A DNA stretch of 64,000 nucleotides from an uncultured Methanosarcinales archaeon. GTDB lineage: Archaea; Nanobdellota; Nanobdellia; Woesearchaeales; GW2011-AR9. The translations under genes and the position numbers were made by a program. The notes beneath the pieces were generated by a model that saw only the letters and a list, made by a program, of their open reading frames with translations, did not search any database and was not told where the DNA came from. Positions 1 to 64,000 of this stretch are shown here, one piece after another. The stretch is taken from assembly GCA_964344285.1 (NCBI GenBank), contig CAYFMM010000003.1, positions 67,072 through 131,071 of the forward strand, in the 5' to 3' direction. How positions within the stretch are numbered: position 1 is the first letter of the stretch; every line of letters begins with the position of its first letter.

Positions 1-62
1 TTTTAGAAGAATATAAGGCTAAAGCGAAAGACAAGACATATATTAAAAAACATCTTCATAAG

Positions 63-911
63 ATGAGATGGAGAGGAGTTTTCCATAAAGCACTAAAAGA
101 GTTATTGAAAGATAAAAAAATGTCACCATCTTTGACTCTTCATGCATATATTGCAAGAATTATAAATCAACCTAAAGCCCCAGTAATCTTACTTGCAAAA
201 GGATTAAGATTTATTTTAAGAAGACTTTCACTTCGACGTAAAGGATTTTTGATCTCTTTAATTGGTGTGAACGGTACAGGAAAGACAACTATGACAAATG
301 AGTTATTAGATAAACTCAAACCTCTAACTAATTTCATGCATGGACAAAAAGGATATTATTTTGGTTGGGATCCTTTTTTACCATTAACCAGGATTATGTC
401 AAGATCAAAGCCTAAGGCTAGAGATAAAAAACAAGATGATGCTCAAAAATCAAAGAAAGAAAAAGAAATAATTAAGCAAGTTTCAGTTTTCAAGTCAATA
501 TATGTTTTTATTGAGTTTCTTGCAAGGTATTGGTGTAAGATCTATCCAATGTTGCAAAAAGGAAAAGTTGTTGTAACAGACAGATTTTATTATGATCAAT
601 ATGCACAAGGTTTTTTGCATCCTATGGTAAGTGCATTTTTGATGAATTTATTTCCAAAACCAGACAGGTTATATGTGCTTGATGCACCAATCGATGTCAT
701 CTTAATGAGAGATAAGAATACCAATGTACATTCTTCTAGCGTAATCAGAGACAAGAAGCGAGTTGCTCATGAACCTGCGTATCTAGAGTTGCAAAAAAAG
801 AGATACAAGGAGATTAGCAAAATGTTTAAAGGGTGTATAATTCCAACAAACAATAAAAGCAAAAGTGAAGAGATTATAAAAGAGACATGGCAATCAATCG
901 TAAAGAAGTAG
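63..911 (+). CDS. P-loop nucleotide kinase, thymidylate kinase-like
   Basis: Walker A GVNGTGKTT and a TMK-like DRx motif TDRFYYDQYAQG. A Lys-rich insert (KPKARDKKQDDAQKSKKEKE) sits between them. Confidence 0.5.
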   Translation: MRWRGVFHKALKELLKDKKMSPSLTLHAYIARIINQPKAPVILLAKGLRFILRRLSLRRKGFLISLIGVNGTGKTTMTNELLDKLKPLTNFMHGQKGYYFGWDPFLPLTRIMSRSKPKARDKKQDDAQKSKKEKEIIKQVSVFKSIYVFIEFLARYWCKIYPMLQKGKVVVTDRFYYDQYAQGFLHPMVSAFLMNLFPKPDRLYVLDAPIDVILMRDKNTNVHSSSVIRDKKRVAHEPAYLELQKKRYKEISKMFKGCIIPTNNKSKSEEIIKETWQSIVKK

Positions 912-2560
912 AAGATTTTATTGGGAATTGGACAAAGGAAGTTAAAGTAAATAAAAAACCGTTTGATGAAGTATTTCAAATTGATGGATCTCCTTTATGG
1001 TGGTTTTATCATAGAATTTTTGTTACCCATGTATTGCCAAAACCAGTGAATTGTTTTGCAGAGTTATATGAAAATAGAAAATTAAGTCTTAAAAAAAAGA
1101 TATTATTGAAAGCTGGTTCTATTGCCCTCCCTTTTTATTTTAGGCATGTAGAAAAAAAGAAAAGACAATATTTCTTTGAACAAGTAAGAAGATCTAAGAA
1201 TGGAATAAAGAGTAAAGAAGAACAAGAGAACATTAAAAGAGATAAAGAGATTCAAAGAATCTTATTTTTAAGCTATTCAAACCACATTGCACAAGATGGA
1301 ACTATTTTTAGATTACAATCAATTATCAACAAAATAAATGAAAATAAACAAGCTAAAGCAGTACCTATCTTTGCAATTCCATTCTCTCGAGAAGATAAAA
1401 AAATATTACAAGGAAGAAAAACAATATATGATTTTATAACAAAAGAAAATATTTCTCGTGCAAAAAACGATGCAAAGAGATTAAGTGAGAAATGGAACAA
1501 TATTAGTGTGAAAGAAAAACAAGAAATGTTTTCATTTAAAGAAAGGAGTTATTGGAGATATCTAAAATATGGGCTAAATTCTTTTTTTTCAAAGAGAATA
1601 TTGTTTGTTGTTGCACTGTATTATTATACGGCCATTGATATGATTAAAAAAGAGAAAATCCAAAGCGTCCTAATGAGTTCTACAAATGGACTGATTGATA
1701 AAGCAATGCAGGCTGCTGCTGCAAAATCAGGTAAAAAAGTATATGTTGTCCAACATGGAATTGGAGGGTTTACTTTTGATATTAAGACATTGCCAAATAC
1801 AGAGTTGTTGGTATTTAGTGAAAAATTCAAGCAAAATCTTGAAAAGCAGAGAGTTTCCTCCGATAAAATTCATGTTGTAGGGCCTGTTGTGTTTGATAAA
1901 GTTATTAGCTATAAAAAACCAGATTTGAACGGGAACAGAGAAGATAATAGTAATAACAATAATAGTATTAGTAGTAGTAATAACAAGAGTGGTAATGGCG
2001 ATGATGATAACAACAGTAATTGTAAATCTAAAGAGAGATTAGAGATATTTTTTGCAACAACATCAGCAGTTGAAGAAGGTCTTTTAAAAAAAGAAGAATA
2101 TTTCAAAAGAGTAAGAAAGATAATTATACAGCTAAATCAGCTAGATAATGTGTATTTAAAAATTAAATTGCATCCCATGGAAAAGATGCCTGAAGAGTAT
2201 AAAAAAATCTTAAGAGAAGAAGGAGTTAAAGGAGAAGTCATCTCAGACAATAATCGTGATCTTTTTTTTAGAAACCTTGCTACATGTAGTTTCTTTTTGA
2301 ACTTTAACTCAACAGCTTCAGTTGAGGCAATGATTTTAGACAAAGCTGTGATTAATGTTGATATCTTTGGAGAGGGTGCTTCTTTTACACGAGAGAGTGG
2401 CGCTGCAATTGAAGTACGTTTTGATGAAGATATTATGCAAGCTGCCAAAGAAGCATTAAAAGATACTAAAGCCACACAAAGAAAGAGATATGTAACAGAA
2501 ATTTGTGGAGAGGTAGATGGAAAATCTAGTGAGAGGATTGTAAAAATTCTTCTGGAATAA
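887..2560 (+). CDS. GT-B-like glycosyl/glycerophosphotransferase-like protein (TagF/KpsS-like), function uncertain
   Basis: A 557 aa ORF. The C-terminal half has TagF/Capsule_synth-like segments (FFATTS, KLHPMEK). It carries an internal Asn/Ser/Asp-rich low-complexity insert. It lies in the nonulosonic acid cluster. Confidence 0.3.
   Translation: MAINRKEVEDFIGNWTKEVKVNKKPFDEVFQIDGSPLWWFYHRIFVTHVLPKPVNCFAELYENRKLSLKKKILLKAGSIALPFYFRHVEKKKRQYFFEQVRRSKNGIKSKEEQENIKRDKEIQRILFLSYSNHIAQDGTIFRLQSIINKINENKQAKAVPIFAIPFSREDKKILQGRKTIYDFITKENISRAKNDAKRLSEKWNNISVKEKQEMFSFKERSYWRYLKYGLNSFFSKRILFVVALYYYTAIDMIKKEKIQSVLMSSTNGLIDKAMQAAAAKSGKKVYVVQHGIGGFTFDIKTLPNTELLVFSEKFKQNLEKQRVSSDKIHVVGPVVFDKVISYKKPDLNGNREDNSNNNNSISSSNNKSGNGDDDNNSNCKSKERLEIFFATTSAVEEGLLKKEEYFKRVRKIIIQLNQLDNVYLKIKLHPMEKMPEEYKKILREEGVKGEVISDNNRDLFFRNLATCSFFLNFNSTASVEAMILDKAVINVDIFGEGASFTRESGAAIEVRFDEDIMQAAKEALKDTKATQRKRYVTEICGEVDGKSSERIVKILLE
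1921..2030 (+). repeat. coding simple-sequence repeat (AAT/AGT-rich) giving an Asn/Ser/Asp-rich insert
   Basis: The DNA aataataatagtattagtagtagtaataacaag...gatgatgataacaacagtaat encodes NSNNNNSISSSNNKSGNGDDDNNSN inside the ORF 887..2560. Confidence 0.6.
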
Positions 2561-3098
2561 GTACTAAAAAGATTGTTTTTGAATCAAGCGCATAATTTGT
2601 ATGTTCTAAATCTTTTTTCATTGAAGGTGAAATAGGAGAAAAACCTAGATTAGTGAAGAGCTTTAAAGAAACTTGATTTTGTGGAATGATTCTTGCTAAA
2701 AGGTAGGAAATTTTTTCATCATGAAAATAAGTCTTTAATGCTTTAGTAAGAATAGGTTTTGCAAGCCCTTTTCCTCTAAAATGAGGATTAAGGTTAATGC
2801 TTATTTCTGCTACATTTTTTTGGTTTTCTTGTTTTCTTTGTTCTCCTTGGTTTTCTTGATTATCGTAGTCATCTTGGAATTTGTCAAAGCGTATTATGCC
2901 CAATTTTGAATCTTTTTTATCTAAGGCAATATACATAGTTCTTAGATTATTTTGAAGTGATTTTGTAAACCATAAAACGTGGTCTTGAAATTCTACCTTT
3001 CCAGATGGTGAGGCTGCAATTGTGTGTGGATCATTACGCCATAAAAAAATATCTTTTGAATCTTTTTGTTCTGCTTTGCGTAAAGTTATGTTTTCCAT
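2526..3098 (-). CDS. GNAT family N-acetyltransferase (PseH-like)
   Basis: GNAT motif A HFRGKGLAKPIL. Adjacent to the NeuB/PseI-like and GT2 genes. Start placed at the internal Met (MENITLRK) to avoid overlap with the upstream stop. Confidence 0.55.
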   Translation of the reverse strand: MENITLRKAEQKDSKDIFLWRNDPHTIAASPSGKVEFQDHVLWFTKSLQNNLRTMYIALDKKDSKLGIIRFDKFQDDYDNQENQGEQRKQENQKNVAEISINLNPHFRGKGLAKPILTKALKTYFHDEKISYLLARIIPQNQVSLKLFTNLGFSPISPSMKKDLEHTNYALDSKTIFLVLIPEEFLQSSH

Positions 3099-3102
3099 TT
3101 TT

Positions 3103-3882
3103 TTAATATTTTTTAAAATCCAAAAGAGGCCCATATTTGTGTTCTAATTGTTGTTTTCCTTTCTGTACAATTTCTGCGTTTGCAGTGTAAGATGCAGGAT
3201 GGCGGTTGTAAATGTAAAGAGGTTTTGGCACATGAATCCCAGGGAATTCTTGCTGTAGACGAAAGAGCAGATCATATTCTGGAAAAATAAAGTTTTTGTC
3301 CCAAAATCCTTTCTCAAGAAGGATTGATTTTGTGAATAAAATCCCACAAGCAAGAGTGTTAAGAATATTTGATGTGGAGACAATTTTTTGTGATTTATTT
3401 CGTAAATCAACTTCAATATAATCTGCATAGGCAAACCCAGCAGTTGGATTTTTTTGTAATACCTGATAAAGGTCTTGTAGAGTAGAAGCAGTAAATTCAT
3501 CATCACCATCTAAGAAGATAACATATTTACCTCGAGCTAAAGACAACCCAATATGGCCCGATTGAATAGCTCCTTGGTTTTCCTGATTAATAATCGTAAG
3601 AGATTGGTTGTCTTTCAAATTTTTATTTTCAAAAGAAGATAAAAGAACCTTAGTTTGGTCAGTACTCCCATCATTGATAACAATTATTTCATAAGTTAAA
3701 TCTGAAAAAACAACCTGATTTAGTGTGCTTTGTACAGCTTTTACAATAAATGTTGCATTGTTGTAAGTTCTAATAATTATAGAAATAAGAGGAGATTTTG
3801 AGTTATTGTTTATGTTTTCTTTTGCCGTAGATTGCACGTTTATTGTAGATTGCACTTGGATTACCTTTGAACCATCTCCCAT
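3103..3882 (-). CDS. family 2 glycosyltransferase
   Basis: GT2 signatures ISIIIRTYNN, VINDGSTD, and the DxD motif FLDGDDEF. Confidence 0.7.
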   Translation of the reverse strand: MGDGSKVIQVQSTINVQSTAKENINNNSKSPLISIIIRTYNNATFIVKAVQSTLNQVVFSDLTYEIIVINDGSTDQTKVLLSSFENKNLKDNQSLTIINQENQGAIQSGHIGLSLARGKYVIFLDGDDEFTASTLQDLYQVLQKNPTAGFAYADYIEVDLRNKSQKIVSTSNILNTLACGILFTKSILLEKGFWDKNFIFPEYDLLFRLQQEFPGIHVPKPLYIYNRHPASYTANAEIVQKGKQQLEHKYGPLLDFKKY

Positions 3883-4952
3883 GTTAAAGGCGTTCCTTTT
3901 TCAAGATGTTGTGTTGCTTGTTTGCCAATAATTTCTTCATAATATTTAGGCTCTAAGCCTACTGAAGGTCGTACTACGCGAATATTTTTATGTGTAAAGA
4001 CTTCTCCCTCTTTAATTGGTTCTGCTACAAATATTGAACGGCGATATTTTGTATTTTTTTGCTCTTTTTCACTTTGTGGTCCAAAGCGTACAGTTCCAGA
4101 TATTTTCTCTGCACGACGGATTGCTTGAACCATTGTAGTGAATTCTTGAGGTCCAACTGAAAAATCAGCGTCAAAACTGTTACTTTTTTCATCTGCTACG
4201 ATATGTTTTTCAACTACACTAGCGCCCATTAAAACTGCTTGTAAAGGAATTTCTATACCTCCATTATTGTCAGAAAATCCAGTTAAAACACCATAACGCT
4301 GTTTCATGTGAAGCATCGTTACAAGGTTAGAATCTTCTAATTTAGGTTCTCTTGCATATGCAGTTACACAATGTAACAAGATAATTGGACCAGAGTTATT
4401 CTCTTTAAGTGTTTGTACAGCTAAATCTACCTCATCTTGAGTTGCAAAACCTACTGAAATGATTACTGGTTTTCCAGTCTGAGCAACTTTTTTAATTAGA
4501 GGAATATGTGTTGCCTCATAAGAAGCTATTTTGTATAATGGAACATCTAATGTTTCAAGAAAATCTACAGCAGTTTCATCAAACGGTGTAGAAAAAAGGA
4601 CCAAACCTTTTTGATGTGCATATTCTTGTAATTCTTTGTGCCATTCCCACGGAGTGTATGCTTCTTGATACAAAGAATGAAGTGTTTTTTTATGCCAAAA
4701 ATCTGGGTTTTCTGTGTTGTTAATAATAAAGTGTTCATTATCACAGTTTAAAGTAATTGTGTCTGCTGTATAGGTTTGTAGTTTAATTGCATCTGCCCCT
4801 GCATCTGCTGCTACGTCAATTATTTTTTTTGCTTTTGCAAAGTCTTGTTCATGATTTGCTGACATCTCTGCAATAATGAAAGTCGGAGAGCCTTCACCAA
4901 TAGTTCTTGAGCCTTTGGGAGTTTGTATTGTAAATTGAGTTGTATGTTCCAT
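3861..4952 (-). CDS. nonulosonic acid synthase (NeuB/PseI family; pseudaminic or legionaminic acid synthase)
   Basis: NeuB-like N-terminal TIM-barrel region (IIAEMSANHEQDF) and a C-terminal SAF/antifreeze-like domain (GEVFTHKNIRVVRP). Confidence 0.8.
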   Translation of the reverse strand: MEHTTQFTIQTPKGSRTIGEGSPTFIIAEMSANHEQDFAKAKKIIDVAADAGADAIKLQTYTADTITLNCDNEHFIINNTENPDFWHKKTLHSLYQEAYTPWEWHKELQEYAHQKGLVLFSTPFDETAVDFLETLDVPLYKIASYEATHIPLIKKVAQTGKPVIISVGFATQDEVDLAVQTLKENNSGPIILLHCVTAYAREPKLEDSNLVTMLHMKQRYGVLTGFSDNNGGIEIPLQAVLMGASVVEKHIVADEKSNSFDADFSVGPQEFTTMVQAIRRAEKISGTVRFGPQSEKEQKNTKYRRSIFVAEPIKEGEVFTHKNIRVVRPSVGLEPKYYEEIIGKQATQHLEKGTPLTWEMVQR

Positions 4953-5003
4953 TTGATATCTTTTTTAATTATGTTTTTTTAATTTAATAAACCTCATTTG
5001 ATT

Positions 5004-7076
5004 TTATCTTCTCGCAAAAATAGACCTAAATTTTTCCCCTCGAAGCAGGCTTGTTACTGAGTTTTGCTCGATTGCTATTGCAACCTTATCAAGTGCTTTA
5101 TCTGCAGCTACAATAAAAGCATACACGTCTTGTTCAGTATGGGCTAAGCTAAAATTATTTACCCCAAGACTAAGGATTCCATGTTCAATTAAGGTTTGTT
5201 GGTACACTGAGAGTAAGTCTTCTGGTTCTAAGTTTTTGATTTTGTTAAATGTAATGCCACAGTGAGGTGATAACCCATAATAATTAATATGTTGTTGAAG
5301 ATTTTTACGTTCAATTAATTTTTGCATCTCTAAGAGCCAAAGGTCTCCTAAGTGTAGAATATGCTTAAATGACTCTGGGCGTTCTAAGATTTCAATTGTT
5401 TTAAGTGCTGCTACAAGAGGGAGAGTTTCTCCTCCAAATGTTGTTGAAATAAATGCACCATCATCAATGAGCTCCATAATTTCCTTTTTACCAACTACTG
5501 CTGATAATGAAAAACCGTTTGCCATACCTTTACCAAATGCCGCAAGATCAGGAGTTACACCATAATGACCTTGAGCTCCAGCAAGCCCCATCCTAAAGCC
5601 GGATACTACTTCATCAAAGATAAGAACTGCACCATGTTGGTGTGTAAGTTGTTTAACTTTTTCAAGAAAATCATCCTCAGGTCCTGTTCCTTGACAAGGT
5701 TCTAAAATAACGGCTGCAACATTTCCTGGATTATCATCAAATATTTTTTTTAGAGATTGTATATCGTTATATGTAAACTTTTTAGTTAATTCTTTTACCG
5801 CATTGGGCACTCCTAAGTTATTAGTTGTTGTTCCAATATACCAATCATGATAGCCATGATAGCCTGAACAAGCAATGATGTCTTTTTTAGTATGTGCCCT
5901 AGCTAGACGGATAGCAGCAGTTGTAGCATCACTTCCATTTTTAACAAATTTTACCATCTCAGCTGCAGGAATAATTTGTGTAAGTTTTTGAGCTAATTCC
6001 ACCTCTAGAGTTGTAGGCTGTGAGAATGTTACCCCTTTATGTAATTGTTCAATTACTGCTTGATTAATTTCTTGATTATTGTATCCAATTGTAACTGGAC
6101 CTAAACCAAGAATAAAATCAATGTATTTATTGCCATCAACATCCCAAACACAAGCTCCGTGTCCTTTTTCTAAGAAAGCAGGTGCTGCTCCTTCACAGAA
6201 ATATTTGTAACTCTTGCTATATGTTTGTGAAGCACTAGGGATTAATTTTTTTGCTCGCTTTAACCATTGTGTTGAAGTTGTAAATGTTTGTATTAAGTGA
6301 GTAGGTTTTTGTGCAAGAGGTTCTTGTACCTGGGATTCTTGTACAAGAGATTTTTCATAGCCTTCATTTCTTTTAAAATTTTCATTCGTTGGAAGAAGGG
6401 AAGAATTTTTGATTGCATCGTCAATTTGTTGAAAAGTTGGATTGTTGCCAAGAGTTTGTATTATTTTTCGAATAAATTCTAAGTCTTCTGCTTGATCTAC
6501 AGTAATTCTAAGATTTGAATAATTTTGTGGAGAGGTAAGGTTAGCCTTTGAAAAGAATTGATTTTTCCAAATATAGGGAGTTACGTGTTCTCGCTCAGAG
6601 GGCAAAGTTGCTTCGTTCCATGCCTTTGTAAGTGTCTTCATGGTAAATACTTCTACATCCATTCCATCAGGGAATGTAGGGGGATGAACGTTTGAAGTAT
6701 AATCGACTCCTTGCTCTTTATGATGTAATATTACTTGATCTATGATTTCAGGATTGATTAAAGGACAGTCTCCAGTGATTCGTACAATAAGGTCTTGTTC
6801 TTTTGCTTGGACAGTTTGTGCTGCTTGGTAATAACGATCCAAAACGTCATTTTCACTCCCTGTAAACGTAAAAACCCCTAACTCTTTTGCTTTTTGCACT
6901 AAAGGCAAATCTTTATCTTGTGTAGTTGTTGCAAGGATTATTTTATCAACTTGTGTTGCTTGTTGAACTCTTTTTATAACATGTTGAAGTAAAGGTTTTT
7001 TAGCAATCTCAAGAAGCATCTTTCCAGGAAGCCTAGATGAACCCATCCGAGCTTGAATTATTGTTATTACTGTCAT
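5004..7076 (-). CDS. bifunctional acylneuraminate-type cytidylyltransferase / class III (HemL-like) aminotransferase fusion
   Basis: N-terminus MTVITIIQARMGSSRLPGKMLL matches the CMP-nonulosonate cytidylyltransferase (SpsF/PseF/NeuA) family. The C-terminal ~430 aa match PLP-dependent aminotransferase class III (glutamate-1-semialdehyde aminomutase-like). Confidence 0.7.
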   Translation of the reverse strand: MTVITIIQARMGSSRLPGKMLLEIAKKPLLQHVIKRVQQATQVDKIILATTTQDKDLPLVQKAKELGVFTFTGSENDVLDRYYQAAQTVQAKEQDLIVRITGDCPLINPEIIDQVILHHKEQGVDYTSNVHPPTFPDGMDVEVFTMKTLTKAWNEATLPSEREHVTPYIWKNQFFSKANLTSPQNYSNLRITVDQAEDLEFIRKIIQTLGNNPTFQQIDDAIKNSSLLPTNENFKRNEGYEKSLVQESQVQEPLAQKPTHLIQTFTTSTQWLKRAKKLIPSASQTYSKSYKYFCEGAAPAFLEKGHGACVWDVDGNKYIDFILGLGPVTIGYNNQEINQAVIEQLHKGVTFSQPTTLEVELAQKLTQIIPAAEMVKFVKNGSDATTAAIRLARAHTKKDIIACSGYHGYHDWYIGTTTNNLGVPNAVKELTKKFTYNDIQSLKKIFDDNPGNVAAVILEPCQGTGPEDDFLEKVKQLTHQHGAVLIFDEVVSGFRMGLAGAQGHYGVTPDLAAFGKGMANGFSLSAVVGKKEIMELIDDGAFISTTFGGETLPLVAALKTIEILERPESFKHILHLGDLWLLEMQKLIERKNLQQHINYYGLSPHCGITFNKIKNLEPEDLLSVYQQTLIEHGILSLGVNNFSLAHTEQDVYAFIVAADKALDKVAIAIEQNSVTSLLRGEKFRSIFARR

Positions 7077-7177
7077 TTGTAGCTTTTTTGCTAGATTTCA
7101 CCTTTATTAGTTTTGTGATTAAATGGTCGTGTACATAAATGGTCATGTACATAATAGACCTTAAGATACTCTTTATA

Positions 7178-8029
7178 TCAACATGTCTTCCAGTTACTAG
7201 GAATAATAATTTTTTCTGAGTCTTCTTTAAGTGATTGAAGTTGTGCAAATTGCTCTTGAGTTAGTGAAATGTTGGTGGCTGCAATGTTCTCACAGAGATT
7301 TTCAATGGAGTCAACTCCTAAGACAAGGCTGTCAATTTCTTGGTAATGAGATACAAATGCAATACAAAGGCCTGCTACTGTTAGTCCACTATCTTTTGCT
7401 AGGGAATGAATAGTATTGACCTTAGGTTTTATGGGTAAAAAGAATTCTGATAAAGAACTAGGAGGTTTAAAGAAAAGGCCTTGAAGGAAAACGGATCTAA
7501 CATGGACCTCCACACCTTTTTGTTTTAAGCGAGAGAGATATGGTTGGAAACGTTGATCAAAAATATTAAACGGTATTTGAAGAATATCAAAATCAAGATT
7601 GTGTTCAAAAATCCATTCTAATTCTTTTGGGGAGTAAAGAGAAAAGCCAATTTTTTGTACTTTTTGTTGTTTTTTTAGTTGTTGCATTTCTTCCCATAAA
7701 GAAGGATCATTTTTAATTTCATCAAAGTGATGGAATAAGCAGGCGTAAATGGATTCTCTTTGTAAGCGTTGAAGGGAATTGGTAAAAGCTTGTTGAAGAT
7801 TCCAGATATCATCTTTTCCTAATTTGGTAACAATTTTAAAATCTTTAGAGGCAAATTTTCCTAAAAGAGCTTCACTATCCCCATACGCTGATGCTGTATC
7901 TAGTAATGTAATTCCGTTTTGTGCAGCAGTAATAAGAATTTCTTTAACTTCATGCTCTGGGATTTTTCCTCTTGTGTTATTAATCCCATAATCAAGTCCA
8001 AATTGAACTGTTCCAAGTGCGAGTTTCAT
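7178..8029 (-). CDS. aldo/keto reductase family oxidoreductase
   Basis: AKR N-terminal signature MKLALGTVQFGLDYG...LLDTASAYGDSE. Confidence 0.7.
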   Translation of the reverse strand: MKLALGTVQFGLDYGINNTRGKIPEHEVKEILITAAQNGITLLDTASAYGDSEALLGKFASKDFKIVTKLGKDDIWNLQQAFTNSLQRLQRESIYACLFHHFDEIKNDPSLWEEMQQLKKQQKVQKIGFSLYSPKELEWIFEHNLDFDILQIPFNIFDQRFQPYLSRLKQKGVEVHVRSVFLQGLFFKPPSSLSEFFLPIKPKVNTIHSLAKDSGLTVAGLCIAFVSHYQEIDSLVLGVDSIENLCENIAATNISLTQEQFAQLQSLKEDSEKIIIPSNWKTC

Positions 8030-8118
8030 CTTTTATTTTGTTTCACTTTTTATTTTATTAATTGATTAGTCAATTGATTAATCAGTTAGTTAGTGTTAAG
8101 TTAGTTAGTTACGTGCTA

Positions 8119-9267
8119 TTAATTTTGAGTTTTTTGTTGTTTGAAAAATTCCTTGACAGTGGTAATTACAAAATCTTGCTCTGATTCTTGCAATAAAGGA
8201 TAGATTGGTAGGCTAATAATTGTGTGATATAATTTTTCAGCTTGAGGACATAGACCTTTAGGGTAACCTTGTTTTTGATAGAATGGATGTAGATATACTG
8301 GAAGGTAGTGTACCTGGCAACGAATATTTTTATCAGCTAAATAAGTGAATAATTTTTTCCTCATGTCCTCACTAGAAGTTTTAATGACAAAAAGGTGGTA
8401 TGAATTTTTTGTATTACTTGGCTCAGCAAAGTAATTTATTTCAGGCATGTTTTCAAACGCCTCTTGGTAACGCTTTGCAATTTCTCTTCTTTTCTTCACA
8501 AAGGGATCTATTTTTTTGAGTTGATTTAATCCTAAGGCACTTTGGATATCCGTTAATCTATAATTAAAACCTAGTTCGTGCATCTCTTGATGCCATGGTC
8601 CTTCATCAGAGCTTTCTAATACAGTTGGATCTTTAGTTATACCATGGGAACGTAAGCGAAGTAATTTATGATATAATTCGTGATTATTTGTTGTAATCAT
8701 TCCACCTTCTCCAGTAGTGATGTGTTTAACTGGATGAAAGCTAAAGACCGTCATATCTGAGAACTGACAAGAACCAACCTTATGTCCACCATAGATTCCT
8801 CCTAGTGCATGGCAAGCATCTTCTATAACTACTAAGTTATGCTTTTGTGCTATTTCAGATATCTTCTCCATATTTGCACAAAGGCCAGTGTAATGGACAG
8901 GGATTAAAATCTTTGTCTGAGAAGTGATCTTTGATTCTATTTTTGATTCATCAATATTTCCAAATTCATTCACATCAACAAATATAGGTTTTGCCCCACA
9001 ATAAAAGGCACAATTTGCTGACGCTGCAAAAGTCATTGGAGTCGTAATTAATTCATCACCTTCTCCTAAACCTGCTGCAAGGCAAGACAAGTGCAAAGCT
9101 GCCGTTCCGTTTGAGACTGCAACTGCATATTTTGCTCCAACATATTCAGCAAATGCTTGCTCAAATTTTTGCACTGTAGGTCCAGTTGTGAGAAAATCGC
9201 TTTTAAGAGATTCAACTACTTGGTTAATGTCTTTTTCATCAATAGATTGTTTGCCGTAGGGGATCAT
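8119..9267 (-). CDS. DegT/DnrJ/EryC1/StrS family sugar aminotransferase (PseC-like)
   Basis: PLP sugar aminotransferase fold (AVSNGTAALHL; catalytic Lys region FSFHPVKHITTGEGG). Adjacent to the PseB-like dehydratase. Confidence 0.8.
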   Translation of the reverse strand: MIPYGKQSIDEKDINQVVESLKSDFLTTGPTVQKFEQAFAEYVGAKYAVAVSNGTAALHLSCLAAGLGEGDELITTPMTFAASANCAFYCGAKPIFVDVNEFGNIDESKIESKITSQTKILIPVHYTGLCANMEKISEIAQKHNLVVIEDACHALGGIYGGHKVGSCQFSDMTVFSFHPVKHITTGEGGMITTNNHELYHKLLRLRSHGITKDPTVLESSDEGPWHQEMHELGFNYRLTDIQSALGLNQLKKIDPFVKKRREIAKRYQEAFENMPEINYFAEPSNTKNSYHLFVIKTSSEDMRKKLFTYLADKNIRCQVHYLPVYLHPFYQKQGYPKGLCPQAEKLYHTIISLPIYPLLQESEQDFVITTVKEFFKQQKTQN

Positions 9268-9333
9268 TTGAAATTTATTTGAAATTTATTTGAAAGTCAT
9301 TGTAAAGTCTAACAAGGTTAAATTACAAAGCGA
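9268..9333. repeat. short tandem direct repeat (ATTTGAAATTT unit, about 2.5 copies) in the intergenic spacer
   Basis: The sequence ttgaaatttatttgaaatttatttgaaagtc lies between the PseC-like stop and the PseB-like start. Confidence 0.4.
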
Positions 9334-10350
9334 TCATAGTAAATTAAGTTCTGTAAACAAAGTTCTTATTTTCTCTGGAGCAATTACCTCACTATAAGAA
9401 CCATATTCTTGCATCTCTTGCTCAGAAAGTTTTCTACCTTCAAGAACATAACGAGGAGTTGATACTGACTGTTGATATCGTTGAATAGGAGAGGTTATCA
9501 CCAGAAGATTTTGGAATGCATAAGTCCTAGGAATTTCTGAGTTATTAATCATTAATTCATGAATTTTCTCACCTGGCCGAATACCAATAACTTCAACTTC
9601 AGTACTAGCATTATGTTTTTGTTTTAGTACTTCAATTAAGTCTGTTACTTTAAATGCAGGTAAGCGAGGAACAAAGATTTCTCCCCCAACACAGTATTGA
9701 AGTGCATCCATTACTAACTGAACTGCTTGTTGAGGACTAATAATAAAACGAGTCATTCGGTCATCTGTCAAAGGGATTTTTTGTCCCATTTTAATTTTAC
9801 CTTCAAAAAAAGGAATTACAGACCCTGTACTTTCTAAAACATTACCATAACGAACACAAGTAAAGATGGTTTTTTTACTTCCTTTATTAAAATTTGATTC
9901 TGTAAAAATCCTTTCACTTACAAATTTACAAGCACCATATGTGTTTACTGGAGAACAAGCTTTATCGGTTGAGACAAAAATTGCTTTTTCAACATCATTT
10001 TCTAAGCATGCATTTACAACATTTAAAGTTCCAAGAATGTTTGTTTGAATAGACTCAGAAACATTATACTCTAAGATGTCTAAACGTTTGAGAGCTGCTG
10101 CGTGAATAACTATATCAACGCCTTCGATTGCTCTTTTTAGTCTTGGATAATCACGTACATCTCCGATAAGATGACGTAATTTTGAAGAATAACTAAATTT
10201 TTCTTGTACTTTGTGGTGTTTTACTTCATCACGACAGAATAAGCGAATGCTTTGAGGGTCATACTTTAAAATTTCCTCTACGAGTGCTTGGCCTAAAAAC
10301 CCTGTACCGCCAGTGATTAAGACTGTTTTTCCCTTGAAAATATGTTCCAT
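9334..10350 (-). CDS. UDP-N-acetylglucosamine 4,6-dehydratase (PseB/FlaA1/CapD-like SDR)
   Basis: Rossmann motif KTVLITGGTGFLGQ. Length and layout are typical of inverting 4,6-dehydratases. Confidence 0.8.
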   Translation of the reverse strand: MEHIFKGKTVLITGGTGFLGQALVEEILKYDPQSIRLFCRDEVKHHKVQEKFSYSSKLRHLIGDVRDYPRLKRAIEGVDIVIHAAALKRLDILEYNVSESIQTNILGTLNVVNACLENDVEKAIFVSTDKACSPVNTYGACKFVSERIFTESNFNKGSKKTIFTCVRYGNVLESTGSVIPFFEGKIKMGQKIPLTDDRMTRFIISPQQAVQLVMDALQYCVGGEIFVPRLPAFKVTDLIEVLKQKHNASTEVEVIGIRPGEKIHELMINNSEIPRTYAFQNLLVITSPIQRYQQSVSTPRYVLEGRKLSEQEMQEYGSYSEVIAPEKIRTLFTELNLL

Positions 10351-10463
10351 TTTTAGGTTTGGATGCCAAGTTACTGTTTATATATTTTAGGAAACAGAGA
10401 TAAGCAATTATTCATGATCCGTAGTTGAAATATAATTTTGTTTCTTTTAAAATGAAGTCATGA

Positions 10464-10568
10464 ATAGCCAGAGTGCCATTCATCCTCGCAGTATCCTCAA
10501 AAAGCTCTCTGCTTTTTGGGACCCCAAAAATCACATTTTTCAGGGAACTACGAGGCTTTCTGGCTATT
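10464..10568. repeat. inverted repeat bounding a ~105 nt GC-enriched intergenic element (possible small structured RNA or MITE-like element)
   Basis: A perfect 10-nt inverted repeat AATAGCCAGA / TCTGGCTATT with a further near-complementary pair (CCTCGCAG / CTACGAGG) just inside it. It lies in the divergent promoter region between the PseB-like and GT4 genes. Confidence 0.3.
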
Positions 10569-10647
10569 TAATGTAAAGCTTCAAAGAGAAGATTCTTTAA
10601 CAACCTTTTACATAAATTAATTAAAGGGAAGACTTAGCAAAAAGAAG

Positions 10648-11802
10648 ATGAAAATACTTTTAATCAACGCAACTTTTACAAAGAATCTTAAGGAAGCAGC
10701 AAACATTACTACCTTAAATTATGCCAAAGAGCTGATTAGTAGAGGTCATGAAGTAAAAATTGTTGCAGAAAGAAGACAAGGCCTCCCTTCTGAAGAGGTA
10801 TTTCAAGGAGTGCCAGTACATAGGCATAAGAAGGTGAGTACTAAAGCATTTTTTACAAAATTTCTGGGTTTACAGTTAACTGTTAAAGAGATTAAGAAAA
10901 AAGGGTTTAATGCAGAAGTGGTGCACGGTTTTAGTGCATCTACGCTAATGGCATTAAATACAATACTAGCTCATTTTTGGTTTCCAAAAAGCAAGGTATT
11001 TCACACAATTAAATCAGAGTCCAAGGCCACTATTGATAAATATTTTTCATTTGTACTTAATTTTTTAGATGTTGTTACTGTCTCAACTGCAAAGCAAGTA
11101 AAAAGACTTAGGGGCCGTGGAGTAAGAAAAGATAAAATCAAAGTCATCAAGTCACATATTGATACCAAAAAATTTGTTGCAAAAGATAAAGAAACACTAA
11201 AGAAGAGTTATGGTTATGAAGGAAGAAAAATTGTACTTTATTATGGAGCTATGAGAGAAGATAAAGGGACTATGGACTTATTGAAATCAAGCCCATTAGT
11301 AATAAAAGATGAACCTTTAGTGTTGTATATTTTTATTGGGAGATGGAAAGCAGATGACGATGAATTTCATCGGTATGTAAAAGAGCAAAAACTGGAAGAG
11401 AATGTGTTAATTATTACAGAAGACGTAGTGATTGAAGATTATGTGGCAATGGCAGACATAGGTATTTTCCCTTATCAAACACTAACAAGAACAGAAAGCA
11501 ATCCTTCTTGTGTGTTAGAATGCCTTGCTTGTAAGACCCCTGTAATTACGAGTTTCCTTCCAGAATTAAAAGAGATTTTGACAAATGGAAAGAATTGTGT
11601 TATGGTCAGACCACAAGATATTAAGGAATTAGCAAAAGCCACCCTAGATTTGTTGAATGATACACAAAAACAAGAGAGATTAAGAGAAGAAGGAAAAATT
11701 ATTGCAAATGAATTTTCCATTACAAAAAGAACCGATGAATTCTTAGAGATGTACTTAAAAGTAAGAGGCAAAGTAAATAGAAATAAGAACAACTCTGCGT
11801 AA
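10648..11802 (+). CDS. family 4 (GT-B) glycosyltransferase
   Basis: GT4 C-terminal donor-binding region (ESNPSCVLECLACKTPVITS). Confidence 0.65.
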   Translation: MKILLINATFTKNLKEAANITTLNYAKELISRGHEVKIVAERRQGLPSEEVFQGVPVHRHKKVSTKAFFTKFLGLQLTVKEIKKKGFNAEVVHGFSASTLMALNTILAHFWFPKSKVFHTIKSESKATIDKYFSFVLNFLDVVTVSTAKQVKRLRGRGVRKDKIKVIKSHIDTKKFVAKDKETLKKSYGYEGRKIVLYYGAMREDKGTMDLLKSSPLVIKDEPLVLYIFIGRWKADDDEFHRYVKEQKLEENVLIITEDVVIEDYVAMADIGIFPYQTLTRTESNPSCVLECLACKTPVITSFLPELKEILTNGKNCVMVRPQDIKELAKATLDLLNDTQKQERLREEGKIIANEFSITKRTDEFLEMYLKVRGKVNRNKNNSA

Positions 11803-11834
11803 AGTATATAAAGCGTTGTTTTTGTGAAATTAAA

Positions 11835-12518
11835 ATGAATCAGAAAATTACATGGAAAGAGATTAAAGAGTCTAGTAGTAAACATAAAGAAATCGCAATG
11901 CGTATTACCGATTATTTATCTCGACCTTTGACTTATATTATGGTGCGTTGTACTAAGATTACACCCAACCAAGTTTCTATTTTATCGTTTTTATTTGTAC
12001 TCGCAAGTGCATATTTCTTTTTAAAAGGAGGATATACTAATGTCTTAATTGGAGCTATCTTAGCATTTGTGTACAACCTTTTGGATATGGTTGATGGCAT
12101 GATTGCACGTCTACGAGGAATGAGTTCTGTTTTTGGACAGTGGTTGGATGGCGTATTAGGATTTTTGTCTTTTCCCATTACAATTATTGCAATTTCAATT
12201 GGATTGAAAAATTATGTTGCGCTTATTTTAGGAATGATAGCAATTGTAAGCTATCCACTACAGTTTTTATTTGTACATTATTATAAGTCAGATATTCAAA
12301 AGAACAATCAAAAGATGTATATTCCTGGTGCAGGGAAGTTAGAATGGGTTAGATATGCTTATGGAGCAAGTTTCTTTAACTTCTTCTTGCTATTTACTGC
12401 AATTATTGGTAAGCCTGTTTATACTCTTGTATTTTGGGCAACTTTAGGTAATTTGTATTGGGTAGGAATCTTGTATTCACAGTACAGAGCTCTTCGTTTA
12501 GCTGCTCAGAAAAAATAA
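11835..12518 (+). CDS. CDP-alcohol phosphatidyltransferase family membrane protein
   Basis: Motif DMVDGMIARLRG...G...D in a polytopic membrane protein. Confidence 0.55.
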   Translation: MNQKITWKEIKESSSKHKEIAMRITDYLSRPLTYIMVRCTKITPNQVSILSFLFVLASAYFFLKGGYTNVLIGAILAFVYNLLDMVDGMIARLRGMSSVFGQWLDGVLGFLSFPITIIAISIGLKNYVALILGMIAIVSYPLQFLFVHYYKSDIQKNNQKMYIPGAGKLEWVRYAYGASFFNFFLLFTAIIGKPVYTLVFWATLGNLYWVGILYSQYRALRLAAQKK

Positions 12519-12539
12519 AAGAGAGTTAAGAACCTTAAA

Positions 12540-13631
12540 ATGAAAGTTTATTGTAATATTGATACTGATGCAAGAAAATTTGAAGGAAGAACACAACTTG
12601 CAACAAAAGTTACAGCATTCTTAAAAGAGAAAGGATTTGAGTTTACGCAAAATCCCAAAGAAGCAGACTTGTTTCATTTTCATAGTAGCGGAGTTTTTGA
12701 GTCTTATAGAGCTTACCAATTAAAAAAAAAATATGGTAAACCATGTATTTATTCGTTATATTCTAATGTAGTAGCTTCTGCAATTATGCACCCAATTAAT
12801 TTTTGGATTCAAAAGAAATATTTTCAAAAGACAGCGACTAAATTTCTTCCAAGTTACACTGCAGCAATTCCTTTATGGATGCGATCTTTTTTTCTCAATA
12901 AGTTAGATGTTGTAGTAGTTCCCTCAAAGTTTTTACAGCAGAAGTTAGGAAAAAATGCAAGGATAATTCCTTTTGGAGTTGACATTGCAAAGTTTACAAT
13001 TCTTGAAAAAAAAAATGAAGCAGAGAATGCTTTAACTCAAGACAAAGGAGAACAAGAAGAGCAAGAAGAAGTCGCAGGAAGGAAAACAAAAAAAATAAAG
13101 GTAGCTTATTTTGGACATGCTGGAGTGTTTAAAGGATTAAATGATTTTGTAAATGCATCATTTCATTTTGATAAAGACATTGAGACCCATATTTTTATGA
13201 CACAGCGTTTTGATAAAGTTGATAAGTATATTGCAAGGAACTCAAAGATTATTATTCACGGATTTGTAGAAAACATTACCAAGGCGTATAATGATATGGA
13301 CATCGTCTTATTACCTTATAGAACTGAAATAGGAACTGTTGCAAATCCATTAGTATTAATAGAAGCAATGGCGTGTGGAAAAGCAATAGTTACCACTGAT
13401 TTTGATTTCGTAAAAGAAGTAGTAGGTAACTCTGCTACAATAAGCCCAAAATTTTCACCAAAAAAATTAGCTAAAGCAGTAAACACACTTGCAAAAGATT
13501 CTGGATTGCGAGAGGAAATGGGAAAAAAAGCACGTAAGATTGTTGAAGAGAAGTATTCACGAGAAAAGATGTTACAGGGTTATTTGAATCTATATCAAGA
13601 ATTTGCTAAAGAGAAATTAAAAGTTGAATAA
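12540..13631 (+). CDS. family 4 (GT-B) glycosyltransferase
   Basis: GT4 C-terminal motif LIEAMACGKAIVTTD. Confidence 0.65.
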   Translation: MKVYCNIDTDARKFEGRTQLATKVTAFLKEKGFEFTQNPKEADLFHFHSSGVFESYRAYQLKKKYGKPCIYSLYSNVVASAIMHPINFWIQKKYFQKTATKFLPSYTAAIPLWMRSFFLNKLDVVVVPSKFLQQKLGKNARIIPFGVDIAKFTILEKKNEAENALTQDKGEQEEQEEVAGRKTKKIKVAYFGHAGVFKGLNDFVNASFHFDKDIETHIFMTQRFDKVDKYIARNSKIIIHGFVENITKAYNDMDIVLLPYRTEIGTVANPLVLIEAMACGKAIVTTDFDFVKEVVGNSATISPKFSPKKLAKAVNTLAKDSGLREEMGKKARKIVEEKYSREKMLQGYLNLYQEFAKEKLKVE

Positions 13632-13684
13632 GACTTGGGTCAAATTTAATTTGTCAAGTTTAATTTGAGTTAAAATGTGCAAAC

Positions 13685-15055
13685 ATGGAACAAAGAAAAG
13701 CTATGATTGTAGGATTAGTATTGTTTATGTGTGGTGCAGTTATTTTTTATTTTAAAGGAATTGTGTGGGCGGCAGGATACATTCTTTCATTATTCATATT
13801 AGAAGCGATTACATATCTTACCTTAGTGCGTTTGCGTAAAAGATCTCCTTTGTTTATTATGCCCAAAGATAAAGCTCCAGAGCTTTCAAAAAAGGGCTTA
13901 CAAAAATTCTTCAAGCAAGGATATGATTCAAAGTTAGGTTGGATTCGTAAGCCGAATACAAACAAAGAAGAAAAGAGTAGTTTTGGAACCACAGCATATT
14001 TGATTAACCAGAAAGGTGCAAGAAGCAACTTAGAGCATGAAACATTACCCCTAAAAATATCTTGTTATGGCGATTCTTTTACTTTTTGCAGACAGGTTAA
14101 TGATAATCAGACATGGGAATGGTTCCTCTCAGAGCTAACACAAAGCAATGTTGCAAATTTTGGAGTAGGAAATTATGGTATTGACCAAGCACTTTTACGT
14201 TTGAAAAGAGAATATGAAAAGAATCCCACTAAAATTGTTGTGATGGGAGTAGTTCCTTCAACTATTGTTCGAATTTTATCTGTGTGGAAACATTATCATG
14301 AATACGGAAACACATTTGGATTTAAACCTTTTTTTAGAATAGAGAAAGGAAAATTAAAATACTACGCAAATAGAATAGATAATGAAGATAAATTCTTAAC
14401 ATACAAAAAAGAAATACCTTTTTTCAAAAAGCACGATTATTTTTACAAAAATAAGTTTTCTAAAGAATTATTTGAGTTCCCTTTTTTTGTATCTATGCTA
14501 AGTAACCCTATCCGTAATATTCCTTTAATTACTTCATTTTTGCTGTTTAAGAATAATGGAAATAAAAATGGAAATAAGAATGAAAGCAAGGAAGAAAAAG
14601 AGGTGGTTTATGGAAAAGGAAAAAAGCAGAGCGATAAAAAAAGAGATGGAAAAGATGTAATGATACAAAAATTGCAAAAGATTAAAGACAGATTTTTGCA
14701 TCCTGTAAAAGTTTCATTGTTTAGCAAAGACAAACCAGTAGAATTGTTAAAAGCGTTGACTCAAGAATTTTTTTCTTATGCTCAAGAGAAATCATTTACC
14801 CCCATCCTGTTATGGATACCACAAAAAGACGATATAGAATATATTAAGCGTAGAGGTGTGTATTATGAAGATTACATTAAAGAGTTTTCTAAAGAATTTA
14901 CTGTTGTTGATATGACTAAAACATTAGTTAATTCAAATAATGTAGAAAACCTTTTTACAGAAGACTCTAGTGACGGGGGCCATTTAAGTGAAGAAGGTAA
15001 CAAAGTTGTTGCAAATGAGTTGTTTAAGGCAATATCAGCGCTTAAGACGCCGTAG
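13685..15055 (+). CDS. membrane-anchored SGNH/GDSL hydrolase-like protein
   Basis: N-terminal TM helices followed by a GDSL block I (CYGDSFTF). Carries a Lys/Asn-rich insert (KNNGNKNGNKNESKEEKE). Confidence 0.4.
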   Translation: MEQRKAMIVGLVLFMCGAVIFYFKGIVWAAGYILSLFILEAITYLTLVRLRKRSPLFIMPKDKAPELSKKGLQKFFKQGYDSKLGWIRKPNTNKEEKSSFGTTAYLINQKGARSNLEHETLPLKISCYGDSFTFCRQVNDNQTWEWFLSELTQSNVANFGVGNYGIDQALLRLKREYEKNPTKIVVMGVVPSTIVRILSVWKHYHEYGNTFGFKPFFRIEKGKLKYYANRIDNEDKFLTYKKEIPFFKKHDYFYKNKFSKELFEFPFFVSMLSNPIRNIPLITSFLLFKNNGNKNGNKNESKEEKEVVYGKGKKQSDKKRDGKDVMIQKLQKIKDRFLHPVKVSLFSKDKPVELLKALTQEFFSYAQEKSFTPILLWIPQKDDIEYIKRRGVYYEDYIKEFSKEFTVVDMTKTLVNSNNVENLFTEDSSDGGHLSEEGNKVVANELFKAISALKTP

Positions 15056-16519
15056 TTTTTTTTGTATTTCAAACAGGTTGAATGCACCAAAAAGATATGC
15101 AAGTAAAAAATAAAACAAAGTTGCAACAAATCCTGCAATAAAGAATTCCATCCACATATTTAGAGAAATTGAGTTTTGTATAAAATACGCTACTGCAAGA
15201 AAACTTATTCCAGGAAAAACTATTTTTAGCCATTGTTTGATTGGAAATTTCATTTTTAAGATATGGGTAATGTGTCGAGTGGAATCAAGGAGGATGTACA
15301 AATAGCTAGCAGAAGTTGCAAAGGCTGCTCCTTCTATTCCGTAAAAAGGGATAAGAGCAAAATTTAAGCCTACATTGATTAAAACTGCAACAAAAACCAT
15401 CTTTGATACTAATTGCGGCTTTCCCATCCCTAAAAGGATATTGTTATTCATCATTGCGACGATATAAAATAATGTGCCGACCAAAACAATTTGAAAGGTT
15501 ATATCTCCAGATGCATAGGCAGCTCCAAAAAACACGGTGATTAAAAATCTTGCAAAGACAAAAGTAATTCCCAAAAGAGGGATGATTAAGATAAATATGT
15601 AACGGTGAATTAAGCCCACTCCTTCTGCAAGCCTTTGTGTATCATTCTTCGACCACAATTCAGAAGACATAGGAAAAGCAATAGAGCTTACTGCTCTGCC
15701 AAGGAAAAAAAACATTAAGGCTGAAGGGAGAACTGCATTATAAATACCCACATCACTAAGAGAAACAAAGTAGGTTAAAATAATTGTATCTGCATAACCA
15801 ATAATTCTCCCGCCTACTACTGTTGCAAAAGAATGTACGCCAAAAGAAAGGAGTTCTTTAGAACGTAACATAAAGTGAGTCATTTTATGTTTAAATGGAT
15901 TAAATAGTCTAAATGCAAAGGGAAGGTATACAAGAAACATCAAAAAGGCTGAAAAGAAGTAAGCATAGGCTGGTGCAATTTGAAGAGGAGTAATCTTAAC
16001 AAAGAGAAGAATACCAATAAAAACAAAAAGGTTTTTTGCAAGTTCCATTGAAGAATAAAGAAGCATTTTCTGATAGCCTTGAAATATGCCTTTGAGAATT
16101 CTAAAGAAGATACTAAAGAAAACATAGAAAATTAAAATACGTAAAATAGGAATAGAACCAGGGTCTGCAAAGTAGTGAACGGAGAGGAATTTTGAGAAGA
16201 CTATAAAGAGAATTGCAAGGATACAAGAACCCAAAATCTCAAGTGAAAGAACAGACACAATAATTGTCTTAATGGAATTATAATCTTTTTTGGATTGATA
16301 ATGAGACATGTATTTTACAAGAGCTTCTTGTAGCCCTAAATCACGCAAGAATAAGAAGAAAAGAACGAATGTAAGGACAGAATAAAATAATCCAAATTCA
16401 GAAGTGTCAAGAGTCCTAGCTAAGACTAAACGAACTAAATAACCTACAAGAGCTGCAAACATACCCATAATAAACGAAGCTCCTGCTCCCTTGACTGCTT
16501 TTTTAAGATATTGTGCCAC
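15035..16519 (-). CDS. polysaccharide biosynthesis protein / oligosaccharide flippase (Wzx, MOP superfamily)
   Basis: 494 aa with about 12-14 predicted TM helices. The layout is typical of Wzx-like flippases in glycan clusters. Confidence 0.6.
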   Translation of the reverse strand: MAQYLKKAVKGAGASFIMGMFAALVGYLVRLVLARTLDTSEFGLFYSVLTFVLFFLFLRDLGLQEALVKYMSHYQSKKDYNSIKTIIVSVLSLEILGSCILAILFIVFSKFLSVHYFADPGSIPILRILIFYVFFSIFFRILKGIFQGYQKMLLYSSMELAKNLFVFIGILLFVKITPLQIAPAYAYFFSAFLMFLVYLPFAFRLFNPFKHKMTHFMLRSKELLSFGVHSFATVVGGRIIGYADTIILTYFVSLSDVGIYNAVLPSALMFFFLGRAVSSIAFPMSSELWSKNDTQRLAEGVGLIHRYIFILIIPLLGITFVFARFLITVFFGAAYASGDITFQIVLVGTLFYIVAMMNNNILLGMGKPQLVSKMVFVAVLINVGLNFALIPFYGIEGAAFATSASYLYILLDSTRHITHILKMKFPIKQWLKIVFPGISFLAVAYFIQNSISLNMWMEFFIAGFVATLFYFLLAYLFGAFNLFEIQKKLRRLKR

Positions 16520-16632
16520 AAAAAGAAGGCATAGAATCTATTTTTAAAGTTAGTGGTACTAAGTTTTACTAAGAAATTCAAAGCCCATTAAGATTAAAGA
16601 CTTATTTAGTCAAAATTGAACTAAGAGCAAAA

Positions 16633-16887
16633 CTAAGAATTAAAACTACATCCGTTACTAGATATTTTTCCCCCTGCCCCTAGACAGCAGTTTCTAATTT
16701 CTCTGCCCTTGCTACAAAAAGCTTCGCCGTTAGTTTCACACTTTTTTTGGATACAATGTTCAAATCCCTCTTGCCCAATATTTTTCCTTGCGTTAAAAGA
16801 AAAGATGACCATTAGCACTAAAAGTACATAAAGAAAAATTAGAAGTCCTTTTTGCCAGCGAGATAATTCTTTAAACATATGAATCAA
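16633..16887 (-). CDS. small Cys-rich membrane-anchored/secreted protein
   Basis: 84 aa with an N-terminal hydrophobic helix and a C-terminal Cys-rich region (CIQKKCETNGEAFC...NCCLGAGG...GCSF). Confidence 0.3.
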   Translation of the reverse strand: MIHMFKELSRWQKGLLIFLYVLLVLMVIFSFNARKNIGQEGFEHCIQKKCETNGEAFCSKGREIRNCCLGAGGKISSNGCSFNS

Positions 16888-16960
16888 AGCTTTTAATTTT
16901 TTATAAATGTTATGACTGTTCTCATGTTACATTGTTGCAAAAGATTTTTTGGTGCTATTT

Positions 16961-18916
16961 TTAATTTACTTTAAGTACAACAAAACTCCCTTCAGCTTGG
17001 TGTACTGGAGTAAACAAACCAGAATCTAGAAATTCTGTGTAACGTTGTTGTAAGAGAGTTTGTGTCCCATTGATCTCAAATAATGCATTAAAATACTTCA
17101 AGTCCATTAGAGGGTTAACAACAAAATATTCGTACTCATTCTCTTTTAAGAAGGTATAAAGATCATTAGCATCTTGCTCTAGTATCGAAGCACGTATGTC
17201 TTGAACTTCTTGGCACCATTCACAACTATATGCCCCGTATCCTATTGTTAGTTTATCTCGAGGAGAGTACAAAAACACAGGAGTATTATCTGGAATTGAG
17301 TCAAACCATTGGCCATATTGGAAAGGTTCTTGTGCAGACATAAATGAACCTGAAGTTGGCCAGATTGCAGTATTAAGTTCGTACTTTTGTTGAGCAGAAG
17401 TCAATAAAAGCCCTCCAATCACTATAACAAATAATGCAAGTTTTAATACTTTTTCTCGTCTGAAAAATGTAAGAAGTGCATAAAACCCTTCAGCTGCAAC
17501 TAAAGAGATTGGAATTGCCATAAGCATCCAAATACGAAAGGGAGCTCTTGCCACAGACACAGGAAAAGTTTGTCCATTGACACCCCAAAAAGTATAGATT
17601 AACCAAATCAGTGCCACTGCTCGCCACATATTTTTTTCAGTTACGATTGATGTTTTGTATCTAAAGATGAGATAAATCACTCCAAATAATGTCAAAATAG
17701 AGAGCACTATACCTACACCAATAGGATTATTGATCATGTTTTGTCCTTGTGCTACAAAAAAATCGCTAAATGTATACGCTCTAGAACCAGTACCACCTGG
17801 ACGTGTAATTGTTTGAAAAAATGAGACGATGAATTGTACGAGGTTAAAACCAGCTGAACCACCTAAGGCAAGTGTCTCTCCAGCCAGAGTTGTGCCACCC
17901 CCATAATATGCTACAAACTTACTAAAAGAGTATTTGTAGATCATTACACCCCACCAAAGCAAAGAGAGAATAATTCCGCCGGCTAAAGCAGCAAATTCAA
18001 TTTTCTTAAATTTCTTAGAAGTAATAGATGCAACGATAATATAGAGTAAAATTAAGGTTGAAAGTTTGATTGGTTGAGATATATTTTGACTAACCCAAAT
18101 TCCAGCTACCATAATTGCTGCCACATAAGCCCAACGTTTATCCTCAGATATTTTCAAAAACGCATACATTGTTGGAAAGAAAAGTGTGACTACAAGACTA
18201 TGAGCCCAAATAAAGTGGCTTAAGTAAGAAGGGATTACTGCTAAAACAAATGTTGCAAAGAGTGCTTTTTTTGAATCATGCATAAAGATTTTTGCAAAAA
18301 GATAAAAGAAGATAAACCCTAAAGAGATGATCAAGGAGTTAAAAAATTTGAGTGTCCAAGGCAAATCAGGAGCTGTTTGGTGAAGAATTCCCATTAAAAC
18401 GTTATATGCAGGAGGATAAATGTCAATATAGGACAAAACCACATCAATTTCATCAGTGTTAAGCTCAGGATCATATGCATTCTTTTCTACAGCCACATAT
18501 TTAGCACCAACTGAATGACCCCAAGGGTCTTCATTTTCTAAATAAGGATAACCAAATGCGCCTGAAAGATATGTGAATAATGATGCTATAGAGATTAAAA
18601 GAACAAGTAATAACATAACATCTTTTTTTGTTAGTTTAAAACTTTTGAATGTAAAGATTGGTTGTTTTCTTTTAACCTTAGTGTAGAGATCATAAATGGG
18701 GTAAGCCATACTTACTACAAGAAATATTTTCCAATCCAAAGGGATGCGTAAAAAATTAATTAAAACTGAGAGAATTGCAAAGACTCCTAAGCCCAACGAA
18801 ACATTTACAAAAAAGCGTTCTAATTTAGTTATTTGAGGGTTCCACCAAAAGGTTACTGTATGGCCCAGCCCCCATGTGTAAAGGAAGAACAGAAGAATCG
18901 TCACTATGTTTATCAT
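16961..18916 (-). CDS. polytopic GT-C-like membrane glycosyltransferase candidate
   Basis: 651 aa with about 13 TM helices and a ~150 aa C-terminal soluble domain. Overlaps the upstream GT-C gene by about 92 nt, so the start is uncertain. Confidence 0.4.
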   Translation of the reverse strand: MINIVTILLFFLYTWGLGHTVTFWWNPQITKLERFFVNVSLGLGVFAILSVLINFLRIPLDWKIFLVVSMAYPIYDLYTKVKRKQPIFTFKSFKLTKKDVMLLLVLLISIASLFTYLSGAFGYPYLENEDPWGHSVGAKYVAVEKNAYDPELNTDEIDVVLSYIDIYPPAYNVLMGILHQTAPDLPWTLKFFNSLIISLGFIFFYLFAKIFMHDSKKALFATFVLAVIPSYLSHFIWAHSLVVTLFFPTMYAFLKISEDKRWAYVAAIMVAGIWVSQNISQPIKLSTLILLYIIVASITSKKFKKIEFAALAGGIILSLLWWGVMIYKYSFSKFVAYYGGGTTLAGETLALGGSAGFNLVQFIVSFFQTITRPGGTGSRAYTFSDFFVAQGQNMINNPIGVGIVLSILTLFGVIYLIFRYKTSIVTEKNMWRAVALIWLIYTFWGVNGQTFPVSVARAPFRIWMLMAIPISLVAAEGFYALLTFFRREKVLKLALFVIVIGGLLLTSAQQKYELNTAIWPTSGSFMSAQEPFQYGQWFDSIPDNTPVFLYSPRDKLTIGYGAYSCEWCQEVQDIRASILEQDANDLYTFLKENEYEYFVVNPLMDLKYFNALFEINGTQTLLQQRYTEFLDSGLFTPVHQAEGSFVVLKVN

Positions 18917-20588
18917 TGCTTAATTTATGAGATTGCTCATATTTAAATACTTCTATTTGATGTAATGTATGATGACTTACAACTACGAAGTTTTTTTGAA
19001 GTAGGTCTTTATAATAGGTGTCTGTATTCCGCGATAATATAAGCCAGAAGTGTTGTTCATGTTGAAGTGTTGTAAGAAGTTCTTGACTGGCAATTGATTT
19101 TTTGTTTCGTTTACCTTGAGACCAAGTAAGAGGCAATTTTCTATAATCAAAAGATTCTGACATGTAAAAATCCAAAAGGAAGTTGCTAGAAAAACCCCCT
19201 CTATCAAGCAAAATTAAAGGCGGTTTTTGAGTAGATAACGGACCAGAGATAGAATCTGCTGAAGAATAACTTTCTTGGATTAAAGTAGATGCCTTTTGCC
19301 ATTGCGGTTTTGTTGTTTGTTGGTAGTAGGTTACAAGTGCAATTGTGTTAGTTAAAAGAATTGCGATAAGAATAATTATAGCAATTAACTTTGGGTAAGA
19401 AATATTAGATCTTTTAAAAATGGATTTTTTCCCCTCAACATTTTTTATCTTCGAAAATAAAAGAGCAGTAAGAAATTTTGCCATGAGTAAGTAGATTAGA
19501 GGAACAAGAAAATACGAATGCCTAATGAGTGCATAAGAATATATTATTGGGCGACGAATGAGGTTTAATCCAAATATGTTTAAAGAATTAAAAGTGAGAT
19601 AAAGATATAACATAAGAGCGATGAGAATTATTACCAAGGAAGTCCAAGGGAGTGCAGGGTGCTGCAAGAGTGATTTAAAAGAAATTGATTTTTGAAAGTA
19701 GGAGATCATTTTTTTTTTGAGGAGTACGGGAATTAGTGCTACTAATAACAACAATAATACAGGCACAAGCCAAAGAATAGGGCCAAGTTGTGCAAGGAAA
19801 GAAGGCACACCTTTAGCAGTAAGTATTGTAGCTGCTCCATTAATTGAAGTCATAAATTGTGTAATGATTAGGGGCAATAAAGGTAGGCTAAGTAAAACAA
19901 TAAATAGCAAAGAGATAAGCCATTTTTTCCAGGAAATTAATTCTTTAAACCATAAGCTTAGAAGAATAAACAAGAGGAGTAAAGGTCCTGTCATGTAGTT
20001 TGTGTAAAATGCAAGAACCATAGTTATGATAAAAAAAATGTAGTAGAACCATAGTTTTGAGTTAGAAGATTTTGAGTTAGAGGAATTAGAGGAATAAAGT
20101 ATTTTTACAAAGAAATACCCTGCAAGTAAAGTTAAAAAACCATAAAGTGCGTAGAGGCGTGCTTCTTGTGTATAGAGAACTTGTAACATTGAAGTTGCTA
20201 AAAAAAGCGTTGCAAGCAAAGCTGTTGTTGATGCATGTCGTGAGGTTTTTGCAGGAAGTGCTTTTGCTAAATAAAAGATTACAATAATTGCAGCAACCCC
20301 AAAAAGGGCTGAGAGTAAACGTACTGTAAATGTAGAAGTTCCAAACAATTGTATCCAGTAGTGAAGCAACAAATAATGTCCAAGAGGAGCTCCTTCAGTT
20401 GCAGCAACACCCAAGACTAGTTCATCAAAGGACGAAGAAGATGCAATTTGCAAAGAATATGCCTCATCTGTCCAAAGATTCTCTTGATCTAAGTGATATA
20501 AGCGTAAAGTTGTCCCTAATAAAAGAATTAAAATTAAGAGCAAAGTGGTATTTTTAAGATACAATGATAGTTTAGAGTTTGGTTTCAC
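18825..20588 (-). CDS. ArnT/PMT-like GT-C glycosyltransferase (family 39/83-like)
   Basis: N-terminal signature LYHLDQENLWTDEAYSL (the ArnT/PMT DE-motif loop) in a ~13 TM protein with a C-terminal soluble domain. Confidence 0.6.
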   Translation of the reverse strand: MKPNSKLSLYLKNTTLLLILILLLGTTLRLYHLDQENLWTDEAYSLQIASSSSFDELVLGVAATEGAPLGHYLLLHYWIQLFGTSTFTVRLLSALFGVAAIIVIFYLAKALPAKTSRHASTTALLATLFLATSMLQVLYTQEARLYALYGFLTLLAGYFFVKILYSSNSSNSKSSNSKLWFYYIFFIITMVLAFYTNYMTGPLLLLFILLSLWFKELISWKKWLISLLFIVLLSLPLLPLIITQFMTSINGAATILTAKGVPSFLAQLGPILWLVPVLLLLLVALIPVLLKKKMISYFQKSISFKSLLQHPALPWTSLVIILIALMLYLYLTFNSLNIFGLNLIRRPIIYSYALIRHSYFLVPLIYLLMAKFLTALLFSKIKNVEGKKSIFKRSNISYPKLIAIIILIAILLTNTIALVTYYQQTTKPQWQKASTLIQESYSSADSISGPLSTQKPPLILLDRGGFSSNFLLDFYMSESFDYRKLPLTWSQGKRNKKSIASQELLTTLQHEQHFWLILSRNTDTYYKDLLQKNFVVVSHHTLHQIEVFKYEQSHKLSNDKHSDDSSVLPLHMGAGPYSNLLVEPSNN

Positions 20589-20707
20589 TTAGAAAAATAA
20601 ACCATAAAATTCAGGTTATAAATGTTATGAATGTAAAGTGTAAAAAAGACATTGTCACCCTTATTTTGATTCAAAAAACATATAAACGCATGATTATTAG
20701 TCAGACT

Positions 20708-21766
20708 ATGTCTTTTAGTTGGTTGAAATATGTGCTCCAAGCAATGGGGATTGCTATTTTAGTTGTTTTTCTTACAACAATAAGTAAGGAGAATTTAACT
20801 GGAGGTATGAGCAGAATTAACATCTTATTGTTAAGCGGAATTATTATTCTAACGTTATTAAACTTGATTCTTAAAGGATGGAGATGGCAAATTTTGGTAG
20901 GCCTTGTTTCGGGTTCAAAAGTTAAATTACGTTTTTGTGTTTACTCAGTTATTGCTGGAGTTGCAGGAGGAAGTTTTATTCCAGGCAGAATGGAGATGGT
21001 AAAACCCATGCTTTTAAAGACGCATGAACAGATCCCCTTTGCAAAATCAGTTCCAGCAATATTAACAGAGAGAGTTCTTGACTTTGTGATGATTGGAGTT
21101 CTTTTTGTATCGGCTTTAATTCTTGTGCCATTAGATGGATTTTCAGGAAATTCAGTTGTCTCGTTAATTGTTCTCTTAATTATTGCTGTATTGGTATTAC
21201 GCTTTATTCCCCCTCTTTTTTATCAAAAAATTGCAGATTTTTTTTTACAAATTTTACCTATTAAAGGAAGATTAAAAGAGCGAGTGCAGCGATTTTTAAA
21301 ACAGTTTTTTATAACAATGCAAGAGATTCAAAAAAGCAAAAGAGGCACTATTTTGACATCATTGTCTTTAGTTGCAATCTTGTTAGAGATTACTCGTCTT
21401 GTATTTATTTTATATTCATTTGGCCTAAATGTCACACTGCCTTCTGTAGTGCTTGCATTTAGTGCAAGTGTTTTTATTAGTATTCTTAGTCTAATTCCTG
21501 GAGGAGTGGGGATTAGTGAAGTTTCATTGTCAGGCATCTTGCATAATCTTAACCCTACTGCTTCTGGGGGCTTAATTAAGAGTGCAATTATTACAAATCG
21601 CTTTTTTGCATATTATTTGTTAGTGTTAATTGGAGTTGGGTTGATTTTTGGGCTCTCACGCCACAAGAAGCTTATTGAGCAATCTTCTGTGAAGGCAGAT
21701 GAGAAAACCAATAAAGTTGAGGGAGTAGATAATACTAAGATACAAAAGGACCTAAAAGAAGATTAG
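20708..21766 (+). CDS. flippase-like membrane protein (UPF0104 / lysylphosphatidylglycerol synthase TM region family)
   Basis: Polytopic membrane protein immediately upstream of a DPM1/ArnC-like GT2. Start placed at the internal Met MSFSWLKY. Confidence 0.5.
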   Translation: MSFSWLKYVLQAMGIAILVVFLTTISKENLTGGMSRINILLLSGIIILTLLNLILKGWRWQILVGLVSGSKVKLRFCVYSVIAGVAGGSFIPGRMEMVKPMLLKTHEQIPFAKSVPAILTERVLDFVMIGVLFVSALILVPLDGFSGNSVVSLIVLLIIAVLVLRFIPPLFYQKIADFFLQILPIKGRLKERVQRFLKQFFITMQEIQKSKRGTILTSLSLVAILLEITRLVFILYSFGLNVTLPSVVLAFSASVFISILSLIPGGVGISEVSLSGILHNLNPTASGGLIKSAIITNRFFAYYLLVLIGVGLIFGLSRHKKLIEQSSVKADEKTNKVEGVDNTKIQKDLKED

Positions 21767-21829
21767 AACATATGATTTTCTGGTTATTTTTACATAAGCT
21801 TTTTAAACCGAGTAAATGTATATTTTTCT

Positions 21830-22555
21830 ATGAAACGCGTATCTATTGTAATTCCTTGTTATAATGAAGAAGATGGGATCCATCATTTAGCTGCTGAGTT
21901 AAAACCTGTGTTAGAAGAGGTGCAAAAAAAGTATGAGATCGAAGTGATCTTAGTTGATGATGGGAGTAAGGATCAGACTTTTGCAAGACTACAAGAATTT
22001 TTTACTGAAGATTATGCAAAAATTGTGCAGCACGAAAAAAATATGAATCTTGGAGCTGCACTACGTACTGGAATTAGCCACACTACTGGAGATTATGTTG
22101 TAATGATTGATAGTGATTGTAGTTTTCACCCAAGGGTAATTTTAAAATTGTTAGAAAATGTAAATGAAGATACCGACATAGTAAGTGCCACTGGGCTACA
22201 TCCTGAAGGTGGACAGCATGTAGGGACTGGAAAACATAGGTTATTTTTGAGTAAAGCAGTAGCTGGGATGTACCAATTATTATTAGGAAAAAAAGTGTAT
22301 TCACCTACTTCTATGAATAGAGTGTATAAGCGAAAGGTATTGGATAATGTTTCATTTAAAGAGAATGGATTTATGGCAGTTACAGAATTGTTAGTAAAAT
22401 CGTTGTTAAAAGGATATAGTTTTAAGGAAATTCCGTTCACAAATAAGAAAAGACAATTTGGTGTTTCTAAGATGAAATTTTCAAAAACAGCTAAAGAGCA
22501 TTTAGTGTTAATGTCAAGAATTTTAAGATATAGGTTGCAAAAAAATGAATGGTAA
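21830..22555 (+). CDS. GT2 polyprenyl-phosphate sugar synthase (DPM1/ArnC/GtrB-like)
   Basis: VSIVIPCYNEEDGI, ILVDDGSKDQT, and VVMIDSDCS (DXD). Confidence 0.7.
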   Translation: MKRVSIVIPCYNEEDGIHHLAAELKPVLEEVQKKYEIEVILVDDGSKDQTFARLQEFFTEDYAKIVQHEKNMNLGAALRTGISHTTGDYVVMIDSDCSFHPRVILKLLENVNEDTDIVSATGLHPEGGQHVGTGKHRLFLSKAVAGMYQLLLGKKVYSPTSMNRVYKRKVLDNVSFKENGFMAVTELLVKSLLKGYSFKEIPFTNKKRQFGVSKMKFSKTAKEHLVLMSRILRYRLQKNEW

Positions 22556-23291
22556 GAGTTGCTTTGAAGCAGACGATATCGAACAGTTAGGAACAGGAGA
22601 GCTTAGTAGTACTGCCATCATTTCTCCAAGAGCAAGTATTGGGAAAAATTGTAAAATAGGACATTTTGCAGTAATTAACGACAATGTAGAATTGGGAGAT
22701 AACTGTGTTGTCGAAAATAATGTGACTTTAGGCCATCCATTAGGGAACTCTCATTTAGATAAAAATTATGAAAATCCTAAGACTATTATTGGTAAAAATA
22801 GTATTATAAGAACAAATTCTGTAATTTATTGTGGAGTTAGGTTTGCAGAGAATGTTGAAACAGGGACTAATGTTGTAATTAGAGAACACAGTAGCTTTGA
22901 TTCAGGAACATTCATTAGCACACTTGCTCAGGTTCAAAATAATAGCACCGTGGGAAGGAATGTAAATATCAGAACTAATGCGCATATTACAGCTAATATG
23001 ATTATAGAGGACAATGTGTTTGTTGGTGCAGGAGTTGTGACTACGAATGACAATAAACTATTACGCAAAGAGGATAGAACTAGAATTCAAGAAAATCAAG
23101 AACAGGTGGTGTTGCAAGGTCCAGTTCTACGAAAGGGAGCAAGAGTTGGAAGTAATTGTACTATCTTGCCGAATGTTGAAATAGGAGAAGGTTCTATCAT
23201 TGCAGCAGGTTCAGTAGTACGTAAAAGCATTGGAGCACAGAGTATAGCGGGAGGTAATCCTGCAGTAACTATTCGAAAATTACAGGAATGA
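22545..23291 (+). CDS. left-handed beta-helix (hexapeptide repeat) acyl/acetyltransferase
   Basis: Multiple hexapeptide repeats and a C-terminal GGNPA motif. Confidence 0.6.
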   Translation: MNGKSCFEADDIEQLGTGELSSTAIISPRASIGKNCKIGHFAVINDNVELGDNCVVENNVTLGHPLGNSHLDKNYENPKTIIGKNSIIRTNSVIYCGVRFAENVETGTNVVIREHSSFDSGTFISTLAQVQNNSTVGRNVNIRTNAHITANMIIEDNVFVGAGVVTTNDNKLLRKEDRTRIQENQEQVVLQGPVLRKGARVGSNCTILPNVEIGEGSIIAAGSVVRKSIGAQSIAGGNPAVTIRKLQE

Positions 23292-23301
23292 ATAAAAGGG
23301 T

Positions 23302-23721
23302 ATGAGAAGAAACAATATGAATTTTGCTACAGGAGTTGACATAGAGTTAATAGAGCGTTTTGAAAAAATATCATATGAAGAAAAAAGGGCTTTTTATGAT
23401 CGAGTGTTTACGCAACAAGAGCAGGAGTATTGCATAAAAAAAGCAAAACCAAGCCAACATTTTGCTGTACGTTTTTGCGCTAAAGAAGCAGTGATTAAAG
23501 CGTTAGGAGAATTTGGAGAGATTGTTGATGCACGAGAAATTGAGATTATTAAATCAGAGATAAATGTTCCAAAAGTAGTAATTCATAACAAAAGAATTAA
23601 GGAGTTATTCCCAAAATTAAAGGTTAAAATCAGCTTAGCACATGCAGGGGGCAATGCAATTGCCAGTGCATTTTTATACAACGAAGGCTGTAGAGTAAAA
23701 GAAGGGGTCAGAAATGAATAA
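23302..23721 (+). CDS. acpS: holo-[acyl-carrier-protein] synthase (4-prime-phosphopantetheinyl transferase, AcpS-like)
   Basis: GVDIELIERFEK near the N-terminus. Length 139 aa. Confidence 0.6.
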   Translation: MRRNNMNFATGVDIELIERFEKISYEEKRAFYDRVFTQQEQEYCIKKAKPSQHFAVRFCAKEAVIKALGEFGEIVDAREIEIIKSEINVPKVVIHNKRIKELFPKLKVKISLAHAGGNAIASAFLYNEGCRVKEGVRNE

Positions 23722-23959
23722 AGAACAGTTAAAAGAAATTATTGTAAAAGCATTAGGAGTTACAAAGCAGTATAGTATTGAAGAATTTAAAAGATTAAGT
23801 GCCGACGATATTGAATCTTGGGATTCTATTGGACATTTACAGTTAGTCTCAGAGATTGAGAAAATAACAGGAATAGAATTGAGTATAGAAGAAGTTAGTT
23901 TAATGGATAGTGTAAGAAAAATCATTGAGATTTTGCAGGAAAAAAATATATTAGAATAA
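23714..23959 (+). CDS. acyl carrier protein
   Basis: 81 aa acidic protein with a phosphopantetheine attachment context DDIESWDSIGHLQLV (the DSx Ser). Confidence 0.6.
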   Translation: MNKEQLKEIIVKALGVTKQYSIEEFKRLSADDIESWDSIGHLQLVSEIEKITGIELSIEEVSLMDSVRKIIEILQEKNILE

Positions 23960-24006
23960 ATTTTGTGATATAAAGAAGGAGATTTGAGTAAATAAAATTT
24001 GAGAAA

Positions 24007-25551
24007 ATGAATGTAGTCAACTATTTGTTTGAAAATTCGTGGAAATCTGAGAAAAACGTAATTTTAGGCAGAGATGAAGAGATCACGTATAAAGAACTGA
24101 GTAGAAGGGTATTTGGGACTGCAAGGTTTTTGCAAGAGAAAATTGAAGAAAAAAGAACCGAGAATAAAAAAGATAAACCTCACGTAATTGTAATGGCCAA
24201 GAATTCTACTTTTTTTATAGAATCATATCTAGGAACAATACTTGCTGGAGCAATTTGTGTGCCAGTCGATATTAAGGCTTCTAAGAATAAGCTTGAAGAA
24301 ATTTTAAGGATAACAAATGCCAAACACTTATTTGTGAGTAAAAAGTGCATGCAAAGAGTTCAAGATTTTTTTTCAAAGCAGGAGTTAGAAGAGAGAAAAA
24401 TCATACTTATTGAAGAAAATGATTTAGAGAGTGAACTTAGTAAAAGTTCACATATAGATTATCAAAGAGATTTTTTTCCAACTGTGTATAATGCTAATGA
24501 TGAAGAGACAGCAGTGATTATTTTCACTTCAGGTTCTGAAGGCAAACAAAAGGGAGTGATGTTAAGCCATAGAAATATTATTGCAAACACAGACTCAATT
24601 GTTAAGTACTTAAAATTGAGTGAAAAAGATGTAATGGAAGTAGTGTTACCGTTCTACTACTGTTATGGGACTTCGCTATTGCATACGCATCTTCGTGTAG
24701 GTGCAGGATTGGTATTAAACAATAAATTTTTTCTTCCTGGTACAGTTATTGAAGATTTGAATAAGTATAAGTGTACCGGTTTTGCAGGAGTTCCAAGTAC
24801 ATTTCAAATCCTGTTGCGAGTTGCAAAAATAGACAAACATACATTTCCTTTTCTACGTTATATGACGCAAGCGGGAGGGAAATTGCCAGAAGAAATGATT
24901 AAGGAGATGATAAAAGCAATTAATCCTGCACAGTTTATTGTAATGTATGGGCAAACTGAAGCAACGGCAAGATTATCGTATCTTCCTGCAGAGTATAATC
25001 TATCAAAACTAGGTTCTATTGGTAAGGGAATTCCAGGCGTACAATTAGAGGTATTGAGTGAAGAAGGGAAACAAATTAAGGTTGGCGAGAAAGGAGAATT
25101 AGTTGCTTTTGGAGATAATGTAATGCAAGGATATTTTAAAGATATAGAGTTGACTGCAAAAATATTGCGAGAGGGAAAATTATATACAGGAGATCTTGCT
25201 ACAGTAGACGAAGAAGGGTTTATTTATATTGTAGGAAGAGGAAAACAAATTCTCAAAGTGGGAGGAAATAGAGTCTCTCCAAAAGAAATTGAAAATGTGA
25301 TTTGTATGATGCCTGAGGTTGTAAGTTGTGCTGTAATTGGAAAAGAGGATGCAATATTGGGAGAAGCAATCAAAACGTTTGTTGTATTACAAAAAGAAGC
25401 TAAAGAGAAGATTTTTGCAGAGGATATAAAAGCGTGGTGTAAAGAGAAGTTAGAGACATATAAAATTCCAAAAGAGATAATGATTGTTGAGAGTCTTCCA
25501 ACAAATAGTTATGGAAAAGTAATGATTGAAGAGTTAAAAAGATTAAAATGA
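24007..25551 (+). CDS. AMP-dependent synthetase/ligase (acyl-CoA / acyl-ACP ligase)
   Basis: AMP-binding motif IIFTSGSEGKQKGVMLSHRN and the C-terminal GDL...Y...GR region. Confidence 0.75.
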   Translation: MNVVNYLFENSWKSEKNVILGRDEEITYKELSRRVFGTARFLQEKIEEKRTENKKDKPHVIVMAKNSTFFIESYLGTILAGAICVPVDIKASKNKLEEILRITNAKHLFVSKKCMQRVQDFFSKQELEERKIILIEENDLESELSKSSHIDYQRDFFPTVYNANDEETAVIIFTSGSEGKQKGVMLSHRNIIANTDSIVKYLKLSEKDVMEVVLPFYYCYGTSLLHTHLRVGAGLVLNNKFFLPGTVIEDLNKYKCTGFAGVPSTFQILLRVAKIDKHTFPFLRYMTQAGGKLPEEMIKEMIKAINPAQFIVMYGQTEATARLSYLPAEYNLSKLGSIGKGIPGVQLEVLSEEGKQIKVGEKGELVAFGDNVMQGYFKDIELTAKILREGKLYTGDLATVDEEGFIYIVGRGKQILKVGGNRVSPKEIENVICMMPEVVSCAVIGKEDAILGEAIKTFVVLQKEAKEKIFAEDIKAWCKEKLETYKIPKEIMIVESLPTNSYGKVMIEELKRLK

Positions 25552-26645
25552 CTGCCACAAAAAAGGTAATTACAATACTTGGAACACGCCCAGAGATCAT
25601 CAAATTATCTCCCGTAATCCCATTATTAAAAGAGGAGTTTGAACACTTAATTGTACACACAGGACAACATTATTCAGCAAATTTAGATCATGTTTTTTTT
25701 GAAGAATTGCAACTACCAAAGCCAGATTATAATTTACATATTGGGTCTGGCGCTCAAGGATATCAGACTGGCAAGATGATGATTGAGTTGGAGAAGATTT
25801 TTGCAAAAGAAAAACCAGATGCAGTCGTTGTACAAGGAGATACAAATACAGCTCCTGCAGTGGCATTAACAGCTGTGAAAATGCACATCCCAATTATGCA
25901 TATTGAATCAGGCTCAAGATCATTTAAGCGAGAAATGCCAGAAGAGATTAATAGAGTAATTGCAGATCAACTTGCAGATGTCTTATTTGCAAATGATGAG
26001 ATTTGCAAAAAGAATTTACGTCAAGAAGGGATTGATGAAGAAAAGATTAAGATTGTTGGAAATACCGCAGTCGATGCACTTGAAAGGAATAAAAAATTAG
26101 CAGATGATGGGATTTTGCAAAGATTAGCTGTGAGTAAAAAAGAATATATTTTAACTACAGTGCATAGAGCAGAAAATACACAAGAGAAAAATTTACGAGA
26201 GATTATTGAAGCACTAAATGAGATTGCTGAAAAGAAAAAAATTATTTTTCCTATGCATCCGCGTACGAAAAATGCGGTGGAGAAGTATGGAATTGAAGTT
26301 TCAAAGAGAATTGTTGTTCTTGAACCAGTAGGGTTTTTAGAATTTATTGCACTAATGGACAACGCATTATTTGTGGTGACTGATTCTGGAGGAATTCAAA
26401 GAGAATGTGCAGGTTTAAATGTGCCATGTTTAGTTGTGCGTAATGAGACGGAAGCAAAAGATGTTTTTGAAGCTGGAAAAACAATATTGATAGGAAATAA
26501 GAAGGAGGGGATAGTAAGTAAGGTTGCAGAATTAATTGAGTCTCCAGAAAAGATCATAGAGATTGAAAATAAGCCTTATGTTACAAAGGAAAATATTTCA
26601 GAGAATATTGTTAAAGAGATTGCTCGTTTTTTAGAGTTAAGGTAG
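25548..26645 (+). CDS. UDP-N-acetylglucosamine 2-epimerase (non-hydrolysing, WecB-like)
   Basis: ILGTRPEIIKLSPV...HTGQH and the later VQGDTNT motif. Confidence 0.8.
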   Translation: MTATKKVITILGTRPEIIKLSPVIPLLKEEFEHLIVHTGQHYSANLDHVFFEELQLPKPDYNLHIGSGAQGYQTGKMMIELEKIFAKEKPDAVVVQGDTNTAPAVALTAVKMHIPIMHIESGSRSFKREMPEEINRVIADQLADVLFANDEICKKNLRQEGIDEEKIKIVGNTAVDALERNKKLADDGILQRLAVSKKEYILTTVHRAENTQEKNLREIIEALNEIAEKKKIIFPMHPRTKNAVEKYGIEVSKRIVVLEPVGFLEFIALMDNALFVVTDSGGIQRECAGLNVPCLVVRNETEAKDVFEAGKTILIGNKKEGIVSKVAELIESPEKIIEIENKPYVTKENISENIVKEIARFLELR

Positions 26646-26724
26646 ATGATTAGGTTGGAATGATAGGTGAATCATAGTTTCTTGTTAAACAAAGTTTATA
26701 AAGCGATTAATAGCCATTCTAGGC

Positions 26725-27807
26725 ATGATTCCAGTAGCAAAACCAATACTTGGAAAAGAGGAACAAGAGGCGGTACAAGAGGTTCTTTGTTCAGGCATGA
26801 TTGCACAAGGAGATAAGGTTACAGAGTTTGAAAAGGCTTTTGCAGAGTTTACAGGAGTTAAACATGCAATCGCAACCTCTAATGGAACTACTGCTTTACA
26901 TGTAGCATTATTGGCGCATGGGATTAAAGCAGGCGATGAGGTAATAACTACTTCGTTTTCTTTTATTGCAACAGGCAGCGCAATTAAAATGGTTGGCGCT
27001 ACACCTGTGTTTATTGATATTTCTAAAGATGGGTTTATGATTGACGTTGAAAAAATTGAAGCAGCAATTACACCAAGAACCAAAGCAATTTTGCCAGTTC
27101 ATCTATTTGGCGAGATTTGTGAGATGCAAAAGATAATGGAAATTGCACAAAAGCATAATCTTATTGTAATTGAAGATGCGTGCCAAGCTCATGGAGCAGA
27201 ACTGAGTGAGAAAAAAGCAGGTTCATTTGGTACTGGTTGTTTCTCATTTTATCCTACAAAGAACATGACAACAGGCGAAGGTGGAATGGTTACAGCAAAT
27301 GATGATGTTATTGCAGCAAAAGTGCGAAAGAAAATCAACCATGGTTCTGTGCAACGATATTATCATGACGAAGTAGGATATAATTTTAGGATGACAAATA
27401 TTGCTGCAGCTATTGGGCTTGCTCAACTTCAAAAAATAGAAGGGTTTACAGCACAAAGAAGAGAAAATGCTGCTAAATTACAGAATATGCTTTTTGCAAA
27501 GCAAGGGATTGTTCTACCTAAGGGAGTAGAAGATAAAAAACATGTATTTCACCAATATACAATTAGAGTTACTAAAGAATATGAGAAAAGTCGAGAAGAA
27601 GTAATGAAATATTTACAAGAACAAGGCGTAGGGTGTGCTGTGTATTATCCTGTGCCAATCCATAAGCAAGAAGCGTTTGCTAAGCAGAATAATCTTTCTT
27701 TACCAAATACCGAAAGAGTTGCAAAAGAAGTACTCTCTTTACCTGTGCATCCAGGACTACGTGAAGAAGATTTTAAGAGAATGCAAGAGGTGTTTAAAGC
27801 ACTATGA
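26725..27807 (+). CDS. DegT/DnrJ/EryC1/StrS family sugar aminotransferase
   Basis: PLP aminotransferase motifs ATSNGTTALHVAL and FSFYPTKNMTTGEGG. Confidence 0.8.
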   Translation: MIPVAKPILGKEEQEAVQEVLCSGMIAQGDKVTEFEKAFAEFTGVKHAIATSNGTTALHVALLAHGIKAGDEVITTSFSFIATGSAIKMVGATPVFIDISKDGFMIDVEKIEAAITPRTKAILPVHLFGEICEMQKIMEIAQKHNLIVIEDACQAHGAELSEKKAGSFGTGCFSFYPTKNMTTGEGGMVTANDDVIAAKVRKKINHGSVQRYYHDEVGYNFRMTNIAAAIGLAQLQKIEGFTAQRRENAAKLQNMLFAKQGIVLPKGVEDKKHVFHQYTIRVTKEYEKSREEVMKYLQEQGVGCAVYYPVPIHKQEAFAKQNNLSLPNTERVAKEVLSLPVHPGLREEDFKRMQEVFKAL

Positions 27808-28775
27808 TGAAAATAGCTGTAATTGGAGTTGGTTCAATGGGGCAAAACCATGCAAGAGTATTGTTTAATTTAGATGAAGCACAATTAGCTGCTGTTGCAG
27901 ATATGGACATAATATCCGCACAAAAGATTGCACAAAAATATAATGTAAAAGCGTACAAAGATTACAAAGAGATGCTTGACTTAGAGGAAATTGATGCAGT
28001 ATCTATTGCAGTGCCTACAAGGTTTCATAAAGATGTTGCTATTTATGCCCTAGAAAAAGGTAAGCATGTGTTGTTAGAAAAACCAATTGCATCAAATGAA
28101 GTAGAAGCTCAAGAGATTATTGCTTGTGCAAGAAGAAATAATTGTAAATTAATGATTGGCCATATTGAAAGGTTTAATCCAGCAATTCAAGAGCTTAAAA
28201 AAAGAGTAGAAGAGCTAGGAGAAATTTACAAAATTGATGTGCAAAGAATTGGTTCATTTCCTGCAAGAATTGCAGATGTAGGTGTGATTGTTGATTTATC
28301 TGTGCATGATATTGATATTGTAAATTACTTATTAAATTCAAGAATTAAACGGATTTATGCAGAAAAACAGCAGAAGTTACATGCATCACACGAAGATTCT
28401 GTAACTGCATTAATCACATATACAAACGATGTGTTAGCAGTATTAAACATTAATTACTTATCTCCCACTAAAACAAGGTTGTTAAAAGTGTTTGGAAAAA
28501 AAGGTATGTTTTTAGTAAATTATCTAGAACAAGAATTATTCTTTTATGAAAATTCTGGATTTTCAAGTACTGATTGGAATTCTGTACGTGAAGGAGATAT
28601 GCACAAGATTACGATTGCAAAAAAAGAGCCTTTGGTTGCAGAAATTGAGGCGTTTGTGAGATGTATTAGAGAAAATTGTGAACCTGATGTTAATGGAGAA
28701 CATGGATTAGAGGTGTTAAAAACTGCTCAAACAATCCATAAGTCAGCATATGAAAATAAAATTATTGAGTTGTGA
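27804..28775 (+). CDS. Gfo/Idh/MocA family NAD-dependent sugar oxidoreductase (WbpB-like)
   Basis: N-terminal Rossmann motif MKIAVIGVGSMGQNH and the LLEKP motif. Confidence 0.75.
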   Translation: MMKIAVIGVGSMGQNHARVLFNLDEAQLAAVADMDIISAQKIAQKYNVKAYKDYKEMLDLEEIDAVSIAVPTRFHKDVAIYALEKGKHVLLEKPIASNEVEAQEIIACARRNNCKLMIGHIERFNPAIQELKKRVEELGEIYKIDVQRIGSFPARIADVGVIVDLSVHDIDIVNYLLNSRIKRIYAEKQQKLHASHEDSVTALITYTNDVLAVLNINYLSPTKTRLLKVFGKKGMFLVNYLEQELFFYENSGFSSTDWNSVREGDMHKITIAKKEPLVAEIEAFVRCIRENCEPDVNGEHGLEVLKTAQTIHKSAYENKIIEL

Positions 28776-28790
28776 TAGGTGTTGTAAAAA

Positions 28791-29702
28791 GTGAGTAAAT
28801 TGGAGATTAACAAAATGAAAGATATAATTATTACAATACCAGCGTTTAATGAGCAAAAAACATTACCAGGTGTGATAAAAGCAATTATTGCAGTCATGCA
28901 AAAATCTACATATGCTAAACGATATCAAATTCTTGTAGTTGATGATGGCAGTGCAGATGATACAATACAAGTTGCAAAAAAAGCAGGAGCGATCGTTGTA
29001 GGAAAAAAACATCGAGGACTTGCACAAACTTTTCGTAGTGAGATGGAAGAATGTTTGAAAAGAAAAGCAAAGATTATTGTACATACAGATGCTGATGGTC
29101 AATATAACCCCGCTCATATCCCTGAGTTAATTGCAAAGGTAGAACAAGGATATGATTTAGTGCTTGGAAGTAGATTTTTAATCAACAGAAAACATAGGAT
29201 GCCACTACTAAAAAAATTAGGCAATATTGCATTTGCAAAAGTTATCGGTTCTTTACTTGGACAAAAGATCACAGATACTACCACCGGATTTAGAGGATTT
29301 AATGCTGCAATTGCAAGTGAAATTTCGTATATCAATACATTTACATATACACAAGAACAGATTATTAAGGCAGTTAAACAAGGGTTTAAGGTTACTGAGA
29401 TCCCAATTACAATTAAGAAAACACGAGAGAGTAGATTGTTTAATAGCCCGATCCAATATGCGTTACGGGCATGGATTAATATTTTACGAATTTATAGAGA
29501 TTATCAACCACTATCATTCTTTGGCAGAATTGGGATTGGGTTTTTCTCAGTTGGTTTTGTCATTGGGTTGTGGTTGTTGTATCGGTTTGTAACTTTAGGA
29601 TATGTTGGGCGGGTACCTTCACAGATTTTAAGTGTACTGCTAATGCTAGTTGGAATGCAAATTGTATTATTTGGGTTTCTTGCTGATATGAGCAAACAAT
29701 GA
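28791..29702 (+). CDS. GT2 polyprenyl-phosphate glycosyltransferase with C-terminal TM anchor (DPM1/GtrB-like)
   Basis: IITIPAFNEQKTL, VVDDGSADDT, and C-terminal TM helices (GIGFFSVGFVIGLWLLY). Confidence 0.65.
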   Translation: MSKLEINKMKDIIITIPAFNEQKTLPGVIKAIIAVMQKSTYAKRYQILVVDDGSADDTIQVAKKAGAIVVGKKHRGLAQTFRSEMEECLKRKAKIIVHTDADGQYNPAHIPELIAKVEQGYDLVLGSRFLINRKHRMPLLKKLGNIAFAKVIGSLLGQKITDTTTGFRGFNAAIASEISYINTFTYTQEQIIKAVKQGFKVTEIPITIKKTRESRLFNSPIQYALRAWINILRIYRDYQPLSFFGRIGIGFFSVGFVIGLWLLYRFVTLGYVGRVPSQILSVLLMLVGMQIVLFGFLADMSKQ

Positions 29703-29741
29703 ATCCTACGACTCTAGATTCATTAAGTTTAAAAAGTAAAA

Positions 29742-32700
29742 ATGCACGAAAATAGTATGAATAAGGATGGGGTTTTGGGAGGAAAAAAGCTACGTATTGC
29801 GTATTGTGGAGTAGTTGGAGATTTGTTTCATTACGGTCATTTACAAAGTTTACTCTTTGCAAAGTCTATTTCTGACGTTAGTATTTGCGGAGTGTTTACA
29901 GATGAAGTTGTAGAGACATATAGAGAAAAACCAATTGCAAATTTTCAAGAGAGGTTACCTATTTTTCAGAATTTACGCTGTGTAGATAGAGTAATGATCC
30001 AAAATGAAAGAGACCCTACAGATAATTTGAAACGGATTCATGAGGAGTTCCCTGATGCAGAGATTATCTTAGTACATGGCGATGATTTAAGTTACGTGCA
30101 CGGCTCAGATTATGTAAAAGAGATTGGAGGAAGAGTTGCAAAGCACCCTTATTACCAACGCCTTTCAACATTTAAGATTATTAACACATTACTTGAGCGT
30201 AAAGATAAAATCAAAGATATAAAATCACTCTCTTCTTACATCACAGATAAAGAAGACCTTGATGAAGAAGCAAAGCGAGGAAACAAGTTTATTATTTCAT
30301 CAAAGGCCGATACGTTAAAGGCGCTAAAACCATTATTAAAGAAGAGTAAGGTTGAAGGGTTGTATAGTTTTTCTGTACAAGAATGGGAAAATAGACAAGC
30401 AGAGATCATACAAGCAATACAAACAACTTTTGGCAATACTTTACTTGTTGTAAGAAATTCAGTGATTAAAGAACATATTTCTGCTAAATTTGATGATAAT
30501 TCATTCCCTTATTTTACAAAAATAGACAGTGAGAATAAAGAAGAAATAATCTCAAGTGTACAGGAGATCATTAGTGCATATGAACAAAATCTTGAAGAGA
30601 CACGACAGCAACAAATTTTAATTCAACCATCAGTAGAAGTAATGATTAAAGGAAATGCATATCCTTCAACCTCTGGGAAATATCTTTTATTGAACTGTGA
30701 TTATTTTTCCCAAGGAAAAAGAGTTAGAAATGAAACATTTAGAATTAGTCCAAAAGATAAAGAGATCCCTACTCTTATTGGTAAGGCAAAAGAAGCCATT
30801 GAGGAAATTCAAAGCCTCATTCCCAATATGAAATTGGACGTTAATTTTGCTATCTCTAAAGAGGGAGAGGTGTACATTTTTGACGTTAACTTATTGTCTG
30901 ATCTATTTGTGCATGGCTGGGGAGGAACAACCTCAATCCAGTCATTAGAATGCCATACACTTCGTTATGTTGATTTTCCAAAGAGAATTGGCAATGCTAT
31001 TGACCGAAGAATTTTTTGTGAGATTCGTAAAAAACATCACACTGTATATTTTGACAAAAAGGATGTAGAAAGATGGAATAATGAAGGAATAATATTGCTA
31101 GAGGCAAGAGAAAGAGAAAGAATAATCAAAGATAATTTAGAACAAATTGAAAGATTTTTTTCATTTTATGTAGATCATAAAAATACAAACTTTGCTAAGA
31201 AAACGGACCAAGAATTGTCTGTAGTTTATAGTGAACTGTTAAATCTTGTGATGGAAAATGGTTCATTTTTCCCTTACTCTAGAGAGGAAACTGTAAAGCC
31301 CATTAAAGATAAAGTTATGGAATTATTAAAAGGAGTACACAATCCACAAAAAATATTACAAAAATTAACTACTCCAGTTGAAGAAGATTTATTCTTACGA
31401 GAGCAAAAAGAACGTTTGGTCGCATTTAAAGATGGAAGCAAAGAGGGATTGATGCATTATGCCACACTTCATCCTTGGCGTTTTATCAATACGTATTCAT
31501 CAGAAGCCATTTATGAATTTTTAAGGCAAGAGCAACAGGAGACAAATCTGCAAGATTTGCAGCAAGAGATTACACAAAAAGAAGAAGAAAATAGAGAACG
31601 TAGAATTGAACAAGAGAAATTGTTTAAGGAGATTGATAATCATGAGCTGCAAGAATTATGTATGTTTTTACAGAAGATTGCAGTTGTAAGATTAGAGAAT
31701 AAAAATATTTGGGCAGGGTATGAGTATTTATTCTTAGGATTATTTGAAGAGATAGCATCTAGATTAGAGTTAAGTATTGAAGACTTCTTATACACCTATA
31801 GGATTGAAGAGATTAAAGAGTTTTTAATTGAAGGAAGAAAGCTTTCTTTAGAAGATATTACAAGAAGATTAAAATATTTTAATTTAGAAATTTTTCCACA
31901 TAGAACTATTGTAGGATATAAATTAAAGTACGGAAAAGAGTTAGAACATCAACAGCAAAAAGAAGGAGTTTTAGTAGGGGAAGCAGGAAACTTAGGCAAA
32001 GTAGTAGGAAGGGCATTAGTGGTTACAGACGATAGCATTAGCTCTTTGATGAAACTAAAAAAAGAAATGACTTCTGAGGACATTTATATCACAACTATGA
32101 CTCATCCTGCCATGGTTTCCTTATTACATAAGGCAAAAGGAATTGTAACTGACGAAGGAGGGATCACTTCACACGCAGCCATTATCTCAAGAGAAATGGA
32201 TATCCCTTGTTTGGTAGGAACACGTGTAGCCACAAGATATTTTAAAACAGGAGACATTATCGAATTAGATTCTTATAATAAAAAAGTTAAGAAAGTTGAG
32301 GGAATTGATTTAGCTACCTATAATGCACAATTGTCTCCAAAGCAAGAGGAAGAAGAATGTGATATCTCCGTATTAGAGATTACAAAACCAAAAATTGACA
32401 AAAGTATTCCATACACCTTATCCTTTAGTGAGCTTTTGGGCAAGGGGAATCTTGTTGGAGGGAAGGGAGCAAACTTAGGGATTTGTTTTGCTAACCATAC
32501 TGTGCCCGATGGTTTTAGTATTACTCGAAGATTGTATGATGAAATATTAGGTCAGTTTTTGGGAGAAAGGGAATTCCTAAGGATTGATTTAGAGAGTGAT
32601 GCAAAATTATTAGAAACTGTTAGAGAATTTATCAAAGATTATAAGTTTCCAGAAGAGTTAGTACAAGAGGTTGAAACAAGATTATCTTCATTAAGAGGAA

Positions 32701-33302
32701 AACAATTTGCGGTACGAAGTTCTGCTTCATGTGAGGATTCTGCGCAAAATAGCTTTGCTGGTCAGTTCAGTAGTTATTTAGGAGTTAAAAAAGAAGGCGT
32801 AATTGATGCAGTAAAAGATTGTTTATGTTCTGCATTCATGGAAAATGTGTTTTCATATATTGCATTAAGCAAATTAAGTTTAGAACATTTTTTTATGAGC
32901 GTTGTTGTACAAAAATTTGTTGAGAGCGAAAAGTCAGGAGTTCTATTCTCGCAAAACCCAAGTGATCCATTGATTGAAGGGTTTTGGATTGATGCAAATT
33001 TTGGCGTAGGAGAATCAGTAGTTTCTGGAGAAGTTAAACCAGACCAATACTTTGTGCATGCAATGGGCGTTGATATGAAAATTTCAGATGAGAAGGAAGC
33101 TTATTCTTATGCTTCTGGAAATCTATCTTCAGAAAGAAAAGAGGGAAGAGTTCTAGAGGATTCTGAAATTCAAGAGTTAGTTGATTTAGGAAAGAGATTA
33201 AAAGATTATTATGACAAAGAGATAGAATGTGAATGGGCTTATTTTGAGAATAAGTTACATTTGCTACAAGTCAGACCGATTACGGTAATAAGAGAGGAGT
33301 AA
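29742..33302 (+). CDS. multidomain enzyme: TagD-like cytidylyltransferase + central domain of unknown function + PEP-utilizing phosphohistidine swivel domain + PPDK_N ATP-binding (ATP-grasp) domain
   Basis: N-terminal HxGH motif (CGVVGDLFHYGHLQS, glycerol-3-phosphate cytidylyltransferase-like). Phosphohistidine motif GGITSHAAIISREMDIPCLVG near residue 800. C-terminal PEP synthase/PPDK N-terminal nucleotide-binding domain (LVGGKGANLG...FAVRSSASCEDS). Domain order is permuted relative to PEP synthase. Confidence 0.6.
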   Translation: MHENSMNKDGVLGGKKLRIAYCGVVGDLFHYGHLQSLLFAKSISDVSICGVFTDEVVETYREKPIANFQERLPIFQNLRCVDRVMIQNERDPTDNLKRIHEEFPDAEIILVHGDDLSYVHGSDYVKEIGGRVAKHPYYQRLSTFKIINTLLERKDKIKDIKSLSSYITDKEDLDEEAKRGNKFIISSKADTLKALKPLLKKSKVEGLYSFSVQEWENRQAEIIQAIQTTFGNTLLVVRNSVIKEHISAKFDDNSFPYFTKIDSENKEEIISSVQEIISAYEQNLEETRQQQILIQPSVEVMIKGNAYPSTSGKYLLLNCDYFSQGKRVRNETFRISPKDKEIPTLIGKAKEAIEEIQSLIPNMKLDVNFAISKEGEVYIFDVNLLSDLFVHGWGGTTSIQSLECHTLRYVDFPKRIGNAIDRRIFCEIRKKHHTVYFDKKDVERWNNEGIILLEARERERIIKDNLEQIERFFSFYVDHKNTNFAKKTDQELSVVYSELLNLVMENGSFFPYSREETVKPIKDKVMELLKGVHNPQKILQKLTTPVEEDLFLREQKERLVAFKDGSKEGLMHYATLHPWRFINTYSSEAIYEFLRQEQQETNLQDLQQEITQKEEENRERRIEQEKLFKEIDNHELQELCMFLQKIAVVRLENKNIWAGYEYLFLGLFEEIASRLELSIEDFLYTYRIEEIKEFLIEGRKLSLEDITRRLKYFNLEIFPHRTIVGYKLKYGKELEHQQQKEGVLVGEAGNLGKVVGRALVVTDDSISSLMKLKKEMTSEDIYITTMTHPAMVSLLHKAKGIVTDEGGITSHAAIISREMDIPCLVGTRVATRYFKTGDIIELDSYNKKVKKVEGIDLATYNAQLSPKQEEEECDISVLEITKPKIDKSIPYTLSFSELLGKGNLVGGKGANLGICFANHTVPDGFSITRRLYDEILGQFLGEREFLRIDLESDAKLLETVREFIKDYKFPEELVQEVETRLSSLRGKQFAVRSSASCEDSAQNSFAGQFSSYLGVKKEGVIDAVKDCLCSAFMENVFSYIALSKLSLEHFFMSVVVQKFVESEKSGVLFSQNPSDPLIEGFWIDANFGVGESVVSGEVKPDQYFVHAMGVDMKISDEKEAYSYASGNLSSERKEGRVLEDSEIQELVDLGKRLKDYYDKEIECEWAYFENKLHLLQVRPITVIREE

Positions 33303-33328
33303 AAAAGTTAAAAGAAAAATATTAAAAT

Positions 33329-34081
33329 TTAAAGAAACCCTAATTCATTTAATTCTTTTTCCAGCTTGGCAACATAAGCTGCATTTGCTGTGCCGTCACG
33401 TAGAACTCGGTCATCAAAGTGGATTGCAGTCATGCCGTGGTGCTGTGCCCACTCACAATTACCTCTGCTATTATCAATGAATACACTTTGGCCTTTGGCA
33501 ACATCTGCTTTATCTGCAGCAACATCGTACTGTTTTGCATCTGCACCTTTTTTCAAGGTTCCAACATCTGCATCAGCAGAAATAACCATCGGATCGAATC
33601 TTTCTGATAGGCCATATTTAGCATCTACTGCTTGCATTCTATCTCCCGGATTATCAGTAATCATTCCAACAGCATAACCTGCATCCTTAACTCTTGTTGC
33701 AAGGTCTAACATTGGTTCATTCATTTTCGTAGCTTCAAAACCAGCTTGGACATCTTCGTATGTGATGCCTGGGTTAACACCGTATAGGGATTGCACTTTT
33801 GTATTGAAATCGTCCAACATTCCAGAGTGCATTATTTGTCCTTCCTCTAAGGGATGCATAAAACGTGCTTTTCCATCATCGTCAGCATACGTCCCTTGAT
33901 AGAATGTATCAAAGTTAACGCCTAGTTGTTCTTGTAGTCCTTTTTGTTCATATACATGCTTCCAAGTTGTGATGGAACCTTGTGTATCCATGGCAACAAC
34001 ACCATCAAAGTCCAAGAATAATGCTTTTGGATCTGACACGTTTGCTGGTTTGTAAATTGTTATATTTCCGTTACTGTTCAT
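33329..34081 (-). CDS. HAD superfamily hydrolase (phosphatase-like)
   Basis: Motif I LFLDFDGVVAMD. GC content is visibly higher than the surrounding genes. Confidence 0.5.
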   Translation of the reverse strand: MNSNGNITIYKPANVSDPKALFLDFDGVVAMDTQGSITTWKHVYEQKGLQEQLGVNFDTFYQGTYADDDGKARFMHPLEEGQIMHSGMLDDFNTKVQSLYGVNPGITYEDVQAGFEATKMNEPMLDLATRVKDAGYAVGMITDNPGDRMQAVDAKYGLSERFDPMVISADADVGTLKKGADAKQYDVAADKADVAKGQSVFIDNSRGNCEWAQHHGMTAIHFDDRVLRDGTANAAYVAKLEKELNELGFL

Positions 34082-34120
34082 AGTAAATTCTCTCCTTGAA
34101 TTGTTTTGTTTGGCATGGTA

Positions 34121-34136
34121 TTTTAAGGTATATAAA
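34121..34136 (+). promoter_or_regulatory. candidate archaeal TATA box (TTTTAAGGTATATAAA)
   Basis: A strong TATA-like octamer directly abuts the first in-frame ATG of the following ORF. This suggests the true start is the downstream Met at 34211. It lies in a divergent intergenic region. Confidence 0.3.
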
Positions 34137-34210
34137 TGTTATGGTCTAGTAATCACTTCCAAGGAGTTCCTAAAGAAAGTTTTTTAAAATATGTCTCTTT
34201 TGAGCGACGT

Positions 34211-35491
34211 ATGCCTATAGGCACAATCATGTATGTTAATGAACCTGGCGACCCTTTAAACAGAAGTAAACTATGGGGACTCACTCGTCAAGCAGATGTG
34301 CTATTCTTTGCGTTTTCCCATAGAGGTTTAGTAGATGTTTTTGAGGAAGGTTGGAACAATTTTGTGGAAAATCCCCATAAATTACAAGGACCTATGTTAG
34401 ATGAATTAGTACAAGGAGGGATCCCTAAAGACCAGCTATTCCTTGGACAAGTCGCACGAGTACAACATCAAGATATAGGGGAAAAAACAAAAGTTGTGTT
34501 AGAACGAGTTACTTCTGAATTTCCCAGACAAGAAATGGCAGAATTGTTAGAAAATTCTCGAAGACCTTTCATTGAAGGTGAAATTGAAAAAGGCGTTCAA
34601 AATTTTGGAAGATATTGTAGTTTACTCGGCTCACAAATAGTAGCACGTAATAGAGCAATGGCTACACAGATACAAGCGCAAGAAGGGCGAGTTCTTACTG
34701 TTGTAAGCGACTCTATGAGCACAGTTTGGGAGAATATAAGAGAGGTAGAATTACATAGAAACCTGCCCAAACAACCAGCATCTCCTTGGCAAAGAGTGGT
34801 TCCATTTTATGAAGGTAAAGAGGATGATGTTGAACTGCGAGATGTATTCTTACGAATTATGGGTGCAGATACGATTTATAGTCTTGCTGAGAAAATAGAG
34901 CCTATAGCACGAGTTGCAGTTGCATCTCACTACGCAAATATTTTGTCTCAAGACCAAATCATTGGACTTAGAGATTACACAGATACTTGTCTTAGAACCC
35001 ATGCAGCAAATCCAGTTATTGCATTAATTGCTCCTGAACCAAAAGGGCAAGAGATTCTTGATTCTTATCTTGCAAGTCAAGGAGTAACATCTGTTTATGA
35101 TACACAGGAGGAGCAAGGACTGAACGATATGGATATGGATAGAAGTGAAAAAGCAAGGATAGTTATGGATGAGATGACGTCCATAGCAAAATATGTCCAA
35201 TCTGAAGGATATGATGCAGAGAGAACATTTGCACTTATAAAAATTCATGAACTTCGTCGAGGTTTTGAATTTGGAGGTGATCCGTTCGATATGGATATGT
35301 CTCTTACAATGATGCGACATAATGCAGGATATCGTCAATCAATGCGAGAGATTAGTCTGCTTGATGGTGGAATTGGATATAATATGTTAGAAAGACTTGC
35401 AACAGACACAGGATTTAGAAATGAGATGATGAGTACCTATAAAAGCCAAGTTCTCCCTGAACTGCAACGACAAAGAGCAAGTCTTTCGTAG
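34211..35491 (+). CDS. hypothetical protein (no recognisable motif), in the higher-GC block
   Basis: Long ORF with Lys-poor, Asp/Glu/Arg-rich composition unlike the rest of the window. Start set at the internal Met MPIGTIMYV. Confidence 0.5.
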   Translation: MPIGTIMYVNEPGDPLNRSKLWGLTRQADVLFFAFSHRGLVDVFEEGWNNFVENPHKLQGPMLDELVQGGIPKDQLFLGQVARVQHQDIGEKTKVVLERVTSEFPRQEMAELLENSRRPFIEGEIEKGVQNFGRYCSLLGSQIVARNRAMATQIQAQEGRVLTVVSDSMSTVWENIREVELHRNLPKQPASPWQRVVPFYEGKEDDVELRDVFLRIMGADTIYSLAEKIEPIARVAVASHYANILSQDQIIGLRDYTDTCLRTHAANPVIALIAPEPKGQEILDSYLASQGVTSVYDTQEEQGLNDMDMDRSEKARIVMDEMTSIAKYVQSEGYDAERTFALIKIHELRRGFEFGGDPFDMDMSLTMMRHNAGYRQSMREISLLDGGIGYNMLERLATDTGFRNEMMSTYKSQVLPELQRQRASLS

Positions 35492-35578
35492 TAAAGGTCA
35501 ATTTCGAAGAGTCTTTCACAACACTTATAAAACAAATTTTCTGTCGAGAGCATAAAACAAAGCGAGGTTTACCATACA

Positions 35579-36382
35579 ATGAAAGTAATTATTTTAGCAG
35601 CAGGAAGAGGTTCTAGATTAAGCAAGTACACAGAGGTTTTACCAAAAGGCATGTTGCCATTAGCAGGCAAGCCGTTGCTTCAAAGACAGATTGAAACATT
35701 ACGCAAAACAGGGATTACTGACATTTCAGTTGTGCGAGGATATAATAAAGACAAAATTAGTTTTGATGATGTGAAATATTATGAGAGTCCACAATGGGCA
35801 AGTACTGGACCAGTTGTATCATTATTTTGTGCAGAAAAAGAATTTGATGGATCAGATGATATTTTAGTGTCATACGCAGATTCAATTCAAGAACCACGAA
35901 TTTTAAAACAAATTATGGAAGAACGATTCCCATTAAGTAAGGCAATTGACACTGATTACAAAGATTATTGGACAGCACGAAATGGATCATGGAAAGAAGA
36001 TTCTGAGTCATGTACTCTTCGAGAGAATGGGTCTATTGTCGAGATAGGAGAAGATGGTGTAACAGACGAAGCAAGGCTACATGGAAGAGACGCAAGTTTA
36101 ACTTTTATCTCCAAAGAAATGGCTCCAAAAGTGCTTGAATTATACAAAAAAATGGCACAAGAACATTGGGACACTCCAATCGTTGATGGAAAAGGCGTAA
36201 GTCAGTTTAATATGACAAATTTATTACAGTCTTGGATTGATAATGGGTGGACTGTGATGGCTAATAAAATTCAACGTGGTTGGATGGAATTTGATACAAA
36301 CGCAGATTATGAAAATGCATTAGCATGGCATAAATCTGGTAAAATCAAAGAATTTATTGATTTAGACTTAACACAAGAATAA
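35579..36382 (+). CDS. nucleotidyltransferase (LicC-like CTP:phospho-alcohol / sugar-phosphate cytidylyltransferase family)
   Basis: N-terminus MKVIILAAGRGSRLSKYTEVLPKGMLPLAGKPLL matches the NTP_transferase signature (GxGxRL...PK). Confidence 0.6.
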   Translation: MKVIILAAGRGSRLSKYTEVLPKGMLPLAGKPLLQRQIETLRKTGITDISVVRGYNKDKISFDDVKYYESPQWASTGPVVSLFCAEKEFDGSDDILVSYADSIQEPRILKQIMEERFPLSKAIDTDYKDYWTARNGSWKEDSESCTLRENGSIVEIGEDGVTDEARLHGRDASLTFISKEMAPKVLELYKKMAQEHWDTPIVDGKGVSQFNMTNLLQSWIDNGWTVMANKIQRGWMEFDTNADYENALAWHKSGKIKEFIDLDLTQE

Positions 36383-36467
36383 AATTTTATTTTTTTGCTT
36401 TTCTTAATTTTTATCTTAATATGATGATACATAAGTTTAATAAAGTGAATAGAGTTATTTTCTTTTT

Positions 36468-37205
36468 ATGAAAGTTGGATTTACATGTAGACAAACTATA
36501 ATGGAAGGTCGTGGAAACATGACCGAAGTAGAAGGAGAATATATGCAATATTATCCCCGTTTTGGTATTTACCTTGTACTTCTTACACCAGAGATGTTAG
36601 ATATTGAAGGCAATCCTGATTTTTTAGAAAAACAGATTAAAGAATTAGGAATTGAAGGGTTTATCATTGGAGGAGGAAATGGAGTTGATCCAAAGCTATG
36701 GGGAGAAGAAAAAGAATACGAAAATAGATGGTCGGATCCTCGACAAAGATTAAATGAATGGGTATTAGACTACGCAACAAAAAACAAAATGCCGGTATTA
36801 GGAGTTTGTACAGGACTACATGCAATGAATGTTTTTTATGAAGGAAAATTAGTGCAAAACATTCCTGGACAGACAGAGAGCACAATAATTCATTCTCCTG
36901 GTAATGGAAACCCACATACGCCGCACGAAATTACGTTGTCAGGGAAGGCTGTAGAATATTTTGGGTCTGATGTAGTACAAGTCAATTCATATCATAGCCA
37001 AGGAATTGTAGGAGATATGGTAGGTAAAGGGTTGCAACCCTGGGCAAGTTGTGCGGACGACACTGTAGAAGCTGTATACCATACAGAATTACCTATGGCA
37101 GGAATTACCTGGCACCCAGAGCGTGATTATGCGTCTCCAGACAAAGTATTTAATGAGAAATTAGTAAAAGCCTTTGTGAACAGAGAATTATTTTGGAAGA
37201 AGTAA
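36468..37205 (+). CDS. class I glutamine amidotransferase-like / peptidase C26 (gamma-glutamyl hydrolase, PuuD-like)
   Basis: Nucleophile elbow LGVCTGLH and a C-terminal His region (GITWHPE). Confidence 0.55.
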   Translation: MKVGFTCRQTIMEGRGNMTEVEGEYMQYYPRFGIYLVLLTPEMLDIEGNPDFLEKQIKELGIEGFIIGGGNGVDPKLWGEEKEYENRWSDPRQRLNEWVLDYATKNKMPVLGVCTGLHAMNVFYEGKLVQNIPGQTESTIIHSPGNGNPHTPHEITLSGKAVEYFGSDVVQVNSYHSQGIVGDMVGKGLQPWASCADDTVEAVYHTELPMAGITWHPERDYASPDKVFNEKLVKAFVNRELFWKK

Positions 37206-37288
37206 AGGAACACTTAATCGTTTTATTAATTTATAATTTTTTATTTTTGATTTGCGTATTATAAGAAAAGAGTAAAAAAGAAAATAAA

Positions 37289-38251
37289 TTATTCTGCAAT
37301 CTGCACGTATTTTCCAAGTGCTTGAGTATTTTGAACTTGGTAGTTATCAGGCAAACCTGATCTATTACCTTCTCCTACCAAAGAAGCATCCGTTCTTCGC
37401 CATTTAAATTCAGGAGCAAAAAGACCAGATCCTTTATCTACTTCAAATACCATCTCTAAAGTCCCTGCTTGTGGCATTGGATTTCCATCATACAAATCTA
37501 CCGCATTGTTCCCTACTCCTGAACCATCAACTACTCTTGCAATAGCATCAATGTTAAAGTCATGAGTGGCACCCCGTGCTACTCTTGTTGGCCCACGGGA
37601 AACTTCCCCTAGAAAATGATTTAATGCTCGGTCTGCAAGATCTTGAGGGTGTTCTTCTACCCGAGGATCATTTCTATCAAATGCTACGTCAGCTTGATAT
37701 GCAAATGTTCTTATCAAACCATGCTTTGCATATTCTGCTTTTACATCAGGCTGTCCTGATTCTACAAAGAGTTGATGTCCTGAAGGATCATCAACAAGAG
37801 TTCCTTCTTGGTTGTAAGCTTTGAAATTTGCCTCCCTAAGAGGTTTTCCTGATTCCCAATCAAAGCGATTAAATTCTGCTGAAGTCTGAGGTTTTAGGTT
37901 TCCTAATATGTGTACTTTTCTAAACTGATCAGGTTCAAGGCCAAGTCTCCCATAAAGTTGGAATAACATACCTGTTCCAGAGTAATGTGTTGTCTGTTCT
38001 GCTCTTTTAACATCGGAAGGCCCTAAATAGATTTTATCTCCCTCATTTAATTCTGGGATATATGCTTCAAATCCACGTGCCTCAGCATTTTCCATTCCTT
38101 CTCTTGAGATTGGTGCTTCTCTTCCAAAACTCTCTCCTGCTCCAGACCAACCCGCCTTTTCATCTCTTGTTTGCGCTTGTTGACCTGGTGTTGTAAAATC
38201 TCTTGGTTCATGTCGTTCAAACGCGACGACAACTTCTTCAAAATTTGTCAT
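37289..38251 (-). CDS. hypothetical protein, in the higher-GC block
   Basis: About 320 aa ORF with Gly/Asp/Ala/Arg-rich, Lys-poor composition. No recognisable motif. Start set at the internal Met MTNFEEV. Confidence 0.45.
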   Translation of the reverse strand: MTNFEEVVVAFERHEPRDFTTPGQQAQTRDEKAGWSGAGESFGREAPISREGMENAEARGFEAYIPELNEGDKIYLGPSDVKRAEQTTHYSGTGMLFQLYGRLGLEPDQFRKVHILGNLKPQTSAEFNRFDWESGKPLREANFKAYNQEGTLVDDPSGHQLFVESGQPDVKAEYAKHGLIRTFAYQADVAFDRNDPRVEEHPQDLADRALNHFLGEVSRGPTRVARGATHDFNIDAIARVVDGSGVGNNAVDLYDGNPMPQAGTLEMVFEVDKGSGLFAPEFKWRRTDASLVGEGNRSGLPDNYQVQNTQALGKYVQIAE

Positions 38252-38456
38252 AATAATCAATCCTCCATTGAGTATATGGAGAAAGCACAAAATTGTCGAA
38301 CAAAATGTTGTGCTTTCTAATCTAGCTCAGGCAACAAGAATGTTTGAACATTTATTGCCTTCACTATACTAAGAAACAAGAATTTTTACTTTATAAAAGT
38401 AATGGCAAGGAATTAATCCACAATACTTATATACACTAAACCAAGAAACAAGCATA

Positions 38457-39278
38457 ATGAATCCATTCAAAATCATACGTACATATGGGATTAAAAGTAT
38501 TATTCAAAATATTTTCTCGTTAATGATTAGTGATGTTCATGTAGTGTCATTTGAGAAATGTGGCAGGACATGGCTTCGAGTGATGATTGCAAAGTTAATT
38601 GCAAAAAAACTAAAGAAAAAGAGATTAAATTTAGATACACAATTTATGACGTTAGGAAAAGCATTTCCAAATATTGTATTTTCACATGCAGGAGGAAATC
38701 AACTAAATAACAAGATTAATTTTAAGAAACTTTTCAAGAATAAAAAAATTATTTTTTTGGTACGTGATCCTAGAGATTTGATTGTGTCATTATATCACGA
38801 GTATACAAAGCGAAGAAAAATTTATGCAGGAAGTATTGCAGATTTTATACACGACAAGAAATATGGCATACACGCTCCAATTAAGTTTATGAATTATTGG
38901 GCAAAGGAAATGGAAAAAAGACCCCAAGATTTTTTATTAATTAGATTTGAAGATTTAAAAGATAATACGCAAAAAGAATTGCAACGGATTGTTGATTTTT
39001 TAGGTGTTAAAATCAACCAAGATATAATCCAAAAAGCAGTTGATTTTGGTTCTATGGAAAATATGCGCAGATTAGAACAAAGTAATGTTCTTAAAGATGC
39101 AAGACTAGCTCCTGTAGATAAAAAAGATCCTAATTCATACAAAGTTCGCAAAGGTAAAAAAGGAGGTTTTAAAGAGGAATTATCCTCCAAAGATATTGCT
39201 TTTGTAGAGGATTATATTAGAGATCATCTTACATTAAATCTAGAGTATTCAAAGAAATCCGACACCTCCGCAGACTAG
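38457..39278 (+). CDS. sulfotransferase family protein (PAPS-dependent)
   Basis: 5-prime PSB-like motif FEKCGRTWL and 3-prime PB motif FLVRDPRDLIVSLYH. Confidence 0.65.
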   Translation: MNPFKIIRTYGIKSIIQNIFSLMISDVHVVSFEKCGRTWLRVMIAKLIAKKLKKKRLNLDTQFMTLGKAFPNIVFSHAGGNQLNNKINFKKLFKNKKIIFLVRDPRDLIVSLYHEYTKRRKIYAGSIADFIHDKKYGIHAPIKFMNYWAKEMEKRPQDFLLIRFEDLKDNTQKELQRIVDFLGVKINQDIIQKAVDFGSMENMRRLEQSNVLKDARLAPVDKKDPNSYKVRKGKKGGFKEELSSKDIAFVEDYIRDHLTLNLEYSKKSDTSAD

Positions 39279-39415
39279 TGCATACCAGCTTGACCGGATT
39301 TCTGACGTTGCTCTTTTCCAAAAGATGATTAACTTGTATTTACATCTCGTGGCAAGAGCAACTTCTAGAAGATAGTACCATTACCTTTATAAGGGGAAAT
39401 TTTGCCATATTCTAC

Positions 39416-40210
39416 ATGAATTATTCTCGTGAGTTAGAACTTGCAAAGCAAGCTGCTGTAGAGGCTGGAAAGAGAGTTATGGAATATTATGATTCCAATA
39501 ATGCTAGTGTATATTCTAAAGAAGATAAAAGTCCTTGCACGGCAGCAGACCTTGCAGCAAATGAAATTATTGTTAAAAAAATTAAAGAAGAATTTTCAGA
39601 AGATGGAATTTTAACCGAGGAAGCAAAAGACGACTTAACTCGATTACAAAGAAGTAGAGTCTGGGTTATTGATCCATTAGATGGAACAAAAGAATTTATT
39701 TCACATAATGGAGAATTTACAGTAAATATTGCATTGGTTGAGAACAATGAACCTGTAATTGGCGTTATCTATGTTCCTGCACTAAAAGAATTATTTTATG
39801 GTTCTAAGGAGGGGAGTTTTGTAGAAAAAGACGGAGTTGTGCAAAAATTACAAGTTTCAACACGTTCAAATTTGAATGAAATGATCTTGGTAAAAAGTAG
39901 ATCTCATAGTTCTGCAAAAGAGGCACAATTAGAAACTCAATTTGCAGAGACTAAAGTGAGTGGAAGTTCTCTAAAAGGGTGTCGCATTGCTCAAGGTAGA
40001 GCTGATGTGTATTATAGATTTGGCCCAACTCATGAATGGGATATTTGCGCTATGAGTTGTATTCTTGCGTTTGCAGGAGGAGTTATGACTACTTTAGAAG
40101 GGAAATCTTTAAGATTCAACCAAGAGCAGACACTAATACAAGGTTTTGTAACATCAAACAATACAATTCATGAAAAGTTAGTAAATCTTAGCGAGGTACA
40201 AAATGGATAG
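39416..40210 (+). CDS. cysQ: 3-prime(2-prime),5-prime-bisphosphate nucleotidase (CysQ / inositol monophosphatase family)
   Basis: IMPase motifs WVIDPLDGTKEF and the later WDICA. Confidence 0.7.
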   Translation: MNYSRELELAKQAAVEAGKRVMEYYDSNNASVYSKEDKSPCTAADLAANEIIVKKIKEEFSEDGILTEEAKDDLTRLQRSRVWVIDPLDGTKEFISHNGEFTVNIALVENNEPVIGVIYVPALKELFYGSKEGSFVEKDGVVQKLQVSTRSNLNEMILVKSRSHSSAKEAQLETQFAETKVSGSSLKGCRIAQGRADVYYRFGPTHEWDICAMSCILAFAGGVMTTLEGKSLRFNQEQTLIQGFVTSNNTIHEKLVNLSEVQNG

Positions 40211-41006
40211 ATTAGATATGTTAGAAGCTCAGGCGATTTATGTTTTGCGAGAAGCATACAAGAAATTTGGAAAGTTAGGCATGTTATGGTCTATGGGAAA
40301 AGATTCAACTGTAATGTTATGGCTTGCAAAAAAAGCATTTTTAGGACATGTGCCTTTTCCGTGCATCCATATTGATACAACTTTCAAGTTTCCAGCAATG
40401 TACGAATATCGAAGTAAGATAGCAAAAGAATGGAATCTTAACTTGCTAATTGGAAAGAATGAAGAAGCACTCGCAAATGGTGTAAATTATGATAATTATC
40501 CTGCTCTTAAGGTTTGTGAAGAACTAAAAACAAATGCATTAAAGCAATTTGTTGAAAAGAATAAGTTTGAAGGTTTAATTTTAGCAATTAGATCAGATGA
40601 AGAGGGTTCACGTTCTAAAGAAAGGTTTTTTAGTAAAAGGAACGCTGATTTTGAATGGGATTATACTGACCAACCTCCTGAATTGTGGGATCAATTTAAT
40701 ACAGATTATAATAAAGAAGAACATATTAGAGTACATCCTATTTTGCATTGGACAGAACTTGATGTGTGGGAATATGTTAAACGGGAGAAAATTCCTTTAA
40801 TTGATTTATACTATGCAAAAGATGGGAAGAGATATAGAAGCTTAGGGTGTATGCCAATTACTCATCCAATCGATTCAAATGCACAAACTGTTGATGAAAT
40901 TATCGAAGAATTAAAACAAACAAAGGTCTCAGAAAGAGAGGGTAGAGGTCAAGATAAAGAAGATAAGTATGCACTACAAAAGTTAAGAGCAAAGGGGTAT
41001 ATGTAA
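40203..41006 (+). CDS. cysD: sulfate adenylyltransferase subunit 2
   Basis: PAPS-reductase-fold motif LWSMGKDSTVMLWLAKKAF. 8-nt overlap with the cysQ-like gene. Confidence 0.85.
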   Translation: MDRLDMLEAQAIYVLREAYKKFGKLGMLWSMGKDSTVMLWLAKKAFLGHVPFPCIHIDTTFKFPAMYEYRSKIAKEWNLNLLIGKNEEALANGVNYDNYPALKVCEELKTNALKQFVEKNKFEGLILAIRSDEEGSRSKERFFSKRNADFEWDYTDQPPELWDQFNTDYNKEEHIRVHPILHWTELDVWEYVKREKIPLIDLYYAKDGKRYRSLGCMPITHPIDSNAQTVDEIIEELKQTKVSEREGRGQDKEDKYALQKLRAKGYM

Positions 41007-41007
41007 A

Positions 41008-41214
41008 ATGGTTACAGAAAAAAAGAAACGAAGTATTGCAAAGGCGCTGAGTTGGAGAGTTACAGCAACATTAATTACAACAGTTCTTGTTTTTATATTT
41101 ACAGGTCAGTTTACATTAGCAATCTCAGTGGGGGTTGTTGAAGTCTTATTGAAAATGCTAGCGTATTATGCGCATGAACGTTCATGGGACAAAATTAACT
41201 GGGGGAGATTTTAA
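41008..41214 (+). CDS. small two-helix membrane protein (DUF2061-like) inside the cys operon
   Basis: 68 aa with two hydrophobic helices, tightly packed between cysD and cysN with overlapping stop and start. Confidence 0.4.
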
Positions 41215-43085
41215 TGGATAAGGCACTCAAATTTGTTGTAGTAGGTCACGTAGATCATGGAAAATCAACATTAATTGGTAGACTATTAGCAGATACAAAC
41301 TCAGTCATGGATGGTGTTTTAACAAAAGTAAAAAATACATGTCAGGAGAAAGGCATTGAATTTGAGTATGCATTTTTGCTAGATGCATTTCAAGAAGAAC
41401 AAGAACAAGGGATTACAATTGATACTACAAAGATTGAATTTTCAACAGATAAAAGAGATTACACTATTATTGATGCTCCAGGACATAAGGAATTTCTAAA
41501 AAACATGGTTAGCGGTGCTTCTAGTGCAGAAGCTGCATTATTAATTATTGATGCTAAAGAAGGTGTAAGAGAGCAATCAAAAAAACATGCATATATTTTG
41601 TCCTTAATTGGGGTAAAACAAATTTATGTGATTATTAATAAAATTGACTTAGTTCAATATTCTCAAGAACGCTTTAACGAAGTGAAATTTGAGATGGATG
41701 CATATTTACGCAAGCTTGGAATAGAAGCTCAAAAATTCATCCCTATTTCTGCTAAGTTAGGAGATAATGTTGCGATGAGTTCCTCTAATCTTGCATGGTA
41801 TCAAGGAGAAACTGTTTTAGCTGCAATTGATAATTTTACAAAGAGTGAAGAGATGCATGACAAACCATTACGAGTTCCTGTGCAGGATGTGTATAAATTT
41901 GATGCACGTAGAATTATTGCAGGAAGAGTAGAAAGCGGTTCAATTAAAATTGGAGATAAAATCACGTTATATCCCTCATTAAATACTACAACAGTTAAGT
42001 CTATTGAAGAATGGAAAGTTCAGACTGAGAGTAATCAAAAGAAAGCTGGAGATTGTGTAGGGTTAACGTTTAATGATGAATTCTTTTTGCAAAGAGGCGA
42101 GGTTATTGCAAGAGCTGATGAAAAACCAAGAGTACGCAATTTATTGCATTGTAATTTTTTCTGGATGGGTAAAGAAGATCTTGCCATTGGTAAAAAGTAT
42201 AAATTAAAGCTTAATACACAAGAAGTAGAATGCGAGATCCACACAATTAATAGTGTTGTTGACTCCAATACTCTTGAAAAAATTCCCGGTAAGCATTCGT
42301 TATCTAAGAATGATGTAGGAAATTTAGTTATTAAAACAAAACAACCAGTTGTATTTGATGCATTTTCTGAGATTCCAACTACAGGAAGATTTGTGCTCGT
42401 AGATAATAATATTGTGTGTGGCGGAGGTATCATTGAGAATACAAGTAATGAATTGCAACAACGTGAAGTTGTAGAAACTAAAAGTGAATTAGTATCTCCA
42501 AAACAAGGTATGGTGTCTAATCTTGAGAGAGAAAAACGCCAAGGCCACCGAGGAAAAGTAGTGTGGATTACAGGACTTTTAGGAAGCGGAAAGGAAAAAA
42601 TTGCCCAATATGTTGAGCGAGAGTTGTTTGATAAAAGGATGGGCGTGTATTACCTTGATGCAGGAAATATTCGTTTTGGGTTGAGTTCCAACCTAGATTA
42701 TAGTGAGGAATCTCGTAAAGAGCATGTGCGAAGGATTGCTGAAACTGCAAACTTATTTGTGCAAGCAGGATTAATAGTTGTAGTTTCTGTTGTAAGCCCA
42801 TATAAAGAACATCGGGCCCTTGCAAGACAACTTATTGGAGAGAATAATTTCATGGAAGTATTTGTTGATGCTCCAATAGAAGTATGTAAGCAAAATAACC
42901 CACATGGCATTTATTCTTCTGCAGATCAAGGAAAGATCTCAAGTGTTCCTGGAGTCAATTTCCCTTATGAAAGATCAGATTATTTGATTTATACATTAGG
43001 GATTAACTCTAGTGAGGATAATTTGCAAGAAAAAGCAAAACAATTAGTAGATTTAGTTTGTAAAGATGTTACCAAACAAGATTAA
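41214..43085 (+). CDS. cysN: sulfate adenylyltransferase subunit 1 (GTPase) fused to a C-terminal APS-kinase-like domain
   Basis: EF-Tu-like GTPase motifs [12 protein letters not shown] and DAPGH. The C-terminal ~180 aa are APS kinase-like, but the P-loop reads GLLGSGKE (no Ser/Thr after GK). Confidence 0.85.
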
Positions 43086-43671
43086 TGCAACAAACATAAC
43101 GTGGCACAAAGAGGCTGTTACAAGAGAAGATCGCAGGACACTTCTTGGAGTTAAAAACAAGGTAGTGTGGTTTACTGGACTTTCAGGTTCAGGAAAATCC
43201 ACGTTAGCAAGAGAAGTTGAAAAAGGTTTACATCAGCAAGGTGTCTTGTGTTATGTGTTGGATGGCGATAATATTAGACATGGATTAAATCAAGATTTAG
43301 GTTTTTCTAAAGAAGAACGAGATGAAAACATTAGAAGAATTGCAGAAGTGAGCAAATTACTATACGAAGCTGGTGTTGTTGTATTAGTAAGTTTTATTAG
43401 CCCTTATAGAAAAATGCGTGATTTTGCAAGAAACTTAATTGGAGAAGATTTTGTTGAAGTGTTTGTTGATTGCCCTATTGAAGAATGTCAAAAAAGAGAT
43501 GTTAAAGGATTATATCAAAAAGCGTTGGCAGGGGAGATTACAGGATTTACAGGAGTTGATGATCCATATGAAAAACCAGAGAATGCCCAGATTACAGTTG
43601 AGACTTCTAAACTTTCTATTTCCAAGGCAAAGGACAAAATAGTTAGTTATCTGCTTTCTTTAAACGCATAA
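43066..43671 (+). CDS. cysC: adenylylsulfate (APS) kinase
   Basis: Canonical P-loop [16 protein letters not shown] and downstream APS kinase motifs. Confidence 0.85.
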
Positions 43672-44350
43672 ATTGAGAGATTAATTTTCTACAGAGTTCT
43701 AAGAAGAAAAAGAGTGCATAAATGAGAAGCGTGTAGTGTGCATATCCAAATAGTACTCCCCAAAACATAAAGTTAAAGATATATTCTAGGCGTAAGAATG
43801 CAAAGATGTTGTAAAGAAAATTTTTTTGATTTACAAGTAAGGAACCTTGCAGACAATGAGCTACTTTTTCTTGTTGTTCTTGTGAACCATACCACTGAGG
43901 GTTTAAGGTGAGTGCTTTATTGAGCAAGAAACTAAAAACAGCTATTGCACCAGCAAGTAAGTAGAGTGGATTTTGCTGGATTTTATATACACCAATAGTC
44001 AAGCTTACAAGTAGCGTAGGGTTTGCAATGTAATGACCGATATAATCAAGATAAATTCCGTTTAAAGAAAATATTTTTTTGTATCTTGCAACAATACCGT
44101 CTGTACAATCAATGATAAAGAATGCTTGGAAGAAAAATAGGCCTAAAACCATTTTGTGCCACTGCCCCGTTGCTAGGAATAGAGCAGAGACAATTTGGCC
44201 AAGAATCCAAATTACTGTTATTTGATTTGGCGTAAGCCTTGTCTTTACAAGAAGCTTAGCAGGATAAAACCCAAGATGATCTACCAAGCGGTAGAAGATG
44301 TCTCTTCGGTTACTTGAGGCAACTTGTTTAAGCTCTTTAATTGTAGGCAT
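43643..44350 (-). CDS. CDP-alcohol phosphatidyltransferase family membrane protein
   Basis: Motif DCTDGIVARYK...G.YLDYIGH within a polytopic membrane protein. Confidence 0.55.
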   Translation of the reverse strand: MPTIKELKQVASSNRRDIFYRLVDHLGFYPAKLLVKTRLTPNQITVIWILGQIVSALFLATGQWHKMVLGLFFFQAFFIIDCTDGIVARYKKIFSLNGIYLDYIGHYIANPTLLVSLTIGVYKIQQNPLYLLAGAIAVFSFLLNKALTLNPQWYGSQEQQEKVAHCLQGSLLVNQKNFLYNIFAFLRLEYIFNFMFWGVLFGYAHYTLLIYALFFFLELCRKLISQFMRLKKADN

Positions 44351-44379
44351 CTACCCTTTAAGATATAATGCGGTTATAA

Positions 44380-45528
44380 ATGTTTCCGAAGATTGTTCTC
44401 ATTTGTATACGCCATCACAATAGATTAAATACAATCTTATTTCCAGAAGTTTTAAAAGCAGAGTTGAGCTCAAGAGAAGATATGAATATTGCAATTGATA
44501 TTTGGCACCCTTCAGACATCCATTTTTTTAAGAATTTTATTGCAATTATGAAGGAAAAGGGCCACAAGATTCTTGTTACTTCAAGAAAAAAAGATATCAT
44601 TACAGATTTATTAGATAGTTATAAGATCGAACATGTTGTTGCTAGTAGAAAAGGAGAAGGATTCTTTGGCTTGGCTCGAGAGTTGTTAGAACATAATTAC
44701 AAGTTATTCAAAGCAGCAAGAAAATTTAAACCAGATATTTTTCTAGCATTTGGGGGGATGAGTATCTCTCATGTGGGAACATTAATGAGAAAGCCTTCAA
44801 TTAGTTTTTATGATACCGAACATGCAAGCTTAATCAAGTTTGTTACACTTCCGTTTATTACAAAAGTATGTACTCCAGAATGTTATTTAGATAATTATGG
44901 GAAAAAACAAATTCGGTTTAAGGCATATAAGGAGATGGCACATTTAACGCCAAAATATTTTACTCCAGACCCGTCTATTTTAGAAACACTTGGTGTAAAA
45001 AAAGGAGAACCTTATTTTTTAATTCGCTATATTTCATGGAATGCAAGTCATGATATTGGAGTAAATGGATTATCAGATCAGGCAAAAATTAAGTTAGTGG
45101 AGATGTTAGAAAAACATGGCAAGGTGTTTGTGTCTGCTGAAGAGAATATTATTCCAAAAGAGATTGCAGATAGGGTGATTAAGATAGATCCTAAAAAGTA
45201 TTTTGACATATTGCATTTTGCAAAGATGGTAATTACAGAAGGTGAGACTACTGCAACAGAAGCTGTATTATTAGGGACTCCTGCTGTATACGCAAACCCT
45301 CTACTTACAGGAGTGATGAAAGAACAAATTGAAAAGTACAAGATTGTAGAACACGCAGTAGGGCAAAAAGCCGTGTTTGCTAAAGTTCAAGAGATGTTAG
45401 AAAATAAGGGTTTGCAAGAGAATCTTGAGAAAAAAAGAGATCAGTTACTTGCAGATAAAATTGATTTGACAAAATGGATGGTAGAATATGTAAGTTCTTT
45501 TGACGTACGTATTAAGTCAAGTGAGTGA
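44380..45528 (+). CDS. GT-B-like protein of uncertain function (resembles archaeal DUF354-type glycosyltransferase-like proteins)
   Basis: 382 aa with Rossmann-like alternation (IAIDIWHPSDIHFF...ILVTSRKKD). No definitive motif. Confidence 0.3.
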   Translation: MFPKIVLICIRHHNRLNTILFPEVLKAELSSREDMNIAIDIWHPSDIHFFKNFIAIMKEKGHKILVTSRKKDIITDLLDSYKIEHVVASRKGEGFFGLARELLEHNYKLFKAARKFKPDIFLAFGGMSISHVGTLMRKPSISFYDTEHASLIKFVTLPFITKVCTPECYLDNYGKKQIRFKAYKEMAHLTPKYFTPDPSILETLGVKKGEPYFLIRYISWNASHDIGVNGLSDQAKIKLVEMLEKHGKVFVSAEENIIPKEIADRVIKIDPKKYFDILHFAKMVITEGETTATEAVLLGTPAVYANPLLTGVMKEQIEKYKIVEHAVGQKAVFAKVQEMLENKGLQENLEKKRDQLLADKIDLTKWMVEYVSSFDVRIKSSE

Positions 45529-45674
45529 GTAGCGCCCATCGAGGTGCATTACGTGCTAGATGGAAACTAAGTAAAAAGACGTAATAAGGGGCACCGTGCC
45601 CTGCTCACAGGAACGGACTTAATATTACCTTTTGACAAAAGTCATAAATAATGCGAATTAGAATTGGAAGAGAT

Positions 45675-46232
45675 TTATTTCCCAGAGCAAAGTTTAAGCA
45701 ACATTTTCTTACGTGTGTGATTAATTGAATCCAAAAGTTCTGTTGAGTTTACAGATTCATTTTTTGCAATAAATTCATCAATTGTTGTAATTTGTTTTGC
45801 AGGGTTACCTGCAACAATTGTATTTTTGGGTACTGATTTTGTGACTACAGAACCAGCTCCCACAATAGCATTTGGGCCAATTGTTACACCTGGCAAGATG
45901 ATAGAATCAGTTCCAATAAAAGAATTATCATGAATTGTAATACGTCCTAATTTAGGATTTAATTTTTTTTTCAAGCCTTTGCTAAGCATATGAATTGAAC
46001 CATCATGTGTTAAAAGTCGTACTCCTCTTGTTAGCCAAACATTATTACCTAGAGAGATTAATTCTGGTTCACTGCCAAAAAAAATATTGCGGGCAACAGA
46101 GCAATTTTTGCCGATACTCTTAATAAGTTTCATCTTTCTAATCAAATTAGCTCGCTTTGTATTACTCATTACAAGAGAGATTCTAATTAGTTTGAGCATC
46201 TTTTTTAGCCTTCTAAGAGTGTATTTAATCAT
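45675..46232 (-). CDS. hexapeptide-repeat O-acetyltransferase (maltose/galactoside acetyltransferase-like)
   Basis: LbH repeats and a C-terminal IVAGNPAKQI. Start placed at the internal Met MIKYTLRRL, because the long N-terminal extension in the ORF track is hydrophobic and overlaps the divergent gene. Confidence 0.6.
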   Translation of the reverse strand: MIKYTLRRLKKMLKLIRISLVMSNTKRANLIRKMKLIKSIGKNCSVARNIFFGSEPELISLGNNVWLTRGVRLLTHDGSIHMLSKGLKKKLNPKLGRITIHDNSFIGTDSIILPGVTIGPNAIVGAGSVVTKSVPKNTIVAGNPAKQITTIDEFIAKNESVNSTELLDSINHTRKKMLLKLCSGK

Positions 46233-46358
46233 ACCACAGATAAGAGACAATTTCTTTTTAAAGATTATGGAGGGAATAGGCTTCATCTGGGAAGGAGTAA
46301 TATCCCTTAAATTATAGGGAATTAAGACGTAAAAAACACAAATAATAAAAATGCAGAG

Positions 46359-46880
46359 TTGAGAGTAAGTAATATGCGAAAAGAAGAACAACATTTACGT
46401 AAAATTAATCTTGGTTGCGGCACTGATTATAGAGAAGGGTTTATCAATGTAGAAAATAGCCCATTTGTCAAAAAAGACGTTGAATGTGACTTAAATAAAT
46501 ATCCTTATCCTTTTGATGATGAGAGTATTGATGAAGTACATGCATATGCAGTAATGGAAAATTTAGACGATATAGTCAAGTTTATGGATGAAGTTTATCG
46601 GATATTAAAGCCAGGAGGGATGTTAAAGTTTAGATCTGCTTTAGCATTTACATATGTTGATGCAAAAGATCCCACTCACAAACAGCATTTTATCCCCGGA
46701 ACGTTTAATTTATGGCTCAAGGGATTTAATGATCAAAAGATTAGTAAAACTCAATTTAAAGGAAAGTTATGGGTAACAATTCCTTTCTTTCATAAACTAC
46801 GTTTTCCAGCAAGCCTACATATTTTAAATTCTTTTGTTAACAACATTTTTACGGGGATCGAAGGAGAATTTATCAAATAA
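46359..46880 (+). CDS. class I SAM-dependent methyltransferase
   Basis: Motif I INLGCGTDY and motif post-I LKPGGMLKF. Confidence 0.6.
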   Translation: MRVSNMRKEEQHLRKINLGCGTDYREGFINVENSPFVKKDVECDLNKYPYPFDDESIDEVHAYAVMENLDDIVKFMDEVYRILKPGGMLKFRSALAFTYVDAKDPTHKQHFIPGTFNLWLKGFNDQKISKTQFKGKLWVTIPFFHKLRFPASLHILNSFVNNIFTGIEGEFIK

Positions 46881-46918
46881 AGTGTATAGAGTTTAAAGAG
46901 ATTTAGAAAGATTAAATA

Positions 46919-47860
46919 TTGACAATGAAGAAAACTAATCTGTTTATTGTAGGAGCGCCAAAATCTGGCACAACAACAATGTTTGAGTTGTTAAAGCAAC
47001 ATCCGGATATTTTTGCACCAGAGAATCGTGAGCCTAATTTTTTTTGTCAAGATATTAACAGATCTGTGTTAAAATATCAGAAGGTACGTTTTTACAATCG
47101 TTGGTTTTATAGAACATATGTTGAGAAATTAGAAGAATACAAAAATATTTTTAATAAATGGGGAGATGAGAAATATGCACTAGATGGGTCATCAGGGAGA
47201 TATTTATATTCTAAAGAAGCTGCACAAGAGATTGCAGAATTTAATTCTGATGCTAAGGTTTTAATTATGATTCGTAACCCCATTGACTTTTTACGTTCCC
47301 TACATTCACATTTTGTTACGCATTTTAGCGAGGACATTGTTGATTTTAAAAAAGCTCTTGAAGCTGAGAAAGAGCGTAAACAAGGAAGAAAAATTCCAAA
47401 AGGTTCTAAGTGTCCTGCACAACAGTTTTATTCAGAGATCTCAAAGTTTAGTGAACAGATTACACGTTTTAAGAAATATTTCCCAGAAGAGCAAGTTAAG
47501 ATTATTATTTTAGATGATTTTAAAGATGATATGCAAAAAGTTTTCCAAGAAGTTCTTGATTTTTTAGGTATTAATGTCACACAAGAAATCAATTATGAGA
47601 TTAAGAATGTGAATAAAAAAGTAAGTTCAAAGTGGATGGGTAAATTTCTTGTTACATATCCTTTTGTTTGGAAGTTTTGTAAGAAGATCCTTCCAATAAG
47701 TGTATATCAAAAAATCCGTAATAAAGTTATTAAGCCACAAAAAAGAGAAAAATTAGACGTTGATTTTAGAAAAGAATTAGAGCAAAGGTTTAAAGAAGAA
47801 GTTGAAAGTTTGAGCAAGATTACAAAAAGAGATTTACTTTCACTTTGGGGTTTTACATAG
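46919..47860 (+). CDS. sulfotransferase family protein (PAPS-dependent)
   Basis: 5-prime PSB motif VGAPKSGTTTM and 3-prime PB region MIRNPIDFLRSLHSH. Confidence 0.7.
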   Translation: MTMKKTNLFIVGAPKSGTTTMFELLKQHPDIFAPENREPNFFCQDINRSVLKYQKVRFYNRWFYRTYVEKLEEYKNIFNKWGDEKYALDGSSGRYLYSKEAAQEIAEFNSDAKVLIMIRNPIDFLRSLHSHFVTHFSEDIVDFKKALEAEKERKQGRKIPKGSKCPAQQFYSEISKFSEQITRFKKYFPEEQVKIIILDDFKDDMQKVFQEVLDFLGINVTQEINYEIKNVNKKVSSKWMGKFLVTYPFVWKFCKKILPISVYQKIRNKVIKPQKREKLDVDFRKELEQRFKEEVESLSKITKRDLLSLWGFT

Positions 47861-47931
47861 TTAGAATGTCATGAATTAGACAATAACTTGATTCTTCCCA
47901 AAAATGAATCAAGAAGATTTGCTTATTTTAC

Positions 47932-49263
47932 TTAATTTCTGCCAATACCATAATAGGTAAAGCCTTGCTGTTTTACATGAGAAGGGTTAAAGATATTTCT
48001 ACCATCAAAGACTACCTGGTGCTGCATTTGTTTTGCTAATTCTGCAAAGTTAATATTTCTAAACTCATCCCACTCTGTTGCAAGAATTAATGCAGAGCTT
48101 TGCTCAGCTGCTTTTTGAACTGTTGTGTGGTAATGAAGATTTTCTGTGTTAGGGAAGGCTAGTTTAATTTCTTCCATTGCAACAGGATCATAAACATGAA
48201 CAGCTGCACCTTGTTGTAACAAGTGTTTGATTAAATGCAGAGATGGAGCTTGGCGTATATCACTTGTTTTTGGTTTAAAGGATAAACCTAAAAGAGTAAA
48301 TCTTTTGCCTTGTAAGTTATGGTTAAAGTGTAGATTTATTTTATCTACAAGAATTTTTTTTTGACGTTCATTTAAGGAGTGTACTTCTTGTAATAATGTA
48401 GCGTTATACCCTTTCTCTTTGGCAGTTTGAATTAATGCTTGAACATCTTTTGGAAAGCAACTTCCCCCATAACCTATGCCTGCGTTCAAGAATTTAGGAC
48501 TAATTCTGTAGTCCATTCCAAGGCCTGTGGCAACTGTTTTAATGTCTGCACCTATTTTGTCAGCGATATTTGCAATTTCATTAATGAAACTAATTTTTGT
48601 TGCTAAGAAAGCATTGTTTGCATATTTCATTAACTCAGAGGTCTGCCAGTCAGTTTCAAGAATATTCATGTAAGGCCTTATGAACCCAGAATAAAGATCA
48701 TGCATAACTGCAAAAGCTTTTTGTGATTTTGCTCCAACTACAATCTTATCTGGGTGAGAAAAGTCATGCACTGCACTTCCTTCTTTAAGAAACTCAGGAT
48801 TTGATACCACATCAACGACAATATCTTTTGTAACATCTTCTCGCTGTTGTAGTTTTGCTAAGATGATCTCTTGACATTTTTGTGCTGTTCCTGCTGGAAC
48901 TGTGCTTTTGTTGATTAAGACTGTATATCCTTTTGCGTATTGGGCAATAGTTTCTGCTACAGTATATACAAAAGTTAAATCTGCAGAACCATCTTGCTTG
49001 CTTGGCGTACCTACACAATTAAAAATAACATCACTTTGTTTAATTACATCTGGTGCCTTTGTAGTAAATTGTAATCTTCCTTTTGCAACATTTCTTGTTA
49101 CAACGTCACGAAGCCCTGGTTCATAAAAAGGGATTCTTCCTTCTCGAAGGAGGTGAATTTTTTGTTCATCAATATCAACACAAACAACATTATGTCCTAA
49201 ATCAGCAAGACATGCTCCTGTGACAAGTCCCACGTATCCTGTGCCAAAACAACTAATGTTCAT
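47932..49263 (-). CDS. UDP-sugar 6-dehydrogenase (UDP-glucose/GDP-mannose dehydrogenase family; WbpA/WecC-like)
   Basis: N-terminal Rossmann motif ISCFGTGYVGLVTGACLA and the catalytic Cys region GGSCFPKD. Confidence 0.85.
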   Translation of the reverse strand: MNISCFGTGYVGLVTGACLADLGHNVVCVDIDEQKIHLLREGRIPFYEPGLRDVVTRNVAKGRLQFTTKAPDVIKQSDVIFNCVGTPSKQDGSADLTFVYTVAETIAQYAKGYTVLINKSTVPAGTAQKCQEIILAKLQQREDVTKDIVVDVVSNPEFLKEGSAVHDFSHPDKIVVGAKSQKAFAVMHDLYSGFIRPYMNILETDWQTSELMKYANNAFLATKISFINEIANIADKIGADIKTVATGLGMDYRISPKFLNAGIGYGGSCFPKDVQALIQTAKEKGYNATLLQEVHSLNERQKKILVDKINLHFNHNLQGKRFTLLGLSFKPKTSDIRQAPSLHLIKHLLQQGAAVHVYDPVAMEEIKLAFPNTENLHYHTTVQKAAEQSSALILATEWDEFRNINFAELAKQMQHQVVFDGRNIFNPSHVKQQGFTYYGIGRN

Positions 49264-50009
49264 TGTTCCTCCTTAGAAGTTTGTTCAAACAAGCTTCTTG
49301 CTTCTTCTAGTTTTTCAAAGCTACCTATGTCAAACCAGTATTCATCAAAAATAAAGCCGTGTACTTCTGTGTTTTTTGTAAGATGGATAATTAAGTCACC
49401 AGGGTTGTCAAATATTTGTTGTTGTAAAATAGATTCTATATTATGTAAGTCACTTTTAGAAAAAATGTAGCAGAGGGTACTAGCAAGTGTGCTTTTAGGG
49501 TTAGTGGGTTTTTCTTCAAAGTCAATTATTTTTGTTCCTTTTAAAATCCCTACTCCAAATTTATTACGTACTTCATCAGGATGTTTTAAGTCGCAAAAAG
49601 CAACTATAGAAGTTTGTTGTTGTTTGAAATAATCAGTGAATGATTGTAAAGAAAACCCAAAGAGATTATCTCCGCCAATGACTAAGAGGTCATCATCAAT
49701 TTGTAATTGTTTTATGGCAAAATTAATATCTCCTACTGCCCCAAGTCTATTTTCATTAGAAGTTGTTTGATCGTTAAGAAGTGTAATTGGAGTTGTAAAA
49801 GAAGAAGTTTCTTTCCATTGTATAAAATCAGCATGAAACTTTTCATTTGTGACAACGATTGCTTCTGTAATTTCATGAGAAGCGTCTATTTTTTCCATAA
49901 TATGGTCAAGTATTGGTTTATTTCCTACTTTTAAAAGAGGTTTTGCTGTTTTTTCTGTTAAAGGGTACAATCTTGTGGCAAAACCAGCGCAGAGCACTAA
50001 TACTTTCAT
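49260..50009 (-). CDS. sugar-phosphate nucleotidyltransferase
   Basis: MKVLVLCAGFATRLYPLTEKTAKPLL matches the NTP_transferase signature. Confidence 0.7.
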   Translation of the reverse strand: MKVLVLCAGFATRLYPLTEKTAKPLLKVGNKPILDHIMEKIDASHEITEAIVVTNEKFHADFIQWKETSSFTTPITLLNDQTTSNENRLGAVGDINFAIKQLQIDDDLLVIGGDNLFGFSLQSFTDYFKQQQTSIVAFCDLKHPDEVRNKFGVGILKGTKIIDFEEKPTNPKSTLASTLCYIFSKSDLHNIESILQQQIFDNPGDLIIHLTKNTEVHGFIFDEYWFDIGSFEKLEEARSLFEQTSKEEQ

Positions 50010-50103
50010 GACTAAAAACGAAATAAAATCGCTTTAAAAGGGTTATGGAAGAAGAGAATATTTACTGGAAAAGCCTTATAAAAATAAGCTAAAAATAGTT
50101 ATT

Positions 50104-50916
50104 ATGAATAAATTTCCTTTTGCATGGAAGGTTTCTCACAATAGACGAGAATCATACCTTCTTGGAACAAGTCATAAACCATATGGACCCGAAGTAGTTA
50201 CTGCAGGAACTGAGTTAGTTGACAAAGTAGATTGCCTTTTAGTGGAAGGTAACAAACACAATCTTATTGAGGAACCGTCCATAGTCTCGCCTCGCCCAAT
50301 GTTGGATGTGCTAGACACAAAGAGGTACAATGAACTCCACGCCTTATTACATTCTCTATTGTGCAACCACAGCAAAAGAGATATCAACGAAACAGTAACA
50401 TATCTAGAAAGATTACATTTGTGGGCTATTCCCTTAATTATAAGTACATATCAAGCAGAAGCTCAAAAATCAAACGCACGAAAAAGAGAGGTTGTTCTTG
50501 ATGAAGTACTTAAGAACCATGGAGAAAGACAAGGAAAGGATATAATCACCCTTGATGATACTTCAAAATATTGTAAAATAATGTCTGACTTAACCATAGG
50601 TGCACAGTATGCTTTATTCGTCTCTACTCTTCAACATAAATCCCAAGATGATGAAAAGGCAGAAGCAGACAGTTATTTAGACGGAGATCTTTCTAAGTTA
50701 GCAAATTTATTCCAAGGAGAAGTTGAGTCTGAATACAAAAGAGTTGTTCTTGAGGGGAGAAATAAATCTTGGATGAAAAAAATTAATGATGAAATGAAAA
50801 AGCGTTCTGTGGCAGTAGTTGTAGGAGCTGCGCATATGGTTGGAAAAAATGGTCTTGTAAACCTCTTAAGAGGTAAAGGAAAAAAAGTGGAAAGAATAGA
50901 GTACGTTAGAACATAA
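50104..50916 (+). CDS. TraB/GumN family protein
   Basis: N-terminal LLGTSH motif and C-terminal AAHMVG. Confidence 0.45.
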   Translation: MNKFPFAWKVSHNRRESYLLGTSHKPYGPEVVTAGTELVDKVDCLLVEGNKHNLIEEPSIVSPRPMLDVLDTKRYNELHALLHSLLCNHSKRDINETVTYLERLHLWAIPLIISTYQAEAQKSNARKREVVLDEVLKNHGERQGKDIITLDDTSKYCKIMSDLTIGAQYALFVSTLQHKSQDDEKAEADSYLDGDLSKLANLFQGEVESEYKRVVLEGRNKSWMKKINDEMKKRSVAVVVGAAHMVGKNGLVNLLRGKGKKVERIEYVRT

Positions 50917-50971
50917 CAAAACTCAAAACCTATAACAAACAAAGACCTAGATTACTAAAATAATAAAGAAA

Positions 50972-51086
50972 AGGTGGACAGCTAACCAAGTTTCCCGCGT
51001 AATGCAGTACACCAAGGAACGGAAGCGCGCTTAACTTCTGTGTTCGAAAAGGGAACAGGTGAACCACGCCCCTATGGCCGTCCAAT
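50972..51086 (-). rRNA. rrf: 5S ribosomal RNA (boundaries approximate)
   Basis: The minus strand reads TGGACGGCCATAGGGGCGTGGTTCACCTGTTCCCTTTTCGAACACAGAAGTTAAGCGCGC...GCTGTCCACC. This carries the universal 5S loop C and helix III motif (CCGAACAC.GAAGTTAAGC). The 5-prime GGACGGC pairs with the 3-prime GCTGTCC as helix I. It is a GC-rich island in AT-rich surroundings. Confidence 0.75.
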
Positions 51087-51180
51087 AAGCTTATTTATAC
51101 AGGTTATTTATAAAGTTTTCCACCCTAAATACGTTATTTCCTTCACAATCCTTATTAAGAGAGATTCTCTTTTAGAGAAT

Positions 51181-51936
51181 ATGAATTACTTACACAAAAA
51201 GGTGATTATTGCTGACGTTGATGAGACTATTTGCGAGAGTTGCCAAGTAATTTCAGATGAGATGGCAACAAAGATAAATAGTTTAATTGCACAAGGGTTT
51301 ATAGTTGCATTTGTAAGTGGCACTCACCAATCAGAGCTAAAACGTATGATCTCAAATCAAATTAAAGGAGAACACCACATTTTAGCAAATACTGGCACAC
51401 ATTATTGTGTTATGAATAATGAAACTGAAAAAGAGATACATAATGAAGTGTTTTCTACTAAAGAAAAAGAAGAAATTTTGTCTGCAATCGCACAAGTTGT
51501 GCAAAAATTTTCTTTAGTTCCTCTTACATCTGCAAAGGACCAAATTCAAGATCGCGGCTCACAAATTACGTTAGTAGCATTAGGTAGAAATGCTCCTATT
51601 GAGATTAAAAAAGCATATGATCCAGATGGCAAAAAACGTTTAGAAATGTTACCTTTGTTTGAAAATTTGTTGAATCATGAAGAAAAGAAGTATGAAATCA
51701 AGGTAGCAGGAACAACATCAATCGACATCACAAGAAAAGGGATTGATAAAGAATGGGCAATTCGAAAGTTTGTAAATTATTATGAGATTTCCTTCTCAGA
51801 CATATTATTTTTTGGCGATAAAATTTATCCTGGAGGAAATGATTATCCTGCCAGTAAAATAGTTGATTGTATTAGTGTTAAAAATCCTAATGAGACTCTT
51901 AAAAGGCTATATGAAATATTTCCAAAAAGCGTTTAA
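51181..51936 (+). CDS. HAD superfamily hydrolase
   Basis: Motif I IIADVDETI. The ORF-track start at 51040 would overlap the 5S rRNA, so the start is placed at Met 51181 (MNYLHKK). Confidence 0.5.
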   Translation: MNYLHKKVIIADVDETICESCQVISDEMATKINSLIAQGFIVAFVSGTHQSELKRMISNQIKGEHHILANTGTHYCVMNNETEKEIHNEVFSTKEKEEILSAIAQVVQKFSLVPLTSAKDQIQDRGSQITLVALGRNAPIEIKKAYDPDGKKRLEMLPLFENLLNHEEKKYEIKVAGTTSIDITRKGIDKEWAIRKFVNYYEISFSDILFFGDKIYPGGNDYPASKIVDCISVKNPNETLKRLYEIFPKSV

Positions 51937-51938
51937 TT

Positions 51939-52427
51939 TCAACGAATTTTAGGTCTTGCTTCTTGATGTTGGTATCCTTCAATAATCGCTTCAATTCTTT
52001 CTCCTTTTTTTTCTTCATTTGAACCTTGTCCGAAAATTAACGTAAATAACCCTCTTTCTCCCTGATATATTTTATCTTGTTTTGTTGCTACCCAAATTCT
52101 TCCATTAAACACCAAATCAAGTCCTTCAAACCCATCAGCCATTTCTCTATTCTGATAGATCGAGAGATTGCCGTTAAATAAAACGCCTGGTTGTTTAGCA
52201 GCAGAATAAGGCGTGGCTGGGGTATTGATTGTAGCTAAATATTTAGCAGCATTTGCATCAACGACATACGGACCAAAAGTTTCATGGACTCTTTCGATTC
52301 CAAATGATTTTGTAAGAATAGTTGGCTTACAACCTACAGGAAGTTCATTTACACGACCTGACCTTGTTGGAGTCTCCCAAGGATAAAGGTAGGAATCATA
52401 AAGAAATATCTTTTCTTGCTCAGCCAT
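51939..52427 (-). CDS. hypothetical protein
   Basis: 162 aa ORF with ordinary composition. No motif recognised. Confidence 0.4.
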   Translation of the reverse strand: MAEQEKIFLYDSYLYPWETPTRSGRVNELPVGCKPTILTKSFGIERVHETFGPYVVDANAAKYLATINTPATPYSAAKQPGVLFNGNLSIYQNREMADGFEGLDLVFNGRIWVATKQDKIYQGERGLFTLIFGQGSNEEKKGERIEAIIEGYQHQEARPKIR

Positions 52428-52485
52428 CGCTTTTATGATGAGACTTCTGTTTATAATAATTCTTGTCTTTCAGTACACAAAACTT

Positions 52486-53232
52486 TCATTTAGCATTTGC
52501 CCAGAGAATTTCAAAAATCTTTTTTTTGTCTTCTGCAAGCACTTTATCCTTAACTAATAACCCCCAAAGATCTTGACGAATAAGTTTGATAGTAGCAATT
52601 TTATCTCCATAAATAAAAGTAACAGAGTTTATCTCAAATTTTTCTAATGAGCGAGTTTGTCTATGTTCCAGTTTATCTTTAGCACGTAGTTTTTTAGTGG
52701 AAGAAGACCTCTCTTGAATAACTCTAGTTTTCAATCCTAATTTGCTTCTTTGTTGGATATAGTGAGGAAAATAGTAGATAAAAATATCAAATATTTTTGA
52801 AGTTGAGATAACATCAATTTGATTTTTAGTAGATAGAATATCACTTAAAATCGTTTCTACACCTGCTTTCCCCTCATACATTTCAGTAGTTGGTTTTTCA
52901 ATTTTTGTTTTTTGTAATAGTTCTAATTGGTCCATTACAGAGAGGAGCTTCTTTTTTTTATCATCTAAAATTGTAACTAAACGCTTTGGTTCAACTACTT
53001 CATAATGAGCTGTTTTGTTTTTAACAACTTTAGAAGCAATTCCTTTTTCAAGAAATGATTTTAAGATATCGTATGTGGTGGAACGGTTGAGGTCTGACTT
53101 TTCAGAAATCCTTGTTGCTGTGGTATTCCCTAATTCTAAAGAGGCAAGGTAAATTTTAACTTCCTTAGGAGATAGACCATAAGAAGCTAATGCTTCTTGA
53201 ATAGTAAGATGTTGCATAGACATATCAAACAA
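52486..53232 (-). CDS. TrmB family transcriptional regulator
   Basis: N-terminal wHTH (LSPKEVKIYLASLELGNTTATRISEKSDLNRSTTYDILKSFLEKG) and a C-terminal TrmB-like domain. Confidence 0.65.
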   Translation of the reverse strand: MFDMSMQHLTIQEALASYGLSPKEVKIYLASLELGNTTATRISEKSDLNRSTTYDILKSFLEKGIASKVVKNKTAHYEVVEPKRLVTILDDKKKKLLSVMDQLELLQKTKIEKPTTEMYEGKAGVETILSDILSTKNQIDVISTSKIFDIFIYYFPHYIQQRSKLGLKTRVIQERSSSTKKLRAKDKLEHRQTRSLEKFEINSVTFIYGDKIATIKLIRQDLWGLLVKDKVLAEDKKKIFEILWANAK

Positions 53233-53306
53233 AAGAAGTTTATTAAATTGTCGGTTAAAAAAACCAACAAAGGTTTAAATATTGTTCTCACTGATAAGTT
53301 ATTAAG

Positions 53307-54068
53307 ATGGAACCTACAATTATTGCTGGCCCTTGTGCCGTCGAAAGTAAAGAGCAGATATTAGACTTAGCACATACCCTTAAAGGCATAGGAGTCAAAT
53401 ACCTACGTGGAGGAGCATACAAACCTCGAACCTCCCCCGAAAGTTTTCAAGGATTAAAAGAAAAAGGGCTACAATACCTTGCTGAGGCAAAAGCAAAAAC
53501 AGGACTTAAAGTAGTTACAGAGGTGGTTTCTATAGATGATATTGAGAGAATTGCTGAGGTTGCAGATGTATTGCAAATTGGAAGTAGAAATATGCACAAT
53601 TATGATTTATTAACACAAATTGGAAAAAGAGCACCCAGTAAGACAGTTCTCTTAAAAAGAGGGATGCAAGCTACAAAACAAGAAGTATTAGGAGCTATTG
53701 GATATTTACGGAGTAACGGACATTTAGGAAGATTATATGTCTGTGAAAGAGGGATAAGAACATTTGCTAATGGAGAATATGATCGATTCACAATGGACAC
53801 ATCATTGATAGCAGATCTAAAGCAGGACCCTAAGTTTGAATATGAGGTTATTGTTGACCCTAGTCATCCTGCTGGAAGAAATGAGTTAGTAGCACCATTA
53901 GCATATGCAGGAATTGCTGCAGGAGGAGATGGTTTAATTATTGAAGTAAAACGTGATAATGATGCACCTCTTTCTGACGCGAAACAAGCAATTACAATAG
54001 AACAATTAAAGGAGATTATGCATAGAGCTTCAGGAATTTATAAAATTGTAAAAGGAGACACTCAATAA
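53307..54068 (+). CDS. 3-deoxy-7-phosphoheptulonate (DAHP) synthase class I-beta / KDO8P synthase family aldolase
   Basis: Strong resemblance to short archaeal DAHP synthases: IIAGPCAVES, LRGGAYKPRTSP, and DPSH. Confidence 0.75.
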   Translation: MEPTIIAGPCAVESKEQILDLAHTLKGIGVKYLRGGAYKPRTSPESFQGLKEKGLQYLAEAKAKTGLKVVTEVVSIDDIERIAEVADVLQIGSRNMHNYDLLTQIGKRAPSKTVLLKRGMQATKQEVLGAIGYLRSNGHLGRLYVCERGIRTFANGEYDRFTMDTSLIADLKQDPKFEYEVIVDPSHPAGRNELVAPLAYAGIAAGGDGLIIEVKRDNDAPLSDAKQAITIEQLKEIMHRASGIYKIVKGDTQ

Positions 54069-54655
54069 TGATTGTCACACAAAATCTTCATACTGATAGA
54101 TTAGAAAAGAAGTATGGCATAGTTCACGCTGAAGTAATAGAGCACACAGCAAGAAGAAGACAATGTAAGATTATAGACGCTAATGGAAAACTACAGACGT
54201 ATGCTATTACATTTTTTGAAGATTCTCTTAATGAACCAGAAATAGAGGAAAGGATTCGCCAAGGAGGATTGATTGGTAAGACTTTGCGAGAAAAGGGATA
54301 TGAAATTCGCAAAAGTAAATTGGACGAGTATAACTTGCCCCTCTCAAAAAGAATCCAAGAGATGTTTAAAGTCTCAAAAGGAAGGAGCAGAGTTAAGATT
54401 TATGATTTTTATGCTATGAAAGAAAAACCATTGTTGTATGGTACGATAGTAGAAATTTATTCACCTGAACAAGAGGAGTCTAAAAAAATTCAGGCTTCAA
54501 ACATGGCATCTAAAATCCTACGGAAATATGGATTTACAAACCAAGAGATTTGGGAAGCGTTAGGGAATGGAAAGATCTTAGAAAGTTTAGAAACTAAGAC
54601 TGAATCAGAATATCATATCTCCCAGATTAGAAAAGAGATCCAAGGGTTAATTTAA
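54068..54655 (+). CDS. hypothetical protein co-transcribed with the DAHP/KDO8P-synthase-family gene
   Basis: Start ATG overlaps the upstream stop (TAATGA). No motif recognised. Confidence 0.45.
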   Translation: MIVTQNLHTDRLEKKYGIVHAEVIEHTARRRQCKIIDANGKLQTYAITFFEDSLNEPEIEERIRQGGLIGKTLREKGYEIRKSKLDEYNLPLSKRIQEMFKVSKGRSRVKIYDFYAMKEKPLLYGTIVEIYSPEQEESKKIQASNMASKILRKYGFTNQEIWEALGNGKILESLETKTESEYHISQIRKEIQGLI

Positions 54656-54715
54656 ATTTTCAATCACACACATATCACCACAATAGATATAAACAGCCAC
54701 TTCTTCCTAAATTAG

Positions 54716-55624
54716 ATGGATGAAGAAATTATTGCCAAATTGCTCAAAGCGGGAAAAGTTGCAGGGCAAGTGCGACGTGAGGGTGCTCTAAAACTTTCTA
54801 AAGTAGGAGTTTCATATAAGGAAGTCCTAGACTATTGTGAAGAGCGAATCATAAAACTTGGTGGAGAAATTGCGTGGGCTCAAATGGCAATTAACGATGT
54901 GGCAGCACACGATTGTCCAACTGATGAAGACACTAAAGTGACAGAAGAAGGGGACGTTGTAAAGATTGATATTGGCGTGCATCAAGACGGATGGATTGCA
55001 GATAATGCAATGACTGTTGAAGTAGGCAGTAACAAGAACAATGATTTGATAAAAGCATCTCAAAACGCATTAAAATCAGCAATTAAACTTGTTCGTCCAG
55101 GAACTCAACTGCGAGAGTTGGGAGCAGCACAGGCATCTGAGGCAGAAGCAATGGGTTTTAAGACTGTGCGAAATTTATGTGGACATTCTATTGATCAGTA
55201 TAAGGTACATGCAGGAACAACAATTCCTAGTTTTGATAATAAGTCTAAAGTAGAATTACAAGAAGGAATGCAAATTGCAATTGAGCCGTTTGTTACAAAT
55301 GGAGTTGGACTCATTAAAGAAAAAGGGCCTGCAACTATTTTTATGGCACGACCAAATAGTAGAGCAAGAGGACCTGCTGCTCGCAAAATTTTAGAATTTG
55401 TAAAACCAAGAAATGGACTGCCGTTTCATACACGAGAGGTAACTAGGGCGCTTGGTAAAGGCACATTTGCTCTGGGGATGAGAGAGTTAAAACAAAGCGG
55501 AATTGTAACAGGTTATCCCCCACTTGCAGAGGTTGAAAGGGGCATAGTTGCACAACACGAACATTCAATGATTGTCAAAGATAAACCAATAGTGTATACA
55601 AGACATGAAGAAGATCAGTGGTAA
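54716..55624 (+). CDS. map: methionine aminopeptidase, type 2 (archaeal form)
   Basis: Pita-bread fold metal ligands (DIGVH, CGHSIDQY, EPF) and archaeal-type length (~300 aa). Confidence 0.8.
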   Translation: MDEEIIAKLLKAGKVAGQVRREGALKLSKVGVSYKEVLDYCEERIIKLGGEIAWAQMAINDVAAHDCPTDEDTKVTEEGDVVKIDIGVHQDGWIADNAMTVEVGSNKNNDLIKASQNALKSAIKLVRPGTQLRELGAAQASEAEAMGFKTVRNLCGHSIDQYKVHAGTTIPSFDNKSKVELQEGMQIAIEPFVTNGVGLIKEKGPATIFMARPNSRARGPAARKILEFVKPRNGLPFHTREVTRALGKGTFALGMRELKQSGIVTGYPPLAEVERGIVAQHEHSMIVKDKPIVYTRHEEDQW

Positions 55625-55637
55625 ACTCAAAATTATT

Positions 55638-55808
55638 TTATTTCTCTCCATTTAATCTAGGTAAGACTTGATATGCAAATAATGCTCCTGCAATAATAAT
55701 TCCCCAAAAGATTAGACTTCCAATTTTGCCAAGCGCAAATAATATTAGATTTAAAATCATAACTAAAAGAATTAAAAAACTAAGATATCTAATGATGTGT
55801 GGATTCAT
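55638..55808 (-). CDS. small hydrophobic peptide (two predicted TM helices)
   Basis: A ~56 aa ORF (MNPHIIRYLSFLILLVMILNLILFALGKIGSLIFWGIIIAGALFAYQ...) absent from the ORF track (below its size cutoff). It lies downstream of the antitoxin-like gene on the same strand. Confidence 0.25.
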   Translation of the reverse strand: MNPHIIRYLSFLILLVMILNLILFALGKIGSLIFWGIIIAGALFAYQVLPRLNGEK

Positions 55809-55908
55809 TTTTTAAATTGACCTAACTCTTTGTATATATTTTTGCGATGACCCAAGCCTAAGACTAATAGTTTTTTCTTAAATTTAATATCAAAAATAAG
55901 GGTGTAAA

Positions 55909-56103
55909 TCACTGTAAAACATCCTTTTCTGTTAAGAATTCTCCAGACTCAATTCTACTTAATGCTTCTTTAATTTCTTGCATCTCTTCTTTGTCATTTA
56001 AAAGAGTTACCGTTTCCCTTAACCGTTCCATGTATTCTTGCATATCTTCATACTCCTCTTTAGAAAGGCTAATCATTTCTTCATCTCGAGTTATTGTTTG
56101 CAT
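55909..56103 (-). CDS. Phd/YefM-like antitoxin-fold small protein
   Basis: 64 aa acidic protein. ISLSKEEYEDMQEYMERL ... IESGEFLTEKDV resembles the Phd/YefM pattern (hydrophobic-acidic core ending in a G-x-x-x-T/S). Confidence 0.4.
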   Translation of the reverse strand: MQTITRDEEMISLSKEEYEDMQEYMERLRETVTLLNDKEEMQEIKEALSRIESGEFLTEKDVLQ

Positions 56104-56134
56104 AGAAAAGTAAAGTAAAAGAATTTTTATAAAT

Positions 56135-57403
56135 CTATCGCACTATTTTTACTACTTCTTTTATTCCCAGCAATTGTTCATCACCTGTTTGCATATCCCG
56201 TAACATTACTTTCTTTTTTGCAAGTTCGTCTTCGCCAAGGATAATTGCATAAGGAATACCTAAAGCGTTTGCGTATTGTAAGTTTTTGCTAACTCCTTTT
56301 TTTCCAATTACAATGTCTGCTGGGATTTTTGCATCACGCAGCGTTGCTACGATTTCTAAAGATTCATTAAGAGTTCCAAGGGGTACTACTAAAACTTGAG
56401 TTGGAGTTTGCTTTGCTTTTTCTCCTTTTAGTCTAAGAGCATCCATTATTGTTTCAATTCCATACGAAATTCCAATTGCAGGAACTACTCTGCCACCTCC
56501 TAAAAAAGAACCAATGATATTATCGTAGCGTCCACCACCAGCAATAGAAGAGGTAATGGATTTATCTTTAAGGAACGCTTCTGTAACAGTGCCTGTGTAA
56601 TATGCTAAACCTCGTGCTAAGGAGATATCAAATTCTACGTTGTTAATGCCAAGCTGGTTTAGATAGGTAAAGACTTCAGTGAGCTCTTGAATGCCTTCTT
56701 GAGCAGTTTTATTTTGTACTTTTTCTTGGAGTTGTGTAAGAGATGTTTTTTCATCTATGAACTCAAAGATCTTTTTTGCATTTTTGATTTTGCGCTCTTC
56801 TAATTCTTTTAAGACCCCTTTTTGACCAATTTTTTCTAATTTGTCAATTGCAATAATTGCATTTTCTTTGTCTTTAATACCACATTCTTCTAAAATCCCA
56901 TTGAGAATTTTTCGATTGTTTACTTTGATTACTGCATCAAGATTGAGTTTAGAAAAACCAGTGCTAAGAACTGCTAGACATTGTGCATCTGCAAGCATGG
57001 ATGGTGTTCCAATAATATCTGCATCCATTTGCCAAAATTCCCTATATCTACCTAGTTTGATTGGGCCATCTCTGTAAACACGACCTACAGCGTAGCGCTT
57101 AAAGGGCATTTTTAAGGTTGGATTCATTGCCACATATCTTGCAAGCGGTACTGTTAAATCAAAGCGTAAAGCTAGTTTACGTTTTCCCTGGTCTGTTAGT
57201 TTAAATGTTTCTTTCATTGCATCAGAGTCTTCTCCAGCTGCAAATTTTGCAGCAAGGGTTTCATAGCGCTCAATAATTGGTGTTTCAAGTGGCGCAAATC
57301 CATAGAGTTCAAAGACCTCTTGCAATGTGTTAATTACTTTATTTTTGAGTAGTTTATCTTCGGGGTTAATGTCCCGGGTTCCTTTTGCGTTTTGTAATTT
57401 CAT
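56135..57403 (-). CDS. hisS: histidyl-tRNA synthetase
   Basis: Class II aaRS motifs with the HisRS N-terminus (KGTRDINPED...) and a C-terminal anticodon-binding domain. Confidence 0.85.
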   Translation of the reverse strand: MKLQNAKGTRDINPEDKLLKNKVINTLQEVFELYGFAPLETPIIERYETLAAKFAAGEDSDAMKETFKLTDQGKRKLALRFDLTVPLARYVAMNPTLKMPFKRYAVGRVYRDGPIKLGRYREFWQMDADIIGTPSMLADAQCLAVLSTGFSKLNLDAVIKVNNRKILNGILEECGIKDKENAIIAIDKLEKIGQKGVLKELEERKIKNAKKIFEFIDEKTSLTQLQEKVQNKTAQEGIQELTEVFTYLNQLGINNVEFDISLARGLAYYTGTVTEAFLKDKSITSSIAGGGRYDNIIGSFLGGGRVVPAIGISYGIETIMDALRLKGEKAKQTPTQVLVVPLGTLNESLEIVATLRDAKIPADIVIGKKGVSKNLQYANALGIPYAIILGEDELAKKKVMLRDMQTGDEQLLGIKEVVKIVR

Positions 57404-57440
57404 GTTGTATTCCTCGTTAATGATTTATTGTTTATTAAGT

Positions 57441-57659
57441 TTACTTGTAATTTCCATACAAAGTATATGTGCGTTGATTATTGCCATAGTATTCTATGAT
57501 CATACTAGGAATTGTTTGAAGATAGTCTTCTTGTTCTGCTGTTAGACCATCATTATCTAAGTAACGTTGTTCTTCAATAATTCTGAGTAAAAAAGAGTTA
57601 TTAACAATGAACACCTTGGCTAGTTTTGCTGTCGCTACCTTGACTACCTCTTTGTTCAC
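57441..57659 (-). CDS. hypothetical small protein
   Basis: 72 aa ORF immediately upstream of hisS on the same strand. No motif recognised. Confidence 0.3.
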   Translation of the reverse strand: MNKEVVKVATAKLAKVFIVNNSFLLRIIEEQRYLDNDGLTAEQEDYLQTIPSMIIEYYGNNQRTYTLYGNYK

Positions 57660-57714
57660 TTACTTTTTGTTCAATTCCTTTTTTTGTCATGTTTGTATAT
57701 CTCCCTGTTTAGAG

Positions 57715-57765
57715 TCCAGACGACTAGGCCTGCGAGAGAGGCTCGAACTCCCATTTCCAGATATC
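57715..57765 (-). ncRNA. tRNA-like 3-prime fragment (T-arm plus acceptor 3-prime strand) within a structured intergenic region
   Basis: The minus strand reads GGGAG-TTCGAGC-CTCTC (a T-stem/loop with the TTCRANN loop) followed by TCGCAGG-C. No matching 5-prime half was found nearby. An 8-bp hairpin (CAGAAAAG...CTTTTCTG, 57808-57829) lies next to it. Confidence 0.25.
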
Positions 57766-58080
57766 GATTTCAAAAAAGAATTCACAGTCTAGTGTCTTAC
57801 CTTTACGCACAGAAAAGAGGATACTTTTCTGGCGTCCCAGAAAAATCGTTGTTTTTCTCAGGAGACGATCGCAAGCATAAAAAATGTGGGGACAAACGTC
57901 CTAACGATGATGGTTAGACGTAGAACTAGCTGTTTGTTTTTTGTAATTTAGAATAATAGACTGACAACTAGAAATATCACTAACAGTGAATACACTCAAC
58001 TCTGGTTTGTGTTGTCATAAGGTATCAAAAAGAGTATTCCTATTTAAATTTTTGTAATAAATGTAGTTACAATTATACTC

Positions 58081-58404
58081 TCATAATTTCACAAAAGTTT
58101 CTGAGATAGTAACTCTGAAAAGATTCATTTTACTAAACTTTGAGGCCGTTTCTTCGCTTCCTTGAGGGAACGTAAATGTAATCTCTCTGCCTTTAAGTTT
58201 TTTAAAATGAAGATCTTTTTGGTCACTTGAGAAAAAAGAGTATTCTAACTCTTCATTTATTAAACTATGTGATTTGCCACCAATCATTTTTAATTTTCCT
58301 TTTTTAAACTTGGATCCGTTAAAAGTTCTAGTTTCAATATCTGTAAGCAAGAAGAAACGGTCATTGCTAGACCTCTGAAGTCTACCTTTTACAATTAATT
58401 CCAT
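58081..58404 (-). CDS. hypothetical protein
   Basis: 107 aa ORF. No motif recognised. Confidence 0.35.
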   Translation of the reverse strand: MELIVKGRLQRSSNDRFFLLTDIETRTFNGSKFKKGKLKMIGGKSHSLINEELEYSFFSSDQKDLHFKKLKGREITFTFPQGSEETASKFSKMNLFRVTISETFVKL

Positions 58405-58460
58405 AAAGGAGTTAAATGTACTAGTATTTATTATCTTTTCTATTTTTGAGAAGAGTAAAG

Positions 58461-58537
58461 TGGGGCGACCGGGGGGAATCGAACCCCCTCCTGAAGCTCC
58501 ACAGGCTTCTATGCTAAACCGTTACACCACGGTCGCC
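58461..58537 (-). tRNA. tRNA-His (anticodon GUG) with genome-encoded G-1 and 3-prime CCA
   Basis: The minus strand reads GGCGACCGUGGUGUAACGGUUUAGCAUAGAAGCCUGUGGAGCUUCAGGAGGGGGUUCGAUUCCCCCCGGUCGCCCCA. It has an 8-bp acceptor stem including G-1:C73, anticodon loop CUGUGGA, and T-loop UUCGAUU. Confidence 0.85.
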
Positions 58538-58600
58538 AAGATAAATAGCTCAAACAGTATTTCCTTTAAAAATTCTTCTGTTTAAGGACCGTTATTTAAG

Positions 58601-60076
58601 CTATATCATCAACACATTCTGTTTCCTAATAATTGAAACTTTAACCCAATTTGTATAACCTAAAAACTCTCCTCCTGCTTGAAGAGCAAAAGGGGTTTGA
58701 CTCTCAATTATCCACTTTTTCCCATGTAAAGAAATTAAGGGAGCTGCTTCTATGCCTAACTGAGATAATAACATCGTCCAAAGGCGTAGAGCCTTATTCC
58801 AAAAAGAAGAGTGTGTATTAACAGTTGCCAAGCCATAAATCATATTATTATTTGTTTTAACTTCTTCTAATAAAGAACGCAGCCCATAGCCGATATAAGG
58901 GATTTTGCTAATGATTAAGTTTGAGCAATTCCCATATTCATGTTTTTTGTCGTCTATTTGTAAAGAAATATCAAAGTCAATTGATTTACCAAAAGCAACT
59001 GTACTTCCTGCATTCCAATAGTCAGCAAAGTTATGGTGCTTCATCCCCTCACTATGTTTGATTACTTCTGCATCAATTCCAATGCTTGCAAAAAGAGTTT
59101 GTGTTTTTTTTGTCTGATTTGCTGCCTGCCATTCAATTTCCATTATATCAAGAGGAATTTCTTTAAATTGAAAGCGTGAGCGTAGATATTCGAATTTTTT
59201 GCCTTTGTAAAAATAGGAGTAAAATGCGTTTCCAGCTCCAAGAGGAAAAAAGCCAAGCGGTTTTTGTTGTAATACAGGTTGATTAAGCGCTCCCTCAAAT
59301 GAACCATCACCGCCTGCAATAATCACTTGATCAGCATCTTTGATTTTTTCCTTTATCCCTGCAAAGATATCTCCTTTTTTAGGCAAGTAAATTACTTTTG
59401 CATTTCTTCTACGAGCAAATTTTTGTAGTAACTTTCTTCTGTATTTTTCTTTATATCCTCCTGATTTTCGATTTGCAAGAATAACTATTTTTTCTTTTTC
59501 AATTTTTTTGCCTACCTCGATTCTAGAGCGATATCCCTTGGTATATGCTATGACATAGTAAAAGATAGAAACTATTGCAAGAAGAGCTGCAAGTAGTGTG
59601 AAAAAAAAGAGTGCAATCTGATCAAAATGTACCCATAAGATATTGTGTGTACCTGCATAGAATCTGTATGTTTTAAGGACTAAAACAAAGACAACAATGA
59701 ATTGTGAAAGTGTAATTACTTTGCCATAAATATCTCCTTTAAGGACTACATAATCTCGTGAAGCTCGTAAGCGAATATAACCAACAATAATGTCTCGAAT
59801 TACAAACAGGGCAAGCAGTGAGAATGGAAAAAAACCACGTAGCGTAAACACTAAGAGCAGTACAAGAATTACTAATTTATCTGAGAACGGGTGAAAAAAG
59901 GAATGAATACGATCTTTTTTATGAATAGTGATCCTAGCAAGAACGTCTATTAAAGTAAACACCAGCAGTAAAACAAAGGTGAGTGTTGTTCCAAAGACTG
60001 TATCCAAATACATACCATAAACCATTAATGTGAGTAGAATTAAATGCAAAAATGCAATAAAGTTCGTTATCTTCAT
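58601..60076 (-). CDS. membrane-anchored lipid kinase: N-terminal polytopic domain (CDP-alcohol phosphotransferase-like) fused to a DAGK_cat (YegS/sphingosine kinase-like) catalytic domain
   Basis: About 180 aa with 5-6 TM helices (DVLARI...FSDKLV). The soluble domain carries IVILANRKSGG and IIAGGDGSFEGA (GGDG motif). Confidence 0.55.
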   Translation of the reverse strand: MKITNFIAFLHLILLTLMVYGMYLDTVFGTTLTFVLLLVFTLIDVLARITIHKKDRIHSFFHPFSDKLVILVLLLVFTLRGFFPFSLLALFVIRDIIVGYIRLRASRDYVVLKGDIYGKVITLSQFIVVFVLVLKTYRFYAGTHNILWVHFDQIALFFFTLLAALLAIVSIFYYVIAYTKGYRSRIEVGKKIEKEKIVILANRKSGGYKEKYRRKLLQKFARRRNAKVIYLPKKGDIFAGIKEKIKDADQVIIAGGDGSFEGALNQPVLQQKPLGFFPLGAGNAFYSYFYKGKKFEYLRSRFQFKEIPLDIMEIEWQAANQTKKTQTLFASIGIDAEVIKHSEGMKHHNFADYWNAGSTVAFGKSIDFDISLQIDDKKHEYGNCSNLIISKIPYIGYGLRSLLEEVKTNNNMIYGLATVNTHSSFWNKALRLWTMLLSQLGIEAAPLISLHGKKWIIESQTPFALQAGGEFLGYTNWVKVSIIRKQNVLMI

Positions 60077-60108
60077 AGAAGTTAGAACTCAAAGATAGTT
60101 TAAAAGAT

Positions 60109-60690
60109 TTATCTCTTTAATCCGTAAAGAACCCTACCATTTTCTGATCTCCCAGTTGAACCAAAGACACTAGTTATCGGCTTCTTTTTTCCGTTACTAA
60201 TTCTTGCATTTTCTCTAAAGGATCTAGCATATGCTACATTTGTAAACCCCTCTCTTAGCAGATCGCTGTTTCTAAAAAGATTCCCTTCCGTAAACTTTCT
60301 TGAAAAAATTCCTTCTACAGCACGTAATAGATCCGAATCTTCTTGACCACCCTTTGCAACGGTATAGGCGTTTCTTTTTTCAACCCACAAACCTGCATCA
60401 TTCATTCCGTAGAAAGCATTAGATTCAATTACATAACCTTCTGCTGTTTGGACTACTTGTTGTAACGTTATGCCTAAAGGACCTCCTTTTTTAGAAAACC
60501 TAGTTTGTCCATCTCTTGTTAGTCTTGCGTCTTCATTAATAGCATCTAAAGTAAGATAATCAACTGGAACTCCCATCAAATTGAAGTTAGGAATACCAAG
60601 CAAATGAAGTCTAATCTCTTTTCTATCTTTATCATATGCAACAGAGTCTAAAAGATCTAATTTTTTTACCATCTCAATTTCCGCTACCAT
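60109..60690 (-). CDS. hypothetical protein
   Basis: 193 aa ORF immediately downstream of the thermosome gene. No motif recognised. Confidence 0.4.
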   Translation of the reverse strand: MVAEIEMVKKLDLLDSVAYDKDRKEIRLHLLGIPNFNLMGVPVDYLTLDAINEDARLTRDGQTRFSKKGGPLGITLQQVVQTAEGYVIESNAFYGMNDAGLWVEKRNAYTVAKGGQEDSDLLRAVEGIFSRKFTEGNLFRNSDLLREGFTNVAYARSFRENARISNGKKKPITSVFGSTGRSENGRVLYGLKR

Positions 60691-60691
60691 T

Positions 60692-62254
60692 TTATTCCTT
60701 TCCTCGCCTCAAAATTACATCATCTATCCGTAAAATCATTTCTGCTACGTGTGTTGCACTTGAAAGGGCTTGTGTTTTGACTTTTAATGGTTCAATAACA
60801 CCTTCTTGCCATGCATCCATTACATTTCCAGTAAAAACGTTAATCCCTGGCCACATTAGATCTTTTGAGGAGTGTAGGCTTGTTAAAACATTAATTGGAT
60901 CTAATCCTGCATTTTCTGCTAATGTTCGAGGGATTACTTCTAATGCTTTTGCATATGCTTGAACTGCTAGTTGTTCTCTTCCTGCAAGAGTTTGAGCGTA
61001 TTGTGTGAGTTGTTTTGTAAGTTTCATTTCAACAGCTCCTGCTCCAGCTACTACAAAGCCGTCTTTAAGTGCTGCTGCAATGTCACCTAGAGCATCAACA
61101 ATTGCCCGTTTGATTTCTTCTACAATGTGAGGAGTTCCTCCTTTTACAAGAATTGTGAGTGCTTTAGGATTATAACATTGTTCAACAAGAATCATTTCTT
61201 CATCTGCAATTTTTTCTTCTTTTACAGAACCCGCGTTTCCAATATCACTTGGAAGAATTTCTTTAAGATTGCTCACAATTGATGCCCCTGTTGCTTTTGC
61301 AAGCATTTCCATATCACTTTTACGAACTCGTCTAACTGCAAGAATTCCTGCTTTTGTAAGATAGTGTTGAGCAACTTCATCAATTCCTCTTTGACAAAAG
61401 ACTACGTTTGCATTTGTTGCAATAACTGCATCAACCATTTGCTTTAGGGTTCGTTCTTCTTGCTCTAAAAAGGCATTTAGTTGGGAAGGGTCTGTGATTT
61501 GAATTTTTGCATCAATGTCTGTATTTTTAATTTCTAAAGGTGTGTCGATAAGAAGGATTTTTGCATTTTCAACATATTGAGGCATGGAAGGGTGAACACG
61601 CTCTTTATCAAGAGCAATTCCTTTAAGAAGAGAACTATTTTCAACAGCGTCTCCTACAAGAGTAATGACTTTAATATTATCTTTTTGTAGCTGTTCTTGT
61701 CCTGGAGATGCAATTGTCAAAACCGCTTGTAATAATAAGTCTGCAAGGTGTGCTTTATTTGCCTCAGCCCCTTTTCCAGTCATGGCAGTAATTGCAATAT
61801 TTAAAAGAAGGTCATTATGATTAATACTTACTGGTTGTGCAATTTGTCTAAGAATCTTTTGTGACTCTGTTTCTGCTAACCTATACCCTTTAGCTAGTAC
61901 AGTAGGGTGAATATTTTGATCAAGTAGTTGTTCTGCTTGTTTAAGTAATTCTCCTGCTATAATTACAGCAGTTGTTGTTCCATCTCCAACAACGTCTTCT
62001 TGTGTTTTTGCAATCTCAACAACCATTTTTGCTGCTGGATGCTCAATTTGCATCTCTGTAAGAATTGTAACACCATCATTTGTAACAATAACATCGCCAG
62101 CTTCATCAACAAGCATTTTGTCCATTCCTTTTGGCCCTAGTGTTGTGCGTACTGCTTGTGCTACTGCTTTTGCTGCTAAAATATTATTATGTTGTGCCTC
62201 TTGTCCTGATTCTTTTGTTGTATTGTCTGATGTAATTGTAGACATAAAAACCAC
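60692..62254 (-). CDS. ths: thermosome subunit (group II chaperonin)
   Basis: [10 protein letters not shown] and [12 protein letters not shown]-binding motifs, GDGTTT, and 520 aa length. Confidence 0.9.
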
Positions 62255-62366
62255 CCAGCCTCTTGGAGAGAAGTATTTTTTTAAAGATTGTGGTGCTGAA
62301 GTGAGTCGTCTCTTTTTAGTGATTAATTAAGAAACATTTAAAAATATGATTTAGAAATAAGATCTG

Positions 62367-63044
62367 ATGTCAGATTTAGATAAAGCAATAGCAGAAATAG
62401 GACCAAATCAAATTAGAAGATATATTGGCGATGACAAAAAAGATTTAGGTTCTATTAGAGCAGCATATGTAGAAAGTGGATATAACCCTACAGCAGTAGA
62501 TCTTGCTTTAGCACCTTTGCGGTTACATGAAGCACAAACAGGATTAGAAAGTACCATAGAAAGAAAAGCTGCTGAATTGGAAGCGAATTTAAGTTCAGTA
62601 TATGGAACATTAATTACTGCCTTAGGAGATAGAAAAGGTTCTTACCGGATTGGAGTTGAGTCTAGACCGGATCAAGGTTATGATTCTTCAGCTAGCTTTA
62701 TAATCAAGCCCAAAAAGGGACGGTTTGATACTCCAAGAGTTAAAATAGATTTCAGTGAAAGAGGACAGGGATGGGATTCACCAGAATGTAGTATGTTTCA
62801 AGTTAATTTAGCAGAAAGAAATTGGTATCAAAAAAAGAGGAAGGGCAATGGTTTAGACATTGAAGTCTCTTTACAGGGAGAAGAACCATTTTCCCTTCGT
62901 GGAATAGTTCAAAACTGCTTAGACGAAAAAAGGCCAAGAATCTTTTACCAATTATCACAACTCCCAGATGCAGCTCTAAGAGTTATTGAAAGAGAGCAAG
63001 AAAGACTCAAAAATGATGTCCAATTCTTAGAAAGATTAGACTAA
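62367..63044 (+). CDS. hypothetical protein
   Basis: 225 aa ORF. No motif recognised. Confidence 0.45.
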   Translation: MSDLDKAIAEIGPNQIRRYIGDDKKDLGSIRAAYVESGYNPTAVDLALAPLRLHEAQTGLESTIERKAAELEANLSSVYGTLITALGDRKGSYRIGVESRPDQGYDSSASFIIKPKKGRFDTPRVKIDFSERGQGWDSPECSMFQVNLAERNWYQKKRKGNGLDIEVSLQGEEPFSLRGIVQNCLDEKRPRIFYQLSQLPDAALRVIEREQERLKNDVQFLERLD

Positions 63045-63060
63045 GTAAGAGGTTAGAAAC

Positions 63061-63870
63061 TCAACTATACCCTTTAATCGGACTTCTATATTTGCCATAT
63101 CCTTCTGGAGAGATCATTAAACCTTCTTGCGCTGCAATGGTTTGCACGCCTGTAATGCGTTGAATCTCACGTGCTTGATGTAGTGGATCTGCACGTAACA
63201 TATCTAAAGAAAAATGAGTCAAAATTGCAAGTCTTGGGCGTACATGAGAGATGATTTTAATTGCACCCTCAGAATCTAATTCTTTGCCTTTTCCCTTATC
63301 TCCCGGATAAGGTACTTTTAGTACAAGAACATCAGTGCCAACCAGTGATTGTAATAGTTCATCTGTTACTGCCGTATCCCCAGCGTAACTTAAAGTAAAT
63401 TTTGGACAATAGAACTTAAAGCCAACAGCTGTTTCATCATGATGATATGAAGCAGGAAGAGCGTTAATTTCTACGATATCAACACCGACTTTATGATCTT
63501 TTTCTAAAGGGATTACTTTTTCAAGAAACTGCCGATGATGTTGAGTTAAAAAAGGATGGTTATGTTCAGTTTGCTGTAAAACAGACTTACTTCCTAATAC
63601 AATCCCACGTTGTTCTAAGCCGGAATGAGTCATTGCATCTACAACAATATTAAGATCATTACAGTTCATAATATTATTATTTGAGACTAAAACTGCCGTA
63701 TTGTGATGGACGTTTACACCGTATTCTTGGGCCTTGTTCATTGTACCTGGTCCAGGGTCTACGTGAAATTGTAAGTCACCTACCTTAAGTACAAAACCAC
63801 CTGCACTTCTAAGTTGTCGATTAACAACACCAGTTGAGCCTGCAGTTCCTAAGAATACGATTTGAGTCAT
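63061..63870 (-). CDS. metallo-beta-lactamase-fold protein (variant motif)
   Basis: N-terminal IVFLGTAGS and later His/Asp clusters (FHVDPGPG, HSG, HH) suggest an MBL-like fold with a non-canonical HxHxDH motif. Confidence 0.4.
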   Translation of the reverse strand: MTQIVFLGTAGSTGVVNRQLRSAGGFVLKVGDLQFHVDPGPGTMNKAQEYGVNVHHNTAVLVSNNNIMNCNDLNIVVDAMTHSGLEQRGIVLGSKSVLQQTEHNHPFLTQHHRQFLEKVIPLEKDHKVGVDIVEINALPASYHHDETAVGFKFYCPKFTLSYAGDTAVTDELLQSLVGTDVLVLKVPYPGDKGKGKELDSEGAIKIISHVRPRLAILTHFSLDMLRADPLHQAREIQRITGVQTIAAQEGLMISPEGYGKYRSPIKGYS

Positions 63871-64000
63871 GAAGAAATATACTAAAAAAGGGTTAATAAA
63901 GATTGTTGTTGTGGGAAGATAGGATTAGAGTTAATGTGTGGTATAAAGTCCTAAAGCATTAGTTGAAGAAGCAATGTAAATACCACTATCGGGCTTTTTG

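What the first reader, a model, noticed from the sequence alone, without database searches (positions are those of the whole stretch)
5004..7076. Cytidylyltransferase fused to a HemL-like class III aminotransferase inside the nonulosonic acid cluster
Seen in sequence: a single 690-aa ORF begins as a CMP-nonulosonate/SpsF-type cytidylyltransferase (MTVITIIQARMGSSRLPGK). After a linker it continues as a full glutamate-1-semialdehyde-aminomutase-family PLP enzyme. Separate genes of both families occur in bacterial flagellin-glycosylation (ptm/leg) loci. A covalent fusion suggests channelling between nucleotide activation and amination of the nonulosonate or its precursor.
Basis: partly seen in the sequence, partly recalled or inferred. 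Interest (0 to 1): 0.55.

Follow-up and report, generated by a model that had tools for sequence, protein, structure and literature searches.

The report
Common cytidylyltransferase–aminotransferase fusion in pseudaminic-acid cluster
The 690-aa two-domain gene is real, but it is a widespread and already-annotated fusion of two neighbouring genes in pseudaminic-acid-type sugar clusters, and the role of its aminotransferase half has not been tested (most likely it adds a third amino group to the sugar).

Summary
Window 5004..7076 on the minus strand is one intact 690-aa ORF. It has an SpsF/6oew-type CMP-ulosonate cytidylyltransferase (CT, aa 1-232), a disordered linker, and a GSAM-fold class III PLP aminotransferase (AT, aa 262-690). 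All catalytic residues are present, including the PLP lysine K516. Independent assemblies of two sequencing runs give the identical protein.

The gene sits in an archaeal pseudaminic-acid-type operon: PseB, PseC, aldo-keto reductase (AKR), CT~AT, PseI, GT2, GNAT.

The fusion is not rare. At least 585 species genomes encode relatives, and most of the closest ones are fused. JGI already names them "GSA aminomutase/SpsF". Fused and split states interconvert often. Split AKR–CT–AT gene sets are described in Aeromonas and Legionella loci.

An oxidoreductase (AKR or Gfo/Idh/MocA) is adjacent or fused in 41 of 50 complete loci. The AT is also fused directly to Gfo, SDR and GNAT domains elsewhere.

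This points to a dehydrogenase, aminotransferase, (acyltransferase) module working with the CMP-transferase. Its most likely product is an 8-amino pseudaminic-type sugar, as reported in Tenacibaculum maritimum. That function is inferred, not shown.

Verdict: a new member of a known but biochemically uncharacterised kind, of moderate to low interest.

The parts
5004..7076 (-). Whole CT~AT ORF, 690 aa plus stop codon (5004-5006)
6381..7076 (-). N-terminal SpsF/6oew-type CMP-ulosonate cytidylyltransferase domain (aa 1-232). Invariant residues: R10, R15, K19, D103 (GDCP), D194 (VDxxED)
   Evidence: Pfam CTP_transf_3; PDB 6oew E=5e-38 and KdsB alignments; invariant columns; codon positions
6294..6380 (-). 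Inter-domain linker (aa 233-261), variable in sequence and length between homologs
   Evidence: Alignment A1 columns about 230-320 are unconserved; pLDDT below 50 at aa 249-261
5007..6293 (-). C-terminal GSAM-fold class III PLP aminotransferase domain (aa 262-690)
   Evidence: Pfam Aminotran_3; PDB GSAM hits; Foldseek hits to GSAM, FumI and GenB
5529..5531 (-). Codon of K516, the Schiff-base (PLP) lysine in the motif FGKGMANG. D488 (codon 5613-5615) is the PLP-pyridine Asp of the FDEV motif
   Evidence: Aligned to the LGK and FDEV motifs of GSAM; invariant in 21 homologs; codons checked
7178..8029 (-). Aldo-keto reductase, 101 bp upstream on the same strand; proposed redox partner of the AT domain
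   Evidence: Pfam Aldo_ket_red E=5e-35. An AKR or GFO oxidoreductase is adjacent or fused in 41 of 50 complete loci. AKR~CT~AT triple fusions exist
8119..9267 (-). PseC (UDP-4-amino-4,6-dideoxy-AltNAc transaminase)
   Evidence: NCBIfam TIGR03588, 516 bits against a cut-off of 423.5
9334..10350 (-). PseB-like inverting UDP-GlcNAc 4,6-dehydratase
   Evidence: Best NCBIfam hit is TIGR03589, 353 bits, below the 407.75 cut-off; Pfam Polysacc_synt_2
3861..4952 (-). PseI (pseudaminic acid synthase), 51 bp downstream of the fusion
   Evidence: NCBIfam TIGR03586, 433 bits against a cut-off of 340.25
3103..3882 (-). GT2 glycosyltransferase in the same operon-like run
   Evidence: Pfam Glycos_transf_2 E=1.3e-26
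2526..3134 (-). GNAT N-acetyltransferase, a weak PseH-like candidate
   Evidence: Pfam Acetyltransf_3; TIGR03585 PseH only 37 bits against a cut-off of 93; an HMM built from cluster GNATs of other loci gives E=3.9e-36
887..2560 (+). Convergent 557-aa GT-B-like protein, possibly the nonulosonate transferase; it does not look like PseG
   Evidence: Weak Epimerase_2 match in the C-terminal half; weak BFO_1060-family glycosyltransferase match, 44 bits against a cut-off of 200; a similar protein occurs in L004

Best explanation
The ORF is a genuine bifunctional enzyme of an archaeal pseudaminic-acid-type nonulosonic acid (NulO) operon. (a) Its N-terminal SpsF-type domain is the only CMP-ulosonate cytidylyltransferase in the cluster, so it makes the CMP-activated sugar and stands in for PseF. 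(b) Its C-terminal class III PLP domain is a true aminotransferase, not the heme enzyme HemL. It works with the oxidoreductase encoded next door (an AKR here; Gfo/Idh/MocA or SDR enzymes elsewhere). The oxidoreductase oxidises a free hydroxyl of the nine-carbon sugar to a ketone, and the AT converts that ketone to an amine. In some lineages a fused GNAT then acylates the amine. The most likely site is C8, whose oxidation gives a methyl ketone. The product would then be a 5,7,8-triamino-3,5,7,8,9-pentadeoxy-nonulosonic acid of the kind reported from Tenacibaculum maritimum, delivered as its CMP derivative. Shown here: domain identity, intact catalytic residues, operon context, and recurrent adjacency or fusion of CT, AT, oxidoreductase and GNAT. 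Inferred: the substrates, the position aminated, and whether CMP activation comes before or after amination.
For: Domains and catalytic residues. The CT domain is the only CTP_transf_3-type protein in the 64-kb window; the other nucleotidyltransferase, at 49260-50009, is a sugar-1-phosphate NTP_transferase. Only 8 of 80 related loci carry a second CT. SpsF-type or non-PseF CTs act at the CMP-activation step in B. subtilis, where the spsF deletion mutant makes Leg but cannot transfer it (PMC7439481). Caulobacter FlmC completes a six-enzyme Pse pathway in E. coli (PMC7591256). The AT is not HemL: TIGR00713 scores 263 bits against a cut-off of 527, and PRK06209 scores 392 against 486. The usual gene order is PseB-PseC-[GFO or AKR]-CT~AT-PseG(~GNAT)-PseI. 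Of 50 loci with complete flanks, 44 have an oxidoreductase (26 GFO, 18 AKR), and in 41 it is adjacent or fused. Fusion evidence: GFO~CT~AT and AKR~CT~AT; GFO~AT without CT (P0231, P0266); extended-SDR~AT (P0229); AT~SDR (P0324); GNAT~AT (P0232, P0115); GNAT~CT~AT (P0236). Structural neighbours include FumI and the GenB C-6' aminoglycoside aminotransferases. From memory, these act on a carbon next to a terminal methyl. Product precedent: an 8-amino-3,5,7,8,9-pentadeoxy-manno-nonulosonic acid occurs in the T. maritimum O-polysaccharide (PMC3210612). A. hydrophila AH-1 carries a 403-Da Pse-like glycan of unknown structure. [quoted passage not shown]
Against: There is no biochemical or genetic test of any member's AT or oxidoreductase in the literature I could search. 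I could not show that T. maritimum has the module. I could not show that the Aeromonas or Legionella class III AT genes are orthologs, nor that strain AH-1 carries them. The window has only one GNAT, so a third amine would stay free or the scheme is incomplete. AKRs usually act as reductases, not alcohol oxidases (general knowledge). Vibrio sp. B9-25K2, which has CT~AKR plus a dehydrogenase and no reported AT, makes a compound with the same mass as PseAc2. The redox partner can therefore serve purposes other than amination. Fusions also occur between non-consecutive enzymes in these operons (PseI~GNAT, and apparently PseC~AKR), so a fusion does not prove consecutive steps.
Confidence: 0.45

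Rival explanations
1. The oxidoreductase and the AT remodel the sugar without adding nitrogen. One possibility is deamination of an amine to a ketone followed by reduction, giving a net change of amine to hydroxyl. Another is PLP- and redox-based epimerisation, giving a stereoisomer of Pse.
For: AKRs are typically carbonyl reductases (general knowledge). Vibrio sp. B9-25K2, with CT~AKR plus a dehydrogenase, gives a compound of the same mass as PseAc2 but with different retention and fragmentation. The authors read this as an epimer or as N-acetyl groups on other positions. Class III enzymes include PLP-dependent epimerases such as the GenB 6'-epimerase and isoleucine 2-epimerase, both seen among the PDB hits.
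Against: Recurrent fusion of the AT to GNAT N-acyltransferases makes sense only if the AT creates an amine. PseB already supplies a 4-keto intermediate, so a deaminate-and-reduce route would be redundant. The Vibrio cluster lacks the AT, so it says little about what the AT does.
Confidence: 0.15
2. The AT and the oxidoreductase build an unusual N-acyl substituent or its donor (for example an amino- or hydroxy-acyl group) rather than modifying the sugar backbone.
For: NulOs carry many N-acyl groups; the T. maritimum sugar has a 3-hydroxybutyryl group. One database source names a close split homolog '3-aminobutyryl-CoA aminotransferase' (P0435; a name only). Many of these loci also carry formyltransferase or PseA-like/HisH/HisF genes for alternative N-substituents.
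Against: There is no acyl-CoA ligase, ACP or thiolase in the window's operon. The AT is fused to the CMP-sugar-forming enzyme and to sugar-type Gfo/Idh/MocA and extended-SDR domains. The module is present in loci that differ in which N-acyl genes accompany it.
Confidence: 0.15
3. The AT and the oxidoreductase act before the PseI condensation, on the UDP-hexose or the free hexose. One example would be a 3-oxidation followed by 3-amination, as WbpB/WbpE do, or a back-up for PseC.
For: Gfo/Idh/MocA plus aminotransferase pairs classically act on UDP-sugars (WbpB/WbpE, GnnA/GnnB; from memory). The oxidoreductase gene usually follows PseC directly, and one locus shows an apparent PseC~AKR fusion (L006).
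Against: Hexose C3 becomes NulO C6, whose hydroxyl closes the pyranose ring, so amination there would block ring formation (chemical reasoning). PseC is present in 42 of 50 loci, so no back-up is needed. The AT is fused to the last enzyme of the pathway, the CT, not to PseB, PseC or PseG.
Confidence: 0.08
4. The C-terminal half is a true HemL (glutamate-1-semialdehyde 2,1-aminomutase) for tetrapyrrole synthesis that happens to be fused to a sugar enzyme.
For: The best-scoring named families and PDB hits are GSAM.
Against: Scores are far below the HemL equivalog cut-offs: 263 against 527, 238 against 637, and 392 against 486. Identity to GSAM structures is only about 30%. The GSAM segment QFEAGF aligns to SLGVNN, so the Glu that excludes alpha-carboxylate substrates in GSAM (E406; role recalled from Hennig et al. 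1997) is absent. The gene is embedded in NulO operons in nearly all of the 80 loci.
Confidence: 0.01
5. The fusion is an assembly or sequencing artefact joining two separate genes.
For: Split CT and AT genes exist in related genomes.
Against: The identical 690-aa product appears in three assemblies from two runs. The linker is in frame and has counterparts of variable length in more than 250 fused homologs.
Confidence: 0.01

Closest known systems
Aeromonas group I polar-flagellin glycosylation islands (pseB-pseC-AKR-pseF-class III aminotransferase-pseG-(pseH)-pseI; Forn-Cuni et al. 2021, PMC7874193)
   Same: The same gene families in the same order: PseB, PseC, aldo/keto reductase, cytidylyltransferase, class III aminotransferase, PseI. 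The glycan is a Pse 'derivative' of unresolved structure.
   Different: The CT and AT are separate genes there and PseG is usually present. The host is bacterial and the context is flagellar. Orthology of the Aeromonas AT to this domain was not verified here. The function of the AKR and AT is also unknown there.
Fused CT~AT proteins in public databases, named by JGI 'glutamate-1-semialdehyde 2,1-aminomutase/spore coat polysaccharide biosynthesis protein SpsF'
   Same: Colinear full-length homologs at 37-60% identity, with the same catalytic residues and the same operon context.
   Different: None in kind. This is an archaeal (DPANN-like) member, and its locus lacks a recognisable PseG.
B. subtilis SpsF, Caulobacter FlmC and PDB 6oew (non-NeuA/PseF-type CMP-nonulosonate cytidylyltransferases)
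   Same: The CTP_transf_3 fold. There is 6oew-like sequence over aa 3-228. The genetic role is at the CMP-activation step of Leg or Pse.
   Different: Those are stand-alone proteins in pathways without an extra AT. That FlmC is SpsF-type is from my memory, not tested here. 6oew has no publication that I could find.
Glutamate-1-semialdehyde 2,1-aminomutase (HemL/GSAM)
   Same: The fold (TM 0.85-0.88), the PLP Lys and Asp, the phosphate loop, and a basic residue (K288) at the position of the substrate-carboxylate Arg of GSAM.
   Different: It fails the HemL equivalog cut-offs. It lacks the GSAM Glu of the FEAGF motif. It sits in a NulO operon and has redox, GNAT and CT fusion partners.
Dehydrogenase/aminotransferase(/acetyltransferase) sugar-amination modules: KdnB/KdnA (Kdo8N in Shewanella), GenQ/GenB1 and NeoQ/NeoB (aminoglycoside C-6' amination), WbpB/WbpE/WbpD (all recalled from memory)
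   Same: The same logic: oxidise a hydroxyl, transaminate the carbonyl, optionally N-acetylate. GenB enzymes are class III, GSAM-like, and are structural neighbours. KdnB/KdnA act on an ulosonic acid.
   Different: The substrates differ. No member of those systems is fused to a cytidylyltransferase. KdnA and WbpE belong to other aminotransferase classes (from memory). The activity here is untested.
8-amino-3,5,7,8,9-pentadeoxy-manno-nonulosonic acid of the Tenacibaculum maritimum O-polysaccharide (review PMC3210612)
   Same: It is the product predicted for oxidation and transamination at C8 of a Pse-type sugar.
   Different: Its biosynthetic genes are unknown. I could not establish that T. maritimum encodes this module.

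Membership tests
Pfam CTP_transf_3 (PF02348), the CMP-ulosonate cytidylyltransferase superfamily | HMM score above the gathering cut-off | tested here: met
   120.7 bits against 22.6, aa 4-177
CMP-ulosonate cytidylyltransferases (KdsB/NeuA/SpsF type) | N-terminal Arg/Lys CTP-binding loop and the two acidic metal-site motifs | tested here: met
   R10, R15, K19, D103 (GDCP) and D194 (VDxxED, aligned to the KdsB motif GVDTAEDLE) are invariant in 21 homologs. The residue roles are taken from knowledge of KdsB.
PseF (NCBIfam TIGR03584 equivalog) | Score at or above the 205.7-bit cut-off | tested here: not met
   26.3 bits, aa 4-71 only. It may work like PseF but is not a PseF-family member.
KdsB (NCBIfam PRK13368, PRK05450, TIGR00466) | Score at or above the curated cut-offs (155-281 bits) | tested here: not met
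   Best score 89.8 bits against 255; only the N-terminal half aligns
SpsF/6oew-type cytidylyltransferase | Full-domain similarity to a member of the type | tested here: met
   PDB 6oew E=5.3e-38 over aa 3-228. JGI names homologs 'SpsF'. No curated HMM for this type was available to test.
Pfam Aminotran_3 (PF00202), class III PLP enzymes | HMM score above the cut-off, plus the Schiff-base Lys and the PLP-binding Asp | tested here: met
   199.4 bits against 30.5. K516 and D488 align to the GSAM LGK and FDEV motifs and are invariant.
HemL / glutamate-1-semialdehyde 2,1-aminomutase (TIGR00713, PRK00062, PRK12389, PRK06209) | Score at or above the equivalog cut-offs | tested here: not met
   263 against 527.3; 276 against 398; 238 against 637; 392 against 486
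HemL / GSAM | Aminomutase activity on glutamate-1-semialdehyde | not testable with these tools
   This needs an enzyme assay or hemL complementation. Context argues against it.
Canonical pseudaminic acid cluster (PseB, C, H, G, I, F) | All six equivalogs present | tested here: not met
   PseC (516 against 423.5) and PseI (433 against 340) are met. PseB is below the cut-off (353 against 408). The GNAT is only weakly PseH-like (37 against 93). No PseG is found anywhere in the window. There is no PseF-family protein. This is therefore a variant Pse-type cluster.
Bifunctional CT~AT architecture family | Colinear full-length homologs with both domains | tested here: met
   More than 100 full-length hits; 66 of 80 genome loci fused; 271 of 297 sampled sequences fused
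Dehydrogenase/aminotransferase sugar-amination module | An NAD(P) oxidoreductase genetically coupled to the AT | tested here: met
   Adjacent or fused in 41 of 50 complete loci. Direct GFO~AT, SDR~AT and AT~SDR fusions exist.
Dehydrogenase/aminotransferase sugar-amination module | Demonstrated oxidation and transamination of the sugar | not testable with these tools
   This requires enzymology or glycan structure determination.

The most novel reading that the evidence does not exclude
The oxidoreductase-AT(-GNAT) module attached to the SpsF-type cytidylyltransferase is the unknown biosynthetic route to 8-amino-8-deoxy (5,7,8-triamino) nonulosonic acids. Relatives of the module occur in at least 585 species-level genomes across bacteria and archaea, including this DPANN-like archaeon. 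If the reading is right, triamino-nonulosonic acids would be a widespread and largely overlooked class of cell-surface sugars.
Probability: 0.3. Interest if true: 0.65.

Novelty: new member of a known kind. Interest (0 to 1): 0.38.

Why it matters
In itself the fusion is ordinary. It is a common, already annotated architecture formed from two neighbouring genes of variant pseudaminic-acid clusters. The useful point is that the three-part module of oxidoreductase, cytidylyltransferase and class III aminotransferase is very widespread. It occurs in flagellin, LPS and archaeal surface-glycan loci, including those of Aeromonas and Legionella, and has no assigned function. The fusion patterns collected here give a concrete and cheaply testable hypothesis: the module adds a third amino group to the nonulosonic acid, probably at C8. 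Confirming it would explain the T. maritimum 8-amino sugar and possibly the unresolved Pse 'derivatives' on Aeromonas flagellins. It would also improve annotation of thousands of genes now called 'glutamate-1-semialdehyde aminomutase'.

Tried and rejected
(1) HemL identity was rejected on curated cut-offs and on context.

(2) A frameshift or assembly artefact was rejected because three assemblies from two runs give the identical protein.

(3) I searched for a PseG in the window with an HMM built from 56 PseG sequences of related loci. None was found; the only hit was a 7.9e-5 GT-B match to a GT1.

(4) I searched for another CMP-ulosonate CT or class III AT in the window. None was found.

(5) Literature searches for a characterised function of the AT/AKR pair found only descriptive mentions. 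A search for 'triamino' with 'nonulosonic' found nothing. PDB 6oew has no paper in the library. My recollection that rkpO might be the HemL-like gene was wrong: RkpO is the PseG homolog.

(6) The link to T. maritimum could not be tested. The O-antigen paper gives no usable gene list and no supplements are held. A large search with a Flavobacteriales fusion returned no Tenacibaculum-named protein among the best 120 hits, of which only about a quarter carry names.

(7) The link to Aeromonas and Legionella orthologs could not be tested. A search with a split proteobacterial AT returned only Betaproteobacteria and metagenome hits. The AH-1 paper does not list the AKR and AT genes.

(8) The first tree attempt, using the Biopython distance calculator, timed out. 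I redid it with a numpy neighbour-joining implementation.

(9) I considered amination at hexose C3 before condensation and rejected it on chemical grounds, because that carbon becomes C6, the ring-closing position.
Full report
OBSERVATION. The coordinates hold one intact ORF of 690 codons, but it lies on the minus strand. This start matches the N-termini of homologs. Pfam finds CTP_transf_3 at aa 4-177 (E=1e-34) and Aminotran_3 at aa 299-634 (E=1e-58).

The N-terminal half, taken alone, matches PDB 6oew ('Cytidylyltransferase') over aa 3-228 at E=5e-38, followed by many KdsB structures. The C-terminal half matches glutamate-1-semialdehyde aminomutase (GSAM) structures at E=1e-57 to 1e-64. An AlphaFold model built on 21 homologs has mean pLDDT 89.1 and pTM 0.63. 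It shows two confident domains, and pLDDT falls below 50 only at aa 249-261. Foldseek places the large domain on GSAM (TM 0.85-0.88, about 30% identity), then FumI, D-phenylglycine aminotransferase, PctV and the GenB C-6' aminotransferases.

Catalytic residues are invariant across 21 fusions from distant phyla. In the CT domain these are R10, R15, K19, D103 (GDCP) and D194 (VDxxED). In the AT domain they are the N380-G381-S382-D383 phosphate loop, Y406-H407, D488-E489 (FDEV) and the Schiff-base lysine K516.

I could not map reads. However, the identical protein is encoded by an ENA assembly and a Logan assembly of run ERR2281800 and by an ENA assembly of run ERR2281801. The source is a metagenome of project PRJEB17505.

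ORGANISM AND LOCUS. The window is archaeal. It encodes a thermosome scoring 735 bits against a 450-bit cut-off. The nearest named homologs of the fusion are from Candidatus Woesearchaeota. G+C content is 34%.

The ORF sits in a run of minus-strand genes with short gaps of 51-101 bp: PseB-like (9334-10350), PseC (8119-9267), an aldo-keto reductase (7178-8029), the fusion, PseI (3861-4952), a GT2 and a GNAT. PseC and PseI pass the NCBIfam equivalog cut-offs. PseB and the GNAT do not. There is no PseF-family protein and no PseG anywhere in the 64 kb. This is therefore a pseudaminic-type cluster, but a variant one.

HOW COMMON IS THE FUSION? It is very common. A search of 5.8 billion proteins returned more than 100 full-length colinear hits at 44-60% identity. 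They come from Woesearchaeota, Bacteroidota, Desulfatibacillum, Nitrospiraceae, Methylomirabilota and others. JGI names many of them 'glutamate-1-semialdehyde 2,1-aminomutase/spore coat polysaccharide biosynthesis protein SpsF'.

Of the best 80 loci, 55 encode CT~AT, 11 encode GFO~CT~AT, and 14 have a separate AT, most with a separate CT gene next to it.

For a view not biased toward fusions, I searched 1.84 billion cluster representatives with the AT domain alone. Among the best 50 representatives, 33 carry an N-terminal extension and 17 are stand-alone. Among the best 150, 50 carry one and 99 are stand-alone or fragments.

On a neighbour-joining tree of 297 AT domains, the 26 split forms are scattered among 271 fused ones. 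Parsimony requires at least about 20 changes of state. The nearest relative of a split form is usually a fused one at 60-86% identity. In a betaproteobacterial clade the split 429-aa form dominates, with fused 656-682-aa forms interspersed at about 70% identity. The fusion state is therefore evolutionarily labile and is not a singular invention.

WHAT TRAVELS WITH IT? I searched the 80 loci with references from the window and from the Desulfatibacillum locus. The typical order is PseB-PseC-[oxidoreductase]-CT~AT-PseG(~GNAT)-PseI.

Fifty loci have at least 6 kb of sequence on both sides. Their gene content is:
- An oxidoreductase in 44 (Gfo/Idh/MocA in 26, AKR in 18), adjacent or fused in 41.
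- PseB in 42, PseC in 42, PseG in 39 and PseI in 44.

Only 8 of the 80 loci carry a second CT. Some loci that my references scored as lacking an oxidoreductase do have one. L064 has a divergent GFO plus a radical SAM enzyme, and L081 has a PhyH dioxygenase next to NeuB.

Published descriptions match this picture. Aeromonas group I flagellin glycosylation islands read pseB-pseC-AKR-pseF-class III aminotransferase-pseG-(pseH)-pseI (PMC7874193). The L. pneumophila Sg6/Sg12 LPS locus has PseG, a 'GSA aminomutase', a cytidylyltransferase, an aryl-alcohol-dehydrogenase-like oxidoreductase, DegT and CapD (PMC3694923). A Vibrio Pse cluster has an SpsF-like CT fused to an AKR (PMC7371886). None of these papers assigns a function to the AT or the oxidoreductase.

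FUSION PARTNERS AS FUNCTIONAL EVIDENCE. The AT domain has many partners besides CT. They are listed below.
- AKR~CT~AT: P0010, P0014, P0046.
- GFO~CT~AT: P0237 and 11 genome loci.
- GFO~AT with no CT: P0231, P0266.
- Extended-SDR~AT: P0229.
- AT~classical SDR: P0324.
- GNAT~AT: P0115, P0232.
- GNAT~CT~AT: P0106, P0236.

Four unrelated families of NAD(P) oxidoreductase recur as neighbours or fusion partners of one aminotransferase, sometimes together with an N-acyltransferase. This is the signature of a sequence in which a hydroxyl is oxidised to a ketone, the ketone is transaminated to an amine, and the amine is acylated.

MECHANISM PROPOSED. Step 1, inferred with reasonable support: the CT domain is the CMP-nonulosonate synthetase of the cluster. 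It is the only member of that superfamily in the window. Non-PseF cytidylyltransferases fill this step elsewhere. In B. subtilis, the spsF deletion mutant accumulates legionaminic acid but cannot transfer it (PMC7439481). In Caulobacter, FlmC has 'no homology to RkpN or PseF' yet completes a six-enzyme Pse pathway reconstituted in E. coli (PMC7591256).

Step 2, inferred: the neighbouring AKR oxidises a free hydroxyl of the nonulosonate and the AT domain aminates the resulting ketone. Only C4-OH and C8-OH are free on a Pse-type sugar. I favour C8 for three reasons.
- Oxidation at C8 gives a methyl ketone, which is the classic substrate shape for class III omega-transaminases (general knowledge).
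- The structural neighbours FumI and GenB aminate or deaminate a carbon next to a terminal methyl (their hits are; their chemistry is from memory).
- An 8-amino-3,5,7,8,9-pentadeoxy-manno-nonulosonic acid has been found in the T. maritimum O-polysaccharide (PMC3210612).

Whether CMP activation precedes or follows amination cannot be decided from sequence.

The AT is not HemL. It falls far below every HemL equivalog cut-off. The GSAM segment QFEAGF aligns with SLGVNN, so it lacks the Glu that, as I recall from Hennig et al. 1997, keeps alpha-carboxylate co-substrates out of GSAM. It does keep a basic residue (K288) where GSAM has its carboxylate-binding Arg.

WEAKNESSES. No member's AT or oxidoreductase has been tested, as far as the searchable literature shows. 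I could not show that T. maritimum has the module. I could not show that the Aeromonas and Legionella genes are orthologs.

A. hydrophila AH-1 carries a 403-Da Pse-like glycan of unknown structure. [quoted passage not shown] But acetamidino derivatives would also give odd masses, and the genotype of the strain is not stated in that paper.

Vibrio sp. B9-25K2 has CT~AKR plus a dehydrogenase and makes a compound of the same mass as PseAc2. This shows that the redox partner can also serve epimerisation-type remodelling. Fusions between non-consecutive enzymes also occur in these operons (PseI~GNAT). The CT~AT fusion is therefore suggestive of channelling but is not proof.

COMPARISON AND NOVELTY. 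What it works like: a dehydrogenase/aminotransferase sugar-amination module, comparable to KdnB/KdnA for Kdo8N, GenQ/GenB1 and WbpB/WbpE/WbpD (all from memory), joined to a CMP-ulosonate synthetase. What it is a member of: the CTP_transf_3 and Aminotran_3 superfamilies, and the large, already annotated CT~AT architecture family. It is not a member of the PseF, KdsB or HemL equivalogs, because the tested cut-offs are not met.

The window's gene is therefore a new, archaeal member of a known but biochemically uncharacterised kind. A specialist would not be surprised by the fusion. The modest interest lies in the testable hypothesis for a very widespread unassigned module.

SCORES. Interest is 0.38. 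The most novel reading not excluded is that the module is the route to triamino-nonulosonic acids and that these sugars are widespread. I give this a probability of about 0.3 and an interest of about 0.65 if true.

Noticed in passing
window 1-64000; cluster 2526-10350: The Pse-type cluster has no recognisable PseG (UDP-sugar hydrolase) anywhere in the 64-kb window. An HMM built from 56 PseG sequences gives only a 7.9e-5 GT-B match to a GT1 at 12540-13631. How the UDP-linked intermediate is released in this archaeon is unexplained. The triple-fusion locus L004 and some Aeromonas subgroups also lack PseG.
   Followed up: partly
window 887-2560 (+): A 557-aa protein converges on the cluster. Its C-terminal half weakly matches Epimerase_2 (8e-8) and the 'BFO_1060 family glycosyltransferase' (44 bits against a cut-off of 200). 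A similar Epimerase_2/Glyphos_transf-like 500-aa protein sits in L004. It is a candidate nonulosonate transferase or an atypical UDP-sugar hydrolase.
   Followed up: partly
window 24007-33302 (+): There is a second sugar-nucleotide cluster: an AMP-binding enzyme, a UDP-GlcNAc 2-epimerase, a DegT aminotransferase, a Gfo/Idh/MocA oxidoreductase and a GT2. It ends with an unusual 1186-aa protein combining CTP_transf_like, PEP-utilizers and PPDK_N (PEP synthase/PPDK-like) domains.
   Followed up: no
window 38457-47860: There is a sulfation module: a sulfotransferase (38457-39278), a CysQ-like inositol monophosphatase-family protein (39416-40210), a CysD-like PAPS_reduct-domain protein (40203-41006), a CysN/CysC fusion of an EF-Tu-type GTPase and APS kinase (41214-43085), a DUF354 protein (44380-45528) and a second sulfotransferase (46919-47860). 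This suggests sulfated surface glycans in this archaeon.
   Followed up: no
window 60692-62254 (-), 50973-51085 (-), 58461-58536 (-), 56135-57403 (-): A thermosome subunit (735 bits against a 450-bit cut-off), a 5S rRNA, tRNA-His(GTG) and histidyl-tRNA synthetase establish an archaeal origin. Together with Woesearchaeota as the nearest named homologs, they point to a DPANN-type genome with 34% G+C.
   Followed up: partly
window 58601-60076 (-): A 491-aa protein combines a CDP-alcohol phosphatidyltransferase domain with a diacylglycerol-kinase catalytic domain, which is an unusual lipid-enzyme fusion.
   Followed up: no
L006 (archaeon ARS1334), ORF upstream of the match at 9175-11226: An apparent PseC~AKR fusion appears as a 733-codon stop-to-stop ORF matching both references, directly upstream of CT~AT. 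It was not checked for a frameshift or for overlapping genes.
   Followed up: no
L064 9202-14434; L081 361-5287: Bacteroidota versions of CT~AT sit in different company. L064 has a methyltransferase, a radical SAM/SPASM enzyme and a divergent Gfo/Idh/MocA. L081 has NeuB, an unknown 321-aa protein and a PhyH-family dioxygenase. These may make further-modified nonulosonates.
   Followed up: partly
L001 20192-22073 (same contig, beyond the window's start): The source contig encodes a protein of about 910 aa with ARMT1-like and CTP_transf_like domains next to the glycan locus.
   Followed up: no
P0435: A close split homolog of the AT (69% identical to the Rhodocyclales AT) is named '3-aminobutyryl-CoA aminotransferase' by one source. 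This is probably an annotation transfer, but it is the only alternative functional label seen.
   Followed up: no

What the first reader, a model, noticed from the sequence alone, without database searches (positions are those of the whole stretch)
11835..12518. Two CDP-alcohol phosphotransferase-family membrane proteins sit in the glycan cluster rather than with lipid synthesis genes
Seen in sequence: ORFs 11835..12518 and 43643..44350 both carry the D-G-x2-A-R...G...D motif. Both lie between glycosyltransferases and the sulfation cassette. Neither is next to any archaeal lipid biosynthesis gene. Inference: together with the TagD-like and LicC-like cytidylyltransferases, they may transfer phospho-alcohol head groups onto a lipid-linked glycan.
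Basis: inference. Interest (0 to 1): 0.5.

Follow-up and report, generated by a model that had tools for sequence, protein, structure and literature searches.

The report
Atypical CDP-alcohol phosphotransferases in glycan island
Two membrane enzymes in a DPANN archaeon's surface-sugar gene island belong to the CDP-alcohol phosphotransferase family but lack its supposedly invariant catalytic aspartate, and their conserved gene neighbours suggest they attach small phosphate-linked groups to surface glycans or glycolipids instead of making ordinary membrane lipids.

Summary
Both ORFs are real and pass Pfam's threshold for PF01066. His is conserved in about 50 homologue clusters, including bacterial relatives. 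Gly is conserved in about 28 representative families. The other seven signature residues and the cytosine-binding motif are kept.

The window comes from a Woesearchaeota-like DPANN archaeon. Neither protein approaches the cut-off of any lipid head-group synthase model. Their models most resemble AF2299 and IPCT-DIPPS, which use soluble donors.

Relatives are repeatedly fused or adjacent to enzymes that make CMP-activated small molecules: a cytidylyltransferase fusion, an IPCT-MIPS fusion, a TagD-like gene, and a Fom1-like hydroxyethylphosphonate operon. They also sit next to GT4/GT2 glycosyltransferases, Wzx flippases and sulfation genes. No lipid-synthesis genes were seen.

Best reading (about 0.5): they transfer phospho-head-groups from soluble CDP-X donors onto lipid-linked glycan or glycolipid intermediates. 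The donor, the acceptor and the mechanism without D4 remain unproven. I rate this a new variant of a known kind.

The parts
11835..12518 (+). ORF A: 227-aa six-TM CDP-alcohol phosphotransferase-family protein of the Gly type. Signature D84-x2-D87-G-x2-A-R ... G101-x3-D105-x3-G109, so D4 is Gly (codon 12159-12161). Cytosine-binding motif P44-N-Q-V-S.
43643..44350 (-). ORF B: 235-aa six-TM CDP-alcohol phosphotransferase-family protein of the His type. Signature D81-x2-D84-G-x2-A-R ... G98-x3-D102-x3-H106, so D4 is His (codon 44033-44035). Cytosine-binding motif P41-N-Q-I-T.
10648..11802 (+). GT4 glycosyltransferase immediately upstream of A. This adjacency is conserved in other genomes.
12540..13631 (+). 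GT4 glycosyltransferase immediately downstream of A. Orthologue at 61% identity in L001; a GT4 also follows the fused relative in L036.
13685..15055 (+). Conserved unknown 456-aa protein (weak GDSL/SGNH-like hit) that follows the A module in the window, L001 and L035.
15035..16519 (-). Wzx-type oligosaccharide flippase (Polysacc_synt). Flippases are adjacent to many A and B homologues.
3861..10350 (-). Nonulosonic-acid cassette (NeuB, CTP_transf_3+Aminotran_3 fusion, AKR, DegT, PseB-like), divergent from the GT4-A-GT4 operon. The same arrangement occurs in L035.
29742..33302 (+). 1186-aa fusion: Fom1/ECT-like cytidylyltransferase domain, PRK05849-like region, swivel-His domain and PPDK_N ATP-grasp. 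Candidate maker of a CMP-activated donor. Recurs near B homologues.
35579..36382 (+). NTP_transf_3 ('LicC-like') nucleotidylyltransferase. Its orthologues form an operon with the kinase fusion and the C26 gene, and it is fused to the kinase in L004.
36468..37205 (+). Peptidase_C26/GATase-like hydrolase. Its best family match is gamma-glutamyl-CDP-amidate hydrolase (Cj1417), below the cut-off.
38457..43671 (+). Sulfation cassette: sulfotransferase, IMPase/CysQ-like, CysD, CysN+APS kinase, and a stand-alone canonical APS kinase whose 3' end overlaps B.
44380..45528 (+). DUF354 (GT-B-like) gene, divergent from B. Recurs near B homologues in L003, L005 and L008.

Best explanation
ORF A and ORF B are distant paralogues (26% identity) of the CDP-alcohol phosphotransferase superfamily in a Woesearchaeota-like DPANN archaeon. 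They represent two conserved clades in which the fourth signature aspartate is replaced, by Gly in A and by His in B, while the CDP/metal-binding part of the site is kept. Most likely each binds a soluble CMP-activated small molecule made by cytidylyltransferases encoded in the same island. Candidates seen in different relatives are CDP-polyol or CDP-amino-alcohol, CMP-phosphonate, and possibly cytidine diphosphoramidate. On the cytoplasmic face of the membrane, each would transfer the phospho-group, releasing CMP, onto a lipid-linked oligosaccharide or glycolipid intermediate built by the adjacent glycosyltransferases, before Wzx flips it outward. Shown here: family membership, fold, the D4 substitutions and their conservation, synteny and fusions. 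Strongly inferred: a soluble CDP-X donor. Weakly inferred: a glycan or glycolipid acceptor. Unknown: the exact donor for A and B in this genome, and how catalysis proceeds without D4.
For: Family and fold: PF01066 above threshold. AF2 models have pLDDT 95 and 91. The best structural matches are AF2299, then IPCT-DIPPS, ahead of PIP, PGP and PS synthases. PMC4634129 describes AF2299 and DIPPS as having a small hydrophilic pocket suited to soluble donors. CDP binding retained: D1, D2, G, A, R and D3 are invariant and G2 is at least 90% conserved in an unfiltered alignment of 59 homologues, and the P-N-x-x-S/T motif is present. Not lipid synthases: AIP synthase, PIP synthase, PssA, PgsA and archaetidylserine-synthase models all score far below cut-off (59 against 180 at best). 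The residue after D4, which binds inositol phosphate in MtPgsA1 (R94; PMC6506517), is Phe in A and Tyr in B. Donor coupling: P0082 (Gly type, E 9e-72) is an NTP_transf_3 + CDP-AP fusion. L040 has an NTase overlapping a Gly-type gene, and L039 has a Fom1-like CTP_transf+PEP_mutase, a TPP decarboxylase and an Fe-ADH upstream of a Gly-type gene. His-type relatives sit next to an NTP_transferase+MIPS fusion (L010, L020), a stand-alone TagD-like gene 19 bp upstream (L013), an NTase+SDR fusion (L021) and an NTase+PLP-enzyme fusion (bacterial L028/29). Glycan context: A-type genes are adjacent to a GT4 in 4 of 4 genomes with context (window, L001, L035, L036). Of 21 DPANN loci with B homologues, 16 contain GTs, 12 an NTP_transf_3-like gene, 10 sulfation genes and 7 a Wzx. 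In L004 the genes GT2, kinase fusion, C26, PAPS-synthase fusion and B homologue are contiguous on one strand. No lipid-synthesis Pfam family appears in the window or in the Pfam-labelled loci L001, L002, L035, L036, L039, L041 and L042.
Against: No biochemical data exist for any member of these clades. D4 is reported as essential in canonical enzymes (the D-to-N mutant is nearly dead; PMC4634129), so activity cannot be assumed. In the window neither A nor B is directly adjacent to a cytidylyltransferase; the nearest candidates are 5-23 kb away. Gene neighbourhood cannot distinguish a glycan acceptor from a lipid acceptor that is then glycosylated. The best, though sub-threshold, sequence models are inositol-phosphate-using lipid synthases. 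The D4 position is filled by chemically unrelated residues (His, Gly, Leu, Ile, Ser), and no single mechanism explains that.
Confidence: 0.5

Rival explanations
1. They are lipid head-group enzymes. One version is AIP-synthase-like: CDP-archaeol plus a polyol phosphate gives a lipid anchor that the flanking GT4s then glycosylate, as in the mycobacterial pgsA1-pimA (PIM) logic. The other is Kennedy-type: a soluble CDP-X is transferred onto a scavenged core lipid such as archaeol, letting a lipid-auxotrophic DPANN cell remodel host-derived lipids.
For: The top NCBIfam hits, though sub-threshold, are archaetidylinositol-phosphate and PIP synthases. The GT4 - CDP-AP - GT4 order resembles the PI/PIM operon (established knowledge). 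MIPS plus IPCT genes lie near A and B homologues. Eukaryotic CPT/EPT enzymes of this family transfer from soluble CDP-alcohols, and from CMP-aminoethylphosphonate, to diacylglycerol (established knowledge). DPANN Cluster 2 genomes commonly lack complete lipid synthesis and take lipids from hosts (PMC7414124). A relative is fused to an LPG_synthase_TM domain (P0161).
Against: Scores are 3-4 fold below the equivalog cut-offs. D4 and the following ino-P-binding Arg are absent. The structural neighbours are the soluble-donor enzymes. No CarS, GGGPS or DGGGPS-type gene was seen in the window or in the Pfam-labelled loci. The strong, repeated linkage is to Wzx flippases, GT2/GT4, sulfotransferases and sugar-nucleotide genes.
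Confidence: 0.25
2. They are priming enzymes. The acceptor is the phosphate of dolichyl phosphate, so that CDP-X + Dol-P gives X-P-P-Dol + CMP. This is phosphoglycosyl-transferase-like chemistry in a CDP-AP fold, which would explain why a general base at D4 is dispensable.
For: D4 is replaced by residues that cannot act as a base (Gly, Leu, Ile) while the CDP/metal site is kept. No PF00953 or PF02397 priming transferase was found among the window ORFs of at least 120 aa that were scanned against Pfam, despite a glycan island of about 50 kb with a Wzx flippase. A is translationally linked to GT4s in four genomes.
Against: This is inference only. Archaeal priming enzymes are often encoded elsewhere in the genome. 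No precedent exists for a CDP-AP with a phosphate acceptor. His in the B clade is strictly conserved, which suggests a catalytic role.
Confidence: 0.1
3. They synthesise a soluble compatible solute, like di-myo-inositol phosphate: CDP-inositol or CDP-glycerol plus a polyol phosphate, followed by IMPase dephosphorylation.
For: Some B homologues sit next to an IPCT-MIPS fusion, and IMPase-family genes occur in 8 of 21 loci. DIPPS and AF2299 are the closest structures. The DIPPS model gives a domain-level hit.
Against: The window has no MIPS. The IMPase gene sits inside the PAPS cassette, where a CysQ role is expected. The scores of 41 and 29 bits compare with a cut-off of 580. The context is dominated by GTs, flippases and sulfotransferases. 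D4 and the ino-P-binding Arg are missing. No sampling temperature or habitat data were obtained here, and DIP is known from (hyper)thermophiles (established knowledge).
Confidence: 0.05
4. They are catalytically dead or accessory subunits, for example heterodimer partners or scaffolds, that have lost the catalytic aspartate.
For: D4-to-N nearly abolishes activity in MtPIPS (PMC4634129). CDP-APs are dimers in the solved structures. A second or third divergent paralogue lies within a few kb in 6 of 21 loci.
Against: Seven of eight signature residues and the cytosine-binding motif are conserved over very deep divergence. The substitution is clade-specific and itself conserved: His in 50 of 59 aligned homologues, with extra invariant polar residues K145, R187, E189, E218 and R221. 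Fusion to an active-looking cytidylyltransferase makes sense only for an enzyme. In the window, A and B are 31 kb apart and no canonical D4 partner is present.
Confidence: 0.07

Closest known systems
AF2299 (Archaeoglobus fulgidus CDP-alcohol phosphotransferase; PDB 4o6m, 4o6n, 4q7c)
   Same: Best sequence match in the PDB for A (E 1.4e-13; the motif regions align as DgcDGeiARlkfmeskyGawlDgvlD and DmvDGmiARlrgmssvfGqwlDgvlG). Best structural match for both A and B (TM 0.69-0.73). Six-TM core. PMC4634129 describes a small hydrophilic donor pocket suited to soluble CDP-alcohols.
   Different: AF2299 has the canonical D4 and an N-terminal cytosolic domain, which A and B lack. Its physiological substrates are also unknown, so it offers no functional transfer.
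IPCT-DIPPS (bifunctional CTP:inositol-1-phosphate cytidylyltransferase / CDP-inositol:inositol-1-phosphate transferase; PDB 4mnd)
   Same: Second-best structural match. The logic of a cytidylyltransferase feeding a CDP-AP with a soluble CDP-alcohol recurs in the Gly-type relative P0082 (NTP_transf_3 + CDP-AP fusion) and in His-type relatives next to IPCT-MIPS fusions.
   Different: NF041135 scores 41 and 29 bits against a cut-off of 580. D4 is absent. A and B are stand-alone proteins in a glycan island without MIPS. The product is unlikely to be a free solute.
Archaetidylinositol-phosphate and phosphatidylinositol-phosphate synthases (NF040950, NF045883; MtPgsA1, RsPIPS)
   Same: Highest-scoring NCBIfam models and the same fold. 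The mycobacterial pgsA1-pimA operon parallels the GT4 - CDP-AP - GT4 order.
   Different: The scores are a third or less of the cut-offs. D4 (D93) and the ino-P-binding R94 are replaced. No evidence for CDP-archaeol supply was seen.
LicC/LicD phosphocholine and PntC phosphonate cell-surface tailoring pathways (bacteria)
   Same: The same chemical logic: a small head group is cytidylylated (by a LicC/PntC-type NTP_transf_3 or a Fom1-type CTP_transf_like domain) and then transferred to a glycan or lipid (PMC6697681). L039 places a Gly-type CDP-AP at the end of a hydroxyethylphosphonate-cytidylylation operon.
   Different: In those bacterial systems the proposed transferase is LicD-like and unrelated in fold. 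Here a CDP-AP-fold membrane enzyme occupies that position. The window itself has no PEP mutase.
Campylobacter jejuni O-methyl-phosphoramidate (MeOPN) pathway, Cj1415-Cj1418
   Same: The genes most often linked to B homologues form an operon of a PPDK-like swivel-His kinase, a C26 hydrolase and an NTP_transf_3. The hydrolase's top family in 8 of 8 proteins tested is gamma-glutamyl-CDP-amidate hydrolase. The kinase and the NTase are fused in L004. APS-kinase genes and methyltransferases are nearby.
   Different: All scores are below the equivalog cut-off (54-118 against 250). The domain order differs and an extra Fom1-like domain is present. The stand-alone APS kinase looks canonical. The C. jejuni transferases are not CDP-APs. 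No P-N chemistry is demonstrated.

Membership tests
CDP-alcohol phosphotransferase superfamily (Pfam PF01066) | Profile HMM score above the curated gathering threshold | tested here: met
   A 46.1 bits and B 31.8 bits against GA 22
CDP-alcohol phosphotransferase superfamily (Pfam PF01066) | Six-TM fold of solved CDP-APs | tested here: met
   AF2 models with pLDDT 95.1 and 91.3. The top Foldseek PDB hits, ahead of any other fold, are all CDP-APs, led by AF2299 at TM 0.69-0.73
CDP-alcohol phosphotransferase superfamily (Pfam PF01066) | Complete signature D1xxD2G1xxAR...G2xxxD3xxxD4 ('eight absolutely conserved residues', PMC4634129) | tested here: not met
   Seven of eight are present. D4 is Gly109 in A and His106 in B, confirmed by alignment to AF2299 and conserved within each clade
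CDP-alcohol phosphotransferase superfamily (Pfam PF01066) | P(D/N)xx(T/S) cytosine-binding motif at the start of TM1 (PMC4634129) | tested here: met
   A has P44-N-Q-V-S and B has P41-N-Q-I-T. N and Q are invariant or nearly so among homologues
CDP-alcohol phosphotransferase superfamily (Pfam PF01066) | CMP-releasing phospho-transfer activity | not testable with these tools
   Needs an enzyme assay
Archaetidylinositol-phosphate synthase (NCBIfam NF040950) and PIP synthase (NF045883) | Equivalog HMM score above cut-off | tested here: not met
   A 59.3 and B 41.3 against 180; A 41.9 and B 37.9 against 170
Archaetidylinositol-phosphate synthase (NCBIfam NF040950) and PIP synthase (NF045883) | Arg immediately after D4 that binds the inositol-phosphate acceptor (R94 in MtPgsA1, PMC6506517) | tested here: not met
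   Phe110 in A and Tyr107 in B
Archaetidylserine / phosphatidylserine synthase (TIGR00473, NF038086) and PGP synthase (TIGR00560) | Equivalog HMM score above cut-off | tested here: not met
   For A: 23.4 against 107, 14.5 against 200 and 15.5 against 109. For B: 12.9 against 107, with the other models not detected
IPCT-DIPPS (NF041135) | Equivalog score; fused or adjacent inositol-1-phosphate cytidylyltransferase; MIPS in the genome | tested here: not met
   41.3 and 29.2 bits against 580. The window has no fusion and no MIPS. Some relatives do have an NTase fusion or an IPCT-MIPS neighbour
MeOPN-type phosphoramidate pathway (applies to the neighbouring genes 29742-37205, considered as donor supply) | Cj1417-type gamma-glutamyl-CDP-amidate hydrolase (NF045546) above cut-off | tested here: not met
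   53.7 bits in the window and 63-118 bits in orthologues against a cut-off of 250, although it is the top family in all 8 proteins tested
MeOPN-type phosphoramidate pathway (applies to the neighbouring genes 29742-37205, considered as donor supply) | Swivel-His/ATP-grasp kinase and NTP_transf_3 cytidylyltransferase acting in one pathway | tested here: inconclusive
   The domains are present, the genes form an operon, and they are fused in L004. Specificity for glutamine or phosphoglutamine cannot be read from sequence, and no named model for these two enzymes matched

The most novel reading that the evidence does not exclude
The Gly-type and His-type proteins, together with a third type that has D3-to-Glu and D4-to-Ile/Leu/Asn, form a previously unrecognised mechanistic class of CDP-AP-fold enzymes that work without the canonical fourth aspartate. 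They would be the missing membrane transferases that install unusual phosphorus groups on archaeal, and some bacterial, cell-surface glycoconjugates. The groups in question are phosphonates such as hydroxyethylphosphonate, phosphoramidate from cytidine diphosphoramidate, and polyol phosphates. Alternatively, they prime glycan assembly on dolichyl phosphate.
Probability: 0.15. Interest if true: 0.8.

Novelty: new variant of a known kind. Interest (0 to 1): 0.55.

Why it matters
The CDP-alcohol phosphotransferase signature is taught as eight invariant residues, with D4 as the catalytic base and second-metal ligand. Large, conserved clades that replace D4 yet keep everything else would force a rethink of the mechanism or reveal a new class of acceptor. 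These clades sit in cell-surface glycan islands of DPANN archaea, organisms that depend on contact with hosts and usually cannot make their own lipids. They are coupled to enzymes that make CMP-activated polyols, phosphonates and possibly phosphoramidate. They are therefore concrete candidates for the unknown transferases that decorate archaeal surfaces with phosphorus-containing groups. They also give a directly testable set of donor and acceptor combinations.

Tried and rejected
1. I tested whether the third PF01066 hit (58601-60076) is the genome's real lipid CDP-AP. Its motif is degenerate (LIDVLAR...FFHPFSDKL), the A/B clade profile does not detect it, and it is fused to DAGK_cat. I rejected it as a canonical enzyme.

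2. I tested whether the stand-alone APS kinase next to B is a Cj1415-type CDP-amidate kinase. It scores 220 bits to plant APS kinase and looks canonical. There is no specific support.

3. I searched the PDB by sequence for the NTP_transf_3 and C26 proteins, looking for the C. jejuni enzymes. Only generic relatives appeared (LicC, sugar-1-P NTases, PuuD, Lin1909).

4. I tested whether 887-2560 is TagF-like. It has no PDB sequence hit. The only hints are a weak Epimerase_2 match and a weak Glyphos_transf label on its L036 counterpart.

5. The idea that His simply replaces Asp as the base is weakened, because other lineages carry Gly, Leu, Ile, Asn or Ser at that position.

6. The conservation table used sequences pre-selected by a motif regex, so its 100% values for D1-D3 are circular. 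The unfiltered alignments are the valid evidence.

7. Literature searches for CDP-APs acting on glycans, or for D4-less CDP-APs, found nothing. The library does not cover most subscription journals, so this is weak evidence of absence.

8. The listing of cluster members gave no source names. PMC5938747 is not held.

9. Many TPA assemblies are labelled 'uncultured Methanosarcinales archaeon'. I treated these as generic labels, because named relatives of the same proteins and of the thermosome are Woesearchaeota or Nanoarchaeota.
Full report
OBSERVATION. Both exceed Pfam's gathering score for PF01066 CDP-OH_P_transf (46.1 and 31.8 bits against 22). The pattern DG..AR..G...D occurs exactly twice in the six-frame translation of the 64-kb window, at these two genes, and never in 200 shuffles. 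A and B are distant paralogues: 26% identity over the full length, E 5e-19.

Pfam and NCBIfam annotation of the large ORFs scanned confirms that about 50 kb of the window is a glycan island. It contains a nonulosonic-acid cassette, GT2, GT4 and GT-C-like transferases, a Wzx flippase, sugar-nucleotide enzymes, a PAPS cassette and two sulfotransferases. It contains no archaeal lipid-synthesis gene. A lies between two GT4 genes. B lies between a stand-alone APS kinase and a DUF354 GT-B-like gene.

The thermosome gene at 60692-62254 has its nearest named relatives (66-71% identity) only in Woesearchaeota, Nanoarchaeota and Nanoarchaeia. The window is therefore from a DPANN archaeon, a group in which incomplete lipid biosynthesis is common (PMC7414124).

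The family signature is D1xxD2G1xxAR...G2xxxD3xxxD4, described as eight absolutely conserved residues. D1-D3 bind the metals. D4 is the presumed catalytic base and a ligand of the second metal, and a D4-to-N mutant of MtPIPS is almost inactive although it still binds substrate (PMC4634129, PMC6506517). A reads D-MV-DGMIAR-LRGMSSVF-G-QWL-D-GVL-G. B reads D-CT-DGIVAR-YKKIFSLN-G-IYL-D-YIG-H. The alignment to AF2299 (...GawlDgvlD against ...GqwlDgvlG) shows this is a true substitution and not a register shift.

The substitution is a clade property. In an unfiltered alignment of 59 homologues the D4 column is His in 50, Gly in 5 (the A clade), Asp in 3 outliers and Ser in 1. In the same alignment D1, D2, G1, A, R and D3 are invariant and G2 is at least 90% conserved. 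An exhaustive profile search with the A clade found 8990 relatives. The best ~28 families at 50% identity nearly all carry ...WLDGxxG, and canonical D4 families appear only below them. Bacterial relatives in Terriglobia and Acidiferrales also carry His. A third paralogue type, found within a few kb of B homologues in six loci, has D3-to-Glu and D4-to-Ile/Leu/Asn.

The cytosine-binding P-N-x-x-S/T motif is intact in A and B. The B clade has its own invariant charged residues in the C-terminal half (K145, R221 and others).

FOLD AND NEAREST RELATIVES. AlphaFold models are confident (pLDDT 95.1 for B and 91.3 for A). Both are closest to AF2299 (TM 0.69-0.73), then to IPCT-DIPPS, and only after those to PIP, PGP and PS synthases. 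PMC4634129 notes that AF2299 and DIPPS lack the lipid groove and have a small hydrophilic pocket consistent with soluble donors.

NCBIfam equivalog models for archaetidylinositol-phosphate synthase, PIP synthase, PssA, PgsA, archaetidylserine synthase and IPCT-DIPPS all score far below their cut-offs (best 59 against 180). The Arg after D4 that binds inositol phosphate in MtPgsA1 is Phe in A and Tyr in B.

COMPARATIVE CONTEXT, A (Gly) TYPE. Four genomes give usable context.
- Window: GT4 - A - GT4 - unknown 456 aa, then a convergent Wzx, with a divergent nonulosonic-acid cassette.
- L001 (GCA_964502785.1): GT4 - A homologue - GT4 - unknown 437 aa.
- L035: nonulosonic-acid cassette, then GT4 - homologue - unknown 438 aa with overlapping codons, then Wzx.
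- L036: Aldedh - [NTP_transf_3 + CDP-AP(Gly) fusion, P0082] - GT4 with overlapping codons - thymidylate-kinase-like - Epimerase_2/Glyphos_transf-like - UGDH. The last pair matches window genes 63-2560.

Two further Gly-type genes follow CMP-activating enzymes. L040 has an overlapping NTP_transferase. L039 has a Fom1-like CTP_transf+PEP_mutase fusion, a TPP decarboxylase and an Fe-ADH, which together form a hydroxyethylphosphonate cytidylylation cassette.

COMPARATIVE CONTEXT, B (His) TYPE. A scan of one genome per species found 31 loci, of which 23 come from archaeal MAGs. I used 21 informative DPANN loci and BLAST against the window's proteins. Within 10 kb:
- 16 have glycosyltransferases.
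- 12 have an NTP_transf_3-like gene.
- 10 have sulfation genes.
- 9 have the kinase fusion and/or the C26 gene.
- 8 have an IMPase/CysQ-like gene.
- 7 have a Wzx.
- 6 have a second divergent CDP-AP paralogue.

The immediate neighbours are telling. L010 and L020 have an NTP_transferase + myo-inositol-1-phosphate-synthase fusion, which would make CDP-inositol. L013 has a stand-alone TagD-like cytidylyltransferase 19 bp upstream. L021 has an NTase+SDR fusion. Bacterial L028/L029 have an NTase+PLP-enzyme fusion directly upstream.

In L004 the genes GT2, kinase fusion, C26, pyruvate-kinase/ATP-sulfurylase/APS-kinase fusion and B homologue (58% identity) are contiguous on one strand. In L041 the kinase fusion, C26 and NTase form an operon, and the B homologue is flanked by a second C26 gene and a Wzx, with methyltransferases nearby. 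In L042 the order is carbamoyltransferase, GDSL-like, B homologue, then Wzx. None of the Pfam-labelled loci shows lipid-synthesis families.

The 'TagD-like' element is the N-terminal domain of a 1186-aa fusion (29742-33302). Its best PDB match is the cytidylyltransferase domain of Fom1 (5x3d), followed by ethanolamine-phosphate cytidylyltransferase. The rest of the protein is a swivel-His domain plus a PPDK_N ATP-grasp, like PEP synthase and rifampicin phosphotransferase. The 'LicC-like' gene (35579-36382) is an NTP_transf_3 with LicC among its best PDB hits.

Together with the C26 hydrolase (36468-37205), these form a conserved trio. The hydrolase's top NCBIfam family, in the window and in seven proteins from other loci, is gamma-glutamyl-CDP-amidate hydrolase (Cj1417), scoring 54-118 bits against a cut-off of 250 and well ahead of the runner-up families. 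In L004 the NTase is fused to the kinase.

This resembles the C. jejuni O-methyl-phosphoramidate pathway of glutamine kinase, phosphoglutamine cytidylyltransferase and CDP-amidate hydrolase (PMC6429109). A similar gene set has been noted in Borg elements of archaea (bioRxiv 10.1101/2024.11.05.622173). It remains a lead. Cut-offs are not met, the stand-alone APS kinase is canonical, and no P-N chemistry can be read from sequence.

INTERPRETATION. The repeated fusion and adjacency of both D4-variant types with enzymes that make soluble CMP-activated small molecules strongly suggest a soluble CDP-X donor and not CDP-archaeol. So do the AF2299/DIPPS-like fold and the failure of every lipid-synthase model. 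The repeated embedding among GT4/GT2, Wzx, sulfotransferase and sugar-nucleotide genes suggests that the product belongs to a cell-surface glycoconjugate. Because CDP-AP active sites face the cytoplasm, the modification would occur on a lipid-linked intermediate before flipping.

The main rival (0.25) is a lipid or glycolipid role, either PI/PIM-like or Kennedy-type head-group attachment to scavenged core lipids. Synteny cannot exclude this. Smaller rivals are priming on dolichyl phosphate (0.1), which would rationalise the loss of a general base, DIP-like solute synthesis (0.05), and non-catalytic subunits (0.07).

How catalysis proceeds without D4 is unexplained. The position holds His, Gly or aliphatic residues in different lineages.

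NOVELTY AND SCORE. Membership of the CDP-AP superfamily is clear by profile and fold, but one defining feature, the complete eight-residue signature, is tested and not met. I found no description of D4-less clades or of CDP-APs acting in glycan decoration in the searchable literature. That library does not cover most subscription journals. I classify this as a new variant of a known kind, with interest 0.55. The finding is solid and moderately surprising, it gives clear experiments, and the function is still inferred.

Noticed in passing
window 58601-60076 (-): 491-aa protein with a degenerate PgsA-like CDP-AP membrane domain (LIDVLAR...FFHPFSDKL; the DG and G2 are lost) fused to a DAG-kinase catalytic domain. 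This could be a lipid kinase anchored by a dead CDP-AP domain, which is of interest for lipid scavenging in DPANN.
   Followed up: partly
window 29742-33302, 35579-36382, 36468-37205; L003, L004, L006, L015, L021, L041: A conserved trio of a Fom1-like cytidylyltransferase + swivel-His/PPDK_N kinase fusion, a C26 hydrolase whose top family is gamma-glutamyl-CDP-amidate hydrolase, and an NTP_transf_3. In L004 the NTase is fused to the kinase. This looks like a MeOPN-type phosphoramidate pathway in DPANN archaea.
   Followed up: partly
L004 10781-11497, L013 8511-9251, L015 2746-3453, L019 9962-10708, L021 7-717, L024 13483-14253: A third CDP-AP paralogue type lies next to B homologues, with D3-to-Glu and D4-to-Ile/Leu/Asn (for example DGNLARMKEKFSLLGPYLEQLGI). 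Paired divergent paralogues might form heterodimers.
   Followed up: no
L039 2688-7708: Operon of a CTP_transf_like+PEP_mutase fusion (Fom1-like), a HIT protein, a TPP enzyme, an Fe-ADH and then a Gly-type CDP-AP. This is a probable hydroxyethylphosphonate activation and transfer cassette in an uncultured organism.
   Followed up: no
window 1-50000: No PF00953 (AglH/WecA/MraY) or PF02397 (PglC) priming phosphoglycosyltransferase was detected among the ORFs of at least 120 aa that were scanned against Pfam in a glycan island that has a Wzx flippase.
   Followed up: partly
window 41214-43085 and 43066-43671; L004 7131-9932: The cluster has two APS-kinase copies, one fused to CysN and one stand-alone. 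In L004 a single 933-aa protein fuses a pyruvate-kinase barrel, ATP sulfurylase and APS kinase.
   Followed up: partly
window 63-911 and 887-2560; L036 5019-7822; L001 13903-15177: A thymidylate-kinase-like gene recurs beside A-type CDP-APs (L001, L036). In the window and in L036 it is followed by a large Epimerase_2-like protein, which carries a weak Glyphos_transf/TagF label in L036. The function is unknown and the protein has no PDB sequence match.
   Followed up: partly
window 5004-7076 (-); L035 972-3067: A CMP-nonulosonate-synthetase-like domain (CTP_transf_3) is fused to a class-III aminotransferase in the window. The two are separate adjacent genes in L035.
   Followed up: no
window 20579-21766; protein P0161: An LPG_synthase_TM-family membrane protein lies next to a GT2 in the window. 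A distant relative (P0161, 808 aa) fuses LPG_synthase_TM to a CDP-AP domain.
   Followed up: no
window 22545-25551: A hexapeptide acyltransferase, a 4'-phosphopantetheinyl transferase and an AMP-binding (adenylating) enzyme sit inside the glycan island, with no carrier protein recognised. This may be an acyl or aminoacyl decoration module.
   Followed up: no
window 44380-44481: The DUF354 ORF probably starts at Met35, because the Pfam match begins at residue 36. That would leave about 130 bp instead of 29 bp for the divergent promoters shared with ORF B.
   Followed up: no

What the first reader, a model, noticed from the sequence alone, without database searches (positions are those of the whole stretch)
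22545..25551. Bacterial-style acyl carrier protein cassette (AcpS, ACP, AMP-ligase, hexapeptide acyltransferase) in an archaeal genome
Established knowledge: archaea generally lack ACP and AcpS. Seen in sequence: four co-directional, overlapping genes encode a hexapeptide acyltransferase, an AcpS-like PPTase (GVDIELIERFEK), an 81-aa ACP with a DSIGHL serine context, and an AMP-dependent ligase. They sit directly upstream of the WecB/DegT/MocA amino-sugar genes. Inference: an acyl group is loaded onto ACP by the ligase and transferred by the LbH enzyme to an amino sugar (N-acylation). This resembles bacterial O-antigen and nonulosonate N-acylation cassettes. The cassette is probably a horizontal acquisition.
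Basis: partly seen in the sequence, partly recalled or inferred. Interest (0 to 1): 0.7.

Follow-up and report, generated by a model that had tools for sequence, protein, structure and literature searches.

The report
Archaeal glycan locus with ACP cassette
An uncultured archaeon carries, inside a cell-surface sugar operon, a bacterial-type kit (carrier protein, the enzyme that switches it on, a loading enzyme and a transferase) that most likely attaches an unusual acid to an amino sugar, so carrier-protein genes in archaea can serve glycan decoration rather than fatty-acid synthesis.

Summary
Four co-directional genes at 22545-25551 encode a QdtC-like hexapeptide N-acyltransferase, an AcpS-type phosphopantetheinyl transferase (PPTase), an 81-aa acyl carrier protein (ACP) and an AMP-forming ligase. 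They sit in an archaeal window (thermosome, type II MetAP) between a GT2 gene and WecB/DegT/3-dehydrogenase genes.

The ACP alone misses Pfam's cut-off (17.0 vs 20.8 bits). Its family profile, its AlphaFold model (pLDDT 94.6; Ser38 at the start of helix II) and its fold matches make it an ACP of the specialised Geobacter GmACP3 type (W-D-S-x-x-H motif).

The ACP-ligase pair is a widespread bacterial module, usually followed by LuxE/LuxC. It also occurs in Methanomicrobiales, a Woesearchaeota MAG and Promethearchaeum MK-D1.

A PPTase is built into the cassette in 5 of 6 named archaeal loci and in none of 74 bacterial loci. An acyltransferase directly precedes AcpS-ACP-ligase in six loci and is fused to AcpS in one.

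Best reading (about 0.6): the ligase loads an acid, possibly a dicarboxylate, onto holo-ACP, and the LbH enzyme N-acylates UDP-GlcNAc3N. The acyl group and the ACP dependence of the transferase are inferred.

Bacterial affinity is supported. Recent transfer is not: composition matches the host.

This is a new variant of a known but biochemically uncharacterised kind.

The parts
18825..20588 (-). Large polytopic membrane protein, weakly PMT_2/ArnT-like (GT-C). Context gene; a counterpart is also present in the closest related locus L006.
   Evidence: PF13231 22.2 bits, below the 26.1 cut-off. L006 carries PMT_2 and LPG_synthase_TM next to its cassette.
20579..21766 (+). LPG_synthase_TM-family membrane protein (MprF-flippase-like). 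Context gene.
   Evidence: PF03706 117.6 bits. L006 has a homolog scoring 150 bits by phmmer.
21830..22555 (+). GT2 glycosyltransferase (polyprenyl-phosphate sugar synthase-like). First gene of the co-directional run; overlaps the LbH start by 11 nt.
   Evidence: PF00535 104.8 bits; coordinates.
22545..23291 (+). Left-handed beta-helix (hexapeptide) N-acyltransferase of the QdtC/WlbB class. Proposed to transfer the ACP-bound acyl group to the 3-amino group of UDP-GlcNAc3N.
   Evidence: Hexapep 106.4 bits. Best PDB hit is QdtC 3fs8, E 4.8e-21, over residues 23-244, followed by 7s43, FdtD-like 4mzu and WlbB 3mqg. 55% identical to the LbH of L006, which occupies the same position.
23302..23721 (+). 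AcpS-type 4'-phosphopantetheinyl transferase (holo-ACP synthase). A start at 23317, giving 134 aa, was used by a public gene call.
   Evidence: PF01648 61.1 bits; TIGR00556 78.1 bits (above 45.35); TIGR00516 56.4 bits (just below 59.8). The GVDIEL and AKEAVIKALG motifs align with GVDVEL and AKEAVFKSLG of the yeast FAS PPTase 2was.
23714..23959 (+). 81-aa specialised acyl carrier protein with a W-D-S-x-x-H motif (GmACP3 type). Overlaps AcpS by 8 nt.
   Evidence: PF00550 17.0 bits alone. Family profile against 2lml gives E 3.5e-17. 54 of 60 relatives hit PF00550. Model pLDDT 94.6. Foldseek top hits are all ACPs with TM 0.77-0.83, and 2lml is identified there as the Geobacter metallireducens holo-ACP.
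23825..23827 (+). Codon of Ser38, the predicted phosphopantetheine attachment site.
   Evidence: S38 is invariant in 60 relatives. It is the first residue of helix II (38-52) in the model.
24007..25551 (+). AMP-forming (ANL) ligase, proposed to load a carboxylic acid onto holo-ACP. Its stop overlaps the WecB start by 4 nt.
   Evidence: PF00501 233.2 bits and PF13193 67.9 bits. The core motifs TSGSEGKQKG, YGQTE, YTGDL and SYGKV can be read in the translation. The family has 64% mean column identity. A W-D-S-x-x-H ACP gene lies directly upstream of the ligase in Clostridium, Planctomycetota and archaeal loci.
25548..26645 (+). Non-hydrolysing UDP-N-acetylglucosamine 2-epimerase (WecB/WbpI-like).
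   Evidence: TIGR00236 346.1 bits (cut-off 210.15).
26725..27807 (+). DegT/DnrJ/EryC1-family sugar aminotransferase (WbpE-like role proposed).
   Evidence: PF01041 445.6 bits.
27804..28775 (+). GFO/IDH/MocA oxidoreductase. Its best match is the archaeal UDP-GlcNAc 3-dehydrogenase model (WbpB-like role proposed).
   Evidence: NF040723 321.9 bits, below the 450 cut-off; PF01408 115.3 bits.
28791..29702 (+). GT2 glycosyltransferase resembling archaeal AglJ and dolichyl-phosphate hexose transferases. Last gene of the run.
   Evidence: TIGR04182 148 bits (below 325); NF041391 111.3 bits; PF00535 73.3 bits.

Best explanation
The region is a self-contained, carrier-protein-dependent sugar N-acylation module embedded in an archaeal surface-glycan operon.

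Proposed steps:
1. AcpS converts the apo form of the 81-aa carrier protein to the holo form by adding phosphopantetheine from CoA to Ser38. The host, like nearly all archaea, is not expected to have a housekeeping AcpS, so the cassette brings its own.
2. The AMP-forming ligase adenylates a free carboxylic acid and thioesterifies it onto holo-ACP.
3. In parallel, the downstream 3-dehydrogenase and DegT aminotransferase convert UDP-GlcNAc to UDP-GlcNAc3N.
4. The QdtC-like LbH enzyme transfers the acyl group from acyl-ACP to the 3-amino group. WecB epimerises at C2, and the flanking GT2 enzymes pass the sugar on to a lipid carrier or glycan.

Related cassettes pair this ligase with enzymes that need a free second carboxylate: LuxE/LuxC reduction in Clostridia and archaea, and AsnB/NadE-type amidation in Bacteroidota. 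The loaded acid is therefore plausibly a small dicarboxylate. The window, which lacks those tailoring genes, would transfer it untailored.

Shown: the identity and intactness of the four proteins, their operon context, and the conserved gene neighbourhoods. Inferred: loading onto ACP rather than CoA, use of acyl-ACP by the LbH, the acceptor, and the nature of the acyl group.
For: Parts and fold.

ACP-ligase coupling: a high-scoring W-D-S-x-x-H ACP ORF (62-95 bits against the family HMM) lies 230-370 nt upstream of the ligase start in Clostridium, Planctomycetota, Woesearchaeota, Methanomicrobiales, Promethearchaeum and metagenome loci. The two genes often overlap by 4 nt.

Acyltransferase coupling: the order acyltransferase-AcpS-ACP-ligase recurs in six loci.
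- Window and L006: QdtC-like LbH.
- L088 and L090: PglD-type acyltransferase.
- L078, Methanoregula: two LbH genes.
- L016, Woesearchaeota: one 347-aa PglD_N+Hexapep+ACPS fusion protein.
In Bacteroidota and in the two best metagenome LbH hits, the ligase is directly followed by a related LbH.

PPTase pattern: an AcpS HMM built from 124 sequences plus an Sfp-type query finds a PPTase in 5 of 6 named archaeal loci and in 0 of 74 bacterial loci. My hypergeometric calculation gives p of about 2.5e-7. This fits archaea lacking a host AcpS (PMC3533463; bioRxiv 10.1101/2024.07.05.601840).

Acceptor: the LbH's best solved relatives act on 3-amino sugars. Among 43 context-rich relatives, 24 have a GFO/IDH/MocA dehydrogenase nearby, 18 a WecB and 17 a DegT. 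The only other LbH in the window is O-acetyltransferase-like.

Precedent: V. cholerae O1 RfbL is described as activating 2,4-dihydroxybutanoate and putatively attaching it to CoA or to the carrier protein RfbK for perosamine N-acylation (PMC12208996; PMC3441752). Promethearchaeum L050 has ACP, ligase, Fe-ADH, LuxE, LuxC, LbH and a PPTase.

Dicarboxylate hint: LuxE/LuxC neighbours, AsnB and NAD-synthase-like neighbours, and nearest solved ligases being malonyl-CoA and oxalyl-CoA synthetases.
Against: - No biochemical data exist for any member of this ligase/ACP family that I could find.
- Most distant relatives of the LbH (27-38% identity) sit in loci with a 3-dehydrogenase, WecB and DegT but without a ligase (only 4 of 43 have one) or an ACP (1 of 43). 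The ancestral donor for this LbH family is therefore probably acetyl-CoA, and the window LbH could be the ordinary pathway acetyltransferase.
- LbH, WecB, DegT and the 3-dehydrogenase alone already make up a complete WbpD/I/E/B-like set.
- Ligase-linked LbHs do not form a single clade.
- The ligase scores best against acyl-CoA ligase models, so CoA rather than ACP as the acceptor is not excluded.
- The dicarboxylate idea rests on neighbours that are absent from the window. The invariant Arg322 after the YGQTE motif aligns with Asn and Leu in MatB and AAE3, so no carboxylate-binding residue could be mapped.
Confidence: 0.6

Rival explanations
1. The LbH enzyme is the ordinary acetyl-CoA-dependent UDP-GlcNAc3N N-acetyltransferase (WbpD/WlbB role) of a 2,3-diacetamido-sugar pathway. 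The AcpS-ACP-ligase trio is inserted next to it but feeds a different acceptor through an unidentified transferase, for example another amine or hydroxyl of the glycan, or the nonulosonic acid made by the genes at 887-10350.
For: LbH, WecB, DegT and the 3-dehydrogenase form a complete known-type pathway on their own. In 43 loci carrying distant LbH relatives, a 3-dehydrogenase (24), WecB (18) or DegT (17) is common, while the ligase (4) and ACP (1) are rare. The window also holds a GNAT at 2526-3134, an O-acetyltransferase-like LbH at 45675-46394, and a full Pse/Leg-like gene set that could take an acyl group.
Against: No other acyltransferase lies in the operon. The acyltransferase-AcpS-ACP-ligase order is conserved in six loci using two different acyltransferase subfamilies, and in L016 the acyltransferase is fused to AcpS. 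The closest LbH relatives (L006 at 55%; L093 and L094; L022 and L074) are all ligase-linked.
Confidence: 0.22
2. The ligase and carrier protein form an aminoacyl-carrier system of the DltA/DltC or AlmE/AlmF kind. An amino acid (for example Asp, Glu, Ala or Gly) is loaded on the carrier and then attached to the amino sugar as an aminoacyl amide. This is a variant of the main model that differs in the cargo.
For: The pairing of a small stand-alone carrier protein with a roughly 500-aa adenylating enzyme matches Dlt and Alm (established knowledge). The ligase also matches the amino-acid adenylation domain model TIGR01733 at 190 bits and the gramicidin synthetase A domains at E of about 3e-42. Asp or Glu would also satisfy the free-second-carboxylate logic behind the LuxE/LuxC and AsnB neighbours.
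Against: TIGR01733 is far below its 317.4 cut-off. The best NCBIfam and PDB matches are acyl-CoA, malonyl-CoA and oxalyl-CoA synthetases. No racemase or Dlt/Alm-type transferase is present.
Confidence: 0.1
3. The cassette is unrelated to the glycan. Ligase, ACP and AcpS would activate an acid for a lipid, aldehyde, alcohol or secondary-metabolite pathway, as the stand-alone ACP-ligase-LuxE-LuxC sets of Clostridium may do, and it merely sits in the glycan island.
For: In Clostridium the ACP-ligase-LuxE-LuxC set is not in a polysaccharide locus. It lies beside a sigma-54 activator and HpaB/AbfD-like, acetyl-CoA hydrolase/transferase and Fe-ADH genes.
Against: In the window the trio is wedged between sugar-pathway genes with overlapping or near-abutting reading frames. 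There are no LuxE/LuxC, ketosynthase or FAS genes anywhere in the 64 kb. All archaeal relatives inspected sit among glycan genes.
Confidence: 0.05

Closest known systems
Vibrio cholerae O1 tetronate genes rfbK-rfbO (wbeK-O): ACP RfbK, ligase RfbL/WbeL and partners, which N-acylate perosamine with 3-deoxy-L-glycero-tetronate (2,4-dihydroxybutanoate)
   Same: A small carrier protein and an AMP-forming ligase sit inside a glycan locus and supply a non-acetyl N-acyl group for an amino sugar. RfbL is described as activating 2,4-dihydroxybutanoate and putatively attaching it to CoA or to RfbK (PMC12208996), and wbeL is needed for the O1 antigen (PMC3441752). From my own recollection of Morona et al. 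1995 (Gene 166:19), which I did not read here, the set also has an Fe-ADH, a LuxC/LuxE-like protein and an acetyltransferase-like protein. That is the parts list I see in Promethearchaeum L050.
   Different: The window has no LuxE, LuxC or alcohol dehydrogenase. It has its own AcpS, the host is archaeal, and the likely acceptor is a 3-amino GlcNAc derivative rather than perosamine. Sequence homology between the window proteins and RfbK/RfbL was not tested because no V. cholerae sequence was available to me.
[quoted passage not shown] 2011, cited in PMC4847154)
   Same: It is the best solved relative of the window ACP: E 7e-4 with the single sequence and 3.5e-17 with the family profile. It shares the W-D-S-x-x-H context around the modified serine and the association with polysaccharide genes.
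   Different: Only about 21-30% identical. It is bacterial. Its cargo and partner enzymes are also unknown. I could not read the primary paper.
[quoted passage not shown]
   Same: It has the same module as loci L006, L016, L078, L088 and L090 (ACP, ligase, LuxE, LuxC, SDR) beside nonulosonic-acid genes. Its function there is likewise unassigned.
   Different: The window lacks LuxE, LuxC and SDR. The Aeromonas islands have no cassette PPTase. The authors guessed at a lipid-like substituent, which is not established.
WbpB/WbpE/WbpD/WbpI-type pathway to UDP-2,3-diacetamido-2,3-dideoxy sugars (Pseudomonas and Bordetella; also Methanococcus N-glycans; established knowledge), and QdtC (PDB 3fs8)
   Same: A 3-dehydrogenase, an aminotransferase, an LbH N-acyltransferase and a 2-epimerase are all present and adjacent. 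Distant relatives of the LbH usually sit in exactly such loci.
   Different: An AcpS-ACP-ligase trio is inserted between the acyltransferase and the epimerase, implying a donor other than acetyl-CoA. The 3-dehydrogenase scores below its NCBIfam cut-off (322 against 450 bits).
DltA/DltC (D-alanylation of teichoic acids) and AlmE/AlmF/AlmG (glycine addition to Vibrio lipid A); established knowledge
   Same: The logic is the same: a stand-alone adenylating enzyme loads a small phosphopantetheinylated carrier protein, and a transferase then decorates a cell-envelope glycoconjugate.
   Different: The cargo there is an amino acid and the transferases are not LbH enzymes. The window ligase is closer to acyl-CoA, malonyl-CoA and oxalyl-CoA synthetases.

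Membership tests
Acyl carrier protein (PF00550 PP-binding superfamily) | Match to the PP-binding profile at or above the gathering score | tested here: inconclusive
   The window protein alone scores 17.0 bits against a 20.8 cut-off. However, 54 of 60 relatives match PF00550 (best E 1.9e-11), and the family profile matches E. coli, Aquifex and other ACPs at about 1e-10.
Acyl carrier protein (PF00550 PP-binding superfamily) | Four-helix ACP fold with the conserved Ser at the N-terminus of helix II, in a D-S motif | tested here: met
   The AlphaFold model has pLDDT 94.6 and helices at 3-14, 38-52, 58-63 and 67-76, with Ser38 as the first residue of helix II. Foldseek top hits are all ACPs with TM 0.77-0.83. 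D37-S38 is invariant in 60 relatives.
Acyl carrier protein (PF00550 PP-binding superfamily) | Ser actually carries 4'-phosphopantetheine | not testable with these tools
   This needs mass spectrometry of the protein co-expressed with the adjacent AcpS.
Fatty-acid-synthesis ACP (AcpP, TIGR00517) | Equivalog-level match, with type II FAS genes (FabD/H/F/G/Z/I) present | tested here: not met
   TIGR00517 scores 15.9 bits against a 70.45 cut-off. No FAS-type domain was found in any annotated ORF of the window.
GmACP3-like specialised ACPs (W-D-S-x-x-H) | Trp before D-S and His three residues after Ser; closest solved structure is 2lml; polysaccharide-locus context | tested here: met
   W36, D37 and S38 are invariant and H41 is at least 90% conserved. 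2lml is the top PDB hit and is identified as the Geobacter metallireducens holo-ACP. The glycan context is shown.
AcpS-type phosphopantetheinyl transferase (PF01648; TIGR00556) | Profile match above cut-off; about 120-140 aa with a single domain; conserved Asp and Glu/Lys motifs | tested here: met
   PF01648 scores 61.1 bits (cut-off 25) and TIGR00556 78.1 bits (cut-off 45.35). The equivalog TIGR00516 is just missed at 56.4 against 59.8. GVDIEL and AKEAVIKALG align with the corresponding motifs of 2was.
ANL adenylate-forming ligase (PF00501/PF13193) | N- and C-terminal domains with the core motifs, including the catalytic Lys | tested here: met
   233.2 and 67.9 bits. TSGSEGKQKG, YGQTE, YTGDL and SYGKV are present in the translation and conserved in alignment A2.
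ANL adenylate-forming ligase (PF00501/PF13193) | Acceptor is the carrier protein rather than CoA | not testable with these tools
   Only inferred, from the conserved ACP gene directly upstream in at least 16 loci across bacteria and archaea.
V. cholerae rfbK-O-type (tetronate-like) N-acylation cassette | ACP + AMP-ligase + LbH acyltransferase | tested here: met
V. cholerae rfbK-O-type (tetronate-like) N-acylation cassette | LuxE/LuxC-type reductase and an alcohol dehydrogenase that tailor the acyl group | tested here: not met
   No LuxE, LuxC, Fe-ADH or SDR is present in the window. They are present in relatives L006, L016, L050, L078, L088 and L090.
V. cholerae rfbK-O-type (tetronate-like) N-acylation cassette | Sequence homology to RfbK and RfbL themselves | not tested
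   No V. cholerae sequence was available in the tools I used.
WbpB/E/D/I-type UDP-2,3-diamino-sugar pathway | UDP-GlcNAc 3-dehydrogenase, aminotransferase, N-acyltransferase and 2-epimerase encoded together | tested here: inconclusive
   All four families are adjacent. WecB passes its equivalog cut-off (346 against 210). The 3-dehydrogenase model NF040723 scores 322 bits, below 450, and DegT and LbH are assigned only at family level. Substrates were not tested.

The most novel reading that the evidence does not exclude
Archaea that decorate their surface glycans with non-acetyl N-acyl groups do so with a portable, self-sufficient carrier-protein module (acyltransferase-PPTase-ACP-ligase, with or without LuxE/LuxC/SDR). 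The built-in PPTase is an archaea-specific adaptation to the lack of a host AcpS. The module has spread among Methanomicrobiales, DPANN-like archaea and the Asgard archaeon Promethearchaeum. The window represents a minimal form that puts an untailored, probably acidic (dicarboxylyl), acyl group on a 2,3-diamino sugar. As a corollary, ACP and PPTase genes found in archaeal genomes report glycan tailoring, not bacterial-type fatty-acid synthesis.
Probability: 0.35. Interest if true: 0.7.

Novelty: new variant of a known kind. Interest (0 to 1): 0.55.

Why it matters
ACP and AcpS are treated as markers of bacterial-type fatty-acid synthesis, and their near-absence from archaea is a pillar of the 'lipid divide' discussion. 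These results show that when the two genes do turn up in archaea, including the cultured Asgard archaeon MK-D1, they can belong to a glycan-tailoring cassette with no FAS genes nearby. Presence/absence surveys should therefore not count them as lipid genes.

The results also define a compact four-protein system (PPTase, ACP, ligase, LbH transferase). It could be reconstituted in E. coli to find the cargo of a very widespread ligase/ACP family that is still uncharacterised. Members include those in Clostridium, Bacteroidota, Acidobacteriota and the Aeromonas flagellin islands.

The work predicts a new N-acyl substituent on archaeal surface glycans. Finally, the rule that the PPTase travels with the cassette only in archaea is a clean example of how a transferred pathway is made host-independent.

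Tried and rejected
1. Naming the organism. Exact look-ups of window proteins returned no names. The project and run accessions PRJEB17505, ERR2281800/1 and ERZ930061 appear in no held paper. The window's genome is not among the GTDB representatives, where the best ligase match is 50%. The lineage therefore stays 'uncultured low-GC archaeon'.

2. Composition as an HGT test. GC and codon usage of the four genes match the host. The nearest bacterial relatives (Clostridium loci at 29-31% GC) are equally AT-rich, so the test has little power.

3. Resolving the direction and number of transfers. NJ trees with 100-200 bootstraps resolve only shallow clades: WINDOW+L006 at 88-89% and Methanomicrobiales at 89%. 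An all-archaea clade appears in 0 of 200 replicates, and the deep nodes are star-like. No ML program was available.

4. tblastn with the 81-aa ACP missed most neighbours and was replaced by a family HMM.

5. Reading the cargo from the ligase pocket. The family-invariant Arg322 after YGQTE aligns with Asn and Leu in malonyl-CoA and oxalyl-CoA synthetases, so nothing could be concluded.

6. Asking from the LbH side whether close relatives always carry the ligase. The metagenome scan returned only distant relatives at 27-38% identity. These mostly lack the ligase, which weakens rather than settles the question.

7. The primary GmACP3 paper (PMC3063093) is not held.

8. The idea that the cassette makes fatty acids was rejected. 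There are no FAS genes, and the ACP is far below the AcpP model.

9. Whether L006, L088 and L090 are archaeal could not be established from their gene content.

Full report
**1. What is there.**
ORF listing confirms four co-directional ORFs at 22545-23291, 23302-23721, 23714-23959 and 24007-25551. They belong to a longer + strand run:
- GT2 (21830-22555), overlapping the next gene by 11 nt
- LbH
- AcpS, after a 10-nt gap
- ACP, overlapping AcpS by 8 nt
- ligase, after a 47-nt gap
- WecB, overlapping the ligase by 4 nt
- DegT
- GFO/IDH/MocA oxidoreductase, overlapping DegT by 4 nt
- an AglJ-like GT2 (28791-29702)

Profile searches give the following:
- LbH: Hexapep 106 bits.
- AcpS: PF01648 61 bits and TIGR00556 78 bits, both above cut-off.
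- Ligase: AMP-binding 233 bits plus AMP-binding_C 68 bits.
- WecB: TIGR00236 346 bits (cut-off 210).
- DegT: 446 bits.
- Oxidoreductase: best match is the archaeal UDP-GlcNAc 3-dehydrogenase model NF040723 at 322 bits, below its 450 cut-off.

The window is archaeal. The thermosome scores 735 bits against a 450 cut-off and the type II methionine aminopeptidase passes its cut-off. There is also a lone 5S rRNA and a tRNA-His.

The surrounding 50 kb is one large glycan island. It holds a Pse/Leg-like nonulosonic acid gene set, GT1/GT2/GT4 enzymes, a Wzx-like flippase, a PAPS/sulfotransferase module and a UDP-sugar dehydrogenase. No LuxE, LuxC, ketosynthase or other FAS-type domain occurs anywhere in it.

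**2. Is the 81-aa ORF an ACP?**
An exhaustive HMMER scan of 1.8 billion representatives found 366 relatives at E up to 1e-3, nearly all 72-90 aa.

In an alignment of 60 of them, W36, D37 and S38 are invariant and H41 is at least 90% conserved. Of those 60, 54 hit PF00550. The family profile hits PDB 2lml at E 3.5e-17 and canonical ACPs at about 1e-10.

An AlphaFold model built on this alignment has pLDDT 94.6, with helix II beginning exactly at Ser38. All top Foldseek matches are ACPs with TM 0.77-0.83. That output also identifies 2lml as the holo-ACP of Geobacter metallireducens. This is GmACP3, described as a specialised ACP with a putative lipopolysaccharide role (Ramelot et al. 2011, cited in PMC4847154).

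The protein is far from the fatty-acid ACP model: TIGR00517 scores 15.9 bits against 70.45. It is therefore a carrier protein of a specialised, polysaccharide-associated type.

**3. The other three proteins look functional.**
The AcpS aligns over its whole length with AcpS-type PPTases, and its GVDIEL and AKEAVIKALG motifs are conserved. The ligase keeps the ANL core motifs, and its family is tightly conserved at 64% mean column identity.

The LbH's best solved relative is QdtC, at E 4.8e-21 over residues 23-244. Next come other 3-amino-sugar N-acetyltransferases, namely 7s43, a WxcM/FdtD-like protein and WlbB. The only other LbH in the window (45675-46394) resembles maltose/galactoside O-acetyltransferases.

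**4. Relatives and their contexts.**
The ligase has thousands of relatives. The best named ones, at 47-53% identity over the full length, are almost all Clostridium.

A scan of one genome per GTDB species found at least 596 loci. Among the best 80, 74 are bacterial: Clostridium, Bacteroidales, Flavobacteriaceae, Acidobacteriota, Planctomycetota and others. Six are archaeal: a Woesearchaeota MAG, three Methanoregula/Methanoregulaceae MAGs, a Methanomicrobiales MAG, and Promethearchaeum syntrophicum MK-D1.

Using a family HMM for the ACP and phmmer for the other parts, two architectures emerge.

(a) A high-scoring W-D-S-x-x-H ACP gene lies immediately upstream of the ligase, usually followed by LuxE and LuxC, with or without an SDR. 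This is seen in Clostridium, Planctomycetota, all the PPTase-bearing loci and MK-D1.

(b) In Bacteroidota and Acidobacteriota, a weaker ACP-like ORF lies 1.2-3.4 kb upstream. In L074 the order is ACP-like ORF, asparagine-synthase-like protein, NAD-synthase-like protein, ligase, LbH, sugar transferase and GFO/IDH/MocA.

The closest relative of the window ligase is metagenome contig L006 (53% identity; sister in NJ trees at 88-89% bootstrap). It has the same LbH-AcpS-ACP-ligase order, with an LbH 55% identical to the window's. It continues with LuxE, LuxC and SDR, and it also carries LPG_synthase_TM and PMT_2 genes as the window does.

Other contexts:
- L088 and L090 have a PglD-type acyltransferase, then AcpS, ACP, ligase, LuxE, LuxC and SDR, beside NeuB, CMP-transferase, dehydratase and aminotransferase genes.
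- The Woesearchaeota locus L016 has the same set, with the acyltransferase and AcpS fused in one 347-aa protein.
- Methanoregula L078, whose archaeal nature is confirmed by adjacent topoisomerase VI genes, has two LbH genes followed by AcpS, ACP, ligase, LuxE, LuxC and two SDRs.
- Promethearchaeum L050 has GT4, ACP, ligase, Fe-ADH, LuxE and LuxC. An Sfp-type PPTase and a QdtC-like LbH lie within 8 kb.

**5. The PPTase rule.**
I built a sensitive AcpS HMM from 124 sequences and added an Sfp-type query. Together they find a PPTase near the ligase only in L006, L016, L050, L057, L073, L078, L088 and L090.

Among taxonomically named loci that is 5 of 6 archaeal and 0 of 74 bacterial. About 66 of the bacterial loci have at least 2 kb of upstream sequence. 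My own hypergeometric calculation gives p of about 2.5e-7, or 4e-7 with the stricter denominator.

This is what one expects if bacteria rely on their housekeeping AcpS while archaea cannot. [quoted passage not shown] In archaea the module must therefore bring its own activating enzyme.

**6. Mechanism.**
The best-supported reading runs as follows:
- AcpS makes holo-ACP.
- The ligase adenylates an acid and loads it on the ACP.
- The 3-dehydrogenase and DegT make UDP-GlcNAc3N.
- The LbH transfers the acyl group to N3.
- WecB epimerises the sugar and the GT2 enzymes use it.

Evidence that the acyltransferase is part of the carrier system:
- It occupies a fixed position directly upstream of AcpS-ACP-ligase in six loci.
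- Two different acyltransferase subfamilies fill that slot.
- The L016 fusion joins the acyltransferase to AcpS.
- The ligase is directly followed by an LbH in Bacteroidota and in the two best metagenome LbH hits.

The precedent is V. cholerae O1. There RfbL is described as activating 2,4-dihydroxybutanoate and putatively attaching it to CoA or to the carrier protein RfbK, for N-acylation of perosamine (PMC12208996, PMC3441752). Aeromonas flagellin glycosylation islands carry the ACP/SDR/ligase/LuxE/LuxC set next to pseudaminic acid genes, with function unassigned (PMC7874193).

On the cargo I can only infer. LuxE-type synthetases and AsnB/NadE-type amidotransferases act on free carboxylates. 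An ACP-tethered substrate that they tailor should therefore have a second carboxylate. The nearest solved ligases are malonyl-CoA and oxalyl-CoA synthetases.

The window has no tailoring genes and would transfer the acid as it is. I could not map a carboxylate-binding residue in the ligase.

**7. What argues against.**
Approached from the LbH side, 43 context-rich loci with distant relatives (27-38% identity) mostly show the plain dehydrogenase/aminotransferase/epimerase neighbourhood: 24, 17 and 18 loci respectively. Only 4 have a ligase and only 1 an ACP. Ligase-linked LbHs do not form one clade.

The window LbH could therefore be the ordinary acetyl-CoA enzyme of a diacetamido-sugar pathway, with the ACP trio feeding something else. 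I give this rival about 0.22. No member of this ligase/ACP family has been characterised biochemically in the literature I could search.

**8. Horizontal transfer.**
The module is bacterial in type and overwhelmingly bacterial in distribution. Archaeal ligases are polyphyletic in NJ trees, with an all-archaea clade in 0 of 200 bootstraps. MK-D1 groups weakly (50%) with Clostridium. The AcpS's relatives include a Gastranaerophilales AcpS and one in a clearly bacterial context. This fits transfer from bacteria, probably more than once.

The deep nodes are unresolved, however. The cassette's GC (0.337 against 0.342 for the window) and its codon usage (z from -0.75 to +0.73) are indistinguishable from the host's. 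Any transfer is therefore not recent, or it came from an equally AT-rich donor. The cassette is neither unique to this genome nor ubiquitous in archaea.

**9. Verdict.**

The finding is a new archaeal variant of a known but uncharacterised bacterial kind of glycan N-acylation module. The variant has a built-in PPTase and lacks the LuxE/LuxC tailoring genes.

Its main value is threefold:
- It cautions against reading archaeal ACP and PPTase genes as lipid genes.
- It offers a compact, reconstitutable system for finding the cargo of a very widespread ligase/ACP family.
- It predicts an unusual N-acyl diamino sugar on archaeal surfaces.

Noticed in passing
window 887-10350 (mostly - strand): A complete-looking nonulosonic acid (pseudaminic/legionaminic-type) gene set: Polysacc_synt_2 dehydratase (9334-10350), DegT aminotransferase (8119-9267), aldo/keto reductase (7178-8029), NeuB+SAF synthase (3861-4952), GT2 (3103-3882), GNAT (2526-3134) and an Epimerase_2-related protein (887-2560). 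The 690-aa protein at 5004-7076 is an unusual fusion of a CMP-sugar cytidylyltransferase (CTP_transf_3) with a class-III aminotransferase (best model PRK06209).
   Followed up: partly
window 29742-33302 (+): A 1186-aa multidomain protein directly after the operon. It has an N-terminal cytidylyltransferase-like domain, then a region resembling PRK05849, then a PEP-utilizers mobile domain, and a C-terminal PPDK_N ATP-grasp domain. It looks like a PEP-synthase-type phosphotransfer enzyme fused to a nucleotidyltransferase. Function unknown.
   Followed up: no
window 38457-43671 (+): A sulfate-activation and sulfotransfer module inside the glycan island: sulfotransferase (38457-39278), CysQ-like inositol-monophosphatase family protein (39416-40210), CysD-like PAPS_reduct-domain protein (40203-41006), a CysN-CysC fusion (41214-43085) and a second APS kinase (43066-43671). 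This suggests sulfated surface glycans in this archaeon.
   Followed up: no
window 23052-23115 (LbH residues about 170-190): The window LbH and its L006 counterpart carry a Lys/Arg-rich insert (KLLRKEDRTRIQENQEQ and KMLRRIDIKRGKK). It is absent from the LbHs of L050, L022 and L074 and falls at a gap in the QdtC alignment. It could be a docking loop for the acidic carrier protein, but that is speculative.
   Followed up: partly
L016:8726-9769 (Candidatus Woesearchaeota MAG CAZRTL010000001.1): A single 347-aa ORF combines PglD_N and Hexapep (sugar N-acyltransferase) with a C-terminal ACPS domain. It lies directly upstream of ACP-ligase-LuxE-LuxC-SDR and among NeuB, epimerase, DegT and dehydratase genes. 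The fusion links the acyltransferase to the carrier system.
   Followed up: yes
L004, L007, L089 (Clostridium and Clostridium-like contigs), ligase at about 10001 (5146 in L089): In Clostridium the ACP-ligase-LuxE-LuxC set stands alone, outside any glycan locus. It is followed by a sigma-54 activator and by HpaB/AbfD-like, NifU, acetyl-CoA hydrolase/transferase and (in L004 and L089) Fe-ADH genes, which resemble a 4-hydroxybutyrate-type pathway. The same module may have a non-glycan role there.
   Followed up: no
L050:8411-18592 (Promethearchaeum syntrophicum MK-D1, NZ_CP042905.2): The cultured Asgard archaeon carries GT4, ACP, ligase, Fe-ADH, LuxE and LuxC, plus an Sfp-type PPTase (AASDHPPT_N+ACPS, 270 aa), DUF354, a QdtC-like LbH and a MaoC dehydratase. 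From my recollection of Morona et al. 1995, this is the same parts list as the V. cholerae tetronate genes.
   Followed up: partly
window 50973-51085 (-): An isolated 5S rRNA gene (69 bits) with no 16S or 23S within the 64 kb. It overlaps the 5' end of the mechanical ORF 51040-51936, whose true start is probably further downstream.
   Followed up: no
window 58601-60076 (-): A 491-aa protein combines a CDP-alcohol phosphatidyltransferase domain with a diacylglycerol-kinase catalytic domain. This is an unusual fusion for an archaeal lipid enzyme. tRNA-His (58461-58536) and histidyl-tRNA synthetase (56135-57403) lie just beside it.
   Followed up: no
window 16961-18916 (-): A 651-aa ORF with no Pfam or NCBIfam match. 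It is called as 582 aa in a public assembly. It sits next to the weakly PMT_2-like 587-aa membrane protein and a Wzx-like flippase. It is a candidate novel glycan-processing membrane protein.
   Followed up: no
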